Shown here: positions 1-37,934 of the stretch, piece after piece
How the letters are laid out: each line of letters begins with the position of its first letter
How positions within the stretch are numbered: position 1 is the stretch's first letter
DNA from: Thermoanaerobaculia bacterium
GTDB lineage: Bacteria > Acidobacteriota > Thermoanaerobaculia > UBA5066 > Gp7-AA6
Reading direction: 5' to 3'
NCBI GenBank assembly: GCA_038319475.1
Contig: JBBQDF010000001.1
Location: 1-37,934 of the forward strand
DNA length: 37,934 bases
Position numbers and translations under genes: made by a program
Notes under the pieces: model-generated
What the model was told of the DNA's origin: nothing
Database searches by the model: none
The model's input: only the letters and a program-made list of their open reading frames with translations

Positions 1-140
1 GGAAGTACGCTCCCAAATGGGACGTAGCAGACCGTCTCGTCCGTTGTGAGGTTGGCGATTTCGATACTTTCTTCGTTGTTCGGCCCGCTTACGATTCGCG
101 CCCTTGAGGACCACGGACCCGGAGTGTGCTTGACTCTCAT
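1..140 (-). CDS. hypothetical protein, N-terminal part only (runs off the left edge of the window)
   Basis: The ATG at 140-138 overlaps the TGA (139-137) of the upstream ORF as ATGA. The frame stays open to position 1 (MRVKHTPGPWSSRARIVSGPNNEESIEIANLTTDETVCYVPFGSVL...). It is absent from the ORF track because it is truncated. Confidence 0.35.
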   Translation of the reverse strand, partial: MRVKHTPGPWSSRARIVSGPNNEESIEIANLTTDETVCYVPFGSVL

Positions 141-556
141 CCCGGCACCGGCATGTCGCAGTTGTCGCAGGGGAGCGTTTCCTCGCCGAGCCAGCTCGGC
201 AGAGCCAGGGCCTCCGCCCAACACTCGCGGTGCCAGGTCTGATCGAAGAAGGGCCCGACGGGCTCCCCTGCCGTCTCCTCGATCTCCTCGCTGCAGTAAT
301 CGCATGAGATCCATTCGCCGATGTCGTTGCACCGGCAATTCGCAACGGCGTCGTTCCAGCCGGTCGCGACCGAGCCGCAGTGACAGCCACGAAACTCCTT
401 ACTCATCGAGCCCCCCTTCCGGCGCGTCGGGCGACTACGCGTCCTTGCGCCTGTTGAATCAGCGTTGGTGTGAAGCCGAGCCACTTTCGGCCGCGGCGCG
501 GCGTTGGTGGTCCGGCATTGCTCGCGGTAGGCGTCGAGATCCTCGAGTGCACGCAT
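137..556 (-). CDS. small Cys-rich protein (putative zinc-binding), function unknown
   Basis: ORF-track ORF. The C-terminal 89 aa contain nine Cys in paired arrangements (CHC, CRC, CDYC, CDNC). Two candidate starts each have a GGAAGGG-type SD: ATG 556 and ATG 406 (MSKEFRGCHCG...). Confidence 0.5.
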   Translation of the reverse strand: MRALEDLDAYREQCRTTNAAPRPKVARLHTNADSTGARTRSRPTRRKGGSMSKEFRGCHCGSVATGWNDAVANCRCNDIGEWISCDYCSEEIEETAGEPVGPFFDQTWHRECWAEALALPSWLGEETLPCDNCDMPVPG

Positions 557-581
557 GGTGTGCCCTTCCCTGTTGCTGTTG

Positions 582-758
582 CTAGGCGCGCTTCCTGCGG
601 CCGTTCTTGCGCGAGGCGAGGTATTCCTCGATCGCGTACCGGACGACCTGGGCGACCGGCCGGTCCTCTTTTTCTGCGGTGCGCTTGAGCTCCCGGAACG
701 TCGCGGGGCTCACCGTCCCCGTCGCCGTTCGGAATCTCCGTTCCTGTTCTGGATTCAT
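582..758 (-). CDS. ribbon-helix-helix (Arc/CopG/MetJ-like) DNA-binding protein
   Basis: 58-codon ORF below the ORF-track size cut-off, translated by hand: MNPEQERRFRTATGTVSPATFRELKRTAEKEDRPVAQVVRYAIEEYLASRKNGRRKRA, stop TAG at 584-582. The short N-terminal strand followed by two helices is the typical RHH layout. It sits directly downstream of an AT-rich promoter region. Confidence 0.55.
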   Translation of the reverse strand: MNPEQERRFRTATGTVSPATFRELKRTAEKEDRPVAQVVRYAIEEYLASRKNGRRKRA

Positions 759-764
759 GAATGC

Positions 765-793
765 AGCCTAATTCCTCGACGTAGAGAAGTCAA
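765..793 (-). promoter_or_regulatory. sigma70-like promoter for the RHH gene, near-leaderless
   Basis: -35 TTGACT (793-788), 17-nt spacer, -10 TAGGCT (770-765). Only 6 nt separate the -10 box from the ATG at 758. The local sequence is AT-rich within GC-rich DNA. Confidence 0.4.
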
Positions 794-799
794 GAACTA

Positions 800-825
800 T
801 TTGGACGATTTGTCGATTTTGGACG
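800..825. promoter_or_regulatory. phased direct repeats TTTGGACG (800-807, 818-825), candidate operator between divergent promoters
   Basis: Two exact 8-mers spaced 18 bp apart, separated by ATTTGTCGA. They lie between the two -35 boxes and next to the RHH gene. Confidence 0.3.
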
Positions 826-849
826 CTACTGAATCTAAAGGAGTTGCCC

Positions 850-878
850 TTGACTGGCAGGGATGGCGGGGGTATTAA
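850..878 (+). promoter_or_regulatory. sigma70-like rightward promoter, antisense to the leftward gene array
   Basis: -35 TTGACT (850-855), 17-nt spacer, -10 TATTAA(T) (873-879), then an ATG at 884 only 5 nt downstream. The -10 box and the downstream sequence belong to the 35-bp inverted repeat. Confidence 0.4.
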
Positions 879-898
879 TGCTCATGGAAATGGCGAAG
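864..898 (+). repeat. left copy of a perfect 35-bp inverted repeat (partner at 37614-37648)
   Basis: TGGCGGGGGTATTAATGCTCATGGAAATGGCGAAG is read on the + strand here and is identical to the reverse complement of 37614-37648. Confidence 0.95.
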
Positions 899-950
899 GT
901 GGGCCGAAGGAAAAAGCCGGGCGGGTCGAATCCGCAGATCAGGCAACGGG

Positions 951-1151
951 TCAGGTCTTCTTCTCCACGATCGTGGGATTGTGCCGGGGGCGGCAGCGTT
1001 TCGTTTTCGGGCTCGGCCGGCGGCGAGGCTTCTTCGCGTCGTCGTCGTCCGGATCGTCGTCGCCCTCGGGGTCGGGCGGGTATTCGGGCGGTGCGTCGTC
1101 CTCATCGTCGCCTGGGAAATGCGGCGCGGCGGAGATCGGGATTTTCTTCAT
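951..1151 (-). CDS. small acidic/Pro-rich protein with a basic tail, function unknown
   Basis: ATG 1151 is preceded by GAGGTGATAG (SD) and lies 3 nt after the stop of the exonuclease gene. G/C predominates at third codon positions. The product has a DDEDD...DDDPDDDD acidic tract followed by a KKPRRRPSPKTKR basic tract. Confidence 0.5.
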   Translation of the reverse strand: MKKIPISAAPHFPGDDEDDAPPEYPPDPEGDDDPDDDDAKKPRRRPSPKTKRCRPRHNPTIVEKKT

Positions 1152-1154
1152 CTA

Positions 1155-2069
1155 TCACCTCTGGTAGAAGCCGGAGTAGTTCATCGTCCCGCCCCACGGC
1201 TCGACGCGCGCGGCAACCTCGGCGAGCAGCGCCGTGTCTGACGCGCACCGCTCTTCGAGGATGTCGAAGTGAGTCGGCGAACCGTTGAACGCGGCCTGCC
1301 GCCAGACTTCTGCGGGGACGTGCATCTTGGTCTGTTCGAGTCCGAGGAAATCCGCCGCGGCCTCGAGCGAGTTTGAGCCGATGCGCATCTTCGACCGGAG
1401 GATTTGCACCGGGTCGCGCAGCTTGCGCTCGACCGGCGGGAGGCCGTACTTCATCGCAATAGAATTGAGCCACGGGACATCGAACCACTTCCCGTTATGA
1501 GCCCACCAGACGTGGCAGTCTTCGAGGACAGAGAAGACGGCGGTCGCGATCTCGGAGTCGTCGGAGCGGTCGCGTTTGTACGTCTCGAACTGATCGAGCC
1601 GGAAGCGGTACTCTTTCGGCTCGCCGTCGCCGAAGACGAGGATGTTCGCGACGAGCAGGACGCCCCAGCCGCGATCGAGCGCGAACGTCTCTAAGTCGAA
1701 GACGGCGATCTGCAAAGGCGAGCGCGCCGTGGTCAGACGCCACGCGTGATCCTTGAAGGGTTTTCGAAGCTCGGCGGGGTTTGTCGCCTTGCCGGAGGCG
1801 ACGCGCGAGGCGCACGCCTTGTGGCTCTTCTGCTCCGGTTCCTTCTGCGTGAACGTGCCGAGGCAGATAGGGCATTGGAGCTTGTCGCCTGCGGCCCACT
1901 TCTTCTCACCGGGGTCCGCCTGAGGCTCGTAGCCGATCCGGTCAGCAACCTGCTCCGGCGATTCTGTGCCGTACCGCTTCCGGCAGGGCCAGCAGCTTTC
2001 CCCGGACGCGCGGCTAGAGGGGCGGAACTGGGAATCGCATCGAACACACGTTTTTCTCGCGTAGGGCAT
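1155..2069 (-). CDS. DEDD-type 3'-5' exonuclease (RNase H-like fold) with N-terminal zinc-ribbon motifs
   Basis: Exo I IAVFDLETFAL, Exo II WWAHNGKWFDVPWL, Exo III ERCASDTALLAEV. N-terminal CxxC pairs are present (CVRC...CWPC, CPIC). Confidence 0.7.
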   Translation of the reverse strand: MPYARKTCVRCDSQFRPSSRASGESCWPCRKRYGTESPEQVADRIGYEPQADPGEKKWAAGDKLQCPICLGTFTQKEPEQKSHKACASRVASGKATNPAELRKPFKDHAWRLTTARSPLQIAVFDLETFALDRGWGVLLVANILVFGDGEPKEYRFRLDQFETYKRDRSDDSEIATAVFSVLEDCHVWWAHNGKWFDVPWLNSIAMKYGLPPVERKLRDPVQILRSKMRIGSNSLEAAADFLGLEQTKMHVPAEVWRQAAFNGSPTHFDILEERCASDTALLAEVAARVEPWGGTMNYSGFYQR

Positions 2070-2071
2070 CC

Positions 2072-3310
2072 CTATCCTTTCGTTCGGCGCATGAAGAAGG
2101 CGACGATCGCGGCGAGCAGGACGCCCGCGCCGATGTACCAGGGGGCTTTGCTACTTGACCCCGAACCAGCGTCCGGCTTCGGGGCCGGACTCGGTGCGGA
2201 GGTAGGCGTGGCGGTGCCCGTTGGAACTGACGAGGCGGAAGGTGTCGGCGTCGGAGATGGAACGGTCGCGGTCGGAGGCGGCGCAGTGGCGGCAGGGACG
2301 GCCGTCGCGCTCGCGGTAGGCGTCGGCGAGGACGGTATCGGCGTTCGAGACGGGGCCGGTGTAGGCGTCTGGGGAAGCGGCGTCGGTGTGCAGAATAGGA
2401 ATCCTCCGGCAAAACAGGGAGTCGGCGCGGCCGATCCCCCCGCGAATGTTCGCACGGGCGTCGGGCTGGGAGCCGGCCCCGGCGTCGGGGTCGGCGCGGT
2501 CGAAACGGTCAACTGAATCTTGCCCGCCGCGGTGATGGCGATCGAGACGCCGCCCTGGGGGTCGTCGAACCGCTGCCCGGCGTGCAGATCGCCGACGTAA
2601 GCGTTGTAGCCGTCGCGGGTCAGCCGGACCGGATAGGCCGGTGAAGGTTTGGAGGTAACGAACGAATCGAGCCCGATCGCATCGCGACGCTCTACGGTGT
2701 AGAGGTTGCCGTCGGCGCGGGTTACGGAGACGGCCAGGAGCCTGCCAGTGGCGACCTCGAGCGGGGCCAGCTCGAACTCTTGCATCCCGAGCGCGGTCCG
2801 CTGCACGATGACCCGCTGCGCCCGCGTGACGGACCCGAGCTTCTCCAGCTCCCCGAACGTGGGCCAGCCCTGCGAGCCGCCCATGGTCGAATAGCGGTCG
2901 CCGCGTTCGCGCAGCTGACACCGGCCCGTCCCGTCTGAGGCGATGTCCGCAAAGCCGCAGGAGACCCCAGCCGCGTGCGAGCAGAGCAGGTAGACCATGT
3001 GAACGAACTCATGCGTGAGCGTCTCGGGGGAGAACTGCCCGTTGATCCATGCGGTATTGCCGCCATTGCAATCGGCGTAGGCCGATCCGACGTGAACCGC
3101 GCAGGGGATCGCCGGATAAACGAAGACCGTGTAGTCGCCGTCCGCGACTCCAGCAGCCCGCGCGGCGGTCCTGACCGTCCCGTTCCATGACTGGTAATCG
3201 CATTGCTTCGTAGGCGTCGGGGTCGCGAAGTGGTAGGTCGGCGCGATGGCGACCTCGAAGGTGTCCCGGCCGTAGGTGAACGTCGTGAGCCGATCCGCAG
3301 ATTCCTGCAC
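2072..3310 (-). CDS. exported HExxH zinc metalloprotease with a Pro/Thr-rich stalk and a C-terminal membrane anchor
   Basis: THEFVHMVY HExxH motif. A ~110-aa PT-rich low-complexity linker is followed by [23 protein letters not shown] (TM segment plus basic tail). The coordinates use the first canonical start (GTG 3310). The same frame upstream encodes a textbook signal peptide with no canonical start (see findings), so the true start is probably near 3433-3448. Confidence 0.65.
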
Positions 3311-3441
3311 GATCTTCCGGCCGAACTCACCCTCGAGCGGGGTTGACTTGTCGGAAAAGGATGTCGGGTAGACGACGAGGCGAATCTGCCGCGCGGGCAG
3401 GGCCGCGGCGAGGAGGAAGAGCGCGAGCCCGATCCTAGCGG

Positions 3442-3801
3442 CTAACGTCCACGGCTCTTCGCGACGGTCTCGGCCGCATCGACTCGCACCTTCATGGCAG
3501 CAAACTCGGATTCCAGGCGGACGAGCCGTTGATCCTGCTCCCGGTTGTCGGCCTTGTAGGTGATCGGATCGACGACGGATTCCCGCGTCGCGAAGCGGCT
3601 CATCACGCGGAGCTCGAAGTCCAACATCTTCTTGTCGAGCATTGCGTTGTTGATAACGGACGACGCTCCGAGCGTGGCGGTGACGATCAGCGCGAGCTTC
3701 GTCAGCGTCAGCATCCCCAGGTCGGTGCCGCGCTTTGTCGGCTCTTCTGGCATCCCACTCCTTTTATGGTGGAGGAACTCTTGTGTGTTTTCCGGGCTCA
3801 T
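3442..3801 (-). CDS. membrane-anchored coiled-coil protein (i-spanin/Rz-like topology)
   Basis: TM segment [21 protein letters not shown] followed by a charged helical region ([22 protein letters not shown]). ATG 3801 overlaps the upstream TGA (ATGA). It sits in the lysis neighbourhood. Confidence 0.5.
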
Positions 3802-4004
3802 GTTTTCGGGTTAGTGGCGTGCGGAAGCTCCTCCAGAATGGAATCGAGCCGTTGTTCCAGCACGCCGTGATCTACGAATAGACGCGAGAGCATCGCGATC
3901 CCTTCCGGGCTGGAGACGATGGTGAGCATCTTGTCGGCGATGCGGGCGTAGACGTTGCCCTCGCCTCCGGCGGTGCTCACGAGCTTCCCCACGTCGATGG
4001 TCAC
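3798..4004 (-). CDS. hypothetical 68-aa protein
   Basis: GTG 4004 is preceded by GAGGGAA and forms a GTGA overlap with the lipoprotein stop. The longer 159-aa track ORF is an Arg/Gly-rich extension that overlaps the lipoprotein gene. Confidence 0.45.
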   Translation of the reverse strand: MTIDVGKLVSTAGGEGNVYARIADKMLTIVSSPEGIAMLSRLFVDHGVLEQRLDSILEELPHATNPKT

Positions 4005-4303
4005 AGGTGTTCCCTCGCTTTCTTCAGGGCGCGCCGGATTGCGGCCTTCTCTTCGCGCGGGAGCTTCCCGATATGGTGCACCTTCCCGGCCGTCTTCAAC
4101 TCGCGCTCCGCGGCGTGGAGATCCGCTTGGAACGCCGCGCACTCCTGGGGGCCCTTGACCTCGACGCAGCCCGCCTCGTAGCGGCCCTCGTGGTACGTGT
4201 ACGCGGCCGCCTGACTCGCGAGGAAATCCTTGTCCGCGATGCAGCCCGTCATGGCGACGAGGAGCAGGAAGAGCCACACGAGCCCGCGTTTGATCCGCCT
4301 CAT
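4001..4303 (-). CDS. lipoprotein (o-spanin-like candidate)
   Basis: MRRIKRGLVWLFLLLVAMTG|C is a signal peptide with a lipobox. ATG 4303 is preceded by GGGGGAG and overlaps the upstream TGA (ATGA). The 455-aa track ORF is an upstream shadow extension. Confidence 0.6.
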   Translation of the reverse strand: MRRIKRGLVWLFLLLVAMTGCIADKDFLASQAAAYTYHEGRYEAGCVEVKGPQECAAFQADLHAAERELKTAGKVHHIGKLPREEKAAIRRALKKAREHL

Positions 4304-4602
4304 CGCTCCCCCGTCTGCTTCTCGATCTCGCGCTGGATGGCGGGTACCACGCTCGACGGCTCCCGGATTGCCAGATTCGTCAGGTCGGGGTTCGCGATCC
4401 GCTTCTCCGCCTCGGACGCTACGAGGATCTTGCTGCTCGCGTGAATGCTCCGATCGAGCCCCCACGCCACGAGCGCCGCGCCGATGTACGCCAGCCCGTC
4501 CGCGATGTTGTGTTCGACGAGCTTCCCGACTCCGAGCAGGAAGAGGCCGGCCGCTCCGATGCGGCCGACCCCCTGCTGGAGTAGAAGCGCGAGTCCAGGC
4601 AG
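4300..4602 (-). CDS. two-TM small membrane protein (holin-like candidate), apparent CTG start
   Basis: Hand translation: LPGLALLLQQGVGRIGAAGLFLLGVGKLVEHNIADGLAYIGAALVAWGLDRS...EKQTGER. G/C predominates at third codon positions from the first codon. There is no ATG/GTG/TTG before the second TM. CTG 4602-4600 directly follows AGGGGGATAG. The first canonical start (GTG) would give a 56-aa product lacking both TMs. Confidence 0.5.
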   Translation of the reverse strand: MPGLALLLQQGVGRIGAAGLFLLGVGKLVEHNIADGLAYIGAALVAWGLDRSIHASSKILVASEAEKRIANPDLTNLAIREPSSVVPAIQREIEKQTGER

Positions 4603-4612
4603 CTATCCCCCT
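4600..4612 (-). promoter_or_regulatory. translation-initiation motif AGGGGGATAG-CTG (copy 1)
   Basis: This 13-nt string is identical to 32066-32078. It reads as an SD-like AGGGGGA, then TAG, then CTG. Confidence 0.5.
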
Positions 4613-5414
4613 ACGACTGGAACGGCGGGCGGGCAGCCGAACGGGTCCGGACGTTGAACTGCTCGCGCGTCTCGCCGGGGCGCGCGTCCTGCGGCCAGCA
4701 GGCAGAGTCGCCGTCGAAGTCCGCCTGAGAGCTCGCACCCTGAGACGCCGGCCTGCCGTCGAGATCCGGCTGAGACTCGCCCGGCCGCCGCGTCGCCGGA
4801 TTCGCCGGATCCACCGGATGCGCCTGAGATCTCGCACCCGGAGACGCCGCGCCCCTCGCGTCGAAGTCCGCCTGAGACTCGCCCGGCCGCCGCGTCGCCT
4901 GAAGCGGCAGATGCGCCTGAGATCTCGCACCCGGAGACGCCGGACCGGGGCCCGGAGCGGCCGGGCCGCCGACGAAGTTGCGTCGCGTCGCCGCGCTCCG
5001 CTCGTCGTACTGAGCCTGAGACTCGCCCGCCTGACGCACGAGAGTTCCCGAGGGTTCCGCCCATGGGGCCGGAGCCATGCCCGTCGGCACCTTCCCCGGA
5101 GTGCCCGGAGGGAACGTGTCCACGTGGGGGCCCGCCGCCAGATCCGCCTCGGCCTTCGCCGCCGCCGCGGCCTCGTCCCGAGCCGCCGACGCCACGACGT
5201 ATTTCTCGGCCGCCTGGGCCAGACCGCCGACGAGCTCGATCTCGGGAAGCTGATTCGGGAAGTAGTTCTCCGCGAGCTTGACGGCCTCTTCGAGCGTGTC
5301 GAGCCCTTCGATGACGGAGATCCGTCCGTCGACGATCGCGTGCTGGATCTCGTTGGCGAGGCCCGCAACCGGCGTATTCGACAGAATCTGAAACAAGAGA
5401 TTCAGGTAGTTCAT
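4611..5414 (-). CDS. hypothetical protein with internal RPGESQADFD-type repeats
   Basis: ORF-track ORF with SD AAGAGG before ATG 5414. Peptide repeats: RQAGESQAQYDER, RRPGESQADFDAR, RRPGESQPDLDGR, ARPGETREQFNVR. Confidence 0.6.
   Translation of the reverse strand: MNYLNLLFQILSNTPVAGLANEIQHAIVDGRISVIEGLDTLEEAVKLAENYFPNQLPEIELVGGLAQAAEKYVVASAARDEAAAAAKAEADLAAGPHVDTFPPGTPGKVPTGMAPAPWAEPSGTLVRQAGESQAQYDERSAATRRNFVGGPAAPGPGPASPGARSQAHLPLQATRRPGESQADFDARGAASPGARSQAHPVDPANPATRRPGESQPDLDGRPASQGASSQADFDGDSACWPQDARPGETREQFNVRTRSAARPPFQS
4770..4941. repeat. in-frame DNA repeats inside the 4611..5414 gene
   Basis: An exact 28-mer occurs at 4770-4797 and 4872-4899. An exact 31-mer occurs at 4818-4848 and 4911-4941. 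Confidence 0.85.
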
Positions 5415-5430
5415 CGGAGCCTCTTTCTGT

Positions 5431-5901
5431 TTAGGCGGTCACGGTATGTGGCACGCCGGGTTCTACTCGGCACTCGAGGTGGGGCCCGTCGGTCCACCCC
5501 GCATCCTTCTTCCCGTCACAGTCCCAGTCCAGGCCGCTGCGTAGCCCGTGCGTCTCGGCGATTGCGATCAGCGGCTCGTAGAACTCGACGTGCGTCCCGT
5601 CGTACCCGGCTCGAGTGAAGACGCCGAGATCGACCGCGTGCGCCGCGACTTCGCCATGCCGCTCCTGCGCCTGATGCCGGCTCTTATGGTTCACCCCGTC
5701 GAGCGTCGTGACGAAGTTGCCCGGCCCGATCGGCGCGAGGGTTCGGCCGACGGCGTAGAGCGCCTGCTGTTCGCGGAGATCCCGCAGCGTGTACACGACT
5801 TTCGCGTGACGCGCGGAGTCGATCGCATCGAATTCGGCGATTAATTTCGGGATGTGGTAGCGGAGGATGGAGCAGGTGAGAGACAGGTCGCGTGATGGCA
5901 T
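5431..5901 (-). CDS. endolysin, peptidase M15 (VanY / L-Ala-D-Glu peptidase-like)
   Basis: SRHQAQERHGEVAAHAVDL matches the SxHxxGxAxD-type zinc site, and the distal PHLE supplies a further His. At 156 aa, its size and its position next to membrane and lipoprotein genes fit an endolysin. Confidence 0.7.
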   Translation of the reverse strand: MPSRDLSLTCSILRYHIPKLIAEFDAIDSARHAKVVYTLRDLREQQALYAVGRTLAPIGPGNFVTTLDGVNHKSRHQAQERHGEVAAHAVDLGVFTRAGYDGTHVEFYEPLIAIAETHGLRSGLDWDCDGKKDAGWTDGPHLECRVEPGVPHTVTA

Positions 5902-5904
5902 CCG

Positions 5905-8900
5905 TTATATACCCGCCTCCTCCCCCTGATCTCCGGCCCCTTCAGGATAGAGCACCGGGACGATCGCGCGAAGTTGCTTCTTTAGCCGCTCCTGCCGCAG
6001 CGTCGGCATCTTGTCGAAATCGCCCTTCTCGTAGGCGTGCTCCAGGGAGTACTTCAGGGCCGGGCCGAGTTCGTCGCGCTCCTTGCCCTTCGAAAGATCG
6101 AAGACCTTGATCTTCTCTTCGATTGGCAGGTGTCGGAATCGCGTCTGGAGCGAGGAGCCCTGGAGATCCGTGCCGATCTGCGAGGCGTCGCGTTCGCCGA
6201 CGGTGCCGGCCGCCATCCCCTCCCGGAAGAGGCTCCGAGCCTGCTCTGGCCGGCCGAGCCGCATCGCCTTCTCCGTGTTGCGGACGGTCTGCCGACGCTC
6301 GAAGTCTTCGCGCGTCCTGGGGGCGTCCGGGGATCGCTCGGCGTTGAACCGGCTCATTTCCTTCTGCGCCGCGGTCTGAGAAATGTACTTCGGAGCCCGA
6401 GCCACCCCGCCGAAAGCGAGCGCGGACTCAAAGGTCGAGTCGGCGTTATCCCGCGCGTCCTTGAAGTTGCGGACGGAGATCGGGAGGAACTGCTTCGCGA
6501 CGAATTCGGCAAGCTGCTTCAACTGTTCGATTGCCGGGTCGTCCTCGTGCCGGATCTCCGTGTTAAAGAAATCCTTGTTCTGCCAGATGTCCGCGAGTGT
6601 GCCAATGAGCGGGTGGAGCTTGTTGCCGACGGTCTTGACGACGCCCTGCTCCTTGAACGCGGCCACGTCCTTCACGTAGGAGGGGAAGGAGCGCCGCTCG
6701 TCGGAGCCGTCCTCGTTCTTTCGGCCCGTCTTCGGAAAGAAGTAGTCCCTCTGCTCCTCCGGGGCCTTACCGGTCGAGAGGTAGTGCGCGATGCCGCCCA
6801 TCGTCCCGACGACGATCGGCAGCGCCATCGCGTAGGCCATCCGGTTCGTGAGCACGGGGTCGGTGAGCTTGCCGGCCTTCGCGTCCTTCAGCCGTTTGCC
6901 GATGGTCGCGAGATCGAAGACGGCCCCGCCGAGCTCGCGCGCGGTGCCGATGTTCCAGCCGAGCGACCGGATCGACGCCATCCCGAGATCCTTCGCCGCG
7001 CGGTTCCAGTAGAGGTTGTCGTAGACGAGTTGGCCCATGCGGTTGTCGATCGAACCCCACGCGCGGCCGAGCACGTGCCGAGTCTCTTCGGGCGTCGCGT
7101 CCGGGCCGAGTTGCTCGACTTCCCACCGGGCGAGGTCGAGGAAGGAGCCGAGCTTCTGTCGCGGAACGAGCCATTCCATCAGCGGCTTCGAGGCCGCCTC
7201 GACGAGCGCGAACGGCGCGCGGAGCCCCGCCCCGATCACGTTGCCCTGCCGCCACTCGCGGAACATCGACTTTACGGCGTCGTTCGTGTACATCGCATCC
7301 TGCCCGAAGCGACCGCCGGCCTTCAGCACGAGCTCCACGTCCGGGGTCAGCGGGCCGTCGCCCATCGCCTCCCGGATCGCGCGGCCGCCCCGGAGCACGT
7401 TGGCGACAGGGGCGAACGGAGTCGTCGCGACCGAGCCGAGTCCGCGGGCGAGATCCCCGCGCGCGATCTGCCGGATCCCGAGCGCCGTCTTCGACACTGC
7501 GGCGTCGATTGAGGTCATGCCCGCGTGGAAGGCGGAGAGCCCCAGTTGCGCCTGATTCAGGCTATTCCCCATCGCCCGCCAGCCGCGATAGAGCGCCTTG
7601 CCCTGGAGTCCCGGCGAAAGGTGGTTGTTGACGATCTGCGCGAGTTCCTTCGGCGCGGCGTAGTAGCCCTTTATCAGGAGCCCCTCCGCATCGACGGATC
7701 CCGCCCGCGTGCCGATCGTGAGCGTCGGTCGCATTTCGAGCAGAGGCGCGATCTTCGGCTCCCGGTGTAGCACATCCTCGAGCCGCGCCATGACGGTCGG
7801 AGCGACCTCGCCGAGCTTGTCGTGGTGGTTCACGAAGGCGTCGATCAGGTTCGCGATCTTCTCGGTCCGCGTGTTGATGTAGCGCCCGTATTCTGGGTCG
7901 AGTTGGGCGCGAGGCGTACCCTCGTGGCGCAGCGCAGCCAGGGCGCGGAGCTCCGAGTTGATCTTCTTGCGCTCGTCGAGCCCCACGCTCTTCGGTAGCC
8001 CCTCAACGTCACGTAGGCCGGTCACGCGGTCCCACAGGTTGAACTTGCCATCCATCGCGTGCCCGAGCTCGTGCGTCAAGACGCCAATCGTCGAGCCGAA
8101 CTTCGTGAGCACCGCATCCTTGCCGGGGAAGAACGCGCCGGCCGGGCCGTCGACGCCAGTCTCCCGGCGGGTCTTCACGCCGAGCTCGCGAGCGAGGTCG
8201 CGCAGCTTCCCGTAGAGCCTCGCATCTACCGTCTCCTCGACCGGGATCCGCGACGAACCGTAGACCGTGCCGATCTTGTCGTCGATCTTCGTCCAGTTGG
8301 CCGGCATCGGGCGGTCCACGGGGAAGTAGTCCACCGTCCCCTGCTGCTGGCTCTCCTTGAGCCACTCGTGCGCCATGACGTACTTGTCCATCTCGTGCAG
8401 CTTGCGAAGAGTCAGGTCGATCGGGTTCCAGTCCACCGGCTCAAGGCCCGCGGCGAGGCCCTCTTCGATGGTCGGGATCGTCCGCTTCTTCAGGAACGAC
8501 TTCCCGCCCTCCAGCGTCCGGCCCTGGTAGAACTCCTCGGCCGACTTTACGTCCTTCCACAGGTGCGGGAAGTAGTTCTCTATGAGCTTCTCCAGTTTGC
8601 CGGTCCCGAGCGCCCGCACCGCTGCGACACGCTCGTCCATCGCCTCTCGCAGCGCGTCGGCCGTCTTCTGGAGGCGGGGATCGCCGACGAACTTCTCGCC
8701 GGCCTCGAAGGGCTTCGTGAATTCGAGCAGGGCGGCCTTCTTCCCGATGTCGCCGATCCGGCGGTCGGCCGCGACGCGCGCGTCGTCGAGAGCGCGGGTC
8801 GCCCGCGTCGTCTTCAGCGCGAGCTCCGCGTTCTTCTGTCGGAGCGTCCCGCCGCCGATCTTCGCCGCCTCGCCTCGTGTCGCCGGGGAGAGGAAGGCGT

Positions 8901-11421
8901 GCACGTCGTCCTTCATCTGCGCGGCGGAGCGCACGGCGTCCCGTGCGACGCCCTTCACGTCGGCGGAGAGAAACGCCTCGACCGGGCCCTGCTTCTTGCC
9001 CGCGTCGGGGGAGAGCCGCGCGAGGTTGCGCCCGCCGCCGGAACCTTTCGGCCGGCCACTCTTGTCGATCTCGCCGGTCGGGTCGCGCATCGCCTTGCCG
9101 AAGTCGCCGGAGGCGCGGCCCAACCCGAGCCGCTCGGTCGGACGGGCTTCATTCGACTCGCCAGCCCGCCGCTTCAGCAACCCCTCCACCTGCTTCTTCT
9201 GCTGCTGGAGGTCCTTAATCTCGTCGTCAATCTTCCCGAGTGTCGCGCGCGGGATGTCCGAGTCCCCCGCTTCCCGAATGCGCTCGATCGCTTTTGCGCG
9301 CTGCTCAACCCAAGTCGATAGTCTGCGGTTGATGTCCGCCAGTCGTTCGCGGGCGGGCGACAAGTCCTCGGTCGGACGGGCCTCGAGGAGGTCGCGCTGA
9401 TCCCCCTTCCGGCCGTAGTCCTCCGAGAGTCCGAGCCCCTGCTGCGTGCCCTCGATCGACGGCCCGGACGGCTTCGGCCGCGGCTGGCCGATCTGCTCGG
9501 CCCGACGCTGCGCTTCAGAGGCTTCCGGAGAGAACTCCGTGATCGGCTCCTTGACGCCTTCGCGCGCCTTACGGAGGTCTTCCATCGTCGGCCGCTGGAG
9601 CCCGCTGTGCTCGAGTGCGTCCGCTTCGAGCCGCTTCTCGTGCGCGATCTCTCCTGCGCGCTCGGAAATGGGGGGAAGGCCGCTCTCGTGCTCCATGGCG
9701 GCGGAGAAGTCGCCCGTCGGCTTCGCCTTCTTCCCGTTGCCGCGCGGCAGCACGACATCCGCCGTCTCCGCCGGAACGCGCTTGACCTCGCCCGTTGCGG
9801 GGTTGCGCACGCGCAGCGTCGTCCCGTTCTCGTCCTGCGTCTTCTCGAGGATCTCGTGCCGCGTCCCGTCGTCGAGAATCGCCTCGCGACCGAGCACGAA
9901 GTCGGGCGCGGCGCGGCTCGCAACGCCGGCCGACGTGGGGTTTGCTTCATTGAGTGGAGCATGCTCGTTTCGCGCGTTGACTCCATCCGCCTCTGGCACC
10001 GCCACCTCTGCCGGCGATTGCGCCACCCGACTCTCCCGATTCGCGGGCGTCGATGCCGTGGCCTCGGTTTGGGGAGTAAGTGTGTCCGGGGGCATCACCC
10101 TCGGCTCGCTTGCCCGCTCCGGGGCCACCGCAACGACGTCCTCCAGGGCGTATCCCGGCGGAGGGGGAGGAGGTTCGCGATCCGCCTGCCGCCGCTTCGG
10201 CGTCGGAGAGCCGGGGATCTCGAGCCCGGCCACGTCCGGCGGCACCGGCACCCGGCGATCGGGCACCTGCAAGTCGTCGAGCGTAGCGGGCTTCGCGGGC
10301 GGCGCGGGCTTCTCCAGCGCCGCCCAGTCGCCCGGCTGAGGCGGCTGCTCCCGGCGAAGCTGATCCGGACGCAGCGGGGCCGGCGGCGGCGGAGGTGGAG
10401 CCGGCTCCTGCCGGAGATCGCCAGGCTGGATCGTCAGCGGCGGCGGCGGCGGAGGGGGTTCAGCGTGCTCCGGAGGGGTCGCCTGTGGCTCTCGCGGCGG
10501 CGCAGGAGCCTCTCGCCCCTTGGCCCAGTCCACACCCTTCCGACCGGCCTCTCCGACCGCTTCGTGGCCGACGGCCATCCCGCCGCTCATCGCGCCCTCG
10601 ATCCACGATTGGTAGGCCCCCCCGAGATCTCCCGCCTTCGCCTTCTCGATCCCTTCGGCCGCCTTCGACGCGGCCCCAGAAGCCATCTGTGTCTTGAACA
10701 CGGCATCCGCGGCGGTCGCGGCAGTGGCCGGGAGCTTCCCCATGCCGCCGATCAGGGCGAGGTTCTCCGGCGAGGTCAGTCCGCCGCCGACATCCGCGAC
10801 CGCCTCCCCTGTCCGTTGGAGCAGGTTCGGCGGCTGTACGGGCGTCCCCGGCGGGTTCTGGAACCGCTTCCCGATGCCGAGCACGTCGCCGCCGCTCTGG
10901 CCCATCTGCGAGATCACGGGCTCGCGGACGCCGCGGGCGGCCCGCGCGAGCGCGCCGAGCGGCGCGGCGGCTCCCGCCGTGACCTCTCGGACCTGATCGA
11001 GCGCGCCGTACCGCTCCGGGCCGAGATCCGGGGCGAACTGGGGCGGCTGGAAGATGCCGTGCGCGGCGAGCCGACGGCTTTCCTCAGCCTTCCGAGCCTC
11101 CGCCTCGCCTTGGAGTCGGGTTCGCGCCTGGAAGGCCGTGGCGGGCCGTGGTGGCTGCGGGGGCCCCTGCGCCGGGCCGCCGGCCGAGTCCTGCGGGAAC
11201 TGCGCCGGGATGGGGGCGGGGTTGAACGCGGCCTCCGCGCGCCGGAGATCGCCCATGCCGGCCACCGGAGGAGCTCCAGTCGGCAGCGCGACGACATCGG
11301 CCGCAGAGTAGCCGGGCGGGGGTGGCGGAGGACCGCCGGCCGCGGACGCCTTCGGCACCGCGACGACATCCGCGGCGGTGTAGCCAGGCGGGGGTGGAGG
11401 CGCTACCTGTTCGGGACCCAT
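5905..11421 (-). CDS. giant (1838-aa) virion-associated/polyvalent-type protein with an HExxH metallopeptidase motif
   Basis: Start taken at ATG 11421 (GGGAGCGG SD, 19-nt overlap with the upstream gene end). LTHELGHAMD lies near 8055-8075. The N-terminus has poly-Pro repeats. The ORF follows other low-complexity internal-virion-like proteins. Confidence 0.75.
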   Translation of the reverse strand: MGPEQVAPPPPPGYTAADVVAVPKASAAGGPPPPPPGYSAADVVALPTGAPPVAGMGDLRRAEAAFNPAPIPAQFPQDSAGGPAQGPPQPPRPATAFQARTRLQGEAEARKAEESRRLAAHGIFQPPQFAPDLGPERYGALDQVREVTAGAAAPLGALARAARGVREPVISQMGQSGGDVLGIGKRFQNPPGTPVQPPNLLQRTGEAVADVGGGLTSPENLALIGGMGKLPATAATAADAVFKTQMASGAASKAAEGIEKAKAGDLGGAYQSWIEGAMSGGMAVGHEAVGEAGRKGVDWAKGREAPAPPREPQATPPEHAEPPPPPPPLTIQPGDLRQEPAPPPPPPAPLRPDQLRREQPPQPGDWAALEKPAPPAKPATLDDLQVPDRRVPVPPDVAGLEIPGSPTPKRRQADREPPPPPPGYALEDVVAVAPERASEPRVMPPDTLTPQTEATASTPANRESRVAQSPAEVAVPEADGVNARNEHAPLNEANPTSAGVASRAAPDFVLGREAILDDGTRHEILEKTQDENGTTLRVRNPATGEVKRVPAETADVVLPRGNGKKAKPTGDFSAAMEHESGLPPISERAGEIAHEKRLEADALEHSGLQRPTMEDLRKAREGVKEPITEFSPEASEAQRRAEQIGQPRPKPSGPSIEGTQQGLGLSEDYGRKGDQRDLLEARPTEDLSPARERLADINRRLSTWVEQRAKAIERIREAGDSDIPRATLGKIDDEIKDLQQQKKQVEGLLKRRAGESNEARPTERLGLGRASGDFGKAMRDPTGEIDKSGRPKGSGGGRNLARLSPDAGKKQGPVEAFLSADVKGVARDAVRSAAQMKDDVHAFLSPATRGEAAKIGGGTLRQKNAELALKTTRATRALDDARVAADRRIGDIGKKAALLEFTKPFEAGEKFVGDPRLQKTADALREAMDERVAAVRALGTGKLEKLIENYFPHLWKDVKSAEEFYQGRTLEGGKSFLKKRTIPTIEEGLAAGLEPVDWNPIDLTLRKLHEMDKYVMAHEWLKESQQQGTVDYFPVDRPMPANWTKIDDKIGTVYGSSRIPVEETVDARLYGKLRDLARELGVKTRRETGVDGPAGAFFPGKDAVLTKFGSTIGVLTHELGHAMDGKFNLWDRVTGLRDVEGLPKSVGLDERKKINSELRALAALRHEGTPRAQLDPEYGRYINTRTEKIANLIDAFVNHHDKLGEVAPTVMARLEDVLHREPKIAPLLEMRPTLTIGTRAGSVDAEGLLIKGYYAAPKELAQIVNNHLSPGLQGKALYRGWRAMGNSLNQAQLGLSAFHAGMTSIDAAVSKTALGIRQIARGDLARGLGSVATTPFAPVANVLRGGRAIREAMGDGPLTPDVELVLKAGGRFGQDAMYTNDAVKSMFREWRQGNVIGAGLRAPFALVEAASKPLMEWLVPRQKLGSFLDLARWEVEQLGPDATPEETRHVLGRAWGSIDNRMGQLVYDNLYWNRAAKDLGMASIRSLGWNIGTARELGGAVFDLATIGKRLKDAKAGKLTDPVLTNRMAYAMALPIVVGTMGGIAHYLSTGKAPEEQRDYFFPKTGRKNEDGSDERRSFPSYVKDVAAFKEQGVVKTVGNKLHPLIGTLADIWQNKDFFNTEIRHEDDPAIEQLKQLAEFVAKQFLPISVRNFKDARDNADSTFESALAFGGVARAPKYISQTAAQKEMSRFNAERSPDAPRTREDFERRQTVRNTEKAMRLGRPEQARSLFREGMAAGTVGERDASQIGTDLQGSSLQTRFRHLPIEEKIKVFDLSKGKERDELGPALKYSLEHAYEKGDFDKMPTLRQERLKKQLRAIVPVLYPEGAGDQGEEAGI
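11281..11400. repeat. coding repeats PPPPPGY(T/S)AADVVA(V/L)P x2 (third diverged copy at about 10121-10176)
   Basis: Read from the translation of the giant ORF N-terminus. The third copy reads PPPPPPGYALEDVVAVAP. Confidence 0.8.
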
Positions 11422-12476
11422 CCGCTCCCGTCCCACTTCAGCTTGCCGTCCTTCGTGACGTAGGACTGGGCCGCGGCGGCCTGGGGTTTCGCGGCCGACG
11501 CGGGAGCAGGCGTCGCGGCAGGCGGCGGCGGAGTGCCGCCCGGAGTGGCCCCGCCCATCACGAAGTCCCGGAACCCCTGCTTGGAAGCCTTCCCGGCGGC
11601 CTTCGGCGGGATGAACTTCCCGCCCTTGCCGCTCGGCGGCGCGTCGCCGTGCGCGTTGAACCACTCCGTGTGATGCCCCGGATGGTCCGGATCCTTCGGG
11701 TTCGGATCTTCGACCTCGCGCGGCGTCCAGTTGGGAGTCACGTCGCGCTCCGGCCGGCGATGCCGCTCGGTGGCTGCGGCCTGAGTGTCGAGCCACTTCT
11801 CGGGCGTCATTCCCGCCGCTGCGGCGTCCTCGTAGGGTGAGCGGTTCAGGTCTTCCCGCTTCGGTCCGGTGAGCACCGCCCCCTCGGGGAACTTCGGCGG
11901 CTCGTCGCCGTGCTCGTTGAAGGCGAGCGACCCCGAGTAGTCCGGGCTCACCGGCCCCTGTGCGCCCGGCGCGGGCTTGCTGCCCGCAACGGTATAGCCC
12001 TGCATCTTCCACATCGGGTCCGGCTTCTTGTTCGCGAGCTGAATCTGCCGCTGCTCTTCCGCCTTGCGGTAGTCGATCATCGACTGGTCGGTGCGCGTCT
12101 TCTGCCGGTCCTGCCACGCCTGCCGGTCCGCGGTGTACTGGCCTTGCTTGGCCTGCTGCCGGGCCGTGCCGATCGAGCCGAGAACCGCCGCGATGGGGTG
12201 ACGAGCCCCGAGCGTCTGGAGCAGGCTCCTCCAGAACTCCGCCGTTGCGTTGCTCTTCGGAGCCTGCGGCATCGGATCGTCGCTCGATGTCGCATCCTCC
12301 GCGCGCGCGGGCCGCGTTGGAGCAGTCACGCTCGGACGGGATCCCGCCGCGCTCGCGTTGGAGTCGAAGTGCTCGTCACGCTGAGGCTGCGGCTGAAGGT
12401 CCAGCGGCGACGGCTGCGCAAGCTGCCGGCCGAGCCACGGGTATTGCGACTGCTGCGGGTCGAAAAGACTGCTCAT
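11403..12476 (-). CDS. low-complexity virion-internal-like protein (357 aa)
   Basis: ATG 12476 is preceded by TAGGAGGCGG. Track residues upstream of it overlap the preceding gene. The product is Gln/Pro/Ala-rich. Confidence 0.6.
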   Translation of the reverse strand: MSSLFDPQQSQYPWLGRQLAQPSPLDLQPQPQRDEHFDSNASAAGSRPSVTAPTRPARAEDATSSDDPMPQAPKSNATAEFWRSLLQTLGARHPIAAVLGSIGTARQQAKQGQYTADRQAWQDRQKTRTDQSMIDYRKAEEQRQIQLANKKPDPMWKMQGYTVAGSKPAPGAQGPVSPDYSGSLAFNEHGDEPPKFPEGAVLTGPKREDLNRSPYEDAAAAGMTPEKWLDTQAAATERHRRPERDVTPNWTPREVEDPNPKDPDHPGHHTEWFNAHGDAPPSGKGGKFIPPKAAGKASKQGFRDFVMGGATPGGTPPPPAATPAPASAAKPQAAAAQSYVTKDGKLKWDGSGWVPNR

Positions 12477-12483
12477 CCGCCTC

Positions 12484-12816
12484 CTACGTGTACTTCCAGC
12501 CGCCGGAGAAATTGCCCGTCGGATACCCGGAATTCGCCGCCGAAGGTGGGCCGCCGCCCTGGGGAGGCCCGCCGCCCTTCTTCCCGCCGAAGAGGCCATT
12601 GATCACGGAGGAAATGATCGAGCCCGTCTCCTGCCGCTGCGCCGACACATCCGCGTTGACCGACTGCGAGGCCGCCGCCCCAAGCTCCGAAGAGCCCGTC
12701 ACGTCCCCTTGGGGGATCTCGCCGCCCGCGGTGCGCTGATACGGCATGATCTGAAACTTCTTCGTCGGATCCTGCTCTTCGTTCTGCTGGTAGTCGAGCG
12801 CGCTGCCGTAGTCCAT
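12484..12816 (-). CDS. small Gly/Gln-rich protein, paralog of 12817..13107
   Basis: Shares DYQQ(N/D)xEQDPTK(K/R)FQ(I/L)xPY with its neighbour. Junction is TAGATG, preceded by GGAGGTGG. Confidence 0.6.
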   Translation of the reverse strand: MDYGSALDYQQNEEQDPTKKFQIMPYQRTAGGEIPQGDVTGSSELGAAASQSVNADVSAQRQETGSIISSVINGLFGGKKGGGPPQGGGPPSAANSGYPTGNFSGGWKYT

Positions 12817-13107
12817 CTAGCCACCTCCAAAGATCGAGGCGAACATGGACAGGAGGTCCTTGCTCTTCTTGCCCTGCTCCGCCTGTCGCGCCGCGGCGTC
12901 CCCCGCTGCGCTCGCCGCGAGGTTCTGCGTCACGAGCCCGACGTTGGTCTGATCGCTCGAATCCGCGGCGAACTTGTCCTGCGCGCGAATCTTCGATCCG
13001 TAGGGCTGTAGCTGAAACCTCTTCGTCGGATCCTGCTCGGGATCCTGCTGATAATCCATTGCGCCGCCGTAGCCGCCGCCGTAGCCCTGAGAGCCGTCGT
13101 CGTACAT
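12817..13107 (-). CDS. small Gly/Gln-rich protein, paralog of 12484..12816
   Basis: Same N-terminal motif as its neighbour. SD GGGGTGA precedes ATG 13107. Confidence 0.6.
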   Translation of the reverse strand: MYDDGSQGYGGGYGGAMDYQQDPEQDPTKRFQLQPYGSKIRAQDKFAADSSDQTNVGLVTQNLAASAAGDAAARQAEQGKKSKDLLSMFASIFGGG

Positions 13108-13111
13108 CGGG

Positions 13112-14773
13112 TCACCCCGTAAAAATCGGCACTTCGACTGCGGTCTTCGCCGTGTTCCCGATCGACCGAGGCTTGGCGGCGAGGTCCGCGCGCCCGCCGA
13201 GCAGGCTGTTCATGAAGGAGGTCTCCCCGCCGTAGAGGTTCGAGAGGCCTGCCGCGCCCGCGTTGCGGTCCTGCCGCGCGAAGTCCTCGAAGCCCATCCG
13301 GCTGCTGCGCACCGCGTTGGAGCCCGCCGCGGCTTCGTGCGCGCCGACATTGGCGAGCGCGGCGTCCGTCCCGCCTGTGCCGCCCGTCGCCGCCGCGTGC
13401 CGCTTGATCTGCTCCCCCGCGCCTTGGAACCCTGCACGCGCCGAGTTCACCGAGTCCTGGATGATCGCGCTCTTCGTCGGATCGGAGAGGCCGGGATTCG
13501 TCTTCATGTTCATGTAGGTGTCGTACGCGTTGCCGCCCGCGAGCTGCCGGTTGCCGGACGCGCCACCCTGTCCCCACATCTGCCCGCCCTCGGAAATCGC
13601 GCGGCCCTGCGCGTCGTAGCCGAGCGTGGGCCCCTGGAACGCGCCGGAGAAGAACGGGCTCGCTTCCGGGATCGGGTCGCCCGGCTGGCCGCCCGGAGGG
13701 GTCGTGTCGCGCGGAGGCAGCGCGATCGGCGGCGGCACGTTGCCGGTCGGCGGGATCACTGGAGCCCGCGGCGGTACGGCCGGTGGTGCCGTCGTCGTCG
13801 AGCTCGGCGACTTGCCCGGCGACTGGCCCGGCGGCTGGCTCACGTTGCCGGTCGGCGGGATCACTGGAGCCCGCGGCGGCGTGGCCACCGTCGAAGTCTG
13901 CGCGGCCTTCGCCGCGAGTGCTGCGCGCCCCCGTTCCGCTTGTGCCGCGAGCGCCGCGTCGGTGTCCATGAATTGCCCGAACTGTGAGGCGTCGTACGGT
14001 TTTCCGGTGATCCCGTAGCCGCTTTTCATCCCCATCGCGGCCTGCGGGTTGTAGGTCATCGACTTGTCGTTTTCGATGCCCTTGAGCCATTCGTTCGTCG
14101 CGGTGTTGTTCGGATCGTCAGGGCCGGATTCGTTGGGGAACGGATCGGTTCCGACGCTCAAGTGCTCCGCGCCCTTGTAAATGCGACCGTTCGGCCCGAC
14201 CGGGTAGTTCTTGTATCCGGCCGGATCGACGCCGAGCTCACGCATCTTGTCGCGCGCCTCCTGACTGATGCCCGAGAGATCCATCCCGTTGACCATGCCG
14301 CCGTCGCTCATGTCGTACGCGCCAGCGCCGGGGCCGCCGTTGTAGGCGTCTGCTGGCGCATAGGATCGGTCGAGAGCATATCTGCCGCCGGTGCCGCCGG
14401 AACCTCCTCGATCGCCACCACCGCTACCACCGCCGGAGGAACTCCCGAAAGAAGGACCTTCGTTCGCGCCGCGGACGATCGGCCCGTTGTTGCGGCGCGT
14501 ATGATCGCCGTCCGAGCCGTCCTGATCGTCGGCCGGCGGCGGCGTTCCACGCGGCGGATGCAACGTCGGGTCCGCCTCAGCGTCCGGTCGCGTGTACGGC
14601 CCGGCCATCGCCCGGTTGCCGTACATCTCGCTCGCAAACGCGTTGGCGGTCGGACCCATGTCCGTCCCGTAGTCGTAATTCAGGTTTCCCGACGTGCTCT
14701 GATCGCGCGTCTTCGAGCCGATGTCGAAGCTACACGCGACCGCGAGGGCCTGCGTTCTGAGGTTCAACCACAT
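13112..14773 (-). CDS. Gly/Pro-rich low-complexity virion-internal-like protein (553 aa)
   Basis: ATG 14773 (TGATG junction with the GNAT stop). The track start at 14776 is a TTG one codon upstream. Contains PPRAPVIPPTGNV twice. Confidence 0.65.
   Translation of the reverse strand: MWLNLRTQALAVACSFDIGSKTRDQSTSGNLNYDYGTDMGPTANAFASEMYGNRAMAGPYTRPDAEADPTLHPPRGTPPPADDQDGSDGDHTRRNNGPIVRGANEGPSFGSSSGGGSGGGDRGGSGGTGGRYALDRSYAPADAYNGGPGAGAYDMSDGGMVNGMDLSGISQEARDKMRELGVDPAGYKNYPVGPNGRIYKGAEHLSVGTDPFPNESGPDDPNNTATNEWLKGIENDKSMTYNPQAAMGMKSGYGITGKPYDASQFGQFMDTDAALAAQAERGRAALAAKAAQTSTVATPPRAPVIPPTGNVSQPPGQSPGKSPSSTTTAPPAVPPRAPVIPPTGNVPPPIALPPRDTTPPGGQPGDPIPEASPFFSGAFQGPTLGYDAQGRAISEGGQMWGQGGASGNRQLAGGNAYDTYMNMKTNPGLSDPTKSAIIQDSVNSARAGFQGAGEQIKRHAAATGGTGGTDAALANVGAHEAAAGSNAVRSSRMGFEDFARQDRNAGAAGLSNLYGGETSFMNSLLGGRADLAAKPRSIGNTAKTAVEVPIFTG
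13736..13879. repeat. exact 39-bp direct repeat inside the gene (13736-13774 and 13841-13879)
   Basis: CACGTTGCCGGTCGGCGGGATCACTGGAGCCCGCGGCGG occurs twice with 105-bp phasing. Confidence 0.85.
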
Positions 14774-15183
14774 CAAAGCTCCTTCTGGAATCGGTGGACG
14801 AGATCGAACGTCAGATGCATCCGCGGATCGCTCTTGAACCCGTAGCGGGAGAGCACGAGGCCCTTGTTCATCGTTTCGAGGTTCGGCTCCAGAGGCACGA
14901 TCAGGCTGTCGCAGCCCTCTTCGTAGACGGCCCGCGCGAACGTCGGCCAGACGCTCTTCAGCACGTGCAGCCGGCGAAGATCCGTCCCCGCGGAGGGGTC
15001 GAGCATCAGCACCACTTCCGCCGTCTTCCGGGCGAGGATGCAGGCGATCACGTGGCCCTTCTCTTCGACGACGAAGGCGGTCTTGTGAAGGCGATAGGAC
15101 GGATCAGTGAAGCGGACGCCAGCGCGCGCGGCTACCTGTTCGAGGGCCTCGCGATCGCGCTCGTCATACTTGCGGATGTTCAG
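14773..15183 (-). CDS. GNAT-family N-acetyltransferase-like protein (136 aa), apparent CTG start
   Basis: LNIRKYDERDREALEQVAARAG...VVEEKGHVIACIL...MNKGLVLSRYGFK follows the GNAT layout. The track ORF (GTG 15051, 92 aa) would remove the N-terminal third. The 44 upstream codons are open, with G/C predominating at third positions, and contain no ATG/GTG/TTG. CTG 15183 overlaps the upstream TGA (CTGA) after GGTGATAG. Confidence 0.55.
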   Translation of the reverse strand: MNIRKYDERDREALEQVAARAGVRFTDPSYRLHKTAFVVEEKGHVIACILARKTAEVVLMLDPSAGTDLRRLHVLKSVWPTFARAVYEEGCDSLIVPLEPNLETMNKGLVLSRYGFKSDPRMHLTFDLVHRFQKEL

Positions 15184-15500
15184 CTATCACCGCGACAATT
15201 ATAAGCCGCCGACTCCCGCCCGATGAGCCCGGAGCGCGGCCCGCACCACGGGGTCGCTGCACCGCCGAGCGGTTCGGAGTATCCCCACCCGAGCACCGAG
15301 AACAGCCGCGCGCCCGGAGATCCCATCGCGTAGTGCTTCTCGCACAGCCACGCCTCGTTTGTCGCGGCGACGCCCGGCCGAGGACATTGCTCGCAGAGCT
15401 TCGCCGCCTGGGAACACTCGATGCAGAAGGCTCCGCCCTCCGGCCTCGGGACGAGCCCGCTGCGTTGACAGTCGGCCGTCTTACACGCGCGCGCCCGCAC
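15180..15500 (-). CDS. Cys-rich small protein
   Basis: ORF-track ORF with a GTG start overlapping the cupin gene end. CxxC-type pairs are present (CKTADC, CIEC, CEQC). Confidence 0.45.
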   Translation of the reverse strand: MRARACKTADCQRSGLVPRPEGGAFCIECSQAAKLCEQCPRPGVAATNEAWLCEKHYAMGSPGARLFSVLGWGYSEPLGGAATPWCGPRSGLIGRESAAYNCRGDS

Positions 15501-16005
15501 CCCACGCCCTTTCCTGTTCGGGCGAAGCCGGCGGCCCCTCCCAGTCGAGCCCGACGGAGGTCGGGTCCATGTCGGCCCACTTCTGGATCGAGAGAAACGC
15601 TACCGTCCCTTCGGTAATCTCTCCGTGGTGCCAGTCCCGCGGGCCGATATGCACGGGTCGGGCGGACAGCTCGCCGCGCTTCCACGCCTCGACGTGCTCC
15701 GGAGCGAAGACGCGGCGGCCGTTCAACACGAGGTTCATGTCGCCGATCAGGTGAAACTCGAAGGCATCGATGTGCGGGTGGCAATGCTCGACGACGAGCG
15801 TCGGCCGCGGAATGATGACCATTTCCACCTGGAACGGCGGCTTGCGGTAGAGCGAGAGACAGACCACGTTGCCGAAGTCGCGGCCGCCGAGCGGATCCGC
15901 GGCGAACCAGTTGGCCCGCCGAATGTAGCGCCCGACGAAATCGACGAGATCCGGATCCGCACCCGCCGCAAGCTGCGCGAGGTCGGCGTATTCAGGGTTT
16001 GACAT
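15481..16005 (-). CDS. cupin-domain protein
   Basis: Start at ATG 16005 (MSNPEYADL...). VEHCHPHIDAFEFHLIGD...NG matches the two-motif cupin signature (HxH...E...G). Confidence 0.55.
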   Translation of the reverse strand: MSNPEYADLAQLAAGADPDLVDFVGRYIRRANWFAADPLGGRDFGNVVCLSLYRKPPFQVEMVIIPRPTLVVEHCHPHIDAFEFHLIGDMNLVLNGRRVFAPEHVEAWKRGELSARPVHIGPRDWHHGEITEGTVAFLSIQKWADMDPTSVGLDWEGPPASPEQERAWGAGARV

Positions 16006-16498
16006 CCGGCTCCGCGAAATCTGCAGCCGCCTGCGCGAGGACGAGCGCATCCGCTCGAGCCGTCGCCTGCGCGGCAACGATGCTCGCCACCTCCGCGGCC
16101 GACGGGAGCTTAGCCGGGTCGTCGGCTTCGATCGCGTGCTCGCGTCGCGTAACGCTGCCGTCCGGCGCTGTCTCATCCCATTCGGTCAGGAGTTCCCACT
16201 TGGCCGGCCCAAGGATGCGAATGTGGGAGTCGAGGACGTTGTAGGAGATCACTCCTGCGTCGCCCTTCGCGTCTGCGAGCGTCGCGAACTCCACGGCACG
16301 TGCATCGTGAGCGACGAGCTTCGCGGCCATGTCGGTCACGACGGCATCAACCATTTCGGCCTCTCCGGGCGTTCCGACATGGACGTGCTGATAGACCGAG
16401 CGTCCGCCATCCGGCGCGACGTTCGTCACGAATTTCACCGTGCCATCCGACAGCACGACGCGCTCCTGTTCGATCACGGCCAGCACGGTTCTTTTCAT
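15992..16498 (-). CDS. hypothetical protein (168 aa)
   Basis: ATG 16498 (MKRTVLAVIEQE...) forms a TGATG junction with the fibre gene stop. Confidence 0.5.
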   Translation of the reverse strand: MKRTVLAVIEQERVVLSDGTVKFVTNVAPDGGRSVYQHVHVGTPGEAEMVDAVVTDMAAKLVAHDARAVEFATLADAKGDAGVISYNVLDSHIRILGPAKWELLTEWDETAPDGSVTRREHAIEADDPAKLPSAAEVASIVAAQATARADALVLAQAAADFAEPDVKP

Positions 16499-17970
16499 CA
16501 GACGTAAGGGGCGGTCGAGTCGCGCACGATCGAAGAACCGTTCGCACGCGCCCAAGCGGCAACAAGGGGGTCTGAGACGCCCGAATTGGCCAGGAGATTG
16601 TCGGACATATCCAAGTCGTCAACCCACGGCGCGGCCGCGTCGCCGGCGTTGAGCATCGGTCGCGTGAGCGCGAAGTCGCACGTCCCGGAAATCTGATTGT
16701 CCACTAAGAACTCAACAGTCGCGCTCGTAAGCGGGCCAGAAATCGCCGGAAGGCCGAACGTGAACACGAGCCGCCGCCACGTCGACGAAAGCAGGGAGCC
16801 GCTGAATTGACAGGTGAAGGCCGAGCCTCCCATCGTGACGGTCGGCGAGACGTAGGCGGAAGCGATCGACGCCCCGCCGGCCCCGGTAAGCCGCGCGTAG
16901 ATCGAAATGGTCATTTTCTGTAGCGGCGCGACGAGAAGCCCGGCAAGCCCCTGCGCGATGACGCTCTGACCTGTCGCGAGCCCGCCGAGGCAAAGAATCT
17001 CACCCGTCGGCTTCCCGCCGTTCGCCCTAAACTGAGGGAAAATTGTTCCGGTGTTGTTTCGACGCCACGGGGTCCACCGCGGACGCCCGGCGGAAACCGG
17101 AAGAGTGCCCGGAGTCGGCTGCCCGCCAACCCAATCCACGATTCCGAGGCCCGCATACGCGCCGGAACCGGCCGACGTGTTGAGCGTGAAAGTCGTTGCG
17201 CCCGTCACCGTAATCGTCCAGAGCCCATTCGCTGCAAGGTTGCCCGTCACCCCGGAGATATAGATGATGTCGTTGGTCGCGTATCCGTGGCCGCCCGCCG
17301 TCGTGATCGCGATAGGCGTCGCATTGGTTGCCGCGATGATGACGGTCAAGTCCTTGAGGTTGGCATTCGCGGCGATCGCTCCGTCTGCGAACGCCGCATT
17401 GAACAGTAGGTTCTTCTGAGTCCACTTGGGTTCCCCCGTCACGTCGCCGGCCCCGTTCGTCAAAATCTCGATTGGAGTGCCCGTTGCTTGGAACGGGATC
17501 GACACCGAGCCGCCTGAACGCGAAAGAATCCAGTACGTCCGGCGCAGCGGGTTCGCGGGGTCGAGGTTCGGAATCGTGAAGTCGCTGTCCGTCCAGTTGA
17601 AGCCCGAACCGGACGGAAGACACCCGCCGCTCGCTGGCACGGTGTCGCGTTTCGTGGCCGCGCCGCCGTTGAAGGACGGCGTTGTCGGCGAAAGGCGAGT
17701 CCCGGCATCCGCGCTCCAAACTTCGTAGCCGTCCACCGTCGCGCCGCTCTCGTCCGGGGTCCACGCGAGCACCACGGCCGCCCCCACCTGTCTCGCCGTG
17801 ACGGAGTGCGGCCCCTTCGGCGAAGTCGTAGACGCCGCCGCGGCCCTCCGGACGTTCAAGTCGGCGGTGTAGGTGTCCACGATCGTTCGGATCGCCTTGT
17901 AGAGATCCGGATCGCTGTCCTTGATCGCCTCGAGCTCCGGCACGGACGGCGCGGCCGGAAGGTTGCTCAT
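16498..17970 (-). CDS. tail fibre / receptor-binding-like protein with an FN3-like segment
   Basis: ATG 17970 forms an ATGA overlap. SVTARQVGAAVVLAWTPDESGATVDGYEVW is FN3-like. The GHGYATNDIIYISGVTGNLAANGLWTITVTGATTFTL module is shared with 29097..29729. Confidence 0.6.
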   Translation of the reverse strand: MSNLPAAPSVPELEAIKDSDPDLYKAIRTIVDTYTADLNVRRAAAASTTSPKGPHSVTARQVGAAVVLAWTPDESGATVDGYEVWSADAGTRLSPTTPSFNGGAATKRDTVPASGGCLPSGSGFNWTDSDFTIPNLDPANPLRRTYWILSRSGGSVSIPFQATGTPIEILTNGAGDVTGEPKWTQKNLLFNAAFADGAIAANANLKDLTVIIAATNATPIAITTAGGHGYATNDIIYISGVTGNLAANGLWTITVTGATTFTLNTSAGSGAYAGLGIVDWVGGQPTPGTLPVSAGRPRWTPWRRNNTGTIFPQFRANGGKPTGEILCLGGLATGQSVIAQGLAGLLVAPLQKMTISIYARLTGAGGASIASAYVSPTVTMGGSAFTCQFSGSLLSSTWRRLVFTFGLPAISGPLTSATVEFLVDNQISGTCDFALTRPMLNAGDAAAPWVDDLDMSDNLLANSGVSDPLVAAWARANGSSIVRDSTAPYV

Positions 17971-20420
17971 GGCGTCCGCTCCCGGTAGGAGCCGCCCGGC
18001 TCCGGCTTCCCAAGGATCGCGACCTTCTGAAGCCCGAACCACGCTCCGACCGCGTTGGTCTGGAACTCGAGCGAGAGCCGCTCCCCGCGCGAGTCAAACC
18101 CCCACTCGATGTCCTGCGTCGGGCTCGCCGCGAGAGTCCTCGTCAGAGGAGCTGCGGTCAGCACTCCGCCGCCCGGTTGCATCGAGGTCAGACCGTCGGG
18201 CCCATACGGAACGATGGTCAGCGTCCCCGACCCCCGCACGTTGGCCGACACCTTGTCGAAGAGGTTGCGCCCGGTCGAGCCTCCGACATACGGCAGGCGA
18301 TACTTCGAGTTGATCGCGAGCCCGTAGTCCTGATGCGAAGAGTCATCCAACTGGAGGAGCTTCCCGTTGGCCGCATGGTCCGTGCCGAGCAGCAATACCC
18401 GCGTCGCGTCCGACCGCTCGCTCCACTCCATCGAGTGAAACGCCGCGGTGTCCGAGGTGCTCCACCTGTTGAATTCCGTCCCGGCCAGCGGCGAGCGCGT
18501 GTACTCGAAGATGAGGATCGTCGAAGGCGTCGTATTCGCCCCCGTCGGCGCGGAGACGAGAATGCGCTCCTGCTCCGTGTCCACCTTCACCGTAATCAGG
18601 TGCGCATAAAGCCAGTTGATACTCTGCCAAGTGGGGAGATTGTCCTCGGAGAGCTTGACGAGTTGCGCGCCGTTGAAGTACCACAGGCCATTCCTCGATG
18701 CGATCGCGACCCAGTTATCCCCGCGACCGACCCCATTGGGACTCAGCGTCCCGACCGTCTCGGAGATCCTCGTCACCGGCCAGTCCGCGGGCTCCGAGCT
18801 CCCGTCGTCGCGCACCGAATAGAGCGAACGGTCCTTCGTAAAGTAGTAGTGGGAGCCGATCTGGAAGCCCGCACCGTTGATCCGCTGCCCGTCACCGACG
18901 CCGACGTTCAGAAACCCGGTGAGCCCGTCGAACTCCTCCGGCGATTGCGCCCTCGAAACGCGCACCCGTGACGCAGAAGTGTCGCCGACGATCGGGTAGA
19001 GCTCCACGTCATCGACATAGAGAATCCCCGTGTTCGTGATCGCGGTGCCCTGGAATCCCGTGCCGCCGCCCGATATGCGCAACGTGTGGGTCGTGGCGAG
19101 CGTATTGTTCACCGCCGAGATCAACGTGCCAGAAAACCATCGCCACTCCGTCGAGACGAGTTGCGATGCCTGGACGAGGAAGCCCGCCCCGACGCCCGTC
19201 GATCCGTTCGCGGCAGCCGAATCGGCGACGTAGAAGTACATATCGCCCACGATCGCCGCGGCCGATTTCGCCATCCGAACCCGGATACCGATTGCGACAC
19301 CTGGGGGGATGAAGGGCGCTAGGAACGCCTTGTTCTGAATCGCCCCGGCCTGCGTGCCGCCCGCGTTGCCCGTGACCTGAAACGCGTCGCCGACTTGGCC
19401 CGTGATCCCGGCCGCCTTCGCGCCGCCCGTGACAAGTTGCGTCCAGCCGTTTGGCACATTACCGATGAATCCGCCGCCGAAACTGCCGTTTAGAAGCCCG
19501 ATGTCGCGGTTCTTGATGAACGCCGCGCGTTCCCCGGTCGCCAGGATCCGGCCGTTGTAAAACCCGAATGCCGCCTGCGCGGGTAGTTCGATCAACGCCT
19601 GCCGGTCCGTCGTCGGATCGTCCAGCGTCGAGAGCCGGACGCCGTTGACGAGCGCCGAGTCGGCGAAGTCGATGTCCACCGTCGTCGTCGTGTTGTCGTT
19701 AATCACCATCGTCGTCCCGGCGAGGTAGTAGTAGTCGGCCGAGCATTCCGGGGTGAAGGACACGATGCGGCCGACGACGTACGCCGGGCCCGTCGGGATC
19801 GCCGCGACACGCGCCGCGGTGGCGGCCCCGAACGTGAAGGAGACGGCGGGCGACGGCTGCGTGATGTAGCCGGACCGCGTAATGAACGAGACGCGGATCG
19901 AGTGGACACCCGCTTGGATCGAGCCCGCGATCGGCGCGGAGACGGTTGGAGCAATCCCCGGCCCGCACGGGGCGACGGGATCAAGGTTCACGTCGTCAAA
20001 CTGAAGGGGCCGCGAGACCCCGACGTTGCCGTTCGTGCCGAAACCCATGAACTCCCGCCCGTAGGCTGTGACGCTGTTCATCTTCGTGTTTGCCGCGACC
20101 GCCGACTCCACGATCAGGGAAGAGACCGAGGCGAACGTCCAGGCGGTCGTCTCCTTCCAGAGCGTCCCGGCGTCGGTGAAGGCGAGAATGCGCCGCGTCG
20201 CGAGGTCGAGCGAGACGAATTCCTTCAACGAAACGATCTTGCCCGCGAGAGTCGCACGCGAGGTCAGCCCCGGCCGGGAAGACACCAGGACTGCCGAGAA
20301 CTGCACGTTCTGACAGGCCGGGCTCTTCCCGGGCGGAATGTTCTGCACATTCCCCGACGACGTGTACTCGCCCCCGAATTGCTCGAAAGCAACCGGACGG
20401 CTCTCAGGAACCGCGGGCAT
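17967..20420 (-). CDS. large tail structural protein (817 aa; nozzle/tubular-B-like by size and position only)
   Basis: ORF-track ORF with a TAGATG junction. Its position after a ~200-aa adaptor-like gene resembles a podovirus layout. I recognised no motif. Confidence 0.55.
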   Translation of the reverse strand: MPAVPESRPVAFEQFGGEYTSSGNVQNIPPGKSPACQNVQFSAVLVSSRPGLTSRATLAGKIVSLKEFVSLDLATRRILAFTDAGTLWKETTAWTFASVSSLIVESAVAANTKMNSVTAYGREFMGFGTNGNVGVSRPLQFDDVNLDPVAPCGPGIAPTVSAPIAGSIQAGVHSIRVSFITRSGYITQPSPAVSFTFGAATAARVAAIPTGPAYVVGRIVSFTPECSADYYYLAGTTMVINDNTTTTVDIDFADSALVNGVRLSTLDDPTTDRQALIELPAQAAFGFYNGRILATGERAAFIKNRDIGLLNGSFGGGFIGNVPNGWTQLVTGGAKAAGITGQVGDAFQVTGNAGGTQAGAIQNKAFLAPFIPPGVAIGIRVRMAKSAAAIVGDMYFYVADSAAANGSTGVGAGFLVQASQLVSTEWRWFSGTLISAVNNTLATTHTLRISGGGTGFQGTAITNTGILYVDDVELYPIVGDTSASRVRVSRAQSPEEFDGLTGFLNVGVGDGQRINGAGFQIGSHYYFTKDRSLYSVRDDGSSEPADWPVTRISETVGTLSPNGVGRGDNWVAIASRNGLWYFNGAQLVKLSEDNLPTWQSINWLYAHLITVKVDTEQERILVSAPTGANTTPSTILIFEYTRSPLAGTEFNRWSTSDTAAFHSMEWSERSDATRVLLLGTDHAANGKLLQLDDSSHQDYGLAINSKYRLPYVGGSTGRNLFDKVSANVRGSGTLTIVPYGPDGLTSMQPGGGVLTAAPLTRTLAASPTQDIEWGFDSRGERLSLEFQTNAVGAWFGLQKVAILGKPEPGGSYRERTP

Positions 20421-20843
20421 CTAGCGCAGAAGGTCGAACCAAACCATGACCTTCACGGTGTCGCTCGTCACGCCCGCGACGTACGTCGCCGCGGTGTGCT
20501 CGGCGAGCAGAGTGTTCGTGCCCACCGTCTGCTCGACGAAGACCTTCACTTTGCCGGCCGAGCGCGACGCGGCCGAATGCGTGTACGCATAGCCCGCCCC
20601 CGTCTCGCCCGTGACCAAGACCATGCGCGGCGGGACCGTTCCGGGAATCTGGAGTCCGTTCAGGTTCAACGTCTCGCCCCCAGTCGGGTACGAACCGGAG
20701 AAGACGAGCGTTCCCGACATGATGACGAACTTTCCATGCGTCGAGACGCGGTTGACGGTCAACGCGACCGCCGCGTCCGCCGGCCGCGGCGCGACGGCAA
20801 GCAGCCCGAGAGCGAGAGCGAACGGGAGCAGGAACCTCTTCAT
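20421..20843 (-). CDS. signal-peptide protein (140 aa) inside the tail module
   Basis: MKRFLLPFALALGLLAVAPRPADA|AV is a Sec-type signal peptide. A strong SD (AGGAGG) precedes ATG 20843. Confidence 0.6.
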   Translation of the reverse strand: MKRFLLPFALALGLLAVAPRPADAAVALTVNRVSTHGKFVIMSGTLVFSGSYPTGGETLNLNGLQIPGTVPPRMVLVTGETGAGYAYTHSAASRSAGKVKVFVEQTVGTNTLLAEHTAATYVAGVTSDTVKVMVWFDLLR

Positions 20844-20856
20844 CGAGACCTCCTAA

Positions 20857-21519
20857 TTAACGGTGTGCCGAACTGAACGGAATGCGCCGTCCCGCCTTGT
20901 ATTGAGCCCTGTTCACGTGTCTCCGCAGGAACCGATTCGCCTGCTTCTCGTACTGGCCCGACAGCCGATCGCCGAGAGAATTCGAGCCGCGCGAATACGC
21001 GCAAGCCGCCGCCGTGAAAGTCGCCAGCACGTTCAACGCGCCGCCGATTAAGATCGGATCGGTCCCGGTCGTGAAGATCGCCAGCCTGGACTCGTACTCG
21101 AGCCGGATGTCCGTCGCGACCGTCGCCGCCTGAATGTTGATCCGGTTCTGATACCAGCCCCACGTCCCGCGCGTGCTCATGGGCGTTACGTCGGACAGCG
21201 GGACTTCTTCGGCCTCGTCCATTTCGACGAACTGGTCCGTCGTGCCCGTCGCCCGCTCCTCGAGCCCGTACGGCAGGATGAAGTCAGCCGGCAGCGCGGG
21301 CGTCGAGGAGCCGTCCAAGAAGAGAACGCTCGCGCCGACGTTGGACAGCACGACGCTCGAACGGTTCACCCCGGCCTGGTTTGTCGAGAGCCGCTCCTGA
21401 AGCTCCAGATACGCCTCGTTGGCAAGCGGCAGCATGGCCGTCGCGTCCCACACCGCGCCCTCGCGGTCCCCGACCTTCGCTTTCGCTAGCGCGACGAGAT
21501 CCGAATAGAGGTCGGCCAG
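20857..21519 (-). CDS. adaptor/tail-tubular-A-like structural protein (220 aa), apparent CTG start
   Basis: The track ORF starts at GTG 21453 (VWDAT...). The same frame is open upstream to TAG CGG CTG and encodes LADLYSDLVALAKAKVGDREGAVWDATAMLPLANEAYLEL, an N-terminal pattern I associate with phage adaptor/tail proteins. It contains no ATG/GTG/TTG. Confidence 0.5.
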   Translation of the reverse strand: MADLYSDLVALAKAKVGDREGAVWDATAMLPLANEAYLELQERLSTNQAGVNRSSVVLSNVGASVLFLDGSSTPALPADFILPYGLEERATGTTDQFVEMDEAEEVPLSDVTPMSTRGTWGWYQNRINIQAATVATDIRLEYESRLAIFTTGTDPILIGGALNVLATFTAAACAYSRGSNSLGDRLSGQYEKQANRFLRRHVNRAQYKAGRRIPFSSAHR

Positions 21520-21522
21520 CCG

Positions 21523-22251
21523 CTAGCCTTTGGCCTTTCCGGGCTGCGCGAGCGGCTGGATGAATCCGCGATCGAGCCCGCGCGTCTCCTCCGCGTCGTC
21601 CAACGCGCCCATGTCGTACGCCTTCTGCCAGTCGAGGACGTACCGACACTGCGCACACCGCACCGCGGCCGGATCGTTCTTCGCTTGACACGCTCCGCAG
21701 ACCTTCACCGTCGAGATCACCCCGGCCCACTCCTTCGTGATCCCGAAGTAGTCCGCGAACCATCGCGCGTGATCGCCCACGTCCCGAGGATTCTTCCCGC
21801 GAGCCCACCGCTTGTCCGCCTCGAGGATCTCGGTGCGGCCGTACTCCTCGAATCGCTCCCGACACGCCGCGAGATCCTCCGCGGCCGGCCCCTCGTCCGC
21901 ATCATCCCCTACGTAAAAGACGCCGCGGTCCTGCCCCATCGAGGAGAGTAGATCCATCGCCCGCTGCTTCGCCGACACGATCACCGGCTCCGCCTGCCCG
22001 TTGCCGAAATCCTTGAACGCGTTGTAGCCCTTGATCGGCACGAGGATAAACGGCTCATAGGTTCCGTCCTTGCGACGCGGACACGCCGGGATCTCCATGT
22101 TGCCGCCCTGGTCGTGCCGGCGGTACGGACTCCACGGCGAGATCGAGCAGAGATACGCCGTCTCGCCTTCGAGCCGCTCCGCCTGCTCGTCCGAAAGCGT
22201 CCCCACCATCCGGTTACGCGTGTCGATTCCACCCATCGGCTGAAAAGCCAT
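21523..22251 (-). CDS. hypothetical protein with a C-terminal zinc-ribbon (CGAC...CAQC)
   Basis: ORF-track ORF with a TAATG junction to the upstream gene. Confidence 0.55.
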   Translation of the reverse strand: MAFQPMGGIDTRNRMVGTLSDEQAERLEGETAYLCSISPWSPYRRHDQGGNMEIPACPRRKDGTYEPFILVPIKGYNAFKDFGNGQAEPVIVSAKQRAMDLLSSMGQDRGVFYVGDDADEGPAAEDLAACRERFEEYGRTEILEADKRWARGKNPRDVGDHARWFADYFGITKEWAGVISTVKVCGACQAKNDPAAVRCAQCRYVLDWQKAYDMGALDDAEETRGLDRGFIQPLAQPGKAKG

Positions 22252-22952
22252 TACCCGAACCCCTTTCCGTCGGAAGCCGGGATCCCCGGCACCTGACTCA
22301 CAAACCGCTGGCCGTGGAACGGCAGAACGCTGTCGTTCACCATGTCGTCGGCCATCGCGTCAAACTTCTTCTCCTTGCGCGCCTCGACCGCCTCGAGCCC
22401 CGCCTTCTTTTCCGAGTGCGTCCGGTTGCGCGACCAGTCCACGAGCCGGACGAGCTGATCCACCGCGACCGGCACCAGCGGGAAGAACTGCCGCTTGTCG
22501 TCCTCCATGCACCGGACCTGCTCGTACTCGCCGCGCGCCGGATACGGCCCGAGCGACTCGAACCGAGTGAACCCCTCGTAGACTTCCGTCGTGCGCTCCC
22601 ACGCCTCCGGGCTCATGTCGGGCTCGCGCCACTGCTCCAGATGCCACCGCTCGAATTTCGGCCAGTACTTCGGCTCCATCCTGTATCCGAGGAAGCCGTC
22701 CGAGAACCGGCCCCCGATCCACGTCAGCCGCTTCCAGCCCCACACGACGCGAAACCGAGGCTCCCCGTACGGATTCATCCCGCCCAGGACCGCTAAGCTG
22801 CGCTCCAGGGCCGGATCAAGGTACGGACCCTCGTAGTCGCGGCCGGGATAAGCCACGCCCGGCAGACGCTTATCTGACTGCGCTTCGATGAAACGCGCGG
22901 TGCGCGCGCCGATTAGCTTCGGCGAGCGAAAGCCCGGCCGCGGCGTCGGCAT
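22251..22952 (-). CDS. hypothetical protein (233 aa)
   Basis: Start taken at ATG 22952 (MPTPRPGF...). The longer track version overlaps the opposite-strand HNH gene. Confidence 0.55.
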   Translation of the reverse strand: MPTPRPGFRSPKLIGARTARFIEAQSDKRLPGVAYPGRDYEGPYLDPALERSLAVLGGMNPYGEPRFRVVWGWKRLTWIGGRFSDGFLGYRMEPKYWPKFERWHLEQWREPDMSPEAWERTTEVYEGFTRFESLGPYPARGEYEQVRCMEDDKRQFFPLVPVAVDQLVRLVDWSRNRTHSEKKAGLEAVEARKEKKFDAMADDMVNDSVLPFHGQRFVSQVPGIPASDGKGFG

Positions 22953-22998
22953 CGCGTGACTTCGAAAAAGTTTAGACAGCCTTAAACTCCAAGCTTCC

Positions 22999-23265
22999 CT
23001 GAGAGTCCGAGCGAAAAGAGCGGGCGCAGCCGGCTCCCACACCGTCGCGGAGTGGAAAGCCGTACTGCGCCACTACAAACGTCGCTGCGTCTACTGCGCC
23101 GTGAAGTTGACCAACCGCACGGTCAGTCGAGACCACAAGGTGCCGCTCGCCAAAGGCGGGACCAACAGCATCCGGAACATCGTCCCGGCCTGTCGCTCCT
23201 GCAATTCCGCGAAGCACGTCATGTCTCACGACGAATTCCTAAAGTACAGAAAACACGGTCATTAA
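22999..23265 (+). CDS. HNH endonuclease (free-standing), apparent CTG start
   Basis: Hand translation: ...HTVAEWKAVLRHYKRRCVYCAVKLTNRTVSRDHKVPLAKGGTNSIRNIVPACRSCNSAKHVMSHDEFLKYRKHGH*. This carries CxxC...DH...N...CxxCN, the HNH signature. It is missing from the track because the only canonical start (GTG) lies after the first CxxC. CTG 22999 is the only common near-cognate start upstream. Confidence 0.65.
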   Translation: MRVRAKRAGAAGSHTVAEWKAVLRHYKRRCVYCAVKLTNRTVSRDHKVPLAKGGTNSIRNIVPACRSCNSAKHVMSHDEFLKYRKHGH

Positions 23266-24533
23266 TAGCCGGTCGGGCGTGCAAGCCCTGAAATATAGGA
23301 TCCGCGCCGCGGGTTGTCCTGGAAAATCTGGAAGCTCGAGATGAGATACCAGATGAACCCCGCCGCGAGTCCCCCGGAGGCCGCGTAGATCGGGAACACG
23401 GTATCGTTGCCGATCTGGAAGTAGTCCACTTCCTGCGAGACGGCGCGCCCCCACGAGGAGAGCGAGAGGAAGTCGATACGAGTCGGATCCGCGTGGATCG
23501 AGGACTTGATCGGGACGCCCGCCATCGTCTTCACCTTGAAGAACGGCTCGAGCGCCTGATTCGGGTCGGAGCCCTTGATGATTTCCGAGAGCACGAAGCC
23601 GATGTCTTCGTAGGCGTGCTCCTGGGCGAGGTGCATGTACGCGACGAGATCGTCGGGCACGCCGTCGTTGCCGAGCACGAGGCGAATCTTGTTCAGCGCG
23701 AGTCGGACGTGAGTCGTCGTCAGCGCCGCGCTCCCCGCAACCACTTCGGGCGTCCGGATCTCGGGGTACGTGGCCCGATTGAGGTTGAGCCACGTGCCGC
23801 TGTTGGCCGAGCTCTGATGGTAGGGAATCCCGAAGAGAGACTGAGCCGTTCCGGAACCCGCGATGATGCCCTGGATGGTGATCACGTCGCCGGTCGCGGT
23901 GCTTGTCGCGATGACCGAGACCGTGACGGTGAGGGCCGCCGGGTCGATCGCCGTGACGATCATGGTGCCCGCCGCGTCCGATCCGCCCCCGGTGCGCTTG
24001 GTGGTCAGCGCCGCGGAAGTGAACGCGTAGATGTACTGACCCGAGTAGAACAGGGACGTGCCGAAACTGCCGGAAACCGTGATGACCACGCCGGCCACCG
24101 AGGCGACGGTCGCGAGGATGCCTCCGCCAGAGGTCTGACAGAGGACATCGAGTGCGGTGCGCATCTGCTTCATCGCAGATTTCGTCTCGCGCTGGACGAT
24201 TTTCTCGATGCCCTTCTCCGACGTGTTGGTCGAGATGTCCGTCTTCTTGGTGAGTTCCACGGCAAACTTGAAGTCCACCGGAGTCAGCGTGGCGACTTCG
24301 TAGAAGCTCGCCCCGCCGCGACCCATGTCGCCGCCGTCGAGAGACACCTGCCCGAACGATCCGCCGGGCCGAATCGCGAGTGGAATACGCATCGCTCGCG
24401 AGGAGACGGTTTCCTCGTCGGCCTTTTTCTCCAGCATGGAATAAAACGTGTCGTCGCGCTCGTAGAGGAGCGGGAGCTTGTCCCGGACCTTCTCGAGCTG
24501 CGTCGCCACGGTGTCTGCGTTGATCTGTGCCAT
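23262..24533 (-). CDS. major capsid protein (HK97-fold type)
   Basis: 423 aa, located directly after a scaffold-like gene, with GAGGATAG-ATG initiation. The composition and length are typical of tailed-phage MCPs. The call rests on context and overall resemblance, not on a searchable motif. Confidence 0.7.
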   Translation of the reverse strand: MAQINADTVATQLEKVRDKLPLLYERDDTFYSMLEKKADEETVSSRAMRIPLAIRPGGSFGQVSLDGGDMGRGGASFYEVATLTPVDFKFAVELTKKTDISTNTSEKGIEKIVQRETKSAMKQMRTALDVLCQTSGGGILATVASVAGVVITVSGSFGTSLFYSGQYIYAFTSAALTTKRTGGGSDAAGTMIVTAIDPAALTVTVSVIATSTATGDVITIQGIIAGSGTAQSLFGIPYHQSSANSGTWLNLNRATYPEIRTPEVVAGSAALTTTHVRLALNKIRLVLGNDGVPDDLVAYMHLAQEHAYEDIGFVLSEIIKGSDPNQALEPFFKVKTMAGVPIKSSIHADPTRIDFLSLSSWGRAVSQEVDYFQIGNDTVFPIYAASGGLAAGFIWYLISSFQIFQDNPRRGSYISGLARPTGY

Positions 24534-24550
24534 CTATCCTCTGGCCCGCG

Positions 24551-25879
24551 CTACCACGGCTCTTCCGACGCGGGAACTCCGCGCCGAATGCCGCTGCGTT
24601 GGGGCCTGGAAGGCGCGCCCGCTCCCGTTTGCGGCGTCCCGTGTGAGGGATTCGTCGCGCCGGGGTCGCGTTGCTGCGCCGATTTCATTTTTCGATCGCG
24701 TGCCTTCGTGTCCGAAGCGAATACGTCCCGCGAGTATTCAGTGACGACTCTTCGCGTCTCCTGACTCGCGAGAAATGCCGTCCGGCCCATCAGCCACGCG
24801 ACGACTTCGGCTTGATGCTTGTCGTCCAGATTCCCGCCTTGAAACTTCTGCTCCAGCAGGCCGCGGAACATCCGGCTCTTGCCGAGCTGCTCGTTGACCC
24901 CCTGGAGGACTTCCTTCGCGATCCGCTGCTTCGCCGCCTCGGTGAACGTGGAGTTCAGTCCGTCGATCTCTTTCGCGATCTGCGTCTGCAACCCGCCCAC
25001 GTGCGTCCGAACGACATCCGCGCCGAATCGGTCGTAAGCCTCCTGTCGTTGACTGGCGGCCTGAGCCTTGCGAGAGTCCTCGCCCTTCTGCCACTGCTCG
25101 TAGGCCCGAATCCTCGGGTCGTTGGAGGGAGCAGTCTGATCCGAGGGCTTCGCGAGCCCGAGCTCGGCCCGCATCTGCATCACCCGGTCGATCGCGTCCT
25201 CGTCTCCGCGCTCGCGAGCGAAGCGCTCGTAGCTGTCGAAGACGTTGCGCATGATCGGCTCCGAGAGCATGCGATAGTGCTGCGGGGCCATCTTGCCGAC
25301 AGAATCGGGAAAGCCCTTGACGAGAGCCTCGAGGCCCGCCGGGGCGGTCTGGCCCACGAACCGGACGAACTCTTCGGGCGTTCGCGTCGCGCCCTTCCAA
25401 GTCAGAGCGGTTTCGGCCAGCCCCACCGTCTCCTTCGCGTCTTGGAGGTTGGGAAAGAGGCTGTGAAACTCGCGAACCTCAGAGAACCCACCGGGGAACA
25501 TCTTCCCGACGGCCTTGTCGCGGTAAAACGCGGCTTTTAGGTCGGCGTGCTTTTTGAAGATGGGGCCAAAAGCCTCCGGCACGTCCTTCGGGTCGATCCA
25601 TTGCTCCACGTCGTCGGGCTTGGGCTCCTCGGCCGGCGGCGTCTGATCCGCTGGCTTCTCCTCCTGCCCTTCCTTCGGCGGCTGAACGACAGGCGTAGCC
25701 GGGACGGCGGGATCCCCGTCCTCTCCCTCTTCGGCCGGTGCCTCTCCCGACTGAGACTCTGCGCTCGGGAGCGCGAAAATCTCGTCGTCAGTCATGGAGC
25801 CCGTGTCGGGGCCGGACGTATCCGGCACATCGACGGACTCTGCCCCTGCCGGGACTCCTGCGATCACTTCATCAGGCAT
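24551..25879 (-). CDS. scaffolding-like protein
   Basis: Acidic, Pro/Glu-rich N-terminus followed by long helical charged regions. It lies immediately upstream of the MCP gene. SD GAGGAGAGCGA precedes the ATG. Confidence 0.5.
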   Translation of the reverse strand: MPDEVIAGVPAGAESVDVPDTSGPDTGSMTDDEIFALPSAESQSGEAPAEEGEDGDPAVPATPVVQPPKEGQEEKPADQTPPAEEPKPDDVEQWIDPKDVPEAFGPIFKKHADLKAAFYRDKAVGKMFPGGFSEVREFHSLFPNLQDAKETVGLAETALTWKGATRTPEEFVRFVGQTAPAGLEALVKGFPDSVGKMAPQHYRMLSEPIMRNVFDSYERFARERGDEDAIDRVMQMRAELGLAKPSDQTAPSNDPRIRAYEQWQKGEDSRKAQAASQRQEAYDRFGADVVRTHVGGLQTQIAKEIDGLNSTFTEAAKQRIAKEVLQGVNEQLGKSRMFRGLLEQKFQGGNLDDKHQAEVVAWLMGRTAFLASQETRRVVTEYSRDVFASDTKARDRKMKSAQQRDPGATNPSHGTPQTGAGAPSRPQRSGIRRGVPASEEPW

Positions 25880-25957
25880 TCGCTCTCCTCAAGCTCACCG
25901 CGTCTGTTTTTTGGCAGGAGTGCAGCTCTCCCACGGCGAGCAAACTCGATTCAGGTT

Positions 25958-26104
25958 TTACCGACCCAAAGGGACTCCGTGCAGCAGCGTCGCGAGCAGG
26001 CCCGTCCAGAACATGATTCGGCCGATCTCGTTCAACTTCGCGTTCAGCACGAGCACATACATCAACAGGCCGACGAGGCAGACGATCGCGGGCAGATAGA
26101 GCAT
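25958..26104 (-). CDS. 48-aa two-TM membrane protein
   Basis: ATG 26104 follows GGGAGGA. Product: MLYLPAIVCLVGLLMYVLVLNAKLNEIGRIMFWTGLLATLLHGVPLGR. Confidence 0.45.
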   Translation of the reverse strand: MLYLPAIVCLVGLLMYVLVLNAKLNEIGRIMFWTGLLATLLHGVPLGR

Positions 26105-26117
26105 GTGATCCTCCCGA

Positions 26118-27953
26118 TTAGTTCGGCACTCCGAGCCCACTCGTCGGAATGACGATGAAGGCTGTGAACTCCGGCGCGGTCGTAACGACCGTCGTTTCGC
26201 TCCATCCGTTGGGCTGCGCGCCCGTGTGGGTCGCGGCTGACGTGTCGAAGGTGAACGAGACGCCCGTCGAGAACGTCCCCGACTGGATCGCTCCGAGCCC
26301 CCAATTCAACCCGTCATAGACGTCGAACGTCTGGCCGGAGAGCATGCCGCAGGAGTCGATATTGATCGCCTTCGTGCTCGTCGGCGTGTTCGGCCGATAG
26401 ACGTAGATGTTGCAGCGGCCCTTCTCGTAACGGTTCGGGCGAATGAAAGGGGCGGGGCTCGCCGCCGCTCTCCACTGCGCGTTAGTCTGGTAGAGGTTGC
26501 CGCTGACGCCGGAGGCCGGGCAGGTCGTGCAGTTGACGATCGGCGTCGAGGCGATGATGGTGTTGCCCGTGAAAATCTCCCCGGTGATCGTCTGTGAGAG
26601 AAGTCCGCCGCCAAAGCCGCCCGTGCTCTGGTTCGCATCGGAAACGTGATACTCGTTTTGGATTCTCGGCAAGTACGCGCCCGCGTCATATCCGACGTTG
26701 ACCGTCGAGGTCGCGCCCTTTCCAGTCGTCATAGCGTTGTAGGTGAAATTGTTCCGCAACGTGCCTCCCTGCGAGGGATGCCCGACGTTGCCCGTCCCGA
26801 CGAGAAAGTTGTAGGAGCGGGTCAGGTAGCGGGCCAGCAAGCCAGGGTTTACGGAGAGGTTTCCCTCCGCCGTTTCCCAATCGACGTTTCCGCTGGAGCT
26901 GTAGACGTGGAGGTCGTTGTTCCAGTTGTCGTGCATGATGTTGTCAAAAAAGCGCCGATTGCCAACGATGTTCTGCGAGTAGACGGCAACGCCGCGATTG
27001 TTCGACTGCGCGATCGTCGTGTGCGCCGTCGCGGTGCAGCCGCCGGAGAAGTTGACGATGGGTGGCTTGGAGACTTGAGTCGCGTAGCCGTCCCAATAAA
27101 GCGAGCCACAGGTGCCCGGATACGCGCCGCAGTCCATGCCGTTGGCCTGATAGCCGGAGGAGGTCGCGGCCGTAAACCCGGTGACCGCGCCGCCCGACGT
27201 TGTCGCGGTCGGAGCCACTGCGCCGGTGCCGGTCGTATCGCCCGAAGCGGCCGTAAAGGAAACCACCGTGCTCGTGCAACCGGCTCCGCCCGTGTCGAGA
27301 AGAACGCCGCTCACATAGGCCGGCGTGCCGTCGTTGCCCATGTGGAAGAACTGGCTCCCGTAGATTTCCCAGCCCGTGCCCGAGTCGGCCCCGAAGATCG
27401 AGAGGCCGCTCGTCAGGTTGTCAACAACGCAGTTGATGATGCGGTTATTGATGTACGGCCCGCCGCCGGAATGGGAGTAGAGGCCGCCGGAGCGCGTCAA
27501 GCCGTTCGAGTAAGACGACGGCAGGGGAACACCCTCGCGGCGCGTCTCGGTGCTCGAGGACGTGAAGCGCAGGCCCCAAAGCCAGACGTTCGAGGCGAAG
27601 AATTCGACCGCGACGCGGCCGTCCGTGATCGTCGAGGCGGCGAAGTCGATCACCGGGAACTCGCCAGGATAGGCGCGGTAGACGACCGGGGCCTGAGCCG
27701 TTCCCGACTTCGAGAACTGAAGCATCGGGTTATTGCCGAGCCCCGCGGCGGGTAGCGAGTACGTCCCGCCACGCAACCAGTAGGTGTCTCCGGCGGCCGA
27801 AGGGCCACAGGTGCCGTTCTTGGCCGTCGCGATACCACACGGGGACGCCTTGGAGCCCGTCGTGCCAGAGCCCGAGGTCGACACGAACCAAGTCGCCGCA
27901 TCGGCCTGCCCGGCCGCGAGAAGAAGCGTGAGAGCGAAGAGGGCTTTCTTCAT
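26118..27953 (-). CDS. secreted right-handed beta-helix (pectate-lyase-fold) protein, putative polysaccharide depolymerase
   Basis: MKKALFALTLLLAAGQADA|ATWFVSTSGSGTTG...GDTYWLRGGTY has the N-terminal pattern of DUF1565/beta-helix proteins. Repeated NxxI/V...G turns are present. The junction with the upstream gene is GTGATG. Confidence 0.7.
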   Translation of the reverse strand: MKKALFALTLLLAAGQADAATWFVSTSGSGTTGSKASPCGIATAKNGTCGPSAAGDTYWLRGGTYSLPAAGLGNNPMLQFSKSGTAQAPVVYRAYPGEFPVIDFAASTITDGRVAVEFFASNVWLWGLRFTSSSTETRREGVPLPSSYSNGLTRSGGLYSHSGGGPYINNRIINCVVDNLTSGLSIFGADSGTGWEIYGSQFFHMGNDGTPAYVSGVLLDTGGAGCTSTVVSFTAASGDTTGTGAVAPTATTSGGAVTGFTAATSSGYQANGMDCGAYPGTCGSLYWDGYATQVSKPPIVNFSGGCTATAHTTIAQSNNRGVAVYSQNIVGNRRFFDNIMHDNWNNDLHVYSSSGNVDWETAEGNLSVNPGLLARYLTRSYNFLVGTGNVGHPSQGGTLRNNFTYNAMTTGKGATSTVNVGYDAGAYLPRIQNEYHVSDANQSTGGFGGGLLSQTITGEIFTGNTIIASTPIVNCTTCPASGVSGNLYQTNAQWRAAASPAPFIRPNRYEKGRCNIYVYRPNTPTSTKAINIDSCGMLSGQTFDVYDGLNWGLGAIQSGTFSTGVSFTFDTSAATHTGAQPNGWSETTVVTTAPEFTAFIVIPTSGLGVPN

Positions 27954-29062
27954 CACGAGGTCGGCGCGACGAAGGTGTCGAAAAAGACGGAGATCCGGAC
28001 GACGCCGGTCGCCGCGCCGGGCGTCGCGTTGGGGGTGATCCGAATCTTGACCGCCGAGGTCTGCACGGGGCCAGCCGCCGACGTATTCGTCGGGTCCATG
28101 TGGAGCAGGCCGACCGCCGTGGTGTTCGCGGCAACCGCTACGCCCGTAGCAAACCGCGCGGGAGTTGTCGCATCGCCGACCGTGAACGTCGCGGCGGTCG
28201 GGATGGCGGTCGTGACGCGGACGACGACGGCACGAATGATGGAGTTGGCCGGGAGCAAGTTGCCGACCGTGTCGGTAGATGTCGCGGCGGCGATTGTCAA
28301 GAGCTCGTTGATCTCGCCGCGCTGCCAGTATTGGCCGTTGCCGGTGCCGCCCGGGCCGACGTAGATATTCTTGACCGAGTTGGCCGTGGAGCCGAGGTCC
28401 TTCGATCCGTTGGGAACCATAGACGAAGCACCCATAGAGAAGATGGACGCGCCTCCGATCTGGAACCGAATGTTGTTGTCGGAGCCGAGGTTGAGCCCGT
28501 TCTCCGTCCCGGTGCCGCCCTTCGTCGAGAGAATCTGAACTTGGTTTGACCCCTGCGCGAAGTTCACCGCGAGCTTGTGGTAGTTGACCGGAGTCGTGTC
28601 CGAGTCCGTCGTCTCGTAAATTTCGAACGCCTGGTTATTCGTCAAGGCGATCTCGCGAATCGTGTTCGCGCCCGAGGGGCGCAGGTTGGCGAGGTCGAAG
28701 GTGAGCGTTCCGGCGGCGAAGCGCGGGAGACCTGTGACTCCGGAAACGTCCTGACCGAACGCGCCCTGCGTCAGCGGGAAGGTGCCCGAAGTCACGTCGC
28801 CTGCCGCGTGGGTGTGGACGCCGATCTGGGCCGCCGCAATCGTCGTGATGCCCTGAATGGTCGTGGCGTTGGTCCACTGCGCGATCTGGTTGGCGACGGG
28901 GGTCCCGCTGATTGCCACCGCGCCGCCACCACCGCCGCCGGGGGTGTCGATGCGTTTCGCCGCAGAAGAGGCGATGATCGCGGCCGATTGCTGTTGAGCA
29001 AGGCCGCTCGAGGAAACAAGAAGGGCGGTCAGAGCCGCCAGGATCAGCGCGGTTTTTTTCAG
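27953..29062 (-). CDS. signal-peptide, tail-fibre-like protein (369 aa), apparent CTG start
   Basis: The track ORF starts at GTG 28918. Forty-eight open upstream codons encode LKKTALILAALTALLVSSSGLAQQ..., a Sec signal peptide, with no ATG/GTG/TTG. CTG 29062 overlaps the TGA of a mini-ORF (ATGAGCTGA). The HTHAAGDVTSGTFPL motif resembles phage fibre proteins. Confidence 0.6.
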   Translation of the reverse strand: MKKTALILAALTALLVSSSGLAQQQSAAIIASSAAKRIDTPGGGGGGAVAISGTPVANQIAQWTNATTIQGITTIAAAQIGVHTHAAGDVTSGTFPLTQGAFGQDVSGVTGLPRFAAGTLTFDLANLRPSGANTIREIALTNNQAFEIYETTDSDTTPVNYHKLAVNFAQGSNQVQILSTKGGTGTENGLNLGSDNNIRFQIGGASIFSMGASSMVPNGSKDLGSTANSVKNIYVGPGGTGNGQYWQRGEINELLTIAAATSTDTVGNLLPANSIIRAVVVRVTTAIPTAATFTVGDATTPARFATGVAVAANTTAVGLLHMDPTNTSAAGPVQTSAVKIRITPNATPGAATGVVRISVFFDTFVAPTS

Positions 29063-29096
29063 CTCATATACCCGCCTTTCTCAGGGTCGCCCCCGA

Positions 29097-29729
29097 TCAC
29101 CAAATCCGAGCGTTGCCCCGATACGCTTCGATCACGCCGTAGATGCTCCCCGCGGACCACACGCTCACGCGGATCCGCACGACGCCGGTACACGGGACGC
29201 TCCAGAGCTCCCCGGTCGCGGACGGAGCGACAATCGACGCGGCGATGAACGAAGGCGTGGGAGGCGCGACACGGTTCGGGTCGGTCGAAGCGTTGCCCGT
29301 CGGGTTAGCGCTCTGCTCGATCACGACCGTCGAGCCCGCGGCACCTGCGAGACTCCACACCTGCGCGAAGCAGCGATCCGCTTGCGAAACGTCGTACCAA
29401 GCAGAGGTGTACGTGGCCGTTGCGCCGAGCGATTGGATCGTGCCGCCCGCCGTATACGCGCCATTCCCGACCGAGCCGGAAAGCGTGCACGTCGTTCCTG
29501 AGACGGCCGAGCATTGCCAGAGCCCATTTGCGGCCGTGTTGCCCTGGACGCCCGCCACCACCACCCAGTCGTTGATCGCGAACGTGTTCGCCGCGTCGGT
29601 GACGACGATCGGCGACGCGTTGGTCGCATTCGAGATCGCGAGCGACGGACCCCGCAGCGCCGAGACGGCCGCCTCCGCCGGGAGCGTCAGTCCGAGAGCA
29701 AGAGCCAGAGCGAGCAGAAACTTTCGCAT
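29097..29729 (-). CDS. signal-peptide protein with a fibre-type module (210 aa)
   Basis: ATG 29729 follows TAGGAGAAA. MRKFLLALALALGLTLPAEA|AV is a signal peptide. FAINDWVVVAGVQGNTAANGLWQCSAVSGTTCTL is shared with the 16498..17970 fibre gene. Confidence 0.6.
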   Translation of the reverse strand: MRKFLLALALALGLTLPAEAAVSALRGPSLAISNATNASPIVVTDAANTFAINDWVVVAGVQGNTAANGLWQCSAVSGTTCTLSGSVGNGAYTAGGTIQSLGATATYTSAWYDVSQADRCFAQVWSLAGAAGSTVVIEQSANPTGNASTDPNRVAPPTPSFIAASIVAPSATGELWSVPCTGVVRIRVSVWSAGSIYGVIEAYRGNARIW

Positions 29730-29740
29730 CGGGGTTTCTC

Positions 29741-32068
29741 CTACTGCACCGGAGGTGCGGTTTGATCGTCGCCCGGAGCGCCACCGGGCGTCTCGGGCGG
29801 AACGGCCGTAGCCTGCTGAGCCTGCAAGATCGTCGCGCACTCATCCAGTCGCATCCGCAGCGCCATCCACACGTCGGGCCGCGTCTGCCGCGTCTCCTGC
29901 CCCGCGTCCGACGCCGCCCACTCGCGGATCGTCGCCGCGATCACCTGCGCGTCGTCCATCATCGGATCGACTGGAGGCATCCCGGCCGGCCCTTCCTGAA
30001 TCGCGCGCGAGATCACCCGAAGCTCCGACTCCCGCTCCGACGCGCCGGGAATCTCGATCTCGTCGGCCATCCCGGAGTACTTGAAAAACGTCTCCGCGTT
30101 GGACGGCCGCGCGAAAAGCGCAGCGAATGCGGGGTTGGCCGACGCGGCCTCGACCGCCTGCCGCCGCTTCTCGAACGTCACCGGATACGCCTCCGTCACG
30201 TCCGGGTAGGCGCGAATGTTGCCCTTCAATTCGTCCAAGCGGATGAGCTTGGAATCGAGAGTCCCGGCCGGGCCCATCACGGCGATCTTCACGTCCGCGG
30301 GCCGGTTCTCCTTGAAGCACTCGACCGCCATCCCGTCGATGTCCGCGAGGAATCCAACCATCGTGCGCCACAGCAGCCCGATCCGGCCGAGCCCCTGATC
30401 CCGCTGATCCGCGATCCCCGCGGCCGTGTCGTTGCCGCCCGTGTCGCCGCCGAAGATCGCCGGAAACGCCCCGACGAGAAACTGCCCGATCTCCGACCGC
30501 AGCTCTCGCAAATATTCCGGAATGAACTGGGAGAGCGTCGCCGGCTGCGTCTGGAAGAAGTCGCCCGGCAGGCTCCCACCCTCCGACGGCATCGCCCCGA
30601 ACACGAGCCCAGGGATCGACCCTGCCTCGCGGAATGCGGCGATGTCCAGCGTGTCCGAATTGACGAACAGCGCCGGGATCCCGTACTCCGCCGTCTCGTA
30701 GAGGATATTCGAGAGCGCGTTGTACTGCTTCTGCACCGGGATCAGCGACGAGCCGACGGCCTCGCGGTTCTGGCCCTCGCCAGGGAAGGCGTGAACCACC
30801 TTCCACCGCTTGTCCATTTCGTCCTCTTCCGCCTCGCAGTACGTGTCGCCGCAGAACGTGACCTTGACGCCCTTCGGGAATCGCCGCAGCAGTTCCGCAC
30901 GGATCGTCTCGTCCTTCACCGCATAGAACGCCCACGGCCGGAACCACGTGCGCCGCAGCGGCAGAAGCACCTGCCCGAGCTTCCCGCCCGCTCGAGCCGG
31001 GCCCGTGCCGGATTCCAAAAGCGCGATGTTCGTGCTCTTCTCGTACGCCTGCGCCGAGGCCGCCTCGCCCCCGCCGCTGCCCGAGTCGCCCGACTTGTCA
31101 ATCCGCTTCTCGATCCACGGATAGGTCGCGATAACCCGCGCCTTGTGGAAGTAGCCCGAGTAGGTCAGAAACGGGTACTGATCCTGCTCCTGCGCGTAGG
31201 TCGGCAGCACGAGGTTCAGAAACGAGACGAGCTCCAACATTTCCTGTCCACGTGGCGTGCGGTCGATCATCTGCTGCCCGGTCGTGGGATCCATCGCGGG
31301 AGCCGTGAACGTGACCGGCTCGCCCTCGCGCATCGTGGATGGGTCCAGCGGCGTCCCACACTCCGGGCACGTCGGCTGCGTCTGGCCCGGATCGGGCGCA
31401 GGCACGGGACCGCTCACCCCACAGTCGGTGCACGTCGCGACCGGATCGCCGGGCTTCGTCTGGAGCTCCGTCCGGGGCGTCTCGTCCACCCCGTACTTCT
31501 GCTCGTCCGCGACGTAGCGCACAAAGCCCGCGCAGCCGCCGTCGTTGAACAGATAAAACATGATGTCCTGAAGGAGCTTGGGAATCGGGTTGTTGCGCCG
31601 GAAGAGTTGCGCCACGTCCGTCGCCGCCTTCGAGGTCGCCACGTCCGAATGGTTCTCAGGATCCGCCGGCATCCACTTCGTGCGCGGATTGCCCTCCGTC
31701 AAAACCGAGATCAGCGTGAGCCCGAACGCCTGATAGAGGTTCGTCACGTGCTGATACCGCGGCATCATGTCGAGTTCTTTGTCGGTGAGCTTGTCCTGGC
31801 CGGGGATCTTGAACTGCCCTGTACGCTCGTCGAAAAAGTAGTAGTGGAGCCCCTTCCACATTTCGCGGGCCTCGCGGATCTTCCTCAGATCGTCGCGGCG
31901 CGCGACGGAGACCTCAGCCTCGAAGTCGTAGACGAGTTTCCGCAGCGCCGTAACGCCTTCGGCCCACTCCTTCTCGAGATCGGGATTTTTCCCCGGCGAT
32001 GGCGTCCCCGGCGAGGTGCCCGCAAGATCGACGGGCTCGGGAGGTTGAGGCTGATAGGCGCTGGACAG
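29741..32068 (-). CDS. portal protein (putative), apparent CTG start adding 69 N-terminal residues
   Basis: The large ORF lies downstream of the terminase, and size and position fit a portal. The track start is ATG 31861, but the frame stays open for 69 more codons (LSSAYQPQPPEPV...EKEWAEGVTALRKLVYDFEAEVSVARRDDLRKIREARE), with G/C predominating at third positions, up to AGGGGGATAG-CTG at 32068. Confidence 0.6.
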   Translation of the reverse strand: MSSAYQPQPPEPVDLAGTSPGTPSPGKNPDLEKEWAEGVTALRKLVYDFEAEVSVARRDDLRKIREAREMWKGLHYYFFDERTGQFKIPGQDKLTDKELDMMPRYQHVTNLYQAFGLTLISVLTEGNPRTKWMPADPENHSDVATSKAATDVAQLFRRNNPIPKLLQDIMFYLFNDGGCAGFVRYVADEQKYGVDETPRTELQTKPGDPVATCTDCGVSGPVPAPDPGQTQPTCPECGTPLDPSTMREGEPVTFTAPAMDPTTGQQMIDRTPRGQEMLELVSFLNLVLPTYAQEQDQYPFLTYSGYFHKARVIATYPWIEKRIDKSGDSGSGGGEAASAQAYEKSTNIALLESGTGPARAGGKLGQVLLPLRRTWFRPWAFYAVKDETIRAELLRRFPKGVKVTFCGDTYCEAEEDEMDKRWKVVHAFPGEGQNREAVGSSLIPVQKQYNALSNILYETAEYGIPALFVNSDTLDIAAFREAGSIPGLVFGAMPSEGGSLPGDFFQTQPATLSQFIPEYLRELRSEIGQFLVGAFPAIFGGDTGGNDTAAGIADQRDQGLGRIGLLWRTMVGFLADIDGMAVECFKENRPADVKIAVMGPAGTLDSKLIRLDELKGNIRAYPDVTEAYPVTFEKRRQAVEAASANPAFAALFARPSNAETFFKYSGMADEIEIPGASERESELRVISRAIQEGPAGMPPVDPMMDDAQVIAATIREWAASDAGQETRQTRPDVWMALRMRLDECATILQAQQATAVPPETPGGAPGDDQTAPPVQ

Positions 32069-32078
32069 CTATCCCCCT
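32066..32078 (-). promoter_or_regulatory. translation-initiation motif AGGGGGATAG-CTG (copy 2)
   Basis: Identical 13-mer to 4600-4612. Here the TAG is the stop of the 32069..32473 gene. Confidence 0.5.
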
Positions 32079-32473
32079 GCCGAAGGACGCGCCGCCGCGG
32101 CGGGATCCGTCATTCCGGGCACCGGATCGCTCCAGTCGCCACCGGCCGCCGTCTCCGCGTCCGATTTCGCCTGGAGGCGCTGCACGAGCTCGTCGCCGCG
32201 GATCGGCCGGAACCCGCGAGGCTTCGACGCGCCCGTCGGAAACGCGATGTTGTGGCCGGATGGCGATTTCTGCGAGAGGTACATCCCCTCCCACTTGTCC
32301 GCACGGGCCCGCTCCGCGTTGACGAGCGAAACCCACCGCGTGCGCTCGAAGGCGACATCCTTCTCGAGCTTCGTCACGAGCGCCGCGAGCGTCTCGAACG
32401 CGAGCCGCGACACCCACGGCCAGAAAATCCGCTTCGGTCGCGCGACGACGGGAGCCGGAGTCGGCTCGCTCAT
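32069..32473 (-). CDS. hypothetical protein (134 aa)
   Basis: ORF-track ORF with an ATGA overlap at 32473/32470. Confidence 0.55.
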   Translation of the reverse strand: MSEPTPAPVVARPKRIFWPWVSRLAFETLAALVTKLEKDVAFERTRWVSLVNAERARADKWEGMYLSQKSPSGHNIAFPTGASKPRGFRPIRGDELVQRLQAKSDAETAAGGDWSDPVPGMTDPAAAARPSAGG

Positions 32474-32727
32474 TCGAACGTCGTCTTGTCGTCCGCGTTG
32501 ACCCCGCCAGGACGCCGCGGGTTTTGATCGTTGCCGTCCATGTCCACCGCAGTCCCCGGCCCGCCCTTCTTCGGCTTCGCGAGCGGGATCTTCGCGTGCT
32601 TGCGGGCCGACGCGGAAGACGTGGGTCGGGCCGTCTTCATCATCGCGACCGCTTTCGCCTCGGAGATGCCCTCCGGCCGCTGCGACATCTGCTTGACGTG
32701 CGCCTTGAAGCGAGCGCCTTTGTTCAC
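32470..32727 (-). CDS. small basic protein (85 aa)
   Basis: GTG 32727 is preceded by AAAGGAGGCG. Confidence 0.5.
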   Translation of the reverse strand: MNKGARFKAHVKQMSQRPEGISEAKAVAMMKTARPTSSASARKHAKIPLAKPKKGGPGTAVDMDGNDQNPRRPGGVNADDKTTFE

Positions 32728-32782
32728 CGGACGCCTCCTTTCGAGAGATCGGAGGCGCGTGGGCCGACGGCGTTATGCCACG

Positions 32783-33187
32783 TCAGCCAACCTCCGGAAC
32801 GATGTGCGGCGCGGCTTTCGGGCCGCGGAATTCGATCACCTTACCGATCTCCTCGCGCTCTTCCCGACGCAGGCCCTCCAGATACGGGCCCATCTGCTCC
32901 GGCGTCAGCTTCGCGAGCTCGTCGAGCTGCCCCGGCGTCGCATTGGGTCGGTACTTCAAGAACTGCTCGGCCTTGTACGCGAGATCCTTCGAACGCAGCC
33001 GCTCGCGCAGGCCCGTCGCCGTGTCCAGGAAGAGCGCCACCTGCCGCGGAGGGGCCGGACCGACGAGATAGGCGAAAACCGCCCCGATCAACGTGCCGAA
33101 CGCGACCTCGGGAACCTCGCTCCCGGAACAGATCACCTCGACGACATCGGATTCGGCGTCCGACGGGGGCGCAGGCGCGTCTACCAC
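32783..33187 (-). CDS. hypothetical protein (~134 aa) with one hydrophobic segment
   Basis: Only the C-terminal part of the 380-aa track ORF looks coding. GTG 33187 (or 33193) follows AAGGAGA and overlaps the upstream stop. Confidence 0.45.
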   Translation of the reverse strand: MVDAPAPPSDAESDVVEVICSGSEVPEVAFGTLIGAVFAYLVGPAPPRQVALFLDTATGLRERLRSKDLAYKAEQFLKYRPNATPGQLDELAKLTPEQMGPYLEGLRREEREEIGKVIEFRGPKAAPHIVPEVG

Positions 33188-33663
33188 GTCCACTCTCCTT
33201 GCAAAAGTGTCGCGTGGATGATAGCAGCAACCCGCTTCGAGAAAAAGTCTGCCGCTTTCTCGTCCCCCTTCGCGATCTCTGCCTTTACCCGGCCCGCGTA
33301 CGCTGCGATATTCTTCTCCAGCACCGCACGGCTCATCTTCGACACGTGATGCACGTCGCCCCACGGATCGAGCACCGCGTACTCGGCCACGTTCTCGGCA
33401 TCGTCCATTTCGGCCGACTCGAGCCGCCGCGAAGTCCACCGCATCCCGCCGCCCTTGGGCCCGTTGATCTCGATGAGCCCGGCGTAGACCGCATTCAACA
33501 CGGGCTCGGGCAGGTCGCGGACCTCGTGATCGGTCGCCTTCGGACGCACGCAGCCGCGGAACCACGGCTGCCCCTCGGCCGGCAGTTTCGGCGCGACGAG
33601 ATCGTCGAGCGCCTCCTGGCCGCCCTTCGTGATGTCGGCCAGCTTGCCGCGGCGGCGCGTCAA
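33181..33663 (-). CDS. hypothetical protein (160 aa)
   Basis: ORF-track ORF. TTG start forms a TTGA overlap with the upstream stop. Confidence 0.5.
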   Translation of the reverse strand: MTRRRGKLADITKGGQEALDDLVAPKLPAEGQPWFRGCVRPKATDHEVRDLPEPVLNAVYAGLIEINGPKGGGMRWTSRRLESAEMDDAENVAEYAVLDPWGDVHHVSKMSRAVLEKNIAAYAGRVKAEIAKGDEKAADFFSKRVAAIIHATLLQGEWTW

Positions 33664-34016
33664 AAGAGATCACGCGCCGGGCCGAACATGAACGACAAAG
33701 CAATTGCCAGAAACGCGCCCATGCAGAGAGAGAGCAGGACGAGCCACAGCCAGCCGCTTCCGAGGAACGCGAGCAGGATCCGCATCGCGCGAGGCTGTGG
33801 GTAGTCTGTCGGCTCCCACGGCTTGCGGTCGGAGTACGGCGAGAACTCGAAATCGAGCGTGTAGAACGTATCCTCGCGCCCGTAGAGCGTCGGCAGCAGC
33901 TTCGCGACCTCCGCGATTCGATCACCGAGCAGCATGCTGCGCTCCGCCTGGGTGAGCGCCGGGACGGCCCACAGGTGCCGGTCGAGCCACGCGGAGAGAC
34001 GCCAGGGGAGCCTCAC
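33660..34016 (-). CDS. membrane protein (C-terminal TM pair)
   Basis: ORF-track ORF. Hydrophobic segment: MRILLAFLGSGWLWLVLLSLCMGAFLAIALSFMF. Confidence 0.45.
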   Translation of the reverse strand: MRLPWRLSAWLDRHLWAVPALTQAERSMLLGDRIAEVAKLLPTLYGREDTFYTLDFEFSPYSDRKPWEPTDYPQPRAMRILLAFLGSGWLWLVLLSLCMGAFLAIALSFMFGPARDLF

Positions 34017-34021
34017 GGGAC

Positions 34022-35533
34022 TCAGAACCGCCTCGGCTTGGGCCGGAACGGCGCGTTGCTCGACTGGATATTCCCCTGCATCCTCACCCGCATTGCCAAC
34101 ACATTCGGATTCGCCGGCAACACGAACGACACTGTACCAGTCCCCTCGTCGATCACCTTGTCGCTCACCGCCTCCTTCATCCGCTCCTCCGCCGGCTTGT
34201 GCGCCTCCAACAGCGCCGTCATCAGCCCGTACCGCGCCATGTCCAGCGGGTCGTCCCCGTCAAACTTCAACAAATCTTCCGGATGATCCGGGTCGTGCAC
34301 CGCGGCCGGAATGATCTCCAGCAGATCCTTGCAGCCCGAACCGATCACGAACCGCCCGTTTAATATCAGGTCGTACATCGCCCGCCACCCGTTCACCCGA
34401 TCCGTCACCGCCGGGGTCGGAGCCGGGAACCCGTACGGCCGCAGCTCCTTGGTCAGCCGCTGCGCGATCGTGTTGCCGTCGCCTTCCGTCGCGAACGCGT
34501 CCGGGGAAAGGTAGAACCGCCGGAACGACGAGCCTTTCTGCCCCGCGATCGCCGCCTGCGTCCGCACCATCCGGGCCAGGGCGGCCACGTCGTGATGCCG
34601 CACCGAGACGCTGTGAGTCAGGAAGTAGTGCGTCGCATCCGACGCGAAGAACCCGAAAGACGCCGGGTGTTCGAAACCCCAGTCCATCGCAATCCAGCGC
34701 CGATGCCACGGCTGGAGTCCCATCGCGTCCGGGTCCGACACGCCCGTCTCCGGGTCGAAGCAGTCGAAGTACTGCCCCTCCATCGCGTCCCAGTCACCCA
34801 TGCGCCACGCTCGGAATAGCTTGGGCCCGCCTACCGCCGCGAGCCGGGATTCGTAGCCGGGATCGTTGAGGTGCAAGAGCGCGTTGTCGTCGAGGCTCGC
34901 CGGGATGAAGCACTGCGTGTGGAACAGGTCCGGCCGCTCCTCGATCGGCACGACGCGGATGATTCGCCACGGGCCGGGATCGACGTACCGCTTCTTGACC
35001 CAGACGTGGCCGGGCCCGCCGGGGTTGCCCGAGGAGATCCGCCGGCAGGGGACGCCGTAACGCGATCGGACCGATCCCCACATGAAGTCAAACGGCTTAG
35101 GATCCTCGAAGTTGCCGAGCTCGTCGAAGTAGACGCGGGTGTACGCGCGGCCCTGGTGTTTGCGAGCGTCTTCGATCGTTTCGAGCGAACGGAATCGCAG
35201 AGTCGCTCCACGAGCCAGAGTCCACCGTCGCTTCTGCACCTCGAAGGTGCCGCCCAGTAGCGGGTAGATCTCGGCCGCACGGGATTCCACTTCTTCCAAC
35301 TCGTCGAGGTTGCGCCGGAAGAGCACTCCGCGGGCGTGCCGGCCGTACTCTGTCCCGTGGATCGCGAACTCTCCGAGCTCGAGGTCGGTCTTGCCGCCGC
35401 CGCGAGCGCCGCCGTAGAAGAGATCCTGAGCAGGACACTCCACCGCGGCCGACTGGGGCCCAGGCTGCGGACACCATGCGACGACACGGGTCGCGTCGGC
35501 ATCAGTTGGCCTCGTGCTCGTCGTCGTCCCCAT
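34022..35533 (-). CDS. terL: terminase large subunit
   Basis: Walker A YGGARGGGKT, Walker B RVYFDELG, and a C-terminal nuclease-like region. ATG 35533 is preceded by GGTGAGGA (the track start GTG 35545 lies 4 codons upstream). Confidence 0.85.
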   Translation of the reverse strand: MGTTTSTRPTDADATRVVAWCPQPGPQSAAVECPAQDLFYGGARGGGKTDLELGEFAIHGTEYGRHARGVLFRRNLDELEEVESRAAEIYPLLGGTFEVQKRRWTLARGATLRFRSLETIEDARKHQGRAYTRVYFDELGNFEDPKPFDFMWGSVRSRYGVPCRRISSGNPGGPGHVWVKKRYVDPGPWRIIRVVPIEERPDLFHTQCFIPASLDDNALLHLNDPGYESRLAAVGGPKLFRAWRMGDWDAMEGQYFDCFDPETGVSDPDAMGLQPWHRRWIAMDWGFEHPASFGFFASDATHYFLTHSVSVRHHDVAALARMVRTQAAIAGQKGSSFRRFYLSPDAFATEGDGNTIAQRLTKELRPYGFPAPTPAVTDRVNGWRAMYDLILNGRFVIGSGCKDLLEIIPAAVHDPDHPEDLLKFDGDDPLDMARYGLMTALLEAHKPAEERMKEAVSDKVIDEGTGTVSFVLPANPNVLAMRVRMQGNIQSSNAPFRPKPRRF

Positions 35534-35876
35534 CGAGGTCCTCACCGCCCGTGTAGCGCCGATTCCACTCGTCCGGCGTCAGCTGGCCCGGAGACACCAC
35601 GACCGCGTTGCGATGGTCGTCGATCTGGAGCGCCTGTGGAGCCTGCCCGAACCGGCGGTTGTTGTACTCCTTGGCCGCCGTCACGTCGCCGGCACAGCCG
35701 AGCTCGTAGAGCTTGAGCAGGATCTTCGTGTCGTCGATCAAACCCCTCGCGTCGAGCTCGTCGAATATCTGCCGCAACTTACGGGCCCGAAGGCCGGGAG
35801 AGCCAGGAGGCCGGCCGAGCCGGTCCGAACGGTCCTGTTTGGGCTTGGGCGCGTCTCCGGCCGGATCGTCGCTCAC
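35502..35876 (-). CDS. terminase small subunit-like protein
   Basis: Lies immediately upstream of and overlapping terL. The helical KLRQIFDELDARGLIDDTKILLKLYELG segment is present. Start placed at GTG 35876, just after the tRNA-like element. The 209-aa track version (TTG 36131) would read through that element and is Arg/Ser/Pro-rich. Confidence 0.5.
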   Translation of the reverse strand: MSDDPAGDAPKPKQDRSDRLGRPPGSPGLRARKLRQIFDELDARGLIDDTKILLKLYELGCAGDVTAAKEYNNRRFGQAPQALQIDDHRNAVVVSPGQLTPDEWNRRYTGGEDLDGDDDEHEAN

Positions 35877-35895
35877 CGGGCCGCCTGGGGTGGAA

Positions 35896-35967
35896 TGGTG
35901 GCGGGGGCGGGATTTGAACCCGCTCCTCCGGGCAGATGAAGCCTGGATCGCTCCGAAGCGCCCCGCG
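35896..35967 (-). tRNA. initiator-tRNA-like element (anticodon CAU), non-canonical D arm
   Basis: Minus-strand RNA: CGCGGGG-CGCUUCGGAGCG-AU-CCAGGC-UUCAUCU-GCCCGG-AGGA-GCGGG-UUCAAAU-CCCGC-CCCCGCC-A-CCA. It has a perfect T arm, a 6-bp acceptor stem with an unpaired 1:72, and an encoded CCA. The D arm is replaced by a 4-bp/tetraloop hairpin, the anticodon stem has an A-C mismatch, and position 37 is C. Confidence 0.45.
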
Positions 35968-36238
35968 TCTGACGATCGCCGTCGGGCCCGCGAGGTGTCC
36001 AAGCTCCCGCCCGGCCACGAGAGCGTCCGCAGCCCATCGCAGCCGGGTGAGTGGTCAGCCCGCGAAAGGGGCCGACGGAGGGGTGTCTCATCCGGTCCGA
36101 CCAGTCTGAGGCGAGGAGTTTCCGCCGTCAAGACCTTTTAGGGGCGAACGAATTGCGCGCTAGGCTACAACGGGATCGACGGTTGCGGCCAGTGCTCCGA
36201 TGAGGCTCGGGCTTCGTGTGGAAACGAAGTACCCAAAA

Positions 36239-36278
36239 GCGGATCAGAATCGAACCGACGGCCGCCGCTCACATCCGC
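36239..36278 (-). other. T-arm-like hairpin followed by a T4 run (degenerate tRNA fragment or weak terminator after the MTase gene)
   Basis: Minus strand: GCGGAU-...GUCGG-UUCGAUU-CUGAU/AUCCGC-UUUU. It has a GGUUCGAUU T-loop consensus and a 6-bp outer stem. Confidence 0.25.
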
Positions 36279-36330
36279 CTCGATAGGAGCTAGGCACGGT
36301 TCGCCCGCCGCGGCTCCGACCTGATCCGTC

Positions 36331-37578
36331 CTACCGCACCGCGGTTACGTCGAACTCGAACAGGTGCTTGTTGGAGTTCCGTTTGCGAAGTGTCTCGATT
36401 CGAACGTTACGGAACCCTAACTTCTCAAGCATCTCAGCGTAAATGTTCTCGACGGGGACGACCACGCCGTAGAATGTGACGTTCCCGACGATGTAGTGAA
36501 CCACGCCTCCTGGCCTGATGACTCCCTTCACAGATTGAATGTGCGTCCAGATATCCTCGAAGTATTTGGCCACGTAAGTCGCCAAGAGGTCTCGGTTCTC
36601 GCCGTTCGTCTCTCGGATCGCTGCAAGGGAAGAACCGAGGATTCGGGGAACGAAGCTCTTGCCACTTGGTCGCCAGCCGATCAGTCGGCTTGTTGCGACG
36701 CCCCAAGTACCGCCGATGGCCGTCCAGTCGAGTTCAGCGGCTGCGCGGGCCTCATTGAGGAAGCCCAGCCAGTACATGTAGGGCCGAAGCTCTCGGATGT
36801 AGGACATCCGGTTTGGGTAAGGAGGTGAGGTAATGAGCAGGTCATATTTTCGAGAGACTAGGCCCTCAAGCTCACGAGAGTCTCCTTCGATGACCTCAGC
36901 GGCTCCGACTGGATTCGTTGCAGCACCAGCGAGGACGGTGGCAACGTCTTTTGAGAACTGATTTGGGATGTCGTGGTCGACGCCGAACATTGGTTGCTGT
37001 GCTGACCTTCCATCTTTGAACGACATCGACTGATGATTGAACGCGGCGTTCGAACTTGTGATGATGGTTCGGCAGAACGCAATCCGCAGCAGATCGCCTA
37101 CGGGCGTTCTGAGTCGAGTTGTTGCTTCGAGCGACGTCCTCAGTCGGCAAAGCTGAGTCAGAGTGTCCGAGGGCCACCAACGCTGGATGTTGGCCAAGGG
37201 TGGTGGGGCGCCCGGCTCTTCTTTCTCGTCACTGCAGCGCTGAACGATCTCCCGAGCGAGCGCCGCAGCGCCAGAGAGGACCTCATCGCAATACTGAGCT
37301 AGCTTTGCACGACCGAACCAGACGAGGAACGGATTGATCTCGATAGATGTCGCGGCACGGCCGAGATTGGCGGCGCACAAAGTTGTCGTCCCAGTTCCTG
37401 AGAAAGGATCCAAGACGACAAGCCCCGAAGCGCCGGAGTTCAGGATCTCCTGAACGATTTTTACTGAATACGCCGGGGTAAGCCGCAGCCAGCCGTGTCG
37501 CCCCGCGGATCGGTTGTACTTGAAGGTCAACTCTGCCCGCTGCCCGACCCGTTCCCGTTCGTCCTGAGTGAGGCTCAC
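36331..37578 (-). CDS. DNA methyltransferase (N4-cytosine or N6-adenine; SPPY motif IV, FxGxG motif I N-terminal)
   Basis: VLDPFSGTGTT (AdoMet motif I), then ~190 aa, then LLITSPPYPN (catalytic motif IV). No cognate nuclease gene is nearby. The gene is visibly less GC-rich than the rest of the window. The GTG start overlaps the TAG of a leader mini-ORF. Confidence 0.8.
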   Translation of the reverse strand: MSLTQDERERVGQRAELTFKYNRSAGRHGWLRLTPAYSVKIVQEILNSGASGLVVLDPFSGTGTTTLCAANLGRAATSIEINPFLVWFGRAKLAQYCDEVLSGAAALAREIVQRCSDEKEEPGAPPPLANIQRWWPSDTLTQLCRLRTSLEATTRLRTPVGDLLRIAFCRTIITSSNAAFNHQSMSFKDGRSAQQPMFGVDHDIPNQFSKDVATVLAGAATNPVGAAEVIEGDSRELEGLVSRKYDLLITSPPYPNRMSYIRELRPYMYWLGFLNEARAAAELDWTAIGGTWGVATSRLIGWRPSGKSFVPRILGSSLAAIRETNGENRDLLATYVAKYFEDIWTHIQSVKGVIRPGGVVHYIVGNVTFYGVVVPVENIYAEMLEKLGFRNVRIETLRKRNSNKHLFEFDVTAVR

Positions 37579-37628
37579 TACGTTACTCCGGTCTCAGTAG
37601 CACTTGGAGGACACTTCGCCATTTCCAT
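37578..37628 (-). other. 16-codon leader mini-ORF (MEMAKCPPSATETGVT) coupled to the MTase start
   Basis: ATG 37628 lies 5 nt after the TATTAAT box of the right inverted-repeat copy. Its TAG overlaps the MTase GTG (TAGTG). The first five codons are part of the 35-bp repeat. Confidence 0.3.
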
Positions 37629-37648
37629 GAGCATTAATACCCCCGCCA
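37614..37648 (-). repeat. right copy of the perfect 35-bp inverted repeat (partner at 864-898)
   Basis: The reverse complement of 37614-37648 equals 864-898 exactly. Confidence 0.95.
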
Positions 37649-37651
37649 AGC

Positions 37652-37714
37652 TGGAGCCGACGGCCGGACTTGAACCGGCGACCTGCGGTTTTCCCGCGGG
37701 CAAGACCACTAGCC
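37652..37714 (-). other. partial tRNA-like element (T arm + 3' acceptor strand + U73 + CCA; no matching 5' acceptor strand)
   Basis: Minus strand: ...GGCUAGUGGUCUUGCC-CGCGG-GAAAA-CCGCAG-GUC-GCCGG-UUCAAGU-CCGGC-CGUCGGC-U-CCA. The T arm and 3' end are canonical (Gly-like GCUCCA end). A GAAAA-capped hairpin replaces the anticodon arm. GCCGACG is absent upstream. Confidence 0.4.
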
Positions 37715-37758
37715 TTTTCAGGCATTTAACGAAATAGTCACGCAAGCACAAATATCCC

Positions 37759-37788
37759 TTGACGAGATGCCTGCTAGCACGCTATCGT
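37759..37788 (+). promoter_or_regulatory. weak sigma70-like promoter facing the right window edge
   Basis: CCCTTGACG (-35 at 37759-37764), 18-nt spacer, TATCGT (37783-37788). It has the same CCCTTGAC context as the promoter at 850. Confidence 0.2.
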
Positions 37789-37934
37789 GCGGTCAGGCCG
37801 AATCCGATTTGGGCTGGACGTACCCCTGTTTGCGCGACGCGGTCCGCGCGCACGGTCTCTCCAGCTGAAAAGTCGGATAGGAACGTACCAGTGTGGCGGG
37901 GGGAGGCCCCCGAAAAAAAAAGTTTTTAATTTTG

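Follow-up and report, generated by a model that had tools for sequence, protein, structure and literature searches.

Probable re-use of a promoter in a genome rearrangement, recorded by a perfect 35-bp inverted repeat in a temperate phage from soil Acidobacteriota

Introduction

Morons are foreign genes which are carried in prophages together with their own promoter and often reside near the att sites, as in the lambdoid phages. In phage lambda PL/OL and PR/OR are related promoter–operator modules which flank the immunity region in inverted orientation. Antisense or convergent promoters are also familiar from phages, for example lambda oop, P22 sar and the face-to-face promoters of 186 and P2. 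Invertible segments such as the G segment of Mu (Gin/gix), the C segment of P1 (Cin/cix) and the Salmonella segment (Hin/hix) measure 1–4 kb and switch tail-fibre or flagellin genes. To our knowledge, the phage group infecting Thermoanaerobaculia/Acidobacteriota is poorly known and none of its promoters or switches has been characterized. On Drosophila chromosomes, gene-sized inverted duplications at inversion breakpoints have been attributed to staggered breaks (Ranz et al. 2007; PMC1885836).

The window analyzed here, i.e., the whole contig of 37,934 bp, belongs to a temperate phage of soil Acidobacteriota whose genome is incomplete, and it carries a perfect 35-bp inverted repeat. As with lambda PL and PR, two opposed putative promoter cores point out of the early/immunity arc and could potentially share one repressor. 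The lambda modules, however, are similar rather than identical, each having its own −35 box, multiple operators and a real operon, whereas here one copy is −35-less and the other is turned towards the 3′ end of an operon. As with the antisense or convergent promoters named above, a predicted transcript from the left copy would run antisense to the genes that close a long operon; none of those systems has a second identical promoter elsewhere. The locus resembles morons in its lower-GC, non-phage methyltransferase gene, which lies at the genome edge by attP with a promoter-like element of its own ahead of it. It differs from them in that this element is not foreign but an exact 35-bp copy of the putative promoter core in the control region of the phage itself, that no terminator was identified after the methyltransferase gene and that the cassette is visibly truncated at its 5′ end.

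Results

The 35-mer TGGCGGGGGTATTAATGCTCATGGAAATGGCGAAG occurs twice in the window, on the forward strand at 864–898 (left copy, X) and on the reverse strand at 37614–37648 (right copy, X′), with 0 mismatches. When up to 3 mismatches were allowed these two sites were again the only ones found, with 0 expected from 100 shuffles, which confirms the repeat as it was originally predicted. There is no third copy in the window at up to 13 mismatches, and its 14-nt sub-blocks do not recur elsewhere in the window save for one chance match at 12 of 14 positions. The pair is the sole perfect long inverted repeat in the window, and the next best ones (28–40 nt) reach just 70–86%. Comparison of the two neighbourhoods, which otherwise share nothing, confirmed that identity is lost abruptly on both sides, and both boundaries are common to both copies to the base. 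TATTAAT and ATG are found at 873–879 and 884–886 in the left copy and, on the reverse strand, at 37633–37639 and 37626–37628 in the right copy; the gap between TATTAAT and ATG is thus 4 nt (873–879 to 884) and not 5 nt as had been stated. Nor does the repeat bracket the entire leftward array, as had been claimed: the genes at 582–758, 137–406 and 1–140 are also leftward and lie beyond the left copy, so that the pair brackets the block from the methyltransferase to the exonuclease gene. Were the genome circular, the pair would bracket the unseen early arc too; a direct or terminal repeat indicating circular closure of the 37,934-bp contig was not found.

The Logan contig L008 from an independent assembly (SRR19962011, k=31) matches positions 4797–869 of the window at 100% and terminates 30 nt (k−1) into the left copy. 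Such an end is the signature of a branch in the assembly graph and indicates that the reads contain a repeat of 31 nt or more. In the deposited contig the junctions read A-X-GTGGGCC and CCAGCT-X-TGTCCTCC, or with longer flanks TTGACTGGCAGGGA-[35-mer]-GTGGGCCGAAGGAAA and CGTCGGCTCCAGCT-[35-mer]-TGTCCTCCAAGTGC. In the flipped orientation they would be GGCAGGGA-X-TGTCCTCC and CCAGCT-X-GTGGGCC (TTGACTGGCAGGGA-[35-mer]-TGTCCTCCAAGTGC and CGTCGGCTCCAGCT-[35-mer]-GTGGGCCGAAGGAAA).

Neither the 35-mer nor its 24-nt core had a match in IMG/VR, the JGI metagenome contigs or the GTDB genome contigs. A blastn search with the left 4 kb against GenBank phages gave no match, and exact-protein look-ups with the RHH, 139/89-aa and methyltransferase proteins returned no record outside the source contig. 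The relatives found via the methyltransferase, exonuclease, RHH, 412-aa and terminase proteins carry neither a comparable inverted repeat nor a copy of the 35-mer, for which it had been suggested to look in related phages; the 412-aa protein itself has no match in Pfam, PHROGs, NCBIfam and PDB sequence searches. Since the 35-mer was found in no relative or public collection searched, conservation cannot be used to argue for a function.

In its layout the 35-mer resembles the segment from −20 to +15 of a sigma-70-like promoter with a leaderless start. Its candidate −10 hexamers, TATTAA and ATTAAT, each match TATAAT at 4/6 positions. A −35 hexamer at a distance of 16–18 bp is present at the left copy only, in agreement with the original prediction: there TTGACT (850–855, forward strand) precedes TATTAA with a 17-nt spacer and the ATG follows 5 nt past the hexamer, whereas at the right copy the corresponding positions read CGTCGG/GTCGGC, lie within the tRNA fragment and offer no −35. 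Left copy and TTGACT together would form a complete promoter-like unit, which we call P_L. It stands back-to-back with, and divergent from, the putative leaderless promoter of an Arc/CopG-like early gene (P_RHH) and is directed at the 3′-terminal part of the late array. P_RHH was read from the sequence at 765–793 on the reverse strand (TTGACT 793–788, 17-nt spacer, TAGGCT 770–765, 6 nt to the ATG at 758). The related phage L010 has the same layout (TTGACA-17-TAGGAT-6-ATG) plus a similar upstream motif, and L009 has TACGAT-6-ATG. A strict consensus scan, which requires an A as the second and a T as the sixth base, detected no promoter at either copy of the 35-mer; as it also missed P_RHH, whose layout is conserved in L010 and L009, we consider the scan insensitive in this lineage. 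Neither of the two predicted transcripts nor the late operon's 3′ end folded better than shuffles, no convincing terminator emerged, and an Rfam search at the left copy found no match. A weak terminator-like hairpin at 982–995, about 100–120 nt downstream of the left copy, is within chance expectation. Another promoter-like site (TTGACG-17-CAGACT, 36131–36103) lies between the methyltransferase and the packaging genes, and because of it the late array may not be under the control of the right copy.

Three tandem direct repeats of about 9 nt, TTTGGACGA, TTTGTCGAT and TTTGGACGC, are read on the forward strand at 800–826, in the interval that separates the −35 boxes of P_L and P_RHH; the motif TTTGGAC occurs in the window at 800 and 818 only. 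These repeats are candidate operators for the protein encoded next to them. Its gene (582–758, reverse strand, 58 aa) is the first of the leftward early operon and encodes an Arc/CopG-like ribbon–helix–helix (RHH) protein, which matches the Arc-like repressors of PHROG 3180 (E 2e-7) and Pfam RHH_5 (E 9e-5, under the curated cut-off) and resembles the leaderless RHH protein of L009 (E 1e-5). The remaining early operon occupies positions 1–406 on the same strand; it comprises an 89-aa gene at 137–406 (called product P0052; GC3 frame analysis) and a next gene, whose ATG at 140–138 overlaps the preceding stop codon and which runs off the contig end. On the other side of the left copy the late array ends (951–2069, reverse strand) with an exonuclease-like gene at 1155–2069 and an acidic/basic 66-aa gene at 951–1151, as delimited by the gene calls on L008. 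The exonuclease-like protein contains Pfam RNase_H_2 and matches the DNA-polymerase exonuclease families PHROG 403/17.

In the relatives L009, L005 and L007 the RHH/early operon likewise lies downstream of the late array and is co-directional with it, but an attP–integrase–(repressor) module is located between the two and is transcribed divergently from the RHH gene. This module is absent from the slot which the left copy occupies in our phage. In L010, too, the early genes run in the direction of the late array, which is also the order deposited for our phage; the relatives are distant (61–80% amino-acid identity for one gene) and therefore a weak test of the ancestral uninverted order.

The outer edge of the right copy is 3 nt from a 40-nt attP core (37652–37691, reverse strand), which is identical to the 3′ part, from the anticodon loop to the CCA, of the tRNA-Thr(CGU) of Thermoanaerobaculia/Acidobacteriota MAGs and corresponds to the last 40 nt of this tRNA in seven MAG contigs (L018, L021, L025, L034, L040, L043 and L057). 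The core sits within a degenerate full-length tRNA-like stretch (37655–37723) which scores 21.3 bits with the Rfam tRNA model, under the 29-bit cut-off, and in which ARAGORN predicts no tRNA; over the whole window no Rfam family reached threshold. No integrase gene lies beside the core in the 243 nt left to the contig end. In L007 and L005 a fragment homologous to the attP core adjoins the integrase gene, and L009 has an integrase too. We considered whether the 35-mer is host DNA from downstream of tRNA-Thr, i.e., a prophage boundary, and rejected this as the downstream sequence is unrelated at 48 host loci.

On its inner edge the right copy coincides, to within 1–2 nt, with the boundary of a methyltransferase cassette (36327–37612, reverse strand). 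The cassette consists of the methyltransferase ORF (36331–37578) and 34 nt from the 3′ end of a former upstream partner gene (37579–37612), and it is 79% identical in nucleotide sequence to L059/L060 over exactly 37612–36327. Homologs of the methyltransferase (79% and 63% identity) are located behind a 243–268-aa partner gene in non-phage operons, and the GC content of the cassette is about 57% as compared to 65% for the remainder. With its sharp homology edges the cassette is horizontally acquired, truncated at the 5′ end and of non-phage ancestry. The 35-mer is not part of it, since the homology of the cassette begins past the repeat. A 12-nt likeness between window positions 946–957 and 36329–36318, just beyond the cassette, is at noise level (E = 15). 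From the ATG of the right copy a 16-codon leaderless ORF (37578–37628, reverse strand; MEMAKCPPSATETGVT) extends to a TAG stop codon, which overlaps the GTG start of the methyltransferase (TAGTG). The same coupling of stop and start is present in L059, so that the short ORF keeps the native joint, and a GGAG lies 7 nt upstream of the GTG. To judge from both of its edges the right copy has the appearance of a recombination joint patched with 35 bp. The original prediction, which is supported in part, had overlooked the tRNA-Thr attP neighbour of the right copy, the foreign cassette joint and the repressor–integrase slot of the relatives.

Discussion

Most likely, the 35-mer pair records the re-use of a promoter during genome rearrangement and is neither a transposon end nor a dedicated inversion switch. 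In its full form our proposal, to which we would give an even chance, is that the core promoter of the phage was recently copied and pasted, that the captured methyltransferase gene is now driven by the new copy and that the inverted arrangement is a by-product. The 35-mer would be the core of the phage's own promoter from about −20 to +15, with TATTAAT as the A+T-rich −10 element followed by 15 transcribed nucleotides. We infer from this layout a start site about 5 nt past the −10 element, coincident with the ATG, which would make the transcript leaderless like that of the neighbouring RHH gene. The left copy is probably the resident one. In the relatives the promoter of this slot would drive the divergent repressor–integrase–attP module; as the module is missing from this position here, P_L would be an orphan, antisense to the 66-aa and exonuclease genes. 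The methyltransferase cassette has presumably lost its own upstream gene and promoter, and the right copy would provide it with an AUG, a transcription start and a −10 element. Because the 16-codon frame starting at this AUG ends on the stop codon which overlaps the methyltransferase start, the right copy most likely drives the methyltransferase gene. The latter would then be a moron beside attP, and perhaps the downstream late genes are driven from the right copy too. Any protein binding to the shared core would affect both promoters, and the 35 bp of homology could permit rare inversion by homologous recombination. As the boundaries are shared to the base, a single mechanical duplication fits better than selection on a regulatory site; our proposal offers no mechanism for the copy-paste. 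The unseen arc of the genome may hold an integrase, a repressor or another recombinase. Among the three options that were originally put forward the anatomy of the locus thus favours the duplicated promoter/operator module and, in part, the rearrangement scar; convergent sense/antisense control by the two copies is possible.

That the copies are the mere scar of one past inversion appears unlikely to us. On this model the strands at one breakpoint would have been cut 35 nt apart, and fill-in and rejoining of the staggered ends would have left the 35 nt duplicated in inverted orientation at both ends of the inverted block, with neither the duplication nor the arrangement having a function. The 100% identity and the boundaries matched to the base are what one mechanical event predicts, and a single step would explain the two junctions taken as old, A-X (a complete promoter) and X′-cassette (the promoter joined to the cassette), with the other two being arbitrary. 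This model is documented for inversion breakpoints in Drosophila, where as here once-unique sequence is found inverted and with sharp edges at each end of a block (PMC1885836). Yet it requires an ancestor with the early operon divergent from the late array, and all four relatives examined have the opposite, so that, unlike in the Drosophila case, their gene order gives no sign that this block has been inverted. The model is established for eukaryotic chromosomes, and it leaves unexplained why the breakpoint fell exactly on a promoter core. Of staggered-break inverted duplications in phages we know no example. We regard it as somewhat less likely still that the copies are crossover sites at which the 36.7-kb late block, or the unseen early arc, is flipped by a recombinase encoded in the unseen arc or by RecA or a phage annealase. 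Such a flip would place the complete P_L, including its −35 box and the candidate operators for the RHH protein, ahead of the methyltransferase–late array and would bring the end of the late array beside attP; the exonuclease and small genes would then abut the tRNA fragment in antisense, as in L007/L005. A perfect inverted repeat of this length is typical for the boundaries of invertible segments (about 26–34 bp in the Gin, Cin and Hin systems), one orientation would link a promoter to genes as it does there, and the −35 box is at the left copy only, though this copy faces the wrong end of the array. Moreover, the incomplete genome leaves room for a recombinase gene and the k=31 graph is ambiguous at the 35-mer node. 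However, no invertase or recombinase gene was found in the window, whereas in the Gin, Cin and Hin systems the invertase gene is adjacent. The sites of those systems are built of half-sites in dyad symmetry about a 2-bp core; the 35-mer shows no such structure, its sole palindrome being ATTAAT. Nor are a segment size of 1–4 kb and the switching of tail-fibre or flagellin genes found here, and a gix/hix/cix-type site is not supported. The deposited contig runs unbroken through both copies, which argues against a mixed population, and the break at k=31 is expected for any repeat. The present orientation, with the early operon co-directional and downstream, is typical for the family (L009, L005, L007), and the edges of the right copy match two unrelated joints, as befits a patch and not an evolved site. 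We rate it as very improbable that a genome-scale inversion at the 35-mers serves as a developmental switch with its recombinase in the unassembled arc. If it did, the deposited orientation would be the off state, with the late array on a −35-less core and P_L running antisense into its end, and after inversion P_L with the RHH operators would turn on the methyltransferase–packaging–virion–lysis array.

The right copy lies 3–38 nt from the attP core, where arm sites are expected, the left copy lies in the control region beside the RHH repressor gene, and TGGCG is repeated with a 26-nt spacing at the two ends of the 35-mer. The 35-mer might hence be a shared binding site and not a promoter, serving as operator or in an architectural role. 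It might be recognized by the RHH protein, by an excisionase or by the arm-binding domain of an integrase; with one site in the control region and one in the P′ arm of attP, it would couple excision or immunity to late-gene control. We find this improbable because the 35-mer does not include the obvious motifs that recur in the control region (TTTGGACG), which are also lacking around the right copy. Moreover, phages usually have several short arm sites instead of one 35-bp block, and nothing similar is present beside the homologous attP of L007/L005. An assembly artefact, in which the assembler created one copy or put inner and outer flanks together wrongly, would be in keeping with a 35-mer node that has two ways in and two out if k was 35 or less. 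It would also be in keeping with the finding that the methyltransferase gene and the outer flanks, with the genes on the A side and the C side, are in the deposited contig but not in the Logan assembly of SRR19962011. The Logan assembly, however, also lacks a gene in the middle of the block, which makes absence from it weak evidence. Furthermore, an independent k=31 contig ending k−1 into the repeat needs a second context for those 31-mers in the reads, and as 35 bp is far below the length of Illumina reads and the final k of common assemblers, a double mis-join seems unlikely; we consider an artefact very unlikely. The outer ends of the pair (5′-TG ... CA-3′) and a length within the range of IS/Tn terminal repeats would suit the ends of a transposable element or a Mu-like phage. 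The doubt about such ends that accompanied the original prediction was justified: the flanks GGCAGGGA and AGCTGGAG share nothing and thus show no target-site duplication, no DDE transposase, MuA/MuB, invertase or other recombinase domain was found in 30 ORFs of the window, and the relatives integrate by a tyrosine integrase at a tRNA attP. In addition, the right end is 3 nt from the attP core with its inner edge on the cassette joint. We therefore rejected Mu or IS ends, which are extremely improbable.

If promoter re-use is the correct reading, the locus would show at base resolution how a temperate phage brings a newly captured gene under its own regulation, namely by pasting a 35-bp copy of an existing promoter core at the joint beside the integration site. 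The regulation we infer for this case would put a host-protective or anti-restriction methyltransferase under control shared with a promoter of the immunity region, and P_L would remain behind as an orphan directed at the late operon's end.

Results

The original prediction of a perfect 35-bp inverted repeat holds exactly: TGGCGGGGGTATTAATGCTCATGGAAATGGCGAAG is found at 864-898 (+) and at 37614-37648 (-) with 0 mismatches. Only these two sites in the window lie within 3 mismatches of the 35-mer (shuffled-sequence expectation: none), and no third copy was found in the window when up to 13 mismatches were allowed. It is the longest and the sole perfect inverted repeat of the window, the others being 28-40 nt long with 70-86% identity. 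A window search for recurring 14-nt pieces of the 35-mer gave nothing except one chance 12/14 match, and comparing the neighbourhoods of the two copies beyond the 35 bp gave nothing above noise. The window is the whole 37,934-bp contig deposited at NCBI. Run SRR19962011 has an independent assembly at k=31 in Logan, where a 3,931-bp contig (L008) is identical to window positions 4797-869 and ends exactly 30 nt (k-1) inside the left copy. A de Bruijn graph breaks in this way wherever two predecessors lead to the next 31-mer. The repeat is therefore in the reads and not the product of one assembler; the stop speaks to the presence of the repeat and not to the pairing of outer and inner flanks.

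The G+C content of the contig is about 65% and, judged by third-position G+C, all credible genes are leftward. The rightmost gene of the array encodes a DNA methyltransferase (36331-37578). After a noncoding stretch of 435 nt follow the packaging genes including the large terminase (34022-35545), the major head protein (23262-24533), many virion-sized proteins without known identity (one of 2,070 aa), the endolysin (5431-5901), a 412-aa protein (2072-3310), an RNase H-fold exonuclease-like protein (1155-2069) and, last before the left copy, a 66-aa protein (951-1151). To the left of this copy the leftward genes code for an Arc/CopG-like ribbon-helix-helix (RHH) protein (582-758) and for an 89-aa protein (137-406); the next gene, whose ATG overlaps the preceding stop, is truncated by the left contig end (1-140). 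Since the leftward genes go on past the left copy and the last one runs off the end, we have here an incomplete phage genome, in which the 35-mer pair divides the 36.7-kb 'late' block from an only partly seen early arc.

Some of these genes deserve comment. The 2,070-aa ORF (5905-12117, -) is without a Pfam match and most virion-sized proteins of the phage have no family match, so that the lineage is thinly represented in the libraries searched. A 267-aa ORF (4611-5414, -) contains tandem repeats of about 100 nt with 80-88% identity at 4700-5040, where L008 breaks; the first 78 nt of L008 also fit a second register at 86%. The 412-aa protein (- strand) carries an HExxH-type motif, HEFVH, and had no match in Pfam, PHROGs, NCBIfam or PDB sequences; in the relatives L005 and L007 a small HExxH protein (HEFSH) directly follows the exonuclease gene. 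The truncated gene 1-140 (-) begins with MRVKHTPGPW, and a similar TPGPW motif occurs in a gene (4100-4280) just upstream of a methyltransferase homolog in the viral contig L001; such genes may form a common small early-region family.

At the left copy we find TTGACT (850-855), 17 nt, TATTAA (873-878), 5 nt and an ATG at 884. On the opposite strand, about 55 bp to the left, lies a promoter-like site, P_RHH, consisting of TTGACT (793-788), 17 nt, TAGGCT (770-765), 6 nt and the ATG of the RHH gene. Because of this spacing and the divergent leaderless layout of P_RHH, we read the left copy as positions -20 to +15 of P_L, a promoter-like unit that is complete and divergent, in the apparent control region of the phage. 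In the relative L010 the leaderless layout of P_RHH recurs before the equivalent small gene (TTGACA-17-TAGGAT-6-ATG), with a similar AAATAGTT motif upstream, and the counterpart gene in L009 is also leaderless (TACGAT-6-ATG). Between the two -35 boxes there are three tandem 9-nt repeats, TTTGGACGA, TTTGTCGAT and TTTGGACGC (800-826), to which TTTGGAC is confined in the whole window. A strict consensus promoter scan reported neither P_L nor P_RHH and is thus uninformative in this lineage. P_L aims at the 66-aa gene, from whose stop codon it is 52 nt distant. With a weak terminator-like hairpin (982-995) as its end, a P_L RNA would measure about 110-120 nt, but shuffled sequences are equally rich in such sites and RNA folding gave nothing significant.

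Relatives of the exonuclease-like protein were found at 61-80% identity. In L009 (80%) the late genes are followed by the exonuclease, small genes, a tRNA fragment and a leftward integrase with more leftward genes; beyond these comes a divergent region, and rightward from it run an RHH gene (leaderless, CopG-like), an HTH_17 gene and early genes. L005/L004 and L007 (61-68%) share this plan; here the tRNA fragment is from tRNA-Thr and the integrase clearly a tyrosine integrase. L010 (79%) has the leaderless small gene straight after the late genes and is without a lysogeny module. In all these relatives, as in the window, early genes are downstream of and co-directional with the late array. The slot which in L009, L005 and L007 holds the divergent attP-integrase-repressor module holds only P_L in the window, and P_L would therefore be the positional equivalent of the promoter for a lysogeny module now gone.

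Beside the right copy a degenerate full-length tRNA-like stretch (37723-37655, -) reaches 21.3 bits with the Rfam tRNA model (cut-off 29); ARAGORN called no tRNA there. Over its final 40 nt, 37691-37652 (-), the stretch agrees base for base with the 3' portion of tRNA-Thr(CGU), anticodon loop to CCA, of seven Thermoanaerobaculia/Acidobacteriota MAG contigs. Among these genomes, several (L015, L053, L032) have partial copies of this tRNA gene, typical of prophage ends, and the homologous fragment adjoins the integrase in L007 and L005. We regard 37652-37691 as the probable attP core, pointing to the host group. No integrase gene is present within the 243 nt before the right contig end. A host origin of the 35-mer was rejected, since the sequence downstream of tRNA-Thr is unrelated in 48/48 host loci. 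In the MAG SMAG_U14427 (Thermoanaerobaculia; L015, L024, L053) tRNA-Thr(CGU) is present once intact and twice as a partial 3' copy starting in the anticodon loop, and in L032 once intact and once partial; the partial copies are likely boundaries of other prophages using this integration site. Towards the right contig end we also noted a rightward promoter-like TTGACG-18-TATCGT (37759-37788, +), a G/C hairpin, GGGGGGAGGCCCCC, and A9/T5 runs. The feature at 37759-37934 could represent a terminator or a small RNA, and the assembly possibly stopped because of the homopolymers.

Read on the - strand, the attP core is followed by 3 nt (GCT), the 35-mer, 1 nt and a cassette which matches contigs L059/L060 at 79% nucleotide identity over exactly 37612-36327. 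This span comprises the methyltransferase gene and the final 34 nt of the gene preceding it in L059/L060. In these contigs and in L061 the methyltransferase stands behind a partner of 243-268 aa, in surroundings that are non-phage and restriction- or defence-like; its closest homologs (79%, 63% identity) are in non-phage operons near HNH, toxin-antitoxin and M78 peptidase genes. The G+C content of the cassette is about 57%, some 8 points below the rest. With the attP core at one edge and the cassette boundary at the other, the right copy reads as a 35-bp patch whose edges fall on two unrelated joints, those with the attP core and with a 5'-truncated foreign cassette. The positions where its -35 box would be expected belong to the tRNA fragment and bear no likeness to one. 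From the ATG within the 35-mer runs a frame of 16 codons, MEMAKCPPSATETGVT, closing on a TAG that overlaps the methyltransferase GTG, with GGAG 7 nt before that GTG; in L059 the partner gene and the methyltransferase are coupled through the same TAGTG joint. Ahead of the packaging genes, the noncoding stretch contains a second promoter-like site, TTGACG (36131-36126)-17 nt-CAGACT (36108-36103). In this stretch (35877-36330, -) ARAGORN called a tRNA-Met(CAT) at 35896-35969 (ending GCCACCA) and an 83-nt tRNA-Arg(CCT) at 36235-36317, both below the Rfam threshold; the Logan contig L072 ends at 36151.

Discussion

In the simplest account, on which we are evenly divided, the core of the resident promoter was copied in a single recent event to the joint of the truncated cassette and the phage, beside attP. 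We infer promoter activity, the direction of copying and a common regulation from the anatomy observed. The 35 nt may, for instance, have been pasted in as templated filler at an end-joining junction.

The 35-mers could instead be crossover sites for inversion of the late block. A flip would link the methyltransferase-late array with the full P_L and set the late end beside an antisense tRNA fragment as in L007. However, no recombinase domain occurs among 30 ORFs of the window, the 35-mer lacks dyad symmetry, the deposited contig is unbroken and the present orientation is that common to all relatives, which makes an inversion substrate distinctly unlikely. As 35 bp suffice for occasional homologous recombination, rare unprogrammed flipping is plausible; inversion of the whole block acting as a switch has a very small probability. 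The repeat might also be a scar left by one inversion through staggered breaks, a route to inverted duplication documented for Drosophila (PMC1885836). This would account for the base-exact boundaries common to both copies, yet in the ancestor the early operon and the late array would have diverged, an order seen in none of the relatives examined, and we consider a scar unlikely.

For a shared binding site, such as an attP arm site, we see a slim chance and nil direct support. An assembly artefact might be suspected because the outer flanks and the methyltransferase are missing from Logan; however, Logan also lacks a mid-block gene and has another contig that just stops at 36151, and the k-1 stop of L008 leaves this reading very improbable. 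The transposon or Mu-like ends originally considered founder on target duplication, transposase and the integrase lifestyle of the relatives, and can hardly be entertained. By the features tested, the 35-mer is outside the invertase-site and transposon-end families.

The case rests on the sequence of a single contig that lacks close relatives. We know of no description of a foreign gene being wired into a phage through an exact, inverted duplicate of a promoter core of that phage, flush with the attP core. In its working, the right copy with the methyltransferase comes nearest to a moron promoter; the layout of the two copies recalls the paired PL/PR modules of lambdoid phages. If promoter copying is correct, the left copy, its module gone, would drive transcription antisense to the end of the late operon, and an oop/sar-like antisense role is possible for it. 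The pasted core would supply the cassette with a -10 element, with a start site and, through coupling, with a start codon. The right-copy promoter might also serve the packaging and virion genes, which have the second promoter-like site in front of them. The cassette would then be a moron at the prophage edge, which, once integrated, would lie directly behind the reconstituted tRNA-Thr gene.

Follow-up and report, generated by a model that had tools for sequence, protein, structure and literature searches.

Where does translation of the small holin-like gene at positions 4300..4602 of the minus strand begin, given that its reading frame holds no canonical start codon until well inside the protein? 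The minus strand is the coding strand for nearly the whole contig of 37,934 nucleotides that was analysed (hereafter the window). Read along this strand, the locus consists of a TAG at 4613-4611, which is the stop codon of an upstream 267-aa gene, the bases GGGGA, an in-frame TAG at 4605-4603, a CTG at 4602-4600, and the codons CCT GGA. From the CTG, the frame is open through to the TGA at 4302-4300. Its 100 codons encode two moderately hydrophobic segments (mean Kyte-Doolittle values of 1.9 and 1.55 in 15-residue stretches) and a charged, conserved tail (SEAEKRIANP...VPAIQREIEKQ). The only canonical start codons in this frame are two GTGs, at codon 45 (4470) and at codon 85. The preliminary description placed the first ATG, GTG or TTG after both transmembrane helices, whereas codon 45 lies inside the second hydrophobic segment, GLAYIGAALVAWGL.

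The base composition of the frame is that of a gene. GC1/2/3 is 0.73/0.44/0.86 over the whole frame and 0.84/0.41/0.84, again of the coding type, over codons 1-44, which bears out the earlier claim that a two-helix frame with G/C-rich third positions opens right after the in-frame TAG. For codons 1-14, GC3 is only about 0.71 when counted by hand from the sequence. Upstream of the TAG, the same frame is non-coding (GC3 of 0.60-0.65). With a TAG directly before codon 1 and no canonical start until codon 45, within the second helix, the conserved N-terminal part of the protein needs a non-canonical start. The 100-codon frame is most likely an intact gene of a small two-helix membrane protein in a lysis cluster. 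We infer, with a probability of roughly 0.7, that its true initiation takes place at the CUG at 4602-4600 by fMet-tRNA, aided by a strong and close Shine-Dalgarno (SD) sequence and by coupling to the upstream stop codon.

The neighbouring genes are all on the minus strand. The 267-aa gene (4611..5414) carries C-terminal repeats, ends 8 nt before the CTG in another frame, and has no Pfam or PHROG match. Two genes upstream of the holin-like gene is a probable endolysin, a CwlK-like L-Ala-D-Glu peptidase (5431..5901), identified by its homolog's name only: P0011, which is 48% identical, was so named by JGI, and the protein's own searches of Pfam and PDB gave no match. The downstream gene (4001..4303; GC1/2/3 of 0.67/0.44/0.89) encodes a 100-aa lipoprotein with the lipobox MRRIKRGLVWLFLLLVAMTG-C and is a spanin candidate. 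Its ATG at 4303-4301 overlaps the TGA of the holin-like gene as ATGA. No promoter-like or terminator-like site was found within 3300-6200. In its small size, two hydrophobic helices, charged C-terminal tail and location between the genes of a peptidase-type endolysin and a spanin-like lipoprotein, the candidate resembles class II holins. Unlike them, the protein described here has a far more conserved tail than usual, only moderately hydrophobic segments, and no family match. It hit 0 families in Pfam and PHROG, gave no match to PDB sequences, and resembles no described holin family in sequence. By gene position only, it is a holin candidate.

Homologs of the holin-like protein were found by a word search (2 homologs) and in a library of 1.84 billion proteins (28 representatives). 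They form a family of about 28 small two-helix proteins, mostly of 98-154 aa, in all of which the N-terminal segment and both hydrophobic helices are kept, together with the tail SEAEKRI...VPAIQREIEKQ. The doubt voiced in the preliminary description, that homologs might lack the N-terminal membrane region, is thereby settled in favor of its conservation. In the family alignment (A3), the leucine encoded by the CTG falls into the Met1 column. The shortest members (P0013, P0015, P0035 and P0038) have the same N-terminal length as the window's protein, and LPG, which is encoded by codons 1-3, is invariant across the three closest sequences. A distant member in L013 is likewise found within a lysis cluster. 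Only 1 of 24 relatives gave a PHROG match, a weak one to an unnamed PHROG. Searches of IMG/VR, GTDB genomes, 175 genomes of the same order and cultured phages with the holin-like gene yielded no match, nor did four IMG/VR records related through the capsid-like protein; the JGI metagenomes yielded nothing closer than distant homologs that start at ATG or GTG.

In the nearest homologs (42-53% identity), the start is an ATG that precedes the CTG position by 7-10 codons, and a CAG takes the place of the window's TAG. In P0008 and P0009, which are ATG-started, the sequence is ...CAG CTC CCC GGC (Q-L-P-G) instead of TAG CTG CCT GGA. The gene could accordingly be a recent casualty, in which a small deletion or a CAG-to-TAG change cost it the ancestral ATG along with 7-10 N-terminal codons, so that the frame is now silent or gives a helix-less product from the GTG at codon 45. 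The junction in the window also resembles a shortened form of the layout in L005, where the upstream gene ends with ...TCG TAA and is followed by a short spacer and ATG, and expression of the CTG frame is itself only predicted. Nevertheless, we consider such a loss unlikely. The coding composition and the conserved tail of the frame are fully intact, several family members are equally short at the N-terminus, and the downstream lipoprotein gene still overlaps the stop codon. Furthermore, a random scar would not yield an exact 13-mer, with a strong SD at a workable distance, that is common to a portal-like gene, the CTG of which is kept in a sister phage. The same arrangement is present in four other genes, of which the portal-like gene is presumably essential.

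Initiation at the CTG is also favored by the sequence in front of it. The SD of the holin-like gene forms a duplex of -9.3 kcal/mol with the anti-SD, which ends 3 nt before the CTG. The anti-SD was assumed to be canonical because the 3' end of 16S rRNA is not present in the metagenome-assembled genome (MAG). The ATG sites used for comparison, at 20843 (-10.9 kcal/mol, 3 nt), 12476 (-10.2 kcal/mol, 2 nt) and 4303 (-8.6 kcal/mol, 3 nt), put CTG 4602 on a par with the best ATG starts of the phage in SD strength and spacing. In E. coli, an SD spacing of 3-4 nt would count as short. Of 200 shuffled versions of the 101 nt around the start, 197 fold better than the actual sequence (z = +1.99); weak folding of this kind is typical of initiation regions. 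The ATA within GATAG was rejected as a start, being in the wrong frame.

A second SD-like sequence, AGGGGG, is located 8 nt before the ATC of codon 15 (4560-4558). Its duplex (-10.1 kcal/mol) leaves 6 nt to the ATC, a more classical spacing, and GC3 of codons 1-14 is below that of the rest of the gene. Translation could then start at this near-cognate ATC and leave codons 1-14 untranslated. We find this quite unlikely, as this AGGGGG is made up of the conserved Gln-Gly codons (CAG GGG), and in each of the 24 aligned family members the K/R-x-G position that corresponds to the ATC site is preceded by about 9 residues or more. Moreover, a start at codon 15 would explain neither the invariant LPG of the closest homologs nor the 13-mer common to the portal site, and ATC is as weak a start as CTG in E. 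coli (bioRxiv 10.1101/063800).

The 13-mer in question, AGGGGGATAGCTG, occupies 4600..4612 of the minus strand and comprises the SD AGGGGGA (4612-4606), the in-frame TAG (4605-4603) and the proposed CTG start (4602-4600). A count confirmed the two exact copies reported earlier, both on the minus strand, at 4612..4600 and 32078..32066. Chance expectation is 0.02 copies, and two or more copies were obtained in 0 of 100 shuffles. There are no further copies in the window, even with one mismatch allowed, and none elsewhere in the 3.28-Mb MAG. The recurrence is real and not due to chance. The second copy is at the start of the portal-like gene, where its TAG is the stop codon of an upstream 134-aa gene in the same frame. 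The string GATAGNTG is present in 6 copies against 1.3 expected (1 of 100 shuffles reached 6), and all but one of them are at minus-strand gene starts, a third CTG case, at 15183, among them. Both related strings that had been described in front of normal starts were found as well: GGTGATAG-ATG at 1151 (GATAG-ATG with the same spacer, 1149..1156, minus strand) and GAGGATAG-ATG at 24533 (GATAG-ATG at the start of a capsid-like gene, 24531..24538, minus strand). The notion that CTG stands in the slot of ATG in a recurring initiation context is supported, with every sequence-level prediction that was examined turning out in its favor.

Four more CTG starts are predicted in the window, at 32068, 29062, 21519 and 15183, all on the minus strand. 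The portal-like gene (29741..32068) has 775 codons from its CTG, and its first ATG is codon 70 (31861); the N-terminal extension is conserved among homologs. The CTG of a GNAT-like (acetyltransferase-like) gene (14773..15183) is within GGTGATAG-CTGA and thus overlaps the TGA of the upstream gene; the first GTG there is codon 45. An exported-protein gene (27953..29062) starts at CTG 29062 with the product (M)KKTALILAALTALLVSSSGLA. This CTG overlaps the TGA of a 2-codon mini-ORF, ATG AGC TGA, and no GTG appears in the open frame before codon 55. An adaptor-like gene (20857..21519) starts at CTG 21519 within TAG CGG CTG. The distance from stop to CTG is 8 nt at 4602 and 0 nt, 3 nt or a CTGA overlap at the other sites. 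The phage has four ORFs with a coding-like region before the canonical start; CTG is the first codon after the stop in three of them and the second codon in the remaining one. With an internal CTG frequency of 1.9%, the probability of at least 3 of 4 is 2.6e-5. Among 26 modelled genes, CTG accounts for 5 starts and GTG and TTG together for 1. The portal-like, GNAT-like and neighboring proteins had no match in Pfam, PHROGs or PDB except for TerL, a methyltransferase and an RNase H-like domain, and the portal is a candidate so labelled by gene position only. An AlphaFold2 model of the portal-like protein, built from a 4-sequence alignment, had a pLDDT of 37 and was unusable. A host-wide scan for coding-like regions before the first canonical start gave 86 candidates, mostly spurious, among which there was no statistical excess of CTG at codon 1 (3/86). 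Convincing individual cases in the host are a HAD hydrolase, an SSF symporter, an OEP protein and a Wzy_C protein.

We also considered that TAG is not a stop in this phage, and that amber recoding, suppression or programmed read-through results in a protein that begins further upstream or is fused to the preceding gene. The glutamine (CAG) of the homologs at the position of the TAG would fit this explanation, as would the common frame of the portal-like gene and the gene upstream of it and the frequency of TAG, which makes up 10 of the 26 phage stops. Nonetheless, it is very unlikely. The holin-like frame upstream of the TAG is non-coding, as described above, and lacks ATG, GTG and TTG in its last approximately 20 codons. 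A suppressor tRNA with a CTA anticodon was found neither in the phage nor in the MAG, from which about 25% of the host genome is missing. At 12816 and 20420, too, TAG ends genes directly before SD-ATG starts. The 134-aa gene next to the portal site (32069..32473, minus strand) ends at the TAG of the 13-mer, and it is separate from the portal-like gene, because its counterpart in the sister phage, a 148-aa gene, ends at a TGA in a frame that differs from that of the portal gene. A -1 frameshift from the upstream gene into the holin-like frame was rejected, since the in-frame TAG blocks it. Fusion to the upstream gene, TAG recoding and frameshifting are either excluded or unsupported.

The sister phage is Logan contig SRR29078161_24505, which was assembled independently from another run and encodes a portal that is 65% identical. 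This contig carries a 2178-aa tape-measure gene, and it was not among the matches of the endolysin-like query. Its portal CTG is conserved and overlaps the upstream TGA as CTGA; the CTG is followed by the peptide SSAY, which is conserved although its Ser codons differ. The adaptor gene keeps TAG CGG CTG GCC GAC, and the GNAT-like gene has an ATG exactly at the CTG codon of the window. A comparison of the two phages ahead of the first canonical starts reveals synonymous changes of the kind that is typical for translated sequence; the portal has 21 identical, 16 synonymous and 22 non-synonymous codons there. More distant relatives use ATG, and their adaptor start is an ATG at the point of the window's CTG. 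At the sequence level, the CTG arrangement is confirmed by relatives at three other genes, namely the portal-like, adaptor-like and GNAT-like ones. These data also bear on the quality of the assembly. The contig comes from a MAG of 618 contigs, and an assembly or consensus error could in principle have created the TAG-CTG junction. This is highly improbable, as the identical 13 bases are present at two sites, the feature is found in five genes, and two of the CTGs are reproduced in the independently assembled contig.

A mechanism by which the CUG could be used may be proposed. The CUG at 4602-4600 would pair with the CAU anticodon of ordinary fMet-tRNA, the first codon position being mismatched. 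The strong G-rich SD (AGGGGG), which ends 3-4 nt upstream, would make this weak codon usable, and the unusually open surrounding RNA would help. No RNA structure common to the five CTG sites was seen in the folds. Because the in-frame TAG is directly before the CUG, read-in from upstream is blocked and de novo initiation is required. The upstream stop codon is 8 nt before the CUG, in an operon that seems to be free of internal promoters and terminators, so that ribosomes fresh from termination would probably restart there (termination-reinitiation coupling). The output would be expected to be low, which would suit proteins that are needed sparingly, such as a holin-like protein and a portal of 12 copies.

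The window also contains an initiator-tRNA-like RNA (35896..35967, minus strand) with a CAU anticodon and a miniature D hairpin; the element is conserved in the sister phage as well. Its acceptor stem is CGCGGGG/CCCCGC(A/C)-ACCA, in which 1:72 is unpaired. Position 37 is a C, the third G-C pair of the anticodon stem is flipped, and the T-stem contains a compensatory change. Instead of passive near-cognate leakage, CTG use in this phage clade could be imagined as a built-in expression programme, in which the tRNA-like RNA acts as an initiator that evades IF3 proofreading and boosts SD-GATAG-CUG. This is improbable, and the link between the RNA and the CTG starts is speculative. In the window as in the sister phage, the anticodon is CAU rather than CAG and is therefore not complementary to the CTG start. 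In Rfam, the element has no tRNA match, and nothing else from Rfam was found in the window. A pattern made for the element found nothing in four distant relatives that use ATG for the portal and/or the adaptor, two of the records being about 95% and 100% complete.

Initiation at CTG is already known but rare, and what is unusual here is its frequency within one phage. CTG makes up about 0.024% of annotated starts in model bacteria (PMC11983097), and in E. coli reporters it initiates at 1-2% of the level of AUG (bioRxiv 10.1101/063800). The rep gene of FIB plasmids has a CTG start established by N-terminal sequencing, and a CTG-to-CTC change abolishes its function (PMC11983097). As in the window, the CTG of FIB rep (P307, F, pO157) is combined with a good ribosome-binding site, of the GGAGG type there; the protein level is deliberately low, and database entries routinely place its start, wrongly, at a GTG further downstream (PMC11983097). 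FIB rep is a single plasmid gene with a proven start, whereas here the CTG starts are predicted for five phage genes, two of which have the identical 13-mer. All five are at or just after a stop codon, which in four cases belongs to a real gene and in one to the 2-codon mini-ORF. In Deinococcus, non-canonical starts are known for rpsL (CTG; supported by proteomics), dnaA (ATC) and Deide_03051 (CTG); the CTG start is conserved in relatives and was recognized through conserved N-terminal residues that would otherwise be missing (PMC2830850). Those are cellular housekeeping genes with proteomics, but they have no common start-site motif and are not clustered in one operon system.

Termination-reinitiation pairs (ATGA, TAATG) also have the start within a few nucleotides of the stop codon (PMC10666635, PMC9955659), and in the RNA phages MS2 and GA the coupled gene is also a lysis gene with low output. 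Known coupled pairs restart at AUG, GUG or UUG, whereas the codon here is CUG. Reinitiation may tolerate CUG better than de novo initiation does.

In this phage, gene callers that accept only ATG, GTG and TTG would cut the N-termini of five genes or more. In public records, the portal-like protein is called at 706 and 718 aa, as opposed to about 775, and the holin-like gene would either shrink to a 56-aa fragment that lacks the membrane helices or be missed altogether. The phage is uncultured, and few analyses besides this one have addressed the translation signals of phages that infect soil bacteria. CTG would start 5 of its 26 modelled genes. The five sites form a concrete set for asking how far reinitiating ribosomes relax the choice of start codon. 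The combination of the weakest near-cognate codon with a strong and close SD next to an upstream stop codon suggests a low-level setting that is used repeatedly in the late operon of this phage.

We confirmed that the holin-like frame (4602..4300, minus strand) is led by a CTG within a 13-mer that it shares with the portal-like gene, and the available sequence evidence supports initiation at this CTG. Around position 4602 the minus strand reads ...CAG TCG TAG, the TAG being the stop of a 267-aa gene (5414..4611), followed by GGGGA TAG CTG CCT GGA..., and the frame from the CTG runs for 100 codons to the TGA at 4302-4300. As the preliminary description had stated, this frame is coding-like directly after its in-frame TAG (GC1/2/3 of 0.84/0.41/0.84 for codons 1-44). 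Upstream of the TAG it has a GC3 of 0.60-0.65 and a GC1 near 0.9 and is therefore non-coding; the 267-aa gene occupies a different frame. The non-coding upstream portion argues against recoding or suppression of TAG in the phage, as do the failure to find a tRNA-CTA in either the phage or the MAG and the use of TAG to close 10 of 26 genes, with a Shine-Dalgarno (SD)-preceded ATG directly after it at 12816 and 20420 (in-frame abutting TAG-ATG junctions 12819-12814 and 20423-20418). Ribosomes translating from upstream cannot enter the holin-like frame past the in-frame TAG that abuts the CTG, and those shifting by -1 out of the 267-aa gene would run into the same TAG.

Canonical starts (ATG, GTG or TTG) within the frame are limited to GTG codons 45 and 85, and the ~25 nt leading up to the CTG are free of them in all three frames. 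The first of them had been placed after both transmembrane helices; this needs correction, as codon 45 falls within the second hydrophobic segment. Among the near-cognate codons ahead of it (CTG1, ATC15, CTG22, ATC33, CTG37 and ATC40, numbered by codon), a strong SD precedes only CTG1 and ATC15. At CTG1 the duplex energy is -9.3 kcal/mol with 3 nt between duplex and codon, a spacing that agrees with the phage's own ATG sites (20843, -10.9 kcal/mol, 3 nt; 12476, -10.2 kcal/mol, 2 nt; 4303, -8.6 kcal/mol, 3 nt; 25879, -9.3 kcal/mol, 4 nt). Folding of the 101 nt around CTG1 is weaker than in 197 of 200 shuffles, which is what an initiation region should show. ATC15 could compete, with a duplex of -10.1 kcal/mol at 6 nt, but the AGGGGG preceding it encodes a conserved Gln-Gly, none of the family members has its start here, and a start there does not account for the shared 13-mer. 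Initiation at ATC15 rather than CTG1 is therefore disfavoured.

The coordinates reported earlier for the 13-mer are correct; its sequence, AGGGGGATAGCTG, is that of the minus strand. Its exact recurrence holds, with two copies in the contig (4612..4600 and 32078..32066), against a chance expectation of 0.02 copies and at least two copies in 0 of 100 shuffles. No third copy with up to one mismatch exists in the contig, and none was found elsewhere in the MAG. The motif GATAGNTG occurs 6 times, compared with 1.3 expected, and five of these copies are located at minus-strand starts (3 CTG and 2 ATG). The sister phage (a Logan contig with a 65% identical portal-like protein) lacks the motif; hence, the GATAG spacer is a habit of the window's phage and CTG use is older.

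The N-terminal transmembrane region of the holin-like protein is conserved in its family, and no homolog lacking it was found. Both helices recur in two 116-aa homologs (42% and 53% identity), as does the invariant tail SEAEKRIANP..L...EPSS.VPAIQ.EIEK, and four metagenome loci yield further members with GTG starts or positions at the end of a contig. Among 1.84 billion representatives, a profile search returned 28 proteins at E <=1e-3, mostly of 98-154 aa. In a 24-sequence alignment, every member contains both hydrophobic segments and at least ~9 residues ahead of a K/R-x-G motif, so that initiation at GTG codon 45 would remove a part conserved throughout the family. The window's L1 aligns to the Met1 column, and the N-terminus is equally short in the family members P0013 (MDKLATIVLQRGGKLG), P0015, P0035 and P0038 and in the window's (M)PGLALLLQQGVGRIG. 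It is possible that the gene is a pseudogene or a deletion scar, as its nearest homologs have an ATG and 7-10 extra codons, with CAG in place of the window's TAG (Q-L-P-G in both 116-aa proteins, TAG-L-P-G in the window). However, a scar leaves unexplained the intact composition and tail of the gene, as well as the strong SD, suitably spaced, within a 13-mer that recurs at the portal-like gene, which is presumably essential.

The window is the entire 37,934-bp contig C1 of a 3.28-Mb MAG (618 contigs, 76% complete). It has a GC content of 66% and carries nearly all its genes on the minus strand, including a T4-type large terminase, the large portal-like gene, capsid-like and tail genes, a tape-measure-like gene of ~1,840 codons (ATG 11421 to stop 5905) and a lysis-type cluster. 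The 26 modelled minus-strand genes start with ATG (20), GTG (1) or CTG (5) and never with TTG; they end with TGA (11), TAG (10) or TAA (5). The TAG frequency is unusually high for a 66% GC genome, and GTG/TTG starts are nearly missing (1/26).

The portal-like gene (29741..32068, minus strand) would start at a TAG-CTG junction at 32068, its first ATG being codon 70. The 134-aa gene 5' of it is coding in the portal frame (GC3 0.88-0.90) and stops at the TAG within the 13-mer. In the sister phage, the portal CTG overlaps the TGA (CTGA) of an upstream 148-aa gene that lies in a different frame; therefore, these are two separate genes and a read-through fusion is excluded. The sister frame reads CTG AGT AGC GCA TAT (L-S-S-A-Y) and that of the window CTG TCC AGC GCC TAT; of the 59 codons that align ahead of the first canonical start, the two phages share 21 unchanged, while 16 differ synonymously and 22 non-synonymously. 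Distant homologs (35% identity) begin MAT..., roughly 60 residues ahead of where the window has its first ATG. The name "portal" reflects gene position only, as the protein has no Pfam, PHROG or PDB match and an AF2 model pLDDT of 37. The protein contains a conserved four-cysteine insertion (CxxC...CxxC, ~residues 213-237), three cysteines of which are invariant across all four portal-like homologs, and public calls of the gene are N-terminally truncated (706 and 718 aa).

Three further genes have putative CTG starts. The GNAT-like gene has GGTGATAG followed by CTGA at 15183 and its first GTG at codon 45; the homologous codon in the sister phage, exactly at the window's CTG, is ATG. The adaptor-like gene reads TAG CGG CTG GCC GAC at 21525..21511, the same 15 nt as in the sister phage, the peptide encoded by its 29 codons ahead of the first canonical start is conserved, and distant relatives have an ATG start at the CTG position. 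The product of the exported-protein gene would begin (M)KKTALILAALTALLVSSSGLA from CTG 29062, a codon that shares bases with the stop of a mini-ORF (ATG AGC TGA). In 3 of 4 phage ORFs with a coding-like region before the first canonical start, CTG is the first codon after the stop (P = 2.6e-5 at an internal CTG frequency of 1.9%). An assembly error at the TAG-CTG junction is unlikely in view of the two 13-mer copies, the five CTG sites and the independent sister assembly.

The phage rate of 5/26 is far above that of the MAG, where a handful of cases among ~2,000 ORFs is no statistical excess, and far above the 0.024% of model genomes (PMC11983097). Apparent CTG starts in the MAG are nevertheless convincing for a HAD hydrolase (C294:3048(+); Pfam domain from residue 8, first canonical start at codon 65), an SSF symporter (C205:3172(-), TAG-CTG), an OEP efflux protein (C404:2308(-)) and a Wzy_C ligase (C2:4717(+)). 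A SelD-like (selenophosphate synthetase) ORF at C393:3113(-) has an in-frame TGA just before its ...CKIG motif, probably a selenocysteine codon.

The neighbourhood of the holin-like gene looks like a lysis cassette. A homolog of the product of 5901..5431 (48% identical) bears the JGI name L-Ala-D-Glu endopeptidase, CwlK, and a distant holin-like family member at locus L013 likewise follows a CwlK-like gene. Downstream on the minus strand are a 100-aa lipoprotein gene (4303..4001, GC3 0.89), whose ATG overlaps the holin-like stop, and a gene for a membrane-anchored coiled-coil protein (3801/3753..3442). These two products (3442-4303) resemble an o-spanin/i-spanin pair whose order is reversed, and another small ORF (~4000..3798) separates their genes. 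The 267-aa gene sits between the endolysin-like and holin-like genes, and the C-terminal half of its product (window 4700-5000) has imperfect repeats ...RRPGESQADFDARGAASPGARSQAH.... The holin-like protein matched no described holin family and its strongly conserved tail is atypical for holins; "holin-like" is thus a name derived from position.

A tRNA-like element (35967..35896, minus strand) combines an acceptor stem of the initiator type (CGCGGGG...CCCCGCC-ACCA) with a CAU anticodon, C37 and a miniature D hairpin (CGCU-UCGG-AGCG). Its homolog in the sister phage (record L003, ~3683-3754) has GCAGG/CCTGC in place of GCGGG/CCCGC in the T stem, a compensatory change, and the canonical C1xA72 mismatch; a pattern search of four more distant, ATG-using relatives found it in none. 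With an anticodon that is not complementary to CUG and no tRNA call from Rfam, the element can be linked to CTG initiation only as a low-probability speculation.

If read by fMet-tRNA(CAU), CUG would be mispaired at its first position. CUG starts reach 1-2% of AUG in E. coli reporters (bioRxiv 10.1101/063800). All five phage CTGs overlap a stop codon or sit 0-8 nt from one, and no promoter-like or terminator-like site was found in the lysis region, a combination that fits termination-reinitiation coupling, which requires overlaps or very short distances (PMC10666635). Restarting ribosomes, we infer, may tolerate CUG better than free 30S subunits. In the FIB plasmid rep gene, a CTG with a good SD sets a low protein level and databases misannotate the start at a downstream GTG (PMC11983097), and Deinococcus rpsL shows conserved CTG use (PMC2830850). 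The holin-like gene is, as judged from its sequence, a new, well-documented putative member of the rare class of CTG-initiated genes, and it stands out by its shared 13-nt start site and by the many CTG-start genes in one phage.

Follow-up and report, generated by a model that had tools for sequence, protein, structure and literature searches.

A CTG codon in a CTGA stop/start overlap is the probable start of a GNAT-fold gene in an Acidobacteriota phage contig with further CTG starts

CTG is listed as a bacterial start codon; verified cases are few, it accounts for about 0.02% of annotated genes in model genomes, and gene finders ignore it. In Escherichia coli K-12, with about 4,300 genes, two CTG starts are verified, those of hda and yfjD, both confirmed by start-codon mutagenesis (EcoGene 3.0, PMC3531124). 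Reporter measurements in E. coli place CUG initiation at about 0.1-3% of AUG (bioRxiv 10.1101/063800). The RepFIB rep gene (P307, F, pO157) combines CTG with a good ribosome-binding site, an arrangement read as deliberately low expression (PMC11983097). Stop/start overlaps commonly couple the translation of neighboring genes through termination-reinitiation, often aided by a Shine-Dalgarno (SD) sequence (Huber et al. 2019, PMC6728339; review PMC12548453). Neither of these two sources mentions CTGA or CUG in the coupling that they describe.

The locus studied here shares features with each of these systems. Like hda and yfjD, it has a conserved N-terminus and a ribosome-binding site that point to CTG, and annotation chose a downstream canonical codon. 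Unlike the two E. coli starts, which are verified, the phage starts number at least five in about 50 genes and were identified by sequence analysis. Like RepFIB rep, the gene belongs to a mobile element, pairs CTG with a good ribosome-binding site and is of a kind routinely mis-annotated at a downstream GTG. RepFIB rep, however, is one regulatory gene that lacks a stop/start overlap, whereas the phage genes are structural and accessory and every CTG lies beside a stop. The likeness to ATGA and TGATG coupling is in the 4-nt overlap, in the SD sequence inside the upstream gene and in the ATGA and GTGA that orthologs have at this junction. The published cases rely on canonical starts, unlike ours, for which coupling is proposed. 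CTG starts and NTGA coupling are each known already; what is new is their density in one phage, their partial conservation, and the arrangement of CTGA with a mini-ORF.

The window, a stretch of 37,934 nt, is the whole of the longest contig in a 3.3-Mb, 76%-complete metagenome-assembled genome (MAG) of a Thermoanaerobaculia bacterium. Its genes include a terminase, a major capsid gene and a DNA methyltransferase, and a related phage contig has an integrase. The capsid protein has 210 relatives in genome contigs, with about 50% identity among the 80 kept, and its gene always starts with ATG. Nearly all of these relatives lie in MAGs of Acidobacteriota (Terriglobia, Ca. Acidiferrales), which suggests that the lineage is a widespread temperate phage group of soil Acidobacteriota.

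The features of the locus are as follows.

15181..15183, minus strand: CTG, the proposed initiation codon of the GNAT-fold gene; first codon after an in-frame TGA-TAG, aligned with ortholog starts
15180..15182, minus strand: TGA stop of the Cys-rich gene, sharing two bases with the CTG to give CTGA at 15183..15180
15184..15189, minus strand: in-frame TGA TAG that shuts the GNAT frame directly before the CTG
15186..15191, minus strand: SD-like GGTGAT, 2 nt ahead of CTG 15183 (-9.0 kcal/mol)
14773..15183, minus strand: GNAT-fold gene, 136 codons from the CTG, with its TGA stop at 14775..14773
15052..15183, minus strand: 44-codon N-terminal part that gene callers skip
15049..15051, minus strand: GTG, the first canonical start in the frame and an internal Val codon; GCG (Ala) in the closest relative
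15180..15500, minus strand: upstream Cys-rich gene, 106 aa, from GTG 15500 to ...GGT GAT AGC TGA
14771..14775, minus strand: TGATG junction at which the GNAT stop shares one base with the ATG of the next gene (about 554 aa); ATGA in the relative

All genes near CTG 15183 lie on the minus strand, on which the junction reads ...TATAATTGTCGCGGTGATAGCTGAACATCCGCAAGTATGAC.... Within it, GGTGATAGCTGAAC contains the TGA of the Cys-rich gene (15182..15180) overlapping the CTG (15183..15181), just as the first-pass annotation had described. That annotation had also placed a TAG in frame ahead of the CTG, and both the TAG and the TGA before it prove to be in frame: the GNAT frame runs TGA TAG CTG AAC ATC CGC AAG TAT, that is, two stops followed by LNIRKY. 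This pair of stops excludes any upstream start, and it excludes a simple read-through fusion with the Cys-rich protein. The first ATG, GTG or TTG in the frame is indeed the GTG at 15051, 132 nt or 44 codons past the CTG, and the database protein (P0001) is called from there as a 92-aa product. Under a codon model trained on the host, the GNAT-fold gene scores +0.36 per codon, the top of its neighborhood. In the relative, the corresponding place is occupied by an ortholog of the Cys-rich gene, 106 aa long and about 62% identical, whose start codon falls at the aligned position; this indirect evidence suggests that the Cys-rich ORF is a translated gene.

Could a frameshift or read-through instead join the GNAT-fold domain to the Cys-rich protein? 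Such a fusion would suit the overlap of the two ORFs and the conservation of their order and spacing. With TGA TAG directly before the CTG, however, the ribosome would have to shift exactly at the stop, and the sequence offers no slippery site. Elsewhere the family occurs as separate proteins of about 135 aa, each beginning with a Met of its own. At another CTG-start gene of the contig, which belongs to the head module, the two phages differ in the frame of the gene relative to the ORF upstream. A fused product is accordingly the least credible of all the alternatives, with next to no chance of being right. Recoding of TAG or TGA was also considered and rejected.

The position of the N-terminus was examined with homologs. 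A full HMMER scan of 1.8 billion representative sequences returned 23 matches, comprising the window's own 92-aa call and 22 relatives of 91-449 aa. Seventeen relatives were aligned, most of them 130-163 aa long, and residue 1-3 of the CTG-started protein pairs with residue 1-3 of the match. The CTG aligns with Met-1 of these 17 family members, which open M-x-[IV]-R (for example MNIRPY, MIVRRY, MKIRAW, MVIRPY and MNIRPYEPRDREAL); the window protein reads (L)NIRKYDERDREAL. Only two alignment columns are invariant, R4 and D10, and both are inside the 44 residues that a start at GTG 15051 would remove. Queried with the 136-aa protein, a word-indexed search recovered nothing beyond the truncated call from the window itself. 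Searches of GenBank phages by blastn and tblastn gave nothing useful, and no copy was found when viral and metagenome contigs were scanned for the GNAT-like protein and its closest homolog.

The closest relative (P0002) is 61% identical and is encoded on a 47-kb syntenic phage contig (L005-L007). Its junction reads ...GGTAATGGATGATCGTT: the Cys-rich ortholog ends ...GGT AAT GGA TGA and the GNAT-like gene opens ATG ATC GTT CGT, so that the ATGA of the relative and the CTGA of the window occupy the same columns of the DNA alignment. A member with 34% identity (L003/L004) has GTGA, opening GTG AAC ATC AGG. Another GNAT-like family member has GTGGTAA at its junction, and a prophage copy (L030) has GTG AAG ATT CGG at the aligned start. 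Since relatives carry ATGA or GTGA at the same junction, the overlap is an old feature of the GNAT-fold gene, in which the start codon differs in the first base only. As a string, CTGA is not rare, and the genome is 66% G+C. What makes this CTGA significant is homology, because its CTG aligns exactly with the start codons of orthologs.

The same comparisons bear on the possibility that GTG 15051 is the start, with a 92-aa product and 44 untranslated codons upstream. This GTG was picked by the gene caller (P0001) and has an AAGGG 4 nt ahead of it. The aligned codon in the relative is GCG, though, which makes GTG 15051 an internal valine, and the 92-aa product would be devoid of β1, α1 and β2 of the fold. 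The extension that this reading leaves untranslated is under purifying selection and holds both invariant residues. Against the relative, dN/dS is 0.26 for codons 2-44 and 0.42 for the remainder of the gene. Scored with a codon model trained on the MAG, the extension reaches +0.31 per codon in frame, against -0.63 and -1.05 in the other two sense frames. A start at GTG 15051 is thus highly improbable. The first-pass annotation had preferred CTG over this GTG, a choice that the homologs beginning there with ATG or GTG, the invariant R4 and D10, and the dN/dS of the extension bear out. It had also named alignment of homologs over the first 44 residues as a check, and in that alignment those residues are part of the domain.

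Which domain this is was addressed by structure prediction. An earlier single-sequence AlphaFold model had a pLDDT of 51, too poor for use. An AlphaFold2 model built from a 10-sequence alignment reaches a pLDDT of 86 overall and 94 over the first 20 residues. The predicted order of elements is β1 (2-5), α1 (8-21), β2, β3, β4, α3 (68-88), β5, α4, β6, β7, as in the GNAT superfamily, and residues 1-44 form β1-α1-β2 with pLDDT 81-94. In Foldseek, the best 50 PDB matches are all GNAT enzymes and the best viral matches are GNAT as well, phage-encoded ones included; probabilities reach 1.0 and the best E values are 9e-4 and 6e-5, with TM-scores of merely 0.3-0.45. A profile search of PDB sequences gave weak matches to TTHA1254, RimI and YpeA. 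Its top two matches, designed repeat proteins, were discarded as compositional artefacts.

Unlike described members of the superfamily, the protein has no match in Pfam or NCBIfam. Searches of Pfam, PHROGs and NCBIfam likewise gave no match for the Cys-rich protein or the other CTG-start proteins, PHROGs gave none for the GNAT-like protein, and a single family member of 18 touches Acetyltransf_6 (E = 0.019). The predicted β4-α3 loop is LDPSAGTDLRRL, with a family consensus of DPxxGTPxxRW, and the canonical acetyl-CoA motif A, Q/R-x-x-G-x-G/A, which binds pyrophosphate, is unrecognizable in it. Acetyl-CoA could conceivably be bound through backbone amides in the modeled fold. The GNAT identity given in the first-pass annotation therefore stands at the level of fold, from Foldseek and the AlphaFold2 element order, but not at the level of sequence, where there is neither a family model nor a CoA motif. 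'GNAT-fold protein', assigned by predicted fold alone, would be the defensible name.

A ribosome-binding site is present at the CTG. SD duplex energies were computed against an assumed 16S 3' tail; on this scale the GGTGAT ahead of the CTG gives -9.0 kcal/mol, compared with a background median of -5.3 and a 10th percentile of -9.3, and falls within the range of the phage's other starts. At this position the relative has GAGGTAAT. A geometry of GGxGA, 3 nt and the start codon is common to the CTG sites, the major capsid gene (GAGGATAG-ATG) and the start at 1151 (GGTGATAG-ATG).

The spacing matters for a further alternative, in which initiation takes place not at CTG but at the ATC that forms codon 3 (15177..15175). 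ATC too is a near-cognate start, at 0.1-3% of AUG (10.1101/063800), and its use would keep the invariant Arg. An N-terminus shorter by two residues is evidently tolerated, given that P0015 starts M-R and two family members start M-[IV]-R, and an infC-like ORF of the host seems to start at ATC. The ATG or GTG of the orthologs nevertheless aligns with the CTG instead, and the SD sequence is 2 nt from the CTG, as against 8 nt from the ATC. At the other four CTG-start genes no ATH codon is close by, which leaves CTG as the common element. Initiation at ATC is, on balance, very unlikely.

We conclude, with a probability of roughly 0.8, that translation of a 136-residue GNAT-fold protein truly begins at CTG 15183..15181. 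The codon itself would be decoded as fMet.

The first-pass annotation had presented the CTG start of the GNAT-fold gene as a single curiosity, which it is not: it is one of at least five in the contig, at 4602, 15183, 32068, 21519 and 29062. These were found in part by screening the MAG for coding signal ahead of the first canonical start and by comparing all ortholog pairs of the window and the relative. The four further sites are given below.

4600..4612, minus strand: second CTG start, AGGGGGATAG-CTG, of a 100-codon membrane-protein ORF (4602..4300); aligned with an ATG in the relative
32066..32078, minus strand: third CTG start, AGGGGGATAG-CTG, of a 775-codon head-module gene (32068..29741); CTG in the relative too
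21517..21525, minus strand: fourth CTG start, TAG CGG CTG, of a 220-codon gene (21519..20857); the string is identical in the relative
29059..29067, minus strand: putative fifth CTG start, in which a mini-ORF, ATG AGC TGA, overlaps CTG 29062..29060 (CTGA) ahead of a signal-peptide protein

At 4602 the CTG stands where the relative has ATG (MPGLAILFQKGVGR vs LPGLALLLQQGVGR). The first canonical start is codon 44, the extension has a dN/dS of 0.28, and the SD duplex is -9.3. At 32068 the aligned CTG of the relative overlaps the upstream TGA (GGCTGAGT), and both proteins keep LSSAY; no canonical start comes until 69 codons downstream in the window and 61 in the relative, with a dN/dS of 0.26 and an SD duplex of -10.3. 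In distant Acidobacteriota prophages the N-terminus of the 775-aa gene is too diverged to inform on the start. A metagenome scan for the 775-aa protein found none, and among 105 genomes of the MAG's family it occurs in the window itself only. At 21519, TAG CGG CTG GCC GAC is the same in both phages and the first canonical start is codon 22. About 57 orthologs in distant Acidobacteriota prophages carry a homologous N-terminal helix behind their own ATG, and the gene is a conserved structural one. CTG is thus kept in the related phage at two sites, 32068 and 21519.

The site at 29062 has no homolog, and its CTG is proposed from the sequence of the window. There CTG AAA AAA ACC... encodes LKKTALILAALTALLVSSSGLA|QQ, a textbook signal peptide, and the first canonical start, GTG 28918, is past the signal peptide. 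A sixth candidate, CTG 22979, is ambiguous, with a conserved ATG 9 codons downstream.

Across the five sites the SD duplexes range from -9.0 to -10.3 kcal/mol, and the phage's other starts are typically near -9. The string GATAGCTG has three copies in the window against 0.34 expected, all on the coding strand and each where a frame opens.

The contig was compared with the remainder of the MAG. An initial screen of the MAG by codon score yielded 251 candidate missing starts, most of them shadow ORFs, and was replaced by stricter filters. A uniform filter required a closed frame, an SD duplex of -8 or stronger, a CTG within the first three codons and at least 12 coding-like codons before the canonical start. 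It was passed by 4 of 27 high-scoring ORFs in the phage contig, compared with 4 of 2588 in the remaining MAG (Fisher p = 6e-7), where CTG is no commoner than other codons. Under a stricter filter, the only other candidates in the MAG are six ORFs; none of the six starts at CTG, and one is the infC-like ORF with its apparent ATC start.

Recurrence of the codon weighs on two more explanations. The sequence is a metagenome-assembled contig, and a base at 15183 could be an assembly or sequencing error or a minority variant, with ATG or GTG as the true codon. Yet CTG recurs at four other starts in the contig, and at two of them also in the independently assembled relative, which leaves such an error extremely improbable.

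The second explanation is loss of the start codon, by which a change from ATG to CTG would have abolished or almost abolished the expression of an accessory gene whose sequence has yet to decay, with no selection for the CTG. The closest relative has ATG at the aligned codon, so the CTG of the GNAT-fold gene is derived. The gene has no match to a known family, and in E. coli initiation at CUG is some 100-fold weaker than at AUG (10.1101/063800). For the GNAT-fold gene taken alone, such a loss is possible. Against it, all 136 codons remain open and the SD sequence is retained. Two other genes open with GATAG-CTG as well, and the total with CTG is five, among them the 775-aa head-module gene and a conserved structural gene whose CTG the relative shares. 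The explanation would need five separate losses, two of them in conserved structural genes, and is implausible; we regard it as unlikely overall.

If CTG is the start, as we favor, the initiator tRNA would read CTG 15183 as Met. Ribosomes that finish the Cys-rich gene at the UGA would feed this initiation, most likely at least in part, and CTGA would offer the same 4-nt coupling geometry as the ATGA or GTGA of the orthologs. The weak start codon, the good ribosome-binding site and the coupling would together probably set a low, fixed output relative to the upstream gene.

The first-pass annotation had set the CTGA beside other NTGA overlaps in the window, at 140, 3801, 4303, 17970 and 32473 (ATGA), 4004 (GTGA) and 33663 (TTGA). 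All of these strings are present. By SD strength and ortholog alignment, those at 17970, 32473, 4303, 4004 and 33663 are plausible working junctions. The ATGA at 3801 did not hold up as a used start: the ATG at 3753 has the SD sequence (-9.9 vs -2.0 kcal/mol) and aligns with the start in the relative, so the ATG at 3801 is probably unused.

The distances from CTG to the nearby stop at the five sites are -4 (the two CTGA overlaps), 0, 3 and 8 nt, all within 9 nt. Termination-reinitiation coupling, which the first-pass annotation had proposed and taken to accept any NTG codon, would fit all five. However, some three quarters of the starts in this densely packed phage lie just as near a stop, so that five of five CTGs near a stop is not significant. 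Every CTG also has an SD sequence of normal strength, and ordinary SD-driven initiation could therefore operate as well. No significant or occluding mRNA structure was predicted around the five CTG sites (z -0.7 to +1.8; z = -0.6 at the GNAT site). The best hint that terminating ribosomes feed the CTG is the mini-ORF at 29062. There the preceding gene ends 34 nt off, and termination is supplied by the two-codon ATG-AGC-TGA, which has its own SD sequence. We put the odds that initiation depends on upstream termination at about even.

A bolder reading is that the phage lineage uses termination-coupled CUG initiation as a regular device, builds a two-codon mini-ORF where no upstream gene ends nearby, and may carry its own licensing factor in the form of an initiator-tRNA-like element. 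CUG would then be an efficient, phage-specific start. The candidate element is the following.

35896-35969: initiator-tRNA-like element, with the acceptor stem and T arm of tRNA-fMet and a miniature D arm

At its gathering threshold, Rfam found no tRNA in the window, and the element has no counterpart in 38 kb of the relative. We consider this reading doubtful.

A CTG start at the GNAT-fold gene and its counterparts in the contig would have consequences for how these phages are described. Database proteins of the lineage are truncated by 22-69 residues. Missing from them are a signal peptide, the two transmembrane helices of a holin-like protein, and the opening strands of the GNAT fold. Family building and structure prediction for phages of uncultured Acidobacteriota are misled as a result. 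The lineage may also serve as a natural test bed for two questions in phage translation: whether post-termination reinitiation relaxes the selection of start codons, and whether weak start codons fix the stoichiometry of phage proteins.

The 13-mer AGGGGGATAGCTG occurs twice in the window, at 4600-4612 and 32066-32078 on the minus strand. At both copies the CTG is the first codon of an ORF with an N-terminus conserved in the closest syntenic phage, a 47-kb contig (the relative). Counting the site at the CTG of the GNAT-fold gene along with these two, GATAGCTG is found three times against 0.34 expected. This site and two further features around CTG codons are as follows.

Features at CTG codons in the window
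15181-15191, minus strand: GGTGATAGCTG, the third copy of GATAGCTG
29059-29067, minus strand: two-codon mini-ORF, ATG AGC TGA, with its own SD-like AAAGGCGGG
22977-22979, minus strand: CTG preceded by GGAG, aligned to the TTG called as start in the relative

The TGA of the mini-ORF shares bases with a CTG, and this CTG is the first codon of a protein with a Sec signal peptide, LKKTALILAALTALLVSSSGLA. The mini-ORF looks like a device that would bring terminating ribosomes to the CTG start.

Around the CTG at 21519, the string TAG CGG CTG GCC GAC is identical in the window (21517-21525) and in the relative (L007, 12799-12807), and in both phages it lies at the junction between two ORFs in the same frame. 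About 57 distant prophages conserve the N-terminal helix of the protein that follows, starting at an ATG seven codons farther upstream than this CTG. The CTG at 22977-22979 belongs to the gene following the major capsid gene. Nine codons downstream is an ATG inside a stretch of 20 nt that does not differ between the two phages, and the start of this gene is therefore ambiguous. Between the major capsid gene and this next gene (22990-23260), the window has about 200 nt that the relative lacks, seen as a gap in the alignment.

The first-pass annotation had listed the ATGA overlap at 3801 (3798-3801). The ATG at 3753 (3751-3753) has AAAGGAG upstream and aligns with the start codon of the relative. 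The SD energies are -9.9 kcal/mol for ATG 3753 versus -2.0 kcal/mol for the overlap, which is probably not a working start.

The GNAT-like homolog on the IMG/VR contig L009 has ATT where the start codon of the family aligns, and the second codon after it is GTG (ATT CTA GTG CGA GAC TAT). This homolog has either a shorter N-terminus or a further non-canonical start.

Two candidates come from other contigs of the same MAG. On C339 (plus strand, near 991), a host ORF of 186 codons opens GGAGGTGA AAG ATC GAT AAG AAA AGC ATC CGA, and its first 29 codons lack a canonical start. This ORF resembles infC, with a putative start at ATC. infC is the classic case of an autoregulated non-AUG start. On C205 (minus strand, index 2405), a high-scoring ORF of 463 codons opens GAGGAGACGGTAG CTG TCC GCC, and its first canonical start lies 37 codons farther on. 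Here a gene beyond the phage contig may begin at CTG.

ARAGORN called two tRNA-like elements in the window.

tRNA-like elements
35896-35969, minus strand: tRNA-Met(CAT)
36235-36317, minus strand: tRNA-Arg(CCT), 83 nt

The tRNA-Met(CAT) element has an acceptor stem and T arm like those of a bacterial initiator tRNA (CGCGGGG...GGTTCAAATCCCGCCCCCGCCACCA), and 1:72 is unpaired. The D arm consists of a very small hairpin, and a pyrimidine occupies position 37. The element scores below threshold with the Rfam tRNA model, has no exact match in the rest of the MAG and no counterpart in 38 kb of the relative. It may be what is left of an att site, or else an unusual tRNA of the phage; connecting it with CTG initiation would be pure speculation. 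The tRNA-Arg(CCT) call, which lacks Rfam support, adjoins a DNA methyltransferase gene (36331-37578).

For the major capsid protein, genome contigs contain 210 relatives, and identity is about 50% among the 80 retained (L012-L091). Nearly all come from Acidobacteriota MAGs (Terriglobia, Ca. Acidiferrales), and many sit within megabase contigs. The phages sharing this capsid are a widespread prophage lineage.

Follow-up and report, generated by a model that had tools for sequence, protein, structure and literature searches.

A candidate module of exported, fibre-related proteins between the portal-like and scaffold-like genes of an acidobacterial phage

Portal and scaffold genes had been described in an earlier note on this DNA as normally adjacent, which raises the question of what the four genes lying between them encode in the phage carried by the window (the whole stretch of 37,934 nucleotides that was analysed). 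The four open reading frames claimed in that note were all found at window positions 25958-29729 on the minus strand, as a tightly coupled series separating the two flanking genes. They are gpA (29729-29097; 210 aa; N-terminus MRKFLLALALALGLTLPAEA/AV, the slash marking the predicted cleavage site), gpB (29062-27953; 369 aa with a CTG start at 29062; (CTG)KKTALILAALTALLVSSSGLA/QQQ), gpC (27953-26118; 611 aa; MKKALFALTLLLAAGQADA/AT) and gpD (26104-25958; 48 aa, hydrophobic). Upstream, the portal-like gene (29741..31861, minus strand) follows the large terminase and has homologs in 74 related loci; its label denotes position, size and conservation only, and Pfam, PHROG and PDB searches with it gave zero matches. 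Downstream, the scaffold-like gene (24551..25879, minus strand) encodes a protein with an acidic, Pro-rich N-terminus and lies directly upstream of the capsid gene; its position is the same in relatives and its sequence conservation is weak. The major capsid protein (23262..24533, minus strand; phrog_14242) shares 78% identity with that of the closest relative, L110, and ~50% identity with 375 prophage copies in Acidobacteriota and other MAGs.

Only 11 nt separate the stop of the portal-like gene from the start of gpA, with a GGAG overlapping the stop codon, and the starts within the cassette are coupled by TGATG or by short spacers with a Shine-Dalgarno sequence. When the cassette interior was scanned, neither a promoter, in a scan covering the sigma-70 type, nor a convincing terminator was found. 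The GC3 and composition of the cassette are those of the phage. The cassette shares its orientation with the portal-like and scaffold genes and is translationally coupled to them, so its products are most likely synthesised alongside the late proteins. Late coupling to head genes with no promoter of their own is expected of structural genes too.

The leaders of gpA, gpB and gpC, noted earlier as three Sec signal peptides, are all tripartite, with a K/R n-region, a 12-13-residue Leu/Ala core and an A-x-A or G-L-A cleavage motif. They are of the type-I class, carrying neither a lipobox Cys nor a twin arginine. By a single crude rule, applied to ORF calls of which some are doubtful, signal-peptide-like starts were present in 4 of the 29 ORFs translated from the window, and three of those four are the adjacent cassette genes. 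The same rule returned no signal for the fibre-like p514 or for the large tail-module proteins p554 and p398. Cysteine makes up 1.8-1.9% of gpA and gpC, versus 0.1-0.4% of the capsid and large tail proteins; gpB has none. The signal peptide of gpB is conditional on translation from CTG 29062, a start supported by the existence of an ATG-initiated ortholog, MKKTLAALILALFAVGGLAQ, with which the leader can be aligned; GC3 of this leader is lower (0.69). Directly after the hydrophobic core, an [AGS]-Q pattern was present in 34 of 39 signal-bearing gpB homologs versus 13 of 80 controls, and is a signature of host-type signal peptidase I. The three signals look real and predict export, and we infer that gpA, gpB and gpC would be both exported and cleaved. 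No published description of signal peptides on phage tail parts was found in the literature.

AlphaFold and Foldseek, suggested earlier as a check, were run on gpA and gpB and returned an FCCH-type barrel and a jelly-roll, respectively, with phage fibre, baseplate and capsid matches. For gpA (AF2 mean pLDDT 82), a type-I signal peptide (residues 1-20) is followed by the FCCH-type beta-barrel (~30-101) and a beta-sandwich (~107-210); Foldseek matched the ubiquitin E1 FCCH domain (E 7e-4) and also phage fibre, baseplate and gpJ-type proteins. The 'NGLW module' that gpA was said to share is a stretch of 45% identity over 73 aa (tblastn) to a domain of p514, the signal-less 514-aa fibre-like protein, at 17113-17331 (minus strand); this domain matches Pfam E1_FCCH (E 2.7e-4) and is a paralog of the first domain of gpA. 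Judging by its orthologs, gpA is the conserved gene at the head of the cassette. Four orthologs were found on closer metagenomic contigs (43-57% identity), with a signal peptide in all four. Three lie between portal-like and scaffold-like genes; those of L110 and L111 come immediately after the portal gene, and the L112/L113 contig has no sequence upstream of its ortholog. Their leaders have diverged in sequence and kept their signal character, and Cys73 and Cys81 are invariant in the signal-bearing orthologs only. In the L115 ortholog, the signal is followed by a ~95-aa Pro/Thr-rich linker similar to that of a host secreted protein.

In gpB, the signal peptide is followed by a Gly-rich linker, a short fibre-like stretch containing the HTHAAGDVTSG motif previously taken as a fibre hallmark (residues 82-92), and a C-terminal jelly-roll (~245-369). 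The C-terminal ~125 aa are common to 259 homologs, which are phage proteins, with 70-78% identity at best. This domain was modelled by AF2 with a pLDDT of ~90, and its best Foldseek matches were phage capsid and baseplate-tail complex entries (E 7.6e-6). Signal-peptide-like starts were seen in 39 of 119 gpB homologs, and many others were fibre-like at the N-terminus as judged by eye. In the structural modules of other phages, this domain also forms the C-terminus of proteins without a signal, and gpB is similar to short homologs that lack one. By tblastn, no copy was detected among the tail genes of the same phage.

The pectate-lyase-type beta-helix attributed to gpC was borne out by profile matches. 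Its signal peptide is followed by a predicted right-handed beta-helix, a ~105-aa Cys/Gly/Thr-rich insert (211-317) and a C-terminal domain. Residues 4-129 matched NCBIfam PelN (PL9; E 5.9e-12), the alignment starting at profile position 10, and the family profile matched the PL9 lyase 5olq (E 1.6e-11) and PL6 lyases. The 1115 homologs align in two blocks, 1-210 and 318-606. The Pfam scan was empty for gpC itself, and a Beta_helix match was present in 23 of 42 homologs. Based on these profiles, gpC is predicted to be a polysaccharide-lyase/hydrolase-like beta-helix of the secreted type with a PL9-like N-terminus. Signal-peptide-like starts occur in 97 of 149 homologs; the family consists mostly of bacterial carbohydrate enzymes with signals, and contig C96 of the host MAG encodes two paralogs, both with signal peptides. 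The fourth product, gpD, has one clear and one shorter hydrophobic segment and is, as had been suggested, a predicted membrane mini-protein.

The relatives, gathered with the major capsid protein as query, showed that the adjacency of portal and scaffold holds for ~31 of 73 related Acidobacteriota prophages, the remainder carrying cargo between them. Since the portal-to-capsid interval varies between 1.4 kb, where it holds only the scaffold, and 6.6 kb, this gap is a cargo slot. The gpA-D cassette was present in none of 93 related loci searched, all of which have the same virion genes. In one relative (G014), the slot holds unrelated cargo, two PilZ plus receiver-domain genes and one TonB_C protein, on the opposite strand. 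On the closer contigs, gpA is followed by other signal-bearing proteins with tailspike or fibre C-terminal domains; the genes after it are replaced by signal-bearing mini-proteins with a K1-lyase_C tailspike domain, and the second cassette gene by proteins of 142-218 aa.

The explanation that we prefer, and to which we give an even chance as a whole, is that the cassette forms an accessory module specific to this lineage, placed in a variable slot of the family's head-gene block, and that its products are non-virion, Sec-exported, glycan-acting proteins made with the late genes. The host Sec pathway would export gpA, gpB and gpC for cleavage by signal peptidase I, and gpD would be a small membrane protein. 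The exported three would be built of modules known from tail fibres, tailspikes or bacterial secreted carbohydrate enzymes, namely the FCCH-type barrel, the widely shared jelly-roll tip and the PL9/PL6-like beta-helix, with the signal peptide in the place of a virion anchor. The predicted mature gpA and gpC open directly at globular domains, with no virion-anchor domain, and the phage retains separate, signal-less fibre-like tail genes. For timing, substrate and benefit, we infer that the products would end up in the periplasm or on the envelope after their release and not be incorporated into the particle; gpA and gpB would bind, and gpC cut, the host surface polysaccharide. Receptors would be destroyed or masked, progeny freed from matrix and debris, and other phages excluded. 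Since the phage's own tail genes have no copy of the gpB C-domain, masking of its own receptor is not supported, and exclusion of other phages would fit better. The earlier note had offered two readings, virion fibres or depolymerases routed through Sec, and a module of fibre parts serving surface remodelling or exclusion; the latter fits best because of the variable slot, the absence from 93 relatives, the lack of an anchor in gpA and gpC, the secreted gpC family and the retained signal-less fibre genes.

Known systems resemble the cassette in part, and three of them, XepA, Llp and the tailspike-like WceF, are precedents for the preferred reading. Lambda lom and bor are morons, signal-bearing envelope proteins encoded among structural genes and variably present in relatives. 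A classical moron comes with a promoter and terminator of its own, often has a deviant composition, and encodes an outer-membrane protein or lipoprotein with no relation to virion parts, whereas the cassette lacks these promoter, terminator and composition marks and is made of fibre modules. XepA of PBSX, a defective prophage of Bacillus subtilis, is exported as the phage develops and is missing from the particles (PMC6834076). It resembles the cassette products in being a late protein of the phage, in having its gene within or next to the structural genes and in its beta-sandwich/jelly-roll-type domains; sequence comparison showed no similarity to either gpA or gpB. XepA is, however, a pentameric dumbbell of a Gram-positive element and adjoins lysis genes, whereas the cassette lies between portal-like and scaffold genes in the phage of a Gram-negative host and includes a beta-helix enzyme-like protein. 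Llp of phage T5 and the Cor lipoproteins are phage-encoded and Sec-exported and inactivate the phage receptor, stopping superinfection and non-productive adsorption (PMC9586334). These ~60-aa proteins, which have no relation to fibre proteins, act from the periplasm to jam a TonB-dependent transporter, whereas the cassette has signal peptidase I-type signals, fibre/tailspike modules and probably glycan targets, and its receptor blocking would be a predicted role. The MAT fibres of Bdellovibrio bacteriovorus place tail-fibre/tailspike parts behind a signal peptide and recognise surfaces through swappable C-terminal tips (beta-sandwich, TNF-like, lectin); they are ~1000-aa cellular proteins that have an N-terminal domain of ~130 aa in common and often include an S74 chaperone (PMC10769870), in contrast to the phage-encoded gpA and gpB of 210-369 aa, which have no S74 domain. 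Signal-peptide genes of Porphyromonas phages have been catalogued, with host-adapted Sec signals and an N-terminal-Gln rule (PMC10367356), and 5% of soil prophage carbohydrate enzymes bear signals (PMC13507307); neither catalogue reports exported proteins derived from fibres, or a cassette conserved beside the portal gene.

The same exported proteins could instead be expressed from the prophage and serve the lysogen, trimming its exopolysaccharide or biofilm matrix or blocking the adsorption of other phages. We consider such lysogenic-conversion cargo unlikely, though with several points in its favour: the host-directed regulators and TonB_C protein in the same slot of relatives, the chromosomal gpC paralogs in the same MAG and the signal-bearing soil prophage enzymes. 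The exported WceF of Pantoea stewartii, a right-handed beta-helix with a tailspike-like fold, likewise trims its own producer's exopolysaccharide (PMC7949094), the same logic as gpC with its two paralogs; it differs in being chromosomal, Tat-exported, trimeric and of solved structure, whereas gpC is phage-encoded, with a Sec-type signal, and known from sequence. Against this stand the late strand and tight coupling of the cassette, unlike the relatives' cargo, its phage-like composition and the retention of gpA beside the portal gene in several phages, as for a phage gene and not a recent capture. The empty promoter and terminator scan also counts against it, weakly given the Acidobacterial promoters outside its coverage.

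Doubtful, and less probable again, is the Sec-routed virion reading, by which gpA, gpB, gpC and p140 would leave the cytoplasm by export, form disulfides or receive other help with folding in the periplasm, and be added only at or after lysis to a particle built in the cytoplasm. The signal-less structural proteins that share the gpB tip, the domain common to gpA and p514 and the coupling to structural genes are consistent with it, and searches of the rest of the phage gave no further receptor-binding domain or depolymerase that could be recognised. The behaviour of p140 also points this way. This 140-aa tail-module protein (20421..20843, minus strand) has a signal peptide (MKRFLLPFALALGLLAVAPRPADA/AV) carried only here and in L110, where it co-occurs with gpA; homologs in the examined relatives are signal-less. 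Most of its 46 matches have no hydrophobic leader in the upstream frame and start at about residue 25 of p140 (MAIAIT..., MPITIS...). On this comparison, p140 is predicted to have gained its signal in the gpA-bearing sub-lineage, which is odd if every exported protein is a non-virion accessory. On the other side, 93 relatives with the same virion module have no cassette, the replacements of the second gene seem too small for anchored fibres, mature gpA and gpC lack an N-terminal anchor, and p514, p554 and p398 are signal-less. We know of no tailed phage that assembles by a periplasmic route, which also counts against it.

An accessory role in lysis or egress, in which the exported proteins and gpD would help to open the envelope or capsule from inside as infection ends, is very unlikely. 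XepA, exported late, contributes to lysis (PMC6834076), and phage contig L006 encodes three signal-bearing proteins in a run, a gpC-like beta-helix last and a 665-aa protein first that is XepA by precomputed Pfam hits but had no XepA match in a fresh Pfam scan. The resemblance of gpD to Pfam Phage_holin_2 (18.4 bits) is far under the cut-off of 32; gpD is not adjacent to an endolysin, a holin-like gene lies elsewhere (near 4600), the related gpA-bearing cassettes have no gpD counterpart, and a peptidoglycan-hydrolase domain was looked for and not found. That the hydrophobic N-termini are uncleaved helices for membrane tethering or cytoplasmic protein-protein contact is highly improbable, the low GC3 of the gpB leader and its need for a CTG start being outweighed by the canonical n-h-c leaders with small residues at -3/-1, the conservation of leader character rather than sequence, the Cys pair, Pro/Thr linker and [AGS]-Q signature, which all favour export, and the fit of the gpC N-terminus to the PelN model from so early a profile position.

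The four cassette genes lie on the minus strand at 29729-29097 (gpA), 29062-27953 (gpB), 27953-26118 (gpC) and 26104-25958 (gpD). On the same strand, the large terminase gene (Pfam Terminase_6N) and a portal-like gene of 706 aa come before them, and the genes for a scaffold-like protein and the major capsid protein (phrog_14242) after them. The MAG holding the window, itself one entire 37.9-kb contig, is 75% complete. The portal stop codon is overlapped by GGAG, with the gpA ATG 11 nt beyond that stop; the gpB stop and gpC start overlap as TGATG; GGGAGG precedes gpD; and the 79-nt gap between gpD and the scaffold-like gene contains GAGGAG. A consensus scan restricted to sigma-70-like promoters detected none inside the cassette, and neither border showed a convincing terminator. 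The GC3 values of the cassette genes (0.81-0.88) equalled those of the neighbouring genes (0.78-0.87), and a recent foreign origin was rejected on this basis. The cassette thus showed none of the moron hallmarks of an own promoter and terminator and a deviant base composition.

Searches of Pfam, PHROG, NCBIfam and PDB profiles left the 706-aa product without a match, and hhalign against an SU10-type portal was negative. Its identity as the portal is by position, size and conservation alone, and the name 'portal-like' is retained. Neither the window DNA nor the portal-like protein had a match in the phage GenBank collection, searches of IMG/VR with the portal and with gpA returned nothing, and none of the PADLOC anti-phage defence models matched gpA-gpD.

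The N-termini of the cassette proteins were compared with the type-I signal peptide criteria of a positive n-region, an uncharged hydrophobic core of 10-15 residues and small residues at -3/-1. The leaders of gpA (MRK-FLLALALALGLTL-PAEA/A, the slash marking predicted cleavage), gpB ((M)KK-TALILAALTALLV-SSSGLA/Q) and gpC (MKK-ALFALTLLLAAG-QADA/A) each have this make-up, with a K/R-rich start, a Leu/Ala core of 12-13 residues and small residues at -3/-1. A lipobox Cys at +1 and an RR (Tat) motif were absent from all three. By a crude rule, and with some ORF calls doubtful, four of the 29 translated ORFs in the window were signal-like, namely gpA, gpB, gpC and p140, a 140-aa protein of the tail module. 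The gpB leader depends on initiation at a CTG at 29062. The public gpB cluster (P0018, 321 aa) starts at a GTG at 28918 and hence lacks the leader, which corresponds to 28919-29062 (minus strand). The CTG start is supported by the gpB ortholog on metagenomic contig L112, which has an ATG at the equivalent place and a leader (MKKTLAALILALFAVGGLAQ) that aligns with that of the CTG-started gpB. The evidence favours real Sec signals on all three proteins, as the earlier note had proposed, the one in gpB being conditional on the CTG start.

Four out of four gpA orthologs retained a leader of the same character despite its diverged sequence. Cys73 and Cys81 are invariant in signal-bearing gpA proteins and are replaced by other residues in signal-less proteins sharing the domain. 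The Cys content of gpA and gpC is 1.8-1.9%, compared with 0.1-0.4% in the capsid and large tail proteins. In the gpA ortholog of contig L115, the signal is followed by a Pro/Thr-rich linker of ~95 residues, resembling that of a secreted protein on a contig of the host MAG (C96). The pattern [AGS]-Q directly after the hydrophobic core was present in 34/39 signal-bearing gpB homologs and 13/80 controls, and also in two secreted proteins of a prophage in the Acidobacteriota genome G014. Each of these five features, from the retained leader to the [AGS]-Q pattern, would be an indirect mark of extracytoplasmic life. In Bacteroidetes, substrates of signal peptidase I have been described as following an N-terminal-Gln rule, which also shows on genes of Porphyromonas phages (PMC10367356). 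The [AGS]-Q of the gpB homologs (P0019-P0137) looks like this 'glutamine at +1' rule, here in phages of soil bacteria.

Relatives of the phage were gathered by the capsid gene, yielding 375 in genome contigs and 12 in IMG/VR, almost all of them prophages in Acidobacteriota/Terriglobia MAGs. The ORF caller proved too noisy for the slot between portal and capsid in this high-GC DNA (a known 498-aa gene was missed), and the results are given as gap lengths plus the hand-checked G014 prophage. In the 73 loci with both genes in order, the interval spans 1.4-6.6 kb, and it is 5.2 kb in the window phage. The expectation that portal and scaffold genes are normally adjacent agreed with ~31 of these loci, which have room for the scaffold gene alone, and failed for the remainder, where the intervals are larger, up to 6.6 kb. 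At E 1e-4, relatives of gpA-gpD were found in 0/93 related loci sharing the portal, capsid and tail genes. The cassette therefore resembles a moron in lying between conserved neighbours and being absent from relatives, and its genes are not tail-module genes conserved among phages with the same virion, as virion fibre genes would be. These comparisons show the cassette as accessory to the virion module.

In the G014 prophage, whose portal is 38-40% identical, the slot is occupied by opposite-strand genes unrelated to the cassette. These are two genes with PilZ and receiver domains and one for a signal-bearing TonB_C protein (L012 8474-9385, 10978-11907 and 12109-13605, minus strand), placed between the portal, scaffold and capsid genes. 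Such cargo points to manipulation of the host, linked to c-di-GMP, out of the same hot spot. In many relatives the slot again contains ORFs of comparable size on the opposite strand, as judged with a caller too noisy for counts.

Closer relatives are known solely as metagenomic contigs. For L110 (capsid 78% identical), the portal is followed by a gpA ortholog, a membrane/signal protein of 218 aa with a K1-lyase_C tailspike domain at its end, an 87-aa protein, scaffold and capsid. L111 (capsid 49% identical) has the portal, a gpA ortholog, a 142-aa signal protein with K1-lyase_C, a 133-aa signal protein, scaffold and capsid. On L112/L113 (gpA 51% identical), a gpA ortholog, a 597-aa gpB ortholog and the start of a signal-bearing beta-helix were found, and on L115 (gpA 43% identical) a portal, a gpA ortholog, an HNH-type gene and a scaffold. 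From these gene orders, signal-bearing gpA is the constant head of the cassette, and the later genes are exchangeable, yet again signal-bearing and built of fibre or tailspike ends. The HNH-type endonuclease-like ORF of L115 (2245-2817, plus strand) is a further sign that the slot accepts insertions. In an unrelated phage-like contig (L006, Logan SRR16915453, 6965-11845, plus strand), the capsid gene is followed by three adjacent genes with signals. They encode a 665-aa protein (XepA according to the precomputed Pfam, a match that was unrecovered in our own Pfam scan), a 345-aa protein and a 614-aa beta-helix, the last being 42% identical to the gpC N-terminus.

The AlphaFold model of gpA (mean pLDDT 82) shows a beta-barrel and, behind it, a beta-sandwich. 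Foldseek assigns the barrel to the ubiquitin-E1 FCCH type (E 7e-4). A domain 45% identical to the barrel lies in p514, a fibre-like protein of 514 aa that the phage itself encodes and that has no signal. The barrel also recurs in predicted viral structures under the names tail fibre, baseplate wedge, gpJ and Mtd-N. After predicted cleavage, gpA would begin ~9 residues ahead of the barrel and contain no N-terminal tail-anchor domain. The idea that the beta-sandwich domains of gpA, gpB and p140 share an ancestor was rejected by BLASTP and hhalign (all probabilities <1%).

The part of gpB conserved among its 259 homologs is a C-terminal stretch of ~125 residues (identity up to 78%). The predicted structure of this domain is a confident jelly-roll (pLDDT ~90), for which the best Foldseek matches were chains in the capsid entries for Pam1, KHP30 and GP4 (E 7.6e-6 to 1.6e-3; TM ~0.46-0.50 on the target) and in a baseplate-tail entry. 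Such matches would make it a possible relative of the jelly-roll cement/decoration proteins of capsids. The domain is 70-78% identical across phages of unrelated capsid types (SU10-like, Gp13-like and the window phage), which argues against capsid-specific binding. Found at high identity in phages whose capsids and tails are unrelated, this tip has the look of a domain for binding the host and not of a capsid-specific anchor.

The N-termini of the gpB family vary, with 39/119 being signal-like and many of the non-signal homologs having, by eye, tail-fibre-like starts. Two signal-less homologs were looked up and both lay within structural modules of unrelated podophages; signal-bearing homologs are also present in phage contigs. 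On a quick C-domain tree the signal state required at least 18 changes, compared with 30-36 for shuffled labels, a count inflated by tree error for a 128-residue domain. The swap between signal and non-signal starts nonetheless clearly occurred many times. After predicted cleavage, gpB retains a fibre-like proximal stretch.

For gpC, residues 4-129 matched PelN, a pectate-lyase model of PL9, with E 5.9e-12 but a score well short of the equivalog cut-off. Its 1115 homologs aligned in two blocks (1-210 and 318-606), separated by a Cys/Gly/Thr-rich insert of ~105 residues (211-317) that is missing from family members of ~480 aa. A profile of gpC and 41 homologs matched the PL9 rhamnogalacturonan lyase 5olq (E 1.6e-11) as well as alginate lyases of PL6; only its N-terminal part aligned with solved lyases. 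Pfam Beta_helix was found in 23/42 of the homologs, with no Pfam match in gpC itself. A strong Pel9A match from the first alignment was discounted, that alignment being dominated by true PL9 enzymes. The family-invariant residues include N174, H178, D179 and E196. Signal-like starts were seen in 97/149 homologs, and a few homologs carry dockerin or T9SS sorting domains. Mature gpC, as predicted, begins directly at the beta-helix cap ATWFVSTSGSG, with no N-terminal tail-anchor domain. By the PelN, PL9/PL6 and Beta_helix profiles gpC is a putative beta-helix protein, of the pectate-lyase type that had been read from the sequence, and its family is one of enzymes that bacteria secrete.

Two tandem full-length gpC paralogs, signal-bearing and of 484 and 512 aa, are encoded by the host MAG (G000, contig C96, 760-8090). 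One neighbouring gene is phosphopantetheinyl-transferase-like. Another encodes a product that begins with MCGIAG, which we take to be typical of glutamine-dependent asparagine synthases, and is therefore called asparagine-synthase-like. Also encoded beside them is a secreted protein in which a long Thr/Pro/Asn linker is combined with a hydrophobic anchor at the C-terminus, the last residues being RRNG.

The last cassette gene, gpD, encodes a hydrophobic protein of 48 residues. A role as holin is not supported: the Phage_holin_2 score (18.4 bits) is below the cut-off of 32, and the neighbours are gpC and the scaffold gene, with no endolysin gene alongside.

The reading to which we give about an even chance is that the cassette encodes exported, non-virion helpers, made together with the late proteins, that would bind and cut host surface polysaccharide. 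Non-virion export is argued for by the lack of a tail-anchor domain in mature gpA and gpC, by a replaceable second gene as small as 142 residues, by the membership of gpC in a secreted bacterial enzyme family, and by the retention of p514 and other large tail-module proteins, all signal-less. Synthesis with the late proteins would follow from the coupling of the cassette genes to the late genes. Likely benefits would be release from matrix and debris and the shutting out of other phages. Such exclusion fits better than a masking of the receptor that the phage itself uses, since no copy of the gpB tip was found on its tail genes. The main rival, lysogenic conversion, differs from the exported-helper reading in timing and beneficiary only, and is considered unlikely.

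In the standard account of tailed phages, particles are built and armed in the cytoplasm, and depolymerase is freed by lysis only. A quite improbable alternative for this sub-lineage is that gpA, gpB, gpC and p140 are particle parts that leave through Sec, undergo maturation in the periplasm and are added to the cytoplasm-built particle no earlier than lysis. It draws on the structural-operon context, on the virion-type relatives of gpB and on p140 (20421-20843, minus strand), which lies between an adaptor-like gene and an 817-aa tail gene. The classical signal peptide of p140 is present in the window phage and its closest relative, L110; in the relatives examined, the homologs start exactly past the predicted cleavage site and the upstream frames lack a hydrophobic leader. 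This signal gain co-occurs with the gpA cassette. PDB-profile and PHROGs searches gave nothing usable on the identity of p140, and the tail proteins p514 and p554 had no match to the PDB. The missing anchor domains of gpA and gpC and the signal-less tail proteins speak for the exported-helper reading instead. If p140 and the cassette proteins did take the periplasmic route, a tailed-phage virion would be put together partly outside the cytoplasm, and the assembly pathway would need revision.

Functional precedents for exported helpers are XepA, exported late and absent from particles (PMC6834076), T5 Llp, which blocks the phage receptor (PMC9586334), the exported tailspike-like enzyme WceF (PMC7949094), Bdellovibrio fibres with signal peptides (PMC10769870) and the 5% of soil prophage carbohydrate enzymes that have signals (PMC13507307). 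In this family of abundant soil (Acidobacteriota) phages, the place of the virion anchor is repeatedly taken by a predicted secretion signal, on fibre tips, on the ends of tailspikes and on a putatively sugar-cutting beta-helix. Exported helpers would represent a phage strategy, of which no description was found, for destroying or masking surface-glycan receptors, and would bear on phage movement through polysaccharide-rich soil biofilms and on surveys of prophage carbohydrate enzymes. Being small, gpB (369 aa), gpA (210 aa) and, from relatives, the 142-aa mini-proteins are tractable for testing.

A further pair of predicted exported fibre tip and carbohydrate esterase near packaging genes was observed in a phage with an SPP1-type portal (L107 10001-12118, plus strand), where a GDSL/SGNH esterase gene comes after that of a signal-bearing gpB homolog (514 aa), both between the terminase-like and portal genes.

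Follow-up and report, generated by a model that had tools for sequence, protein, structure and literature searches.

Where does translation of the portal-like gene begin in this stretch of DNA from an uncultured phage, represented by metagenome contigs (37,934 nt in all, hereafter the window)? On the minus strand the annotated protein opens at an ATG at 31861, and the codon directly 3' of the preceding gene's stop, TAG 32071-32069, is CTG 32068-32066, within cAGGGGGATAGCTG. The initial annotation had described the codons in between as open, devoid of ATG, GTG and TTG, and headed by CTG, and a reading of the minus strand bears this out: from 32068 to 31862 there are 69 codons with no stop and none of the three canonical starts, the next ATG being that at 31861. 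We consider it likely that translation starts at CTG 32068, so that the protein has 775 residues rather than 706, and that the gene is one of five or six CTG-started genes in this phage.

The codons upstream of the annotated methionine

An open, start-less stretch is by itself unremarkable at 65% G+C. We estimate from base composition that ~17% of random 69-codon stretches would be stop-free and ~7% would lack ATG, GTG and TTG, and the excess over chance lies in the context. Codon-usage log-odds over the 69 codons are +0.21 per codon in the portal frame versus -0.42 and -0.49 in the other frames, and the G/C-rich third positions that had been reported correspond to a GC3 of 0.77. Residues 36-71 are predicted as helix by AlphaFold2, with pLDDT 74-81 at residues 31-50, in a model that is otherwise poor.

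Comparison with homologues is more informative. A gene starting at the equivalent of the annotated ATG, with unrelated sequence upstream, had been named as the observation that would speak against the extension, and this was not seen; instead the upstream codons align. Of 18 database homologues, 16 match them from query residue 42 or earlier, as do all 160 portal-like proteins of related loci, so that ~180 homologues in all align well 5' of the annotated methionine (Met70 of the longer protein). Within the extension I64 and R68 do not vary among homologues and R57 and R62 hardly do, and a block VARRxxLRxIRxAR is conserved. Met70 itself is not conserved, being Phe in the closest relative and Leu or Phe in the others.

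That closest relative is a Logan contig, L001, whose portal-like protein is 65% identical to the one studied here; a search of 5.8 billion proteins returned no other close relative. Its portal-like frame likewise has no ATG, GTG or TTG over 67 codons, and its first canonical codon, a TTG, lies at a different position from Met70 of the window. L001 keeps CTG at the homologous codon (9818-9820; LSSAY...), and protein homology begins there (LSSAYQPQPPEP versus LSSAYPPQSQPPD). Conservation of the CTG codon as such rests on two genomes, the window and L001, and the two have diverged considerably around it: the Ser codons that follow are TCC in one and AGT in the other, and 43 of 68 residues of the extension are shared, with the codon differing at 20 of these. 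Nucleotide differences number 18, 17 and 31 at codon positions 1, 2 and 3. Because of these 20 synonymous changes and the third-position excess, the extension appears to be under purifying selection, and its identity to L001 (63%) is close to that of the remainder of the protein (65%). The L001 orthologue of the 134-aa gene (9375-9821, 48% identity) stops at a TGA that overlaps the CTG as CTGA and belongs to a different frame from the portal-like ORF. Taken together, the comparative evidence indicates that the 69 codons upstream of Met70 are coding, and they offer no NTG start other than the CTG.

The name portal requires some care. In the window the large terminase gene (35545-34022, phrog_2) is followed by the portal-like gene (32068-29741) and the major head protein gene (24533-23262, phrog_14242), and L001 has these three in the same order. 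Neither the portal-like protein nor any of 19 family members gave a portal match in Pfam or PHROGs, a PDB profile search returned zinc fingers only, and the AlphaFold2 model is poor (pLDDT 50, pTM 0.24), with nothing in Foldseek at E <=0.001. The portal identity rests on gene order only.

Table 1. Features of the window discussed in the text, in window coordinates.
Feature	Positions	Strand	Basis or remark
Proposed CTG initiation codon, portal-like gene	32066..32068	-	First codon past TAG; aligns with L001 CTG 9818-9820
SD-like GGGGGA plus TAG spacer (TAG doubles as stop of the 134-aa gene)	32069..32077	-	GGGGGATAG
Probable N-terminal part missing from the annotated portal-like protein, 69 codons	31862..32068	-	Homologue alignment, codon usage
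Portal-like gene, 775 codons counted from CTG	29741..32068	-	Portal assignment by position only
Upstream 134-aa gene, separate protein, unfused to the portal-like protein	32069..32473	-	Frame of the L001 orthologue
220-aa gene, CTG 21519, 3 nt past upstream TAG	20857..21519	-	CTG kept in L001
369-aa secreted-type protein, CTG 29062	27953..29062	-	Signal-peptide-like N-terminus
242-aa gene, probable CTG start 22979	22251..22979	-	Aligns with L001 TTG start
136-aa gene, CTG 15183	14773..15183	-	GGTGATAG then CTG, as GGTGATAG then ATG at 1151
100-aa small hydrophobic protein, CTG 4602	4300..4602	-	GGGGGATAG then CTG, same as portal-like site
Comparison site GATAG then ATG, major head protein gene	24531..24538	-	Spacer and position as at CTG sites
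Comparison site GGTGATAG then ATG, 66-aa gene	1149..1156	-	Motif as at CTG 15183
Initiator-tRNA-like mini-cloverleaf, CAU anticodon	35896..35967	-	ARAGORN call tRNA-Met

Other probable CTG starts and a shared ribosome-binding motif

The initial annotation had gone further and proposed that CTG is used systematically, at six of about 47 genes. Four of its sites (4602, 15183, 21519 and 29062) are accurately placed. At 22999, however, no CTG exists, and the codon concerned is 22979-22977. The minus-strand genes number about 36, of which five or six would start with CTG (about 14-17%, or roughly one in seven). The argument that the operon has no gaps other than the one before the annotated portal-like start does not hold, as gaps of 238, 282, 297 and 498 nt exist. 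The proposal of systematic use is nevertheless upheld, at 21519, 29062 and 22979 by L001 and at 15183 and 4602 by a ribosome-binding motif that they share with ATG-started genes.

At 21519 the sequence TAG CGG CTG GCC GAC is identical in L001 (17397-17411) and homology runs from the CTG onward; the first GTG of the window's gene (21453) is ATC in L001. The 57 distant homologues align from residue 8, and CTG is the sole NTG among the eight codons available before that conserved residue. At 29062 the reading CTG AAA AAA ACC... encodes (M/L)KKTALILAALTALLVSSSGLAQ, a signal-peptide-like sequence that begins at the CTG, with the first canonical start 48 codons further downstream; the positional analogue in L001 has a GTG start with VKRRLTGLGYLIAIALACPVAGLLAQ, within 3 residues of the CTG equivalent. 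At the third site GGAG, 7 nt and CTG TCT AAA CTT TTT in the window align with GGAGG, 5 nt and TTG AGC AGA CTG TTT in L001, where the TTG is the called start. An upstream GTG (23042) sits within a terminator-like hairpin, and a conserved ATG (22952), nine codons downstream, could be the real start of this gene. By these alignments CTG starts at 21519, 29062 and 22979 are supported, that at 22979 as probable.

The remaining two sites returned no homologues and no tblastn matches, and their support comes from the motif and from codon usage. The ORF from 15183 has an in-frame codon log-odds of +0.38, with TGA TAG in frame directly before the CTG, which precludes read-through at this site, and TAA four codons further up, and its sequence is identical in an independent Logan assembly (L162). 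A homologue search with the protein returned only itself, Pfam and PDB sequence searches were empty, the weak GNAT-like Foldseek matches are not significant and the single-sequence AlphaFold2 model is poor. The CTG at 4602 lies 8 nt past the upstream gene's TAG, and codon log-odds reach +0.50; read by eye, the first GTG (4470) falls within the second of two hydrophobic stretches.

What these two sites share with the portal-like gene is GATAGCTG, present in 3 copies against 0.34 expected, a count of at least 3 being reached in 0 of 100 shuffles. Each of the 3 copies opens a long ORF that has coding-type codon usage and no canonical start, and the probability that CTG would be the first codon in at least three of five such ORFs is P = 7e-5. 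GATAG precedes CTG at 32068, 15183 and 4602, and precedes ATG at 24533 (the capsid gene) and 1151; on the coding strand 6 of its 7 copies are at ribosome-binding sites. The longer GGGGGATAG is found only at the portal-like site and at 4611-4603, with CTG directly 3' in both. Spacing of the SD-like motif is the same at CTG and at canonical starts, as seen when GGGGGATAG and GGTGATAG before CTG are set against GAGGATAG and GGTGATAG before ATG. CTG occupies the exact place of ATG in the motif, which consists of a purine-rich GGNGGA or GGTGA followed by TAG and the start. Coding-type codon usage is in frame only, in all five CTG extensions.

Some candidates were rejected. The ATA within GATAGCTG, taken as a start, does not share the frame of the conserved protein and, read by eye, leads to a stop. 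Further possible CTG starts (the small terminase and 33187 genes, and those at 29729, 17970, 11421, 2069, 13107 and 34016) proved to have canonical starts after frame sorting.

How CUG might be used, and competing readings

Use of CTG in this phage is most likely SD-directed, inefficient initiation by the ordinary initiator tRNA. Shine-Dalgarno pairing close to the start would place the 30S subunit, and CUG would be read with a first-position mismatch by the normal fMet-tRNA of the host, so that the protein would begin with Met. CUG would support far less initiation than AUG, and in our view a weak CUG start may serve to set a low output of proteins expected in few copies, here the portal-like protein, the secreted and the small membrane protein, a putative neck or adaptor protein and a putative acetyltransferase. 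Most of the CTG-started proteins carry no assigned function, which bears on this low-copy rationale. In E. coli CUG initiation is ~1-2% of AUG (bioRxiv 10.1101/063800), a level perhaps insufficient for a structural protein if the host is no more tolerant of CUG than E. coli. Translational coupling may add to initiation at the three sites that lie 0-8 nt past an upstream stop; it would not be required, since the other three CTG sites follow gaps of 34-297 nt.

The window also carries an initiator-tRNA-like element, where the block of packaging and structural genes begins. Its L001 counterpart (3686-3757) is ~85% conserved and lies shortly before the small terminase gene. In either phage the element folds into a cloverleaf that leaves position 1 unpaired (C1 against C72 in the window and against A72 in L001), with G2-C71, C3-G70, an encoded A73-CCA and a conserved CAU anticodon; the initiator marks of a 1:72 mismatch, CAU and A73-CCA are all present, and the T stem has a compensatory G-C to A-T change. 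The hallmark three G-C pairs of the anticodon stem (G29-31/C39-41) are absent, the pairs from the loop outward being C-G, G-C and G-C and then an A-C mismatch. Nucleotides 8-9 are missing, the D loop has 4 nt, position 37 is C and the L001 T loop reads UGCAAUG. Rfam gave no tRNA match at gathering score (the best was tRNA-Sec, 19.7 bits, E 0.39), and the z-scores of the fold are modest (-1.4 and -2.0). None of the 160 distant loci, where the portal-like genes start canonically, has the element; searches found no further copies in IMG/VR or the JGI metagenomes and one marginal match among INPHARED phages.

Could the portal-like gene do without a CTG start altogether? Read-through or recoding of TAG 32071-32069 would fuse the 134-aa and portal-like proteins with no separate start needed. 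The 134-aa ORF, the TAG and the portal-like ORF do share one frame, the upstream TAG is in frame at 21519 too, in both genomes, and TAG followed by C is a relatively weak terminator among E. coli termination contexts, which we counted in favour of read-through. A shared frame, however, is no more than the automatic result of a start placed directly after a stop, as at TAG followed by ATG at 20420 and 12816. In L001 no fusion could form, the upstream gene ending at TGA in another frame and an in-frame TGA standing six codons before the CTG; elsewhere in the window a TGA TAG double stop precedes CTG 15183 in frame, and the upstream gene of 4602 is in another frame. TAG is moreover an ordinary stop, ending 14 of 35 genes, and no suppressor tRNA was found. 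We regard read-through as extremely unlikely. Frameshifting that would fuse the L001 portal-like gene to the gene before it was also rejected, by the lack of a slippery heptamer on inspection (GCTGGCTGA) and by the inconsistent arrangement in the window. It also should be considered that an error of sequencing or assembly might have put CTG in place of ATG, or that the start was recently lost, so that translation would now begin at ATG 31861 and the codons before it would be decaying. Both contigs are indeed metagenome assemblies, and one distant relative, L142, has a probable indel at its portal-like start. Against this, the CTG occurs in two genomes that come from separate runs and have diverged at 35% of residues, the 15183 site recurs unchanged in an independent assembly, and GATAG followed by ATG is intact elsewhere in the same assembly. 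Nor does decay agree with an extension that is conserved like the rest of the protein and has an excess of synonymous changes, with the lack of conservation of Met70, or with a first canonical codon in L001 that is a TTG elsewhere. Error or decay is very unlikely.

Other readings leave the CTG start unaffected and concern mechanism. Ribosomes ending an upstream ORF or mini-ORF might simply restart at the nearest NTG with relaxed stringency. The CTG lies 0, 3 and 8 nt past an upstream stop at 32068, 21519 and 4602 and overlaps one in L001 (CTGA); a mini-ORF, ATG AGC TGA, overlaps CTG 29062, where the gap to the upstream gene is 34 nt, and another, TTG TCG CGG TGA, ends 3 nt before CTG 15183. 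These mini-ORFs could be chance, however, and none ends at 22979, where the gap is 282 nt and contains a terminator-like hairpin; at 15183 it is 297 nt and contains a TATAAT box. Every site has its own SD-like motif, spaced as in uncoupled ATG genes such as the capsid gene (17-nt gap). Reinitiation as the whole explanation is unlikely, and it may be a contributing factor. A special factor licensing CUG, either the phage's initiator-tRNA-like RNA (35967-35896) or unusually CUG-tolerant host machinery, we judge improbable. In its favour the RNA is conserved in both CTG-using phages and absent from the 160 canonical-start relatives, it has the cloverleaf fold and initiator features described above, and the changes in its anticodon stem might make initiation less strict against CUG. 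The loop-adjacent pair is C-G and not G-C, and a swap of G30-C40, one of the three G-C pairs, in E. coli tRNAfMet (variant M1) lowers discrimination against CUG in vitro (PMC11497404). M1 is an engineered, otherwise normal tRNA, whereas the cloverleaf of the phage is reduced and non-canonical and is altered at a different pair (31-39). The element's co-occurrence with CTG starts amounts to a single evolutionary event, its anticodon is CAU and not CAG, the failure of the Rfam tRNA models, the reduced D arm, the pyrimidine at 37, the stem mismatch and the weak z-scores all count against this reading, and no other copies were found in IMG/VR or the JGI metagenomes. A link between the element and the CTG starts is speculative. 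The fuller proposal, that these phages' own mini initiator tRNA (CAU, 1:72 mismatch, C-G at 31-39 in place of the third hallmark G-C pair), transcribed at the head of the late operon, escapes ribosome and IF3 discrimination against CUG, is decidedly improbable; if true, CUG-started genes would be efficiently translated only once the tRNA-like RNA was made, a phage-encoded start-codon switch.

Known CTG starts and implications

Initiation at CTG by way of a good ribosome-binding site, the mechanism preferred here, has precedents, although CTG starts make up about 0.024% of annotated genes in model bacteria (PMC11983097). For RepFIB rep (P307, F, pO157) a CTG start was proven by N-terminal analysis and mutagenesis (PMC11983097); together with a good RBS it holds expression low, and annotations routinely misplace the start at a GTG 14 codons further 3' (PMC11983097). 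The phage genes resemble it in that annotation misses the CTG. The difference is that rep is one plasmid regulatory gene, whereas here five or six genes of one phage, structural ones included, are proposed from sequence. In E. coli K-12, hda and yfjD have SD-directed CUG starts that were found through conservation and RBS and confirmed by mutagenesis (PMC3531124), two confirmed genes in all of the K-12 genome compared with about 14-17% of genes in the window. The non-canonical starts of S. aureus (infC AUA, cvfC1 AUU, ccpN) all have an extended, start-proximal SD (PMC13009471); translation from such weak starts is ~10-30% of AUG, and the strong, near SD both compensates and positions (PMC13009471). 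The window is similar in that GGTGATAG and GGGGGATAG put the SD 3-4 nt from CTG. The S. aureus cases are third-position variants (AUA, AUU) in host regulatory genes, in contrast to first-position CUG in phage genes here.

Standard gene callers consider ATG, GTG and TTG only. That they would truncate the CTG-started genes had been anticipated, and the protein models from NCBI and Logan are indeed truncated: the portal-like protein is on record with 706 aa (P0001) and 718 aa (P0002), and the product of the 15183 gene with 92 aa (P0022). Such shortened models are carried over into protein databases, where they make searches by homology and by structure less effective and conceal transmembrane segments and signal peptides. 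A phage lineage that probably uses CTG in about one in seven genes, a core virion-assembly gene among them, would be a natural system in which to study how weak starts set protein stoichiometry, and which of several candidate factors, namely a start-proximal SD, translational coupling, host tolerance or a phage factor, may make CUG usable.

Coding evidence for the portal-like extension

The name "portal" should be read as a positional label drawn from gene order: the large terminase (phrog_2) is encoded on one side of the gene and the major head protein (phrog_14242) on the other. No portal family match came from Pfam, PHROGs, a PDB profile search or Foldseek, and the sole PDB sequence matches to the family were zinc fingers. 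Residues 213-237 of the 775-aa product of 29741-32068 form an invariant CxxC...CxxC zinc-ribbon (C213, C216, C234, C237), the halves of which are split in distant relatives by an insert of low complexity that is variable and reaches ~100 residues.

The gene is annotated from ATG 31861 (Met70), and the initial annotation had placed its start at a CTG 69 codons upstream. All CTG-start genes discussed here are on the minus strand and, read on that strand, CTG 32068-32066 is the triplet directly after the TAG of the upstream ORF, inside cAGGGGGATAGCTG; the 69 codons from there to the ATG hold no stop and no ATG, GTG or TTG. GC3 over this stretch is 0.77, and a codon-usage log-odds score trained on the window's long genes gives +0.21 per codon in the portal-like frame versus -0.42 and -0.49 in the other two. 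By a base-composition estimate, ~17% of random stretches of that length at 65% G+C are stop-free and ~7% are without a canonical start; such a stretch is thus not rare, and the case must rest on other evidence. The only further AUG near-cognate between codon 1 and the family-conserved block is an ACG at codon 22, without a ribosome-binding site.

A search with the 775-aa protein returned the window's own product (P0001, annotated from the ATG, 706 aa), a single close relative (P0002, 718 aa, 65% identity) and 19 distant relatives at 32-37% identity. When portal-like homologues were aligned (A1), 16 of 18 showed an N-terminal extension falling on the window's upstream codons, e.g., EGVTALRKLVYDFEAEVSVARRDDLRKIREARE vs LVNALRELVxxYRxEGxVARRHEIRRIRQARL. 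Upstream of Met70 lie two invariant residues, I64 and R68, and two nearly invariant ones, R57 and R62. Met70 itself is opposed by Phe in P0002 and by Leu or Phe in the other homologues. The annotated ATG thus encodes a hydrophobic substitution at this site and does not mark a conserved start. A further 160 loci came from scanning IMG/VR and GTDB genomes, each of them matching the query from residue 42 or earlier, and 159 of these have a canonical start upstream of the conserved block. The exception, a MAG locus (L142, 9900-10020), has ATG 9902 in another frame with an AAAA run shortly after, most simply explained by a one-base indel in the A-run of the assembly. The AlphaFold2 model on A1 is poor overall (pLDDT 50, pTM 0.24); it places a long helix at residues 36-71, passing through Met70, with its best local confidence at residues 31-50. 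The relatives from GTDB (L082-L161, 32-38% identity) are mostly on long contigs of Acidobacteriota/Terriglobia/Acidoferrales MAGs, no INPHARED phage matches any of them, and they make up a large, uncharacterised group whose members are mostly probable prophages.

Comparison with L001, the Logan contig (SRR29078161_24505) of the one close relative, is decisive for the start codon. There the portal-like frame opens after TGA 9797-9799 and continues for 67 codons without ATG, GTG or TTG, the gene caller having picked TTG 10001. By tblastn, residue 1 of the window protein aligns exactly to CTG 9818-9820 of L001 (LSSAYQPQPPEP vs LSSAYPPQSQPPD), which overlaps the stop of the upstream gene, itself in a different frame (GGC TGA = G CTG A). 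The first Ser after the CTG has different codons in the two genomes, TCC and AGT. The extension has 43 identical residues out of 68, 20 of the 43 with different codons; nucleotide differences number 18/17/31 at codon positions 1/2/3, and identity is 63% versus 65% for the whole protein. As judged by this comparison of two genomes from different runs, the first conserved codon has stayed a CTG that adjoins or overlaps the upstream stop, and the sequence is constrained at the protein level. Its presence in two genomes rules out a sequencing error at CTG 32068, and a decaying remnant is ruled out by an extension as constrained as the rest of the protein. Read-through of the TAG, feasible in the window, is removed as a reading by L001, in which the two ORFs are in different frames and a further in-frame TGA stands between them. 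TAG is also normally used as a stop in the window, terminating 14 of 35 genes. ARAGORN found no suppressor tRNA in the window. The start-less open frame is confirmed, and its interpretation as CTG-initiated is supported by the homologues, both the 16 in A1 and the 160 loci, and by the L001 CTG at the homologous codon.

A motif shared by CTG and ATG starts

We compared the 28 nt that precede each gene start in the window and found the same motifs before CTG and ATG genes (Table). GATAGCTG was observed three times against 0.34 expected, on the coding strand only, a count reached in 0 of 100 shuffles, and GATAG has seven coding-strand copies, six of them at ribosome-binding sites. With CTG at 1.9% of codons, the probability that it opens three or more of the five start-less extensions is 7e-5. 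Because GGTGAT and GGAGG can pair with the 16S rRNA 3' end (...GAUCACCUCC...), the motifs are start-proximal Shine-Dalgarno (SD) sequences. This SD-spacer-start motif includes the in-frame TAG that precedes the start, and the TAG at the head protein gene ends no upstream gene. CTG is shown to fill the start position of a recurrent motif, and to be conserved, or replaced by TTG or GTG, in L001.

Features of the window and the sequences that mark them (minus strand)
Feature	Position	Strand	Sequence	Remark
Upstream 134-aa ORF	32473..32069	-		stop TAG 32071-32069
Portal-like gene	32068	-	GGGGGATAG then CTG	
4602 gene	4602	-	GGGGGATAG then CTG	
15183 gene	15183	-	GGTGATAG then CTG	
Gene at 1151	1151	-	GGTGATAG then ATG	same motif as CTG 15183
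Major head protein gene	24533	-	GAGGATAG then ATG	
Hairpin	23023-23043	-	GGTGTGGGAGCCGGCTGCGCC then CGCTCTTTTC	downstream of major head protein gene; terminator-like
Mini-ORF	29060-29067	-	ATG AGC TGA	stop overlaps CTG 29062 (CTGA), then run of seven A
Mini-ORF	15187-15198	-	TTG TCG CGG TGA	ends 3 nt before CTG 15183; TATAAT box ~15205-15200
Large-ORF region	5905-12599	-		2070-aa ORF from GTG 12117 overlaps 398-aa gene 12599-11403 by ~700 nt
tRNA-like element	35969-35896	-		ARAGORN: tRNA-Met
83-nt tRNA-Arg(cct) call	36235-36317	-	GGATCAG...CTGATCC	ARAGORN; Rfam finds no tRNA
415-aa ORF	36331-37578	-		DNA methylase domains (N6_N4_Mtase, 8.7e-09; residues 46-84 only)

Six CTG starts had been proposed for this phage; besides 32068, those at 21519, 29062, 15183 and 4602 are supported, while 22999 has no CTG, the relevant one being a probable start at 22979. 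At 21519 all 15 nt of TAG CGG CTG GCC GAC are identical in L001, with homology from the CTG onward (LADLYSDLV... vs LADTYNTLV... in L001). The first GTG in the window (21453) is ATC in L001, whose first canonical codon is elsewhere. Distant homologues align from residue 8 (57 of 63), their own starts being ATG seven codons upstream of the CTG-equivalent; the window has eight codons available before residue 8, and the sole NTG is the CTG. The 29062 gene (CTG AAA AAA ACC GCG CTG ATC...) encodes (M/L)KKTALILAALTALLVSSSGLAQ, which by eye resembles a typical signal peptide and would have to be N-terminal; its first canonical start is 48 codons downstream, and the L001 positional analogue starts at GTG with VKRRLTGLGYLIAIALACPVAGLLAQ, at a three-residue offset.

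At 22979, GGAG-7nt-CTG TCT AAA CTT TTT aligns with GGAGG-5nt-TTG AGC AGA CTG TTT, the called start in L001, and the upstream GTG 23042 sits within the terminator-like hairpin. The CTG start is only probable because both genomes also keep an ATG nine codons further downstream. ORF finders place the start of the next gene at the GTG within the hairpin; a similar hairpin and T-run is at the same place in L001, and transcription past the capsid gene may be attenuated here.

For the 15183 and 4602 proteins neither protein search nor tblastn found homologues; their CTG starts are supported by the motif, codon usage (in-frame log-odds +0.38 and +0.50) and protein logic. TGA TAG stands directly upstream in frame of 15183, the sequence of which is identical in an independent Logan assembly (L162); Foldseek matches of its protein to GNAT acetyltransferases were not significant. 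The first GTG of 4602 is, by eye, within the second of two hydrophobic segments. CTG starts at other candidate gaps were rejected, canonical starts being present after frames were sorted out. A codon-usage frame plot indicates that the large 2070-aa frame is coding only from near 11400, and its true start is placed at ATG 11421 behind GGGAGCGG, giving 1838 aa without a frameshift.

The initiator-tRNA-like element

Rfam does not recognise the tRNA-like element. It is ~85% conserved between the window (35896-35967) and L001 (3686-3757); in both genomes the small terminase gene comes directly after it and a conserved TTGAC box precedes it. Both copies fold as a reduced cloverleaf in which position 1 does not pair, facing C72 in the window and A72 in L001. 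The element has a G2-G7 acceptor stem, an abutting 4-bp D stem with a 4-nt D loop, a CAU anticodon, C at position 37 (pyrimidine) and an encoded ACCA; its anticodon stem reads, from the loop, C-G, G-C, G-C, then an A-C mismatch, and the T stem has a G-C to A-T compensatory change between copies. It is absent from the 160 distant loci, and a pattern search of IMG/VR and JGI metagenomes found no other contig that carries it. In vitro, CUG is tolerated by a tRNAfMet variant in which one anticodon-stem G-C pair is swapped (PMC11497404), which makes a functional link to the CTG starts conceivable; the phage element, however, is far from a canonical tRNA. Its co-occurrence with CTG starts is a single evolutionary event, and we give the link a low probability.

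The called start of the L001 small terminase, GTG 3734, sits within the element, and the in-frame TTG 3770 after it is the more plausible start; in the window the gene starts at GTG 35876, 20 nt after the element. Nearby, the tRNA-Arg call may instead be a terminator, the hairpin (by eye) and a T-run coming right after the methylase gene.

Frequency and probable mode of CTG initiation

Predicted CTG starts number 5-6 among ~36 minus-strand genes in the window and 2 of 34 in the part of L001 analysed. CTG is annotated in 20 of ~85,000 genes (0.024%) of model bacteria (PMC11983097), and E. coli K-12 has two verified CTG starts (PMC3531124). Initiation here would be of the ordinary 30S type, with fMet-tRNA reading CUG through a first-position mismatch and a strong SD close to the start assisting. 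Precedent comes from S. aureus, where non-canonical starts all have extended, start-proximal SD motifs and reach 10-30% of AUG (PMC13009471); here an SD-like motif precedes CTG. CUG gives ~1-2% of AUG in E. coli (bioRxiv 10.1101/063800), and inefficient initiation would mean low protein output.

Coupling or reinitiation may contribute, as three CTGs lie 0-8 nt past an upstream stop and that of L001 overlaps one. However, 22979 follows a 282-nt gap with no mini-ORF ending at the CTG, and uncoupled ATG genes carry the same motif, so reinitiation is not required. The CTGs at 29062 and 15183 are uncoupled from any long upstream gene; the mini-ORFs before them may be chance, or tiny leader ORFs feeding reinitiation.

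Both CTG initiation and this type of annotation failure are already known. What sets this phage lineage apart is the density of its CTG starts, the motif they hold in common with ATG genes and their use for a core virion gene, which make it an unusual variant worth experimental follow-up.

Follow-up and report, generated by a model that had tools for sequence, protein, structure and literature searches.

Immediately upstream of the terminase genes of an uncultured soil phage lies a 72-nt gene for an initiator-tRNA-like RNA, located on the minus strand at positions 35967–35896 of the 37,934-nt stretch of DNA that was analysed in this study (hereafter the window). Based on its sequence, its detection by ARAGORN, its minimum-free-energy fold, covariation in three homologues and a covariance model built from the element itself, we conclude that it is very probably a genuine, selected and structured RNA derived from an initiator tRNA. 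It combines the acceptor end and the CAU anticodon of an initiator with a drastically reduced D arm.

RNA positions (p) are converted to window coordinates on the minus strand as 35968-p. The acceptor stem is formed by CGCGGGG (35967–35961) and CCCCGC (35906–35901) and is counted as 7 bp including the unpaired C1×C72, after which the discriminator A73 and the CCA end (35899–35896) are encoded. The miniaturised D arm, CGCU-UCGG-AGCG (35949–35960), follows directly after G7 as a hairpin of 4 bp and a 4-nt loop, lacking both positions 8–9 and G18G19. A single linker A leads to the anticodon arm, UCCAGGC/GCCCGGA, whose 7 bp include one A·C mismatch and which closes the 7-nt loop UUCAUCU, with the anticodon CAU at 35938–35936 and C at the equivalent of position 37 (35935); a 3-nt variable region (GGA) and a T arm with a 5-bp stem (GCGGG-UUCAAAU-CCCGC) complete the molecule. 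This cloverleaf is the minimum-free-energy fold of the element; it has four arms, with 7 bp in the acceptor stem, 5 bp in the T stem and 7 nt in the anticodon loop. The unpaired 1:72, the CAU anticodon, the reduced D arm, the A·C mismatch and C37 had all been described in the initial annotation, and all are present on the minus strand; its description of the initiator-type features was likewise correct on the sequence. Of the nucleotides that build the canonical elbow (U8, G18G19 and T54-Psi55-C56), the C56 equivalent alone is invariant in the three copies known, and no kissing complementarity between the D and T loops was seen by eye.

Homologous 72-nt elements are found upstream of the small terminase gene (terS) in two related phages, L013 and L014, whose large terminases (TerL) are 69% and 61% identical to that of the window, giving three independent element sequences in addition to one identical contig (L054). 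Across the three homologues, 95.5% of the cells of the 22-pair structure are paired, as against 36–48% in slid-partner controls, and compensatory changes occur at 7 of the 22 pairs; the observed pairing and covariation values were reached by none of 500 shuffles, while RNAalifold recovered the same cloverleaf de novo. The window and L014 elements are identical at 41 of 72 positions, below the 67% of the TerL DNA, with the fold intact. Twelve differences separate the window element from that of L013, four of them at third codon positions, and the substitutions are not codon-like. As judged from this alignment, the cloverleaf is maintained by compensatory evolution, and a chance or decay origin is excluded in favour of a real, conserved RNA gene; the decay reading is rejected because compensatory substitutions maintain the structure across three diverged phages.

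Standard tRNA models recognise the element poorly. ARAGORN, one of the checks proposed initially, calls the window copy as tRNA-Met(cat) and does not call those of L013 and L014, and its mitochondrial modes (-mt, -mtmam; ARWEN mode) found none of the three. The lack of a covariance-model hit had been named at the outset as evidence against the gene, and Infernal searches with RF00005 and RF00023 indeed gave zero matches, a result that is superseded by the covariation evidence: RF00005 had no match in the window at its gathering threshold (29 bits) or at E≤10, and none on L013 and L014 at E≤0.1, while neither ARAGORN nor Rfam detected a tmRNA (RF00023, tRNA-Ala-like domain with tag ORF). Within the clan, the window element scored best with tRNA-Sec, at 19.7 bits against a gathering threshold of 47, and the matches to other Rfam families (F6, tRNA-Sec, mascRNA) were regarded as sub-threshold noise. 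The covariance model built from the element scores the window copy at 94.5 bits; its next-best matches are the 77-nt initiator tRNAs of hosts (41–46 bits, in 110 of the 150 related genomes), and a search of 150 related and 150 phylum-sampled genomes returned ordinary 77-nt initiator tRNAs only, with no second copy. Pattern searches were equally unproductive: the exact 19-nt sequence CGCGGGGCGCTTCGGAGCG had two matches in IMG/VR, both within unrelated coding sequence; degenerate patterns had no match in IMG/VR, one match in the JGI metagenomes, attributed to chance, and four chance matches in GTDB genomes, none of which reached 18 bits with the element's own model; and none of the 33 matches of a looser pattern in IMG/VR was genuine. 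A second ARAGORN call in the window, tRNA-Arg(cct) at 36235–36317, has a poor 83-nt fold and no Rfam support and was dismissed as a false positive or terminator-like hairpin. Annotation pipelines relying on the Rfam tRNA model are likely to overlook the element.

Bacterial MetRS, Met-tRNA formyltransferase and the 30S P site with IF3 read the CAU anticodon, A73, the 1:72 mismatch, the pairs G2:C71, C3:G70 and G4:C69, and the 29:41 and 30:40 pairs. In the three-copy alignment, CAUC (C30 A31 T32 C33, alignment numbering), ACCA, C1, G2, C3 and G4 are invariant, and the stem around CAUC covaries while CAUC itself stays fixed, including C at position 37 in every copy (35935–35938 in the window). 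ACCA (35896–35899) is retained despite differing downstream sequence. The pairs 2:71 to 4:69 and A73 are kept throughout, as is the 1:72 mismatch, which is C1×C72 in the window and C1×A72 in L013 and L014. Pairs 29:41, 30:40 and 31:39 are G:C, G:C and C:G in the window and L013 and G:C, G·U and G:C in L014, so that the first two are G:Y in all copies and the third is inverted in two of them. The D stem (C:G, G:C, C:G, U:A) is invariant, with no A11:U24, whereas its 4-nt loop (UCGG, ACAG and CGGC in the homologues) and the T loop (UUCAAAU in the window, UGCAAUG in L013, GUCGGCA in L014) drift, and the T54-Psi55 consensus is missing from the latter two. All three copies carry the acceptor determinants and CAU of an initiator without A37 or A11:U24. 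On this comparison, the constant nucleotides of the element are those read by MetRS, the formyltransferase and the P site with IF3, while the D and T loops, which would form the elbow, vary between copies.

With bacterial initiator tRNA-fMet (E. coli metZWV/metY and the copy in the genome bin), the element shares an identical acceptor stem (CGCGGGG/CCCCGC), the unpaired 1:72, A73-CCA, CAU, G29:C41 and G30:C40. The initiator tRNA of the bin (C21:12482–12558) matches the window element in its acceptor stem and T loop, the UUCAAAU loop being shared with tRNA-fMet by the window copy only, and the bin's own tRNAs are canonical. In contrast to tRNA-fMet, the element is 72 rather than 77 nt long, has no U8/N9 linker and no A11:U24, carries a 4-nt D loop without G18G19, a 7-bp anticodon stem (with A·C in two copies, those of the window and L013) and a 3-nt variable region, and has C37 instead of A37, U32 instead of C32 (window and L013), C31:G39 in two copies and non-canonical T loops in L013 and L014; it is also unscored by RF00005.

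The element lies on the coding strand at the head of the terminase genes. The small terminase gene (35502–35876, minus strand), assigned by protein alignment and by homologues that carry PF18932 (DUF5681-type in relatives), starts with GTG at 35876, where an independent gene caller, run on the identical contig L054, also placed the start, and the initial statement that it lies 19 nt from ACCA holds; the corresponding distances in the two relatives are 12 and 6 nt, and no Shine-Dalgarno sequence precedes terS in L013 and L014. The large terminase gene (PF03237, phrog_2/979) follows at 34022–35533 (minus strand). Upstream of the element is a non-coding leader of approximately 160 nt (35968–36131, minus strand), defined by alignment with L013, which shows conserved blocks, no coding signature and possible shared hairpins (in these two sequences only). 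It contains a promoter-like TTGACG (36131–36126), a 17-nt spacer and CAGACT (36108–36103), conserved in L013, behind which the element lies in both phages; a consensus promoter scan of the leader found nothing, and it is the conservation of this box that would suggest promoter function. The initial placement "inside the late operon" is more precisely described as a position in the leader that heads the terS-terL operon, downstream of the conserved TTGAC-N17-CAGACT. A DNA methyltransferase gene further upstream (36331–37578, minus strand; PF01555, phrog_18146) is missing at that position in L013 and L014.

It is quite possible, if somewhat short of probable, that the element works as an initiator tRNA, structurally minimised and excised from the late-operon leader, which is processed, charged and used in initiation. 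Under this proposal, the RNA would be transcribed together with terS and terL at the very front of their late transcript, cut at its 5' end by RNase P and trimmed at its 3' end to the encoded CCA, its excision leaving a terS mRNA with a very short and largely Shine-Dalgarno-less leader. The excised RNA would then be charged with methionine and formylated, and would serve as a phage-supplied initiator tRNA in late gene expression. The absence of a canonical elbow could be tolerable for an initiator in particular, plausibly because initiators bind the P site directly, with no need of EF-Tu or A-site accommodation, and the 7-bp anticodon stem and shortened connectors may restore the geometry in the manner of reduced mitochondrial tRNAs. 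C37, invariant in all copies, may change which start sites are preferred or shield the anticodon loop from nucleases of the host. The deviations at U8, G18G19, purine 37 and A11:U24, and at T54-Psi55 in L013 and L014, mean, on the other hand, that the RNA may be rejected by MetRS, formyltransferase, RNase P or IF2 of bacteria, and the close coupling to the terS start suits a cis-acting role equally well. The small number of sequences (three), the poor recognition of the copies by RF00005 and ARAGORN, the A·C mismatch of the window and L013 and the inverted third G:C pair of two copies likewise speak against the proposal.

A more specific form of the proposal, which we consider unlikely, holds that the element is a phage-private initiator whose C37 pairs with G at position -1 of the mRNA, the loop CAUC reading G-NUG. 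With no greater likelihood, such reading would favour phage start sites and rescue otherwise very weak CTG starts. In E. coli, tRNA-fMet uses position 37 to pair with position -1 of the mRNA, giving a quadruplet start (Hollerer and Jeschek 2023, PMC10018350), and the A37C variant proved too toxic for study there (PMC10018350). The element resembles those position-37 mutants in its C37; they are laboratory point mutants of a full-size tRNA, whereas C37 of the element is natural and invariant in a miniaturised phage RNA known from sequence. G precedes every reported CTG start of the phage and 19 of the 28 starts in a manual list for the window (about two thirds), compared to roughly 27–35% G and 42–50% C at -1 in genome-bin genes; stop-start junctions (TAG|NTG and TGATG) confound this signal, and the samples are small and related. 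Objective, crude rules combined with a Shine-Dalgarno filter gave 62–75% G (n=12–13, p 0.005–0.07 versus the bin), and the enrichment was not significant without that filter. Among called starts, G at -1 was found in 15 of 29 for L013 and 6 of 7 for L014, and in 22 of 63 for relatives lacking the C37 element. A link between C37 and G(-1) start codons is speculative.

A less probable reading, though one that deserves serious consideration, is that the tRNA-derived element acts in cis on the terS-terL mRNA, its acceptor/T minihelix and CCA forming a signal for RNase P or 3'-end processing, stability or translation control, and that it is never aminoacylated or used in decoding. We attach the same limited likelihood to the corollary that the late packaging mRNA is thereby cut from upstream transcription, giving a terS message with a short leader. 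The constant proximity to the terS start (6–19 nt) and the absence of a Shine-Dalgarno sequence in L013 and L014 are consistent with a cis role, as are the orientation of the element, which is that of the operon, its placement in a conserved leader, the drift of the D and T loops as though elbow contacts were dispensable, and the failure of standard tRNA models on the copies. However, recognition by RNase P leaves unexplained the invariant CAU-C, the 7-bp anticodon stem with its G:C pairs at 29–30 and the 1:72 mismatch, all of them conserved amid stem pairs that covary, and phages with similar terminases (L015, L044–L048) manage without any such element. Like mascRNA/MALAT1, mitochondrial tRNA punctuation and the tRNA-like structures of plant viruses, the element is a tRNA-shaped module in a longer transcript that is probably cut by RNase P, and a weak Rfam mascRNA-type alignment (17.2 bits, E 1.4) covers the acceptor and T arms only. 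These signals differ from the element in having no conserved initiator-type anticodon identity set, its scores lie far below the gathering thresholds, and we know of no such processing signal from phage late operons. Docking of the element in cis on its own terS start codon was considered and rejected on geometry, as the 6-nt spacer of L014 would be too short to span the peptidyl-transferase centre and the P-site codon.

It is improbable that the RNA has no role in translation and instead mimics an initiator tRNA as a decoy or sponge for a host factor, such as a VapC/PIN-type tRNA-fMet nuclease, MetRS, the formyltransferase or IF3. Conservation confined to protein-recognition features would fit such a role, C37 and U32 resemble changes by which phage tRNAs have been proposed to escape anticodon nucleases (PMC10264068), and at least six PIN-domain proteins are encoded in the genome bin. 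Targeting of tRNA-fMet by these proteins would, however, be conjectural, the phage may have a host other than the bin, and a decoy would require a high copy number; moreover, a functional initiator tRNA that resists nucleases would fit the idea just as well.

The remaining readings fare considerably worse. That the element is a functionless remnant, either a tRNA-fMet pseudogene in decay or an attP/attL core that stems from a tRNA, an option offered in the initial annotation, is highly improbable and was not borne out: the absence of an RF00005 score, the mismatches and the truncated D arm would agree with decay, but the seven compensatory pairs across three phages do not, and a complete 5' half is present rather than a 3' half alone. 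Exact identity of only the 3' half to a host tRNA, which had been suggested as a mark of an att core, was sought in the bin, which is 76% complete, and was not found there; an elongator tRNA-Met came closest, with 23 of 26 nt matching. Neither tyrosine nor serine recombinases (PF00589, PF00239) were found on contig C1, which is possibly incomplete, and the L013 and L014 copies occupy the same site by terS and not by an integrase. Least credible of all is that the stretch codes for an N-terminal extension of terS with an incidental cloverleaf: the terS frame is indeed open across the element in all three phages and one gene caller began L013 terS at a GTG within the T stem (thus illustrating that gene callers can extend terS into the element), but the GC3 coding signature is missing upstream of approximately 35780, differences from L013 fall at third positions in only four of 12 cases with paired changes being compensatory, an in-frame TGA lies directly 5' of the element in L013 and L014 with no Shine-Dalgarno-preceded start, and, by our estimate, a stop-free run of 24 codons has a probability of about 60% at such a GC content.

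The distribution of tRNA genes among terminase relatives bears on the origin of the element. A more distant relative, L049 (TerL 43%), carries a canonical 76-nt tRNA-Met(CAU) at L049:2757–2832 with an A1×C72 mismatch, A11:U24, A37 and a full D arm (58.9 bits in the RF00005 search that missed the L013 and L014 copies), and L009 has a tRNA-Met upstream of TerL. The L049 gene is like the element in its CAU anticodon, its 1:72 mismatch and its position immediately beside terS/terL in a related phage; it differs in its normal cloverleaf, A37 and full D arm and in lying between terS and terL instead of upstream of terS. The element probably descends from a canonical tRNA-Met of the L049 type, and in lambdoid and P22-like phages tRNA genes reportedly head the late operon. 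No element was found in terminase relatives L002–L008, L010, L015, L044–L048 and L050–L053; in L088 and L089 the terS is a different one.

Many phages carry tRNA genes, including known ones of initiator type; a D arm as drastically reduced as this is otherwise known mainly from animal mitochondria. Like reduced metazoan mitochondrial tRNAs such as mammalian tRNA-Ser(UCN) and tRNA-Ser(AGY), the element has a short acceptor-D connector, a tiny D loop unable to form the G18G19-Psi55C56 elbow, an extended anticodon stem and a small variable region. The mitochondrial mode of ARAGORN misses the element, and the likeness is one of architecture only. The element is GC-rich and encodes its CCA; organelles have co-evolved synthetases, EF-Tu and ribosomes, whereas the element belongs to a phage of a bacterium with canonical tRNAs. 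Reduced-arm tRNAs are functional in mitochondria (PMC4394434, PMC4013460), and our literature searches found no tRNA from a bacterial system that lacks the canonical D arm and elbow and is yet selected for its shape.

Should the proposed initiator tRNA be charged and used, the bacterial initiation pathway (MetRS, formyltransferase, IF2/IF3 and the P site) would be seen to tolerate a mitochondria-like minimal tRNA, and the element would represent a natural test case for the true requirements of an initiator as well as a natural A37C initiator with which to examine 37:-1 quadruplet pairing and non-AUG (CUG) initiation. Should it instead be a processing or regulatory module, it would represent a tRNA gene exapted into an mRNA leader element that controls the packaging genes of the phage.

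The element occupies positions 35967-35896 of the minus strand and reads, segment by segment from its 5' end, CGCGGGG, CGCU-UCGG-AGCG, A, UCCAGGC, UUCAUCU, GCCCGGA, GGA, GCGGG, UUCAAAU, CCCGC, CCCCGCC and ACCA. As proposed in the initial annotation, it displays a 7-bp acceptor stem with C1 facing an unpaired C72 and an encoded A73-CCA, a D arm consisting of a 4-bp hairpin with a 4-nt loop and lacking the 8-9 linker, an anticodon stem of up to seven pairs if one A.C is counted, a 7-nt loop with C directly after CAU, a 3-nt variable region and a canonical-looking T arm. This cloverleaf is the minimum-free-energy fold of the window copy, and ARAGORN called a tRNA-Met(cat) at the element, in an acceptor register that is slightly shifted and less favourable. 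The suggested covariance-model search gave no match at Rfam gathering thresholds, and at E ≤ 10 only a tRNA-Sec alignment (19.7 bits) and a mascRNA alignment (17.2 bits) were returned. The element departs from canonical tRNAs in its RF00005 score, U8, G18G19 and the purine at position 37.

The window spans one entire contig of 37.9 kb, one of 618 in a genome bin, and represents a divergent tailed-phage genome whose host is assigned by binning alone. The minus strand carries nearly all of its genes, including those for the large terminase (TerL; 34022-35533, minus) and a DNA methyltransferase (36331-37578, minus), and a DNA polymerase/exonuclease-like protein is also encoded. A gap of approximately 450 nt devoid of coding signature extends from the methyltransferase stop to the small terminase (terS) start, and the element lies at its 3' end on the minus strand, the terS GTG (35876) being located 19 nt downstream as previously stated. 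A separately assembled 4.66-kb contig (L054, Logan run SRR19962011) matches window positions 31493-36151 at 100% identity, and there an independent gene caller also placed the terS start at GTG 35876; the window phage is present in at least this public run. A second ARAGORN call, an 83-nt 'tRNA-Arg(cct)' at 36235-36317 (minus), has a poor fold and no Rfam support; its T-loop-like GGTTCGATTC, enclosed by a GCGGAU...AUCCGC stem with UUUU behind it, would better suit a terminator of the methyltransferase gene or a fragment from a tRNA 3' end.

Close relatives of the window TerL are few, and the genomic contexts of the three closest were compared. A 47-kb Logan contig (L013; TerL identity 69%) and a JGI soil contig (L014; 61%) each carry a 72-nt homologue (5544-5615 and 164-235, respectively) on the strand of the genes, immediately before a DUF5681-type small terminase. 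The third (L015; 53%) lacks the element and holds in its place an array of GAGTGGTTCC repeats, with at least six direct and inverted copies upstream of terS (positions 40-200), which could be terminase-binding (pac-like) repeats. The three element copies align without gaps, and across them 95.5% of the cells of the 22-pair cloverleaf are paired, as against 36-48% after the 3' partners were shifted by 1-3 columns. Both partners changed in seven pairs, of which the acceptor and T stems hold two each and the anticodon stem three, none of 500 shuffles matched the observed pairing values, and RNAalifold returned the same cloverleaf without being supplied with a structure, this covariation analysis being founded on only three independent sequences. 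The window and L014 elements share just 41 of 72 bases, a lower identity than that of their TerL DNA (67%), and the fold is nonetheless intact; together with the covariation, this indicates that neither decay nor chance could have yielded the element, which is conserved and under structural selection. In all three phages, the base just before the element (position -1) is A.

Invariant in all three copies are C1, G2, C3, G4 and G7 with their partners, A73-CCA, the D stem CGCU/AGCG, the anticodon-loop tetranucleotide CAUC, G29:C41, the 'GAGC' at the junction of variable region and T stem, and the C56 equivalent; G30 pairs with C or U, and position 72 is always unpaired, being C in the window copy and A in those of the relatives. 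The D loop (UCGG, ACAG, CGGC) and the T loop (UUCAAAU, UGCAAUG, GUCGGCA) vary. In E. coli, methionyl-tRNA synthetase reads CAU, A73, 2:71 and 3:70, formyltransferase reads the 1:72 mismatch and 2:71 to 4:69, and IF3 and 16S rRNA in the P site read the anticodon-stem G:C pairs. The conserved set is the one read by synthetase, formyltransferase and IF3/16S rRNA, and the elbow-making parts vary freely. A covariance model trained on the three copies found as its next-best matches ordinary 77-nt initiator tRNAs in 110 of 150 related genomes (41-46 bits; E-values rough) and nothing else. The bin's own initiator tRNA (contig C21, 12482-12558) also shares its acceptor stem and T loop with the window copy. 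These comparisons identify the element as a descendant of a bacterial initiator tRNA.

The distance from the element's ACCA to the terS start is 19 nt in the window (GTG), 12 nt in L013 (TTG) and 6 nt in L014 (ATG), and no Shine-Dalgarno sequence precedes terS in L013 or L014. A TTGAC(G/T)-N17-CA(G/T)(A/G)CT box is conserved approximately 160 nt before the element in the window and L013; a consensus promoter scan did not call it. The leader (window 35968-36131, minus; L013 5380-5543) is partly conserved, with blocks ACCGGATGA..CCCTCCG and GCGGGAG, and could fold into hairpins common to both phages; a weak F6-sRNA-like hairpin was noted at 36023-36078.

We tentatively favour, at slightly less than even odds, a function of the element as a processed, charged and formylated extra initiator tRNA of late infection. 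The late transcript would begin at the TTGAC-N17 box, RNase P and 3' trimming would free a 72-mer ending in the encoded CCA, excision would leave a terS mRNA with a very short leader, and the 72-mer would be charged, formylated and employed in initiation. Initiator tRNA goes straight to the P site, bypassing EF-Tu and the A site, so that loss of the elbow should cost an initiator less than any elongator. The element also resembles mitochondrial tRNA-Ser(UCN) in architecture. Reduced mitochondrial tRNAs exhibit compensations comparable to its short connectors, longer anticodon stem and 3-nt variable region (PMC4394434, PMC4013460).

The main rival, which we regard as somewhat unlikely, is that the element retains a processing or leader function alone; this would account for its coupling to terS but leaves the invariant CAUC, the 1:72 mismatch and the anticodon-stem G:C pairs unexplained. 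That it serves as a decoy for a nuclease or factor targeting initiator tRNA appears highly improbable; in its favour, the bin encodes at least six PIN proteins, and phage tRNAs with anticodon-loop changes have been proposed to evade VapC-type enzymes (PMC10264068). A coding role (the terS frame is open through the element) was rejected on the absence of a GC3 signature upstream of ~35780, on third codon positions holding just four of 12 window-L013 differences (manual reading of the alignment) and on an in-frame TGA right 5' of the element in L013 (5541-5543) and L014 (161-163), where the window has AGA. The att remnant or pseudogene raised initially is dismissed since the element covaries and still has its 5' half, the 3' half being exactly identical to no bin tRNA (best 23/26 nt, elongator tRNA-Met) and no tyrosine or serine recombinase being found on the contig; neither ARAGORN nor Rfam supports a tmRNA or other Rfam family.

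In E. coli, tRNA-fMet pairs through its position 37 with position -1 of the mRNA, and the A37C variant was too toxic for study (Hollerer and Jeschek, PMC10018350). An initiator with C directly after its CAU anticodon (C37) should prefer G at -1, and could stabilise G-CUG through G:C pairs flanking the C.U36 mismatch. G precedes all four putative CTG starts inspected in the window, namely those of the portal (32068) and a holin-like gene (4602), both after AGGGGGATAG, and those at 21519 (after TAGCGG) and 22979. For the portal-like gene of L013, too, a CTG (11676) is the probable start; it overlaps the upstream TGA (CTGA), has G at -1 and lies 61 codons upstream of the called TTG. The -1 statistics rest on imperfect start calls, partly manual in the window, where a junction-by-junction list of likely starts gave G in 19 of 28, compared to 27% G and 50% C at high-confidence starts of other bin contigs; C, the commonest -1 base there, is nearly missing from window starts. 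Objective crude rules gave 62-75% G with a Shine-Dalgarno filter (n = 12-13; p 0.005-0.07 versus the bin) and 44-50% without it (not significant), and database gene calls gave 15/29 in L013, 6/7 in L014 and 22/63 in relatives without the C37 element. The G(-1) signal in the window is real but small, with mixed results from other rules and contigs, and it is confounded by TAG stop-start abutment (TAG/ATG, TAG/CTG) in the window and by TGATG overlaps in L013. TAG abuts the next start at many window junctions (for example 32071/32068, 24536/24533, 20423/20420, 12819/12816, 4605/4602 and 1154/1151), which is unusual at 66% GC, where TGA is expected to dominate. Owing to this small, partly manual and confounded signal, the notion that a phage-private C37 initiator favours G(-1) starts, which we consider improbable, is kept separate from the main claim.

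No further copy of the element was found in 300 genomes belonging to the same order or phylum or among the other terminase and terS relatives searched. Sequence patterns of several stringencies, scanned against IMG/VR, the JGI metagenome collection and one genome per GTDB species, produced chance matches only. L013 has a second, weak tRNA-like match (19 bits) between early genes (564-652), with a GCACGG/CCGUGC closing stem and the T-loop-like motif GGUUCGACUCC. In a more distant relative (L049; TerL 43%), a canonical 76-nt tRNA-Met(CAU) of initiator type (2757-2832; RF00005 58.9 bits, A1xC72 mismatch, A11:U24) is situated between terS and terL, ending 4 nt before the called TerL start, and another (L009) carries tRNA-Thr and tRNA-Met upstream of TerL. 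A limited literature search brought up no account of a phage or bacterial tRNA with reduced arms. The simplest history would be that this phage group has long had a tRNA gene of initiator type next to its packaging genes, and that this gene was miniaturised in the lineage leading to the window phage.
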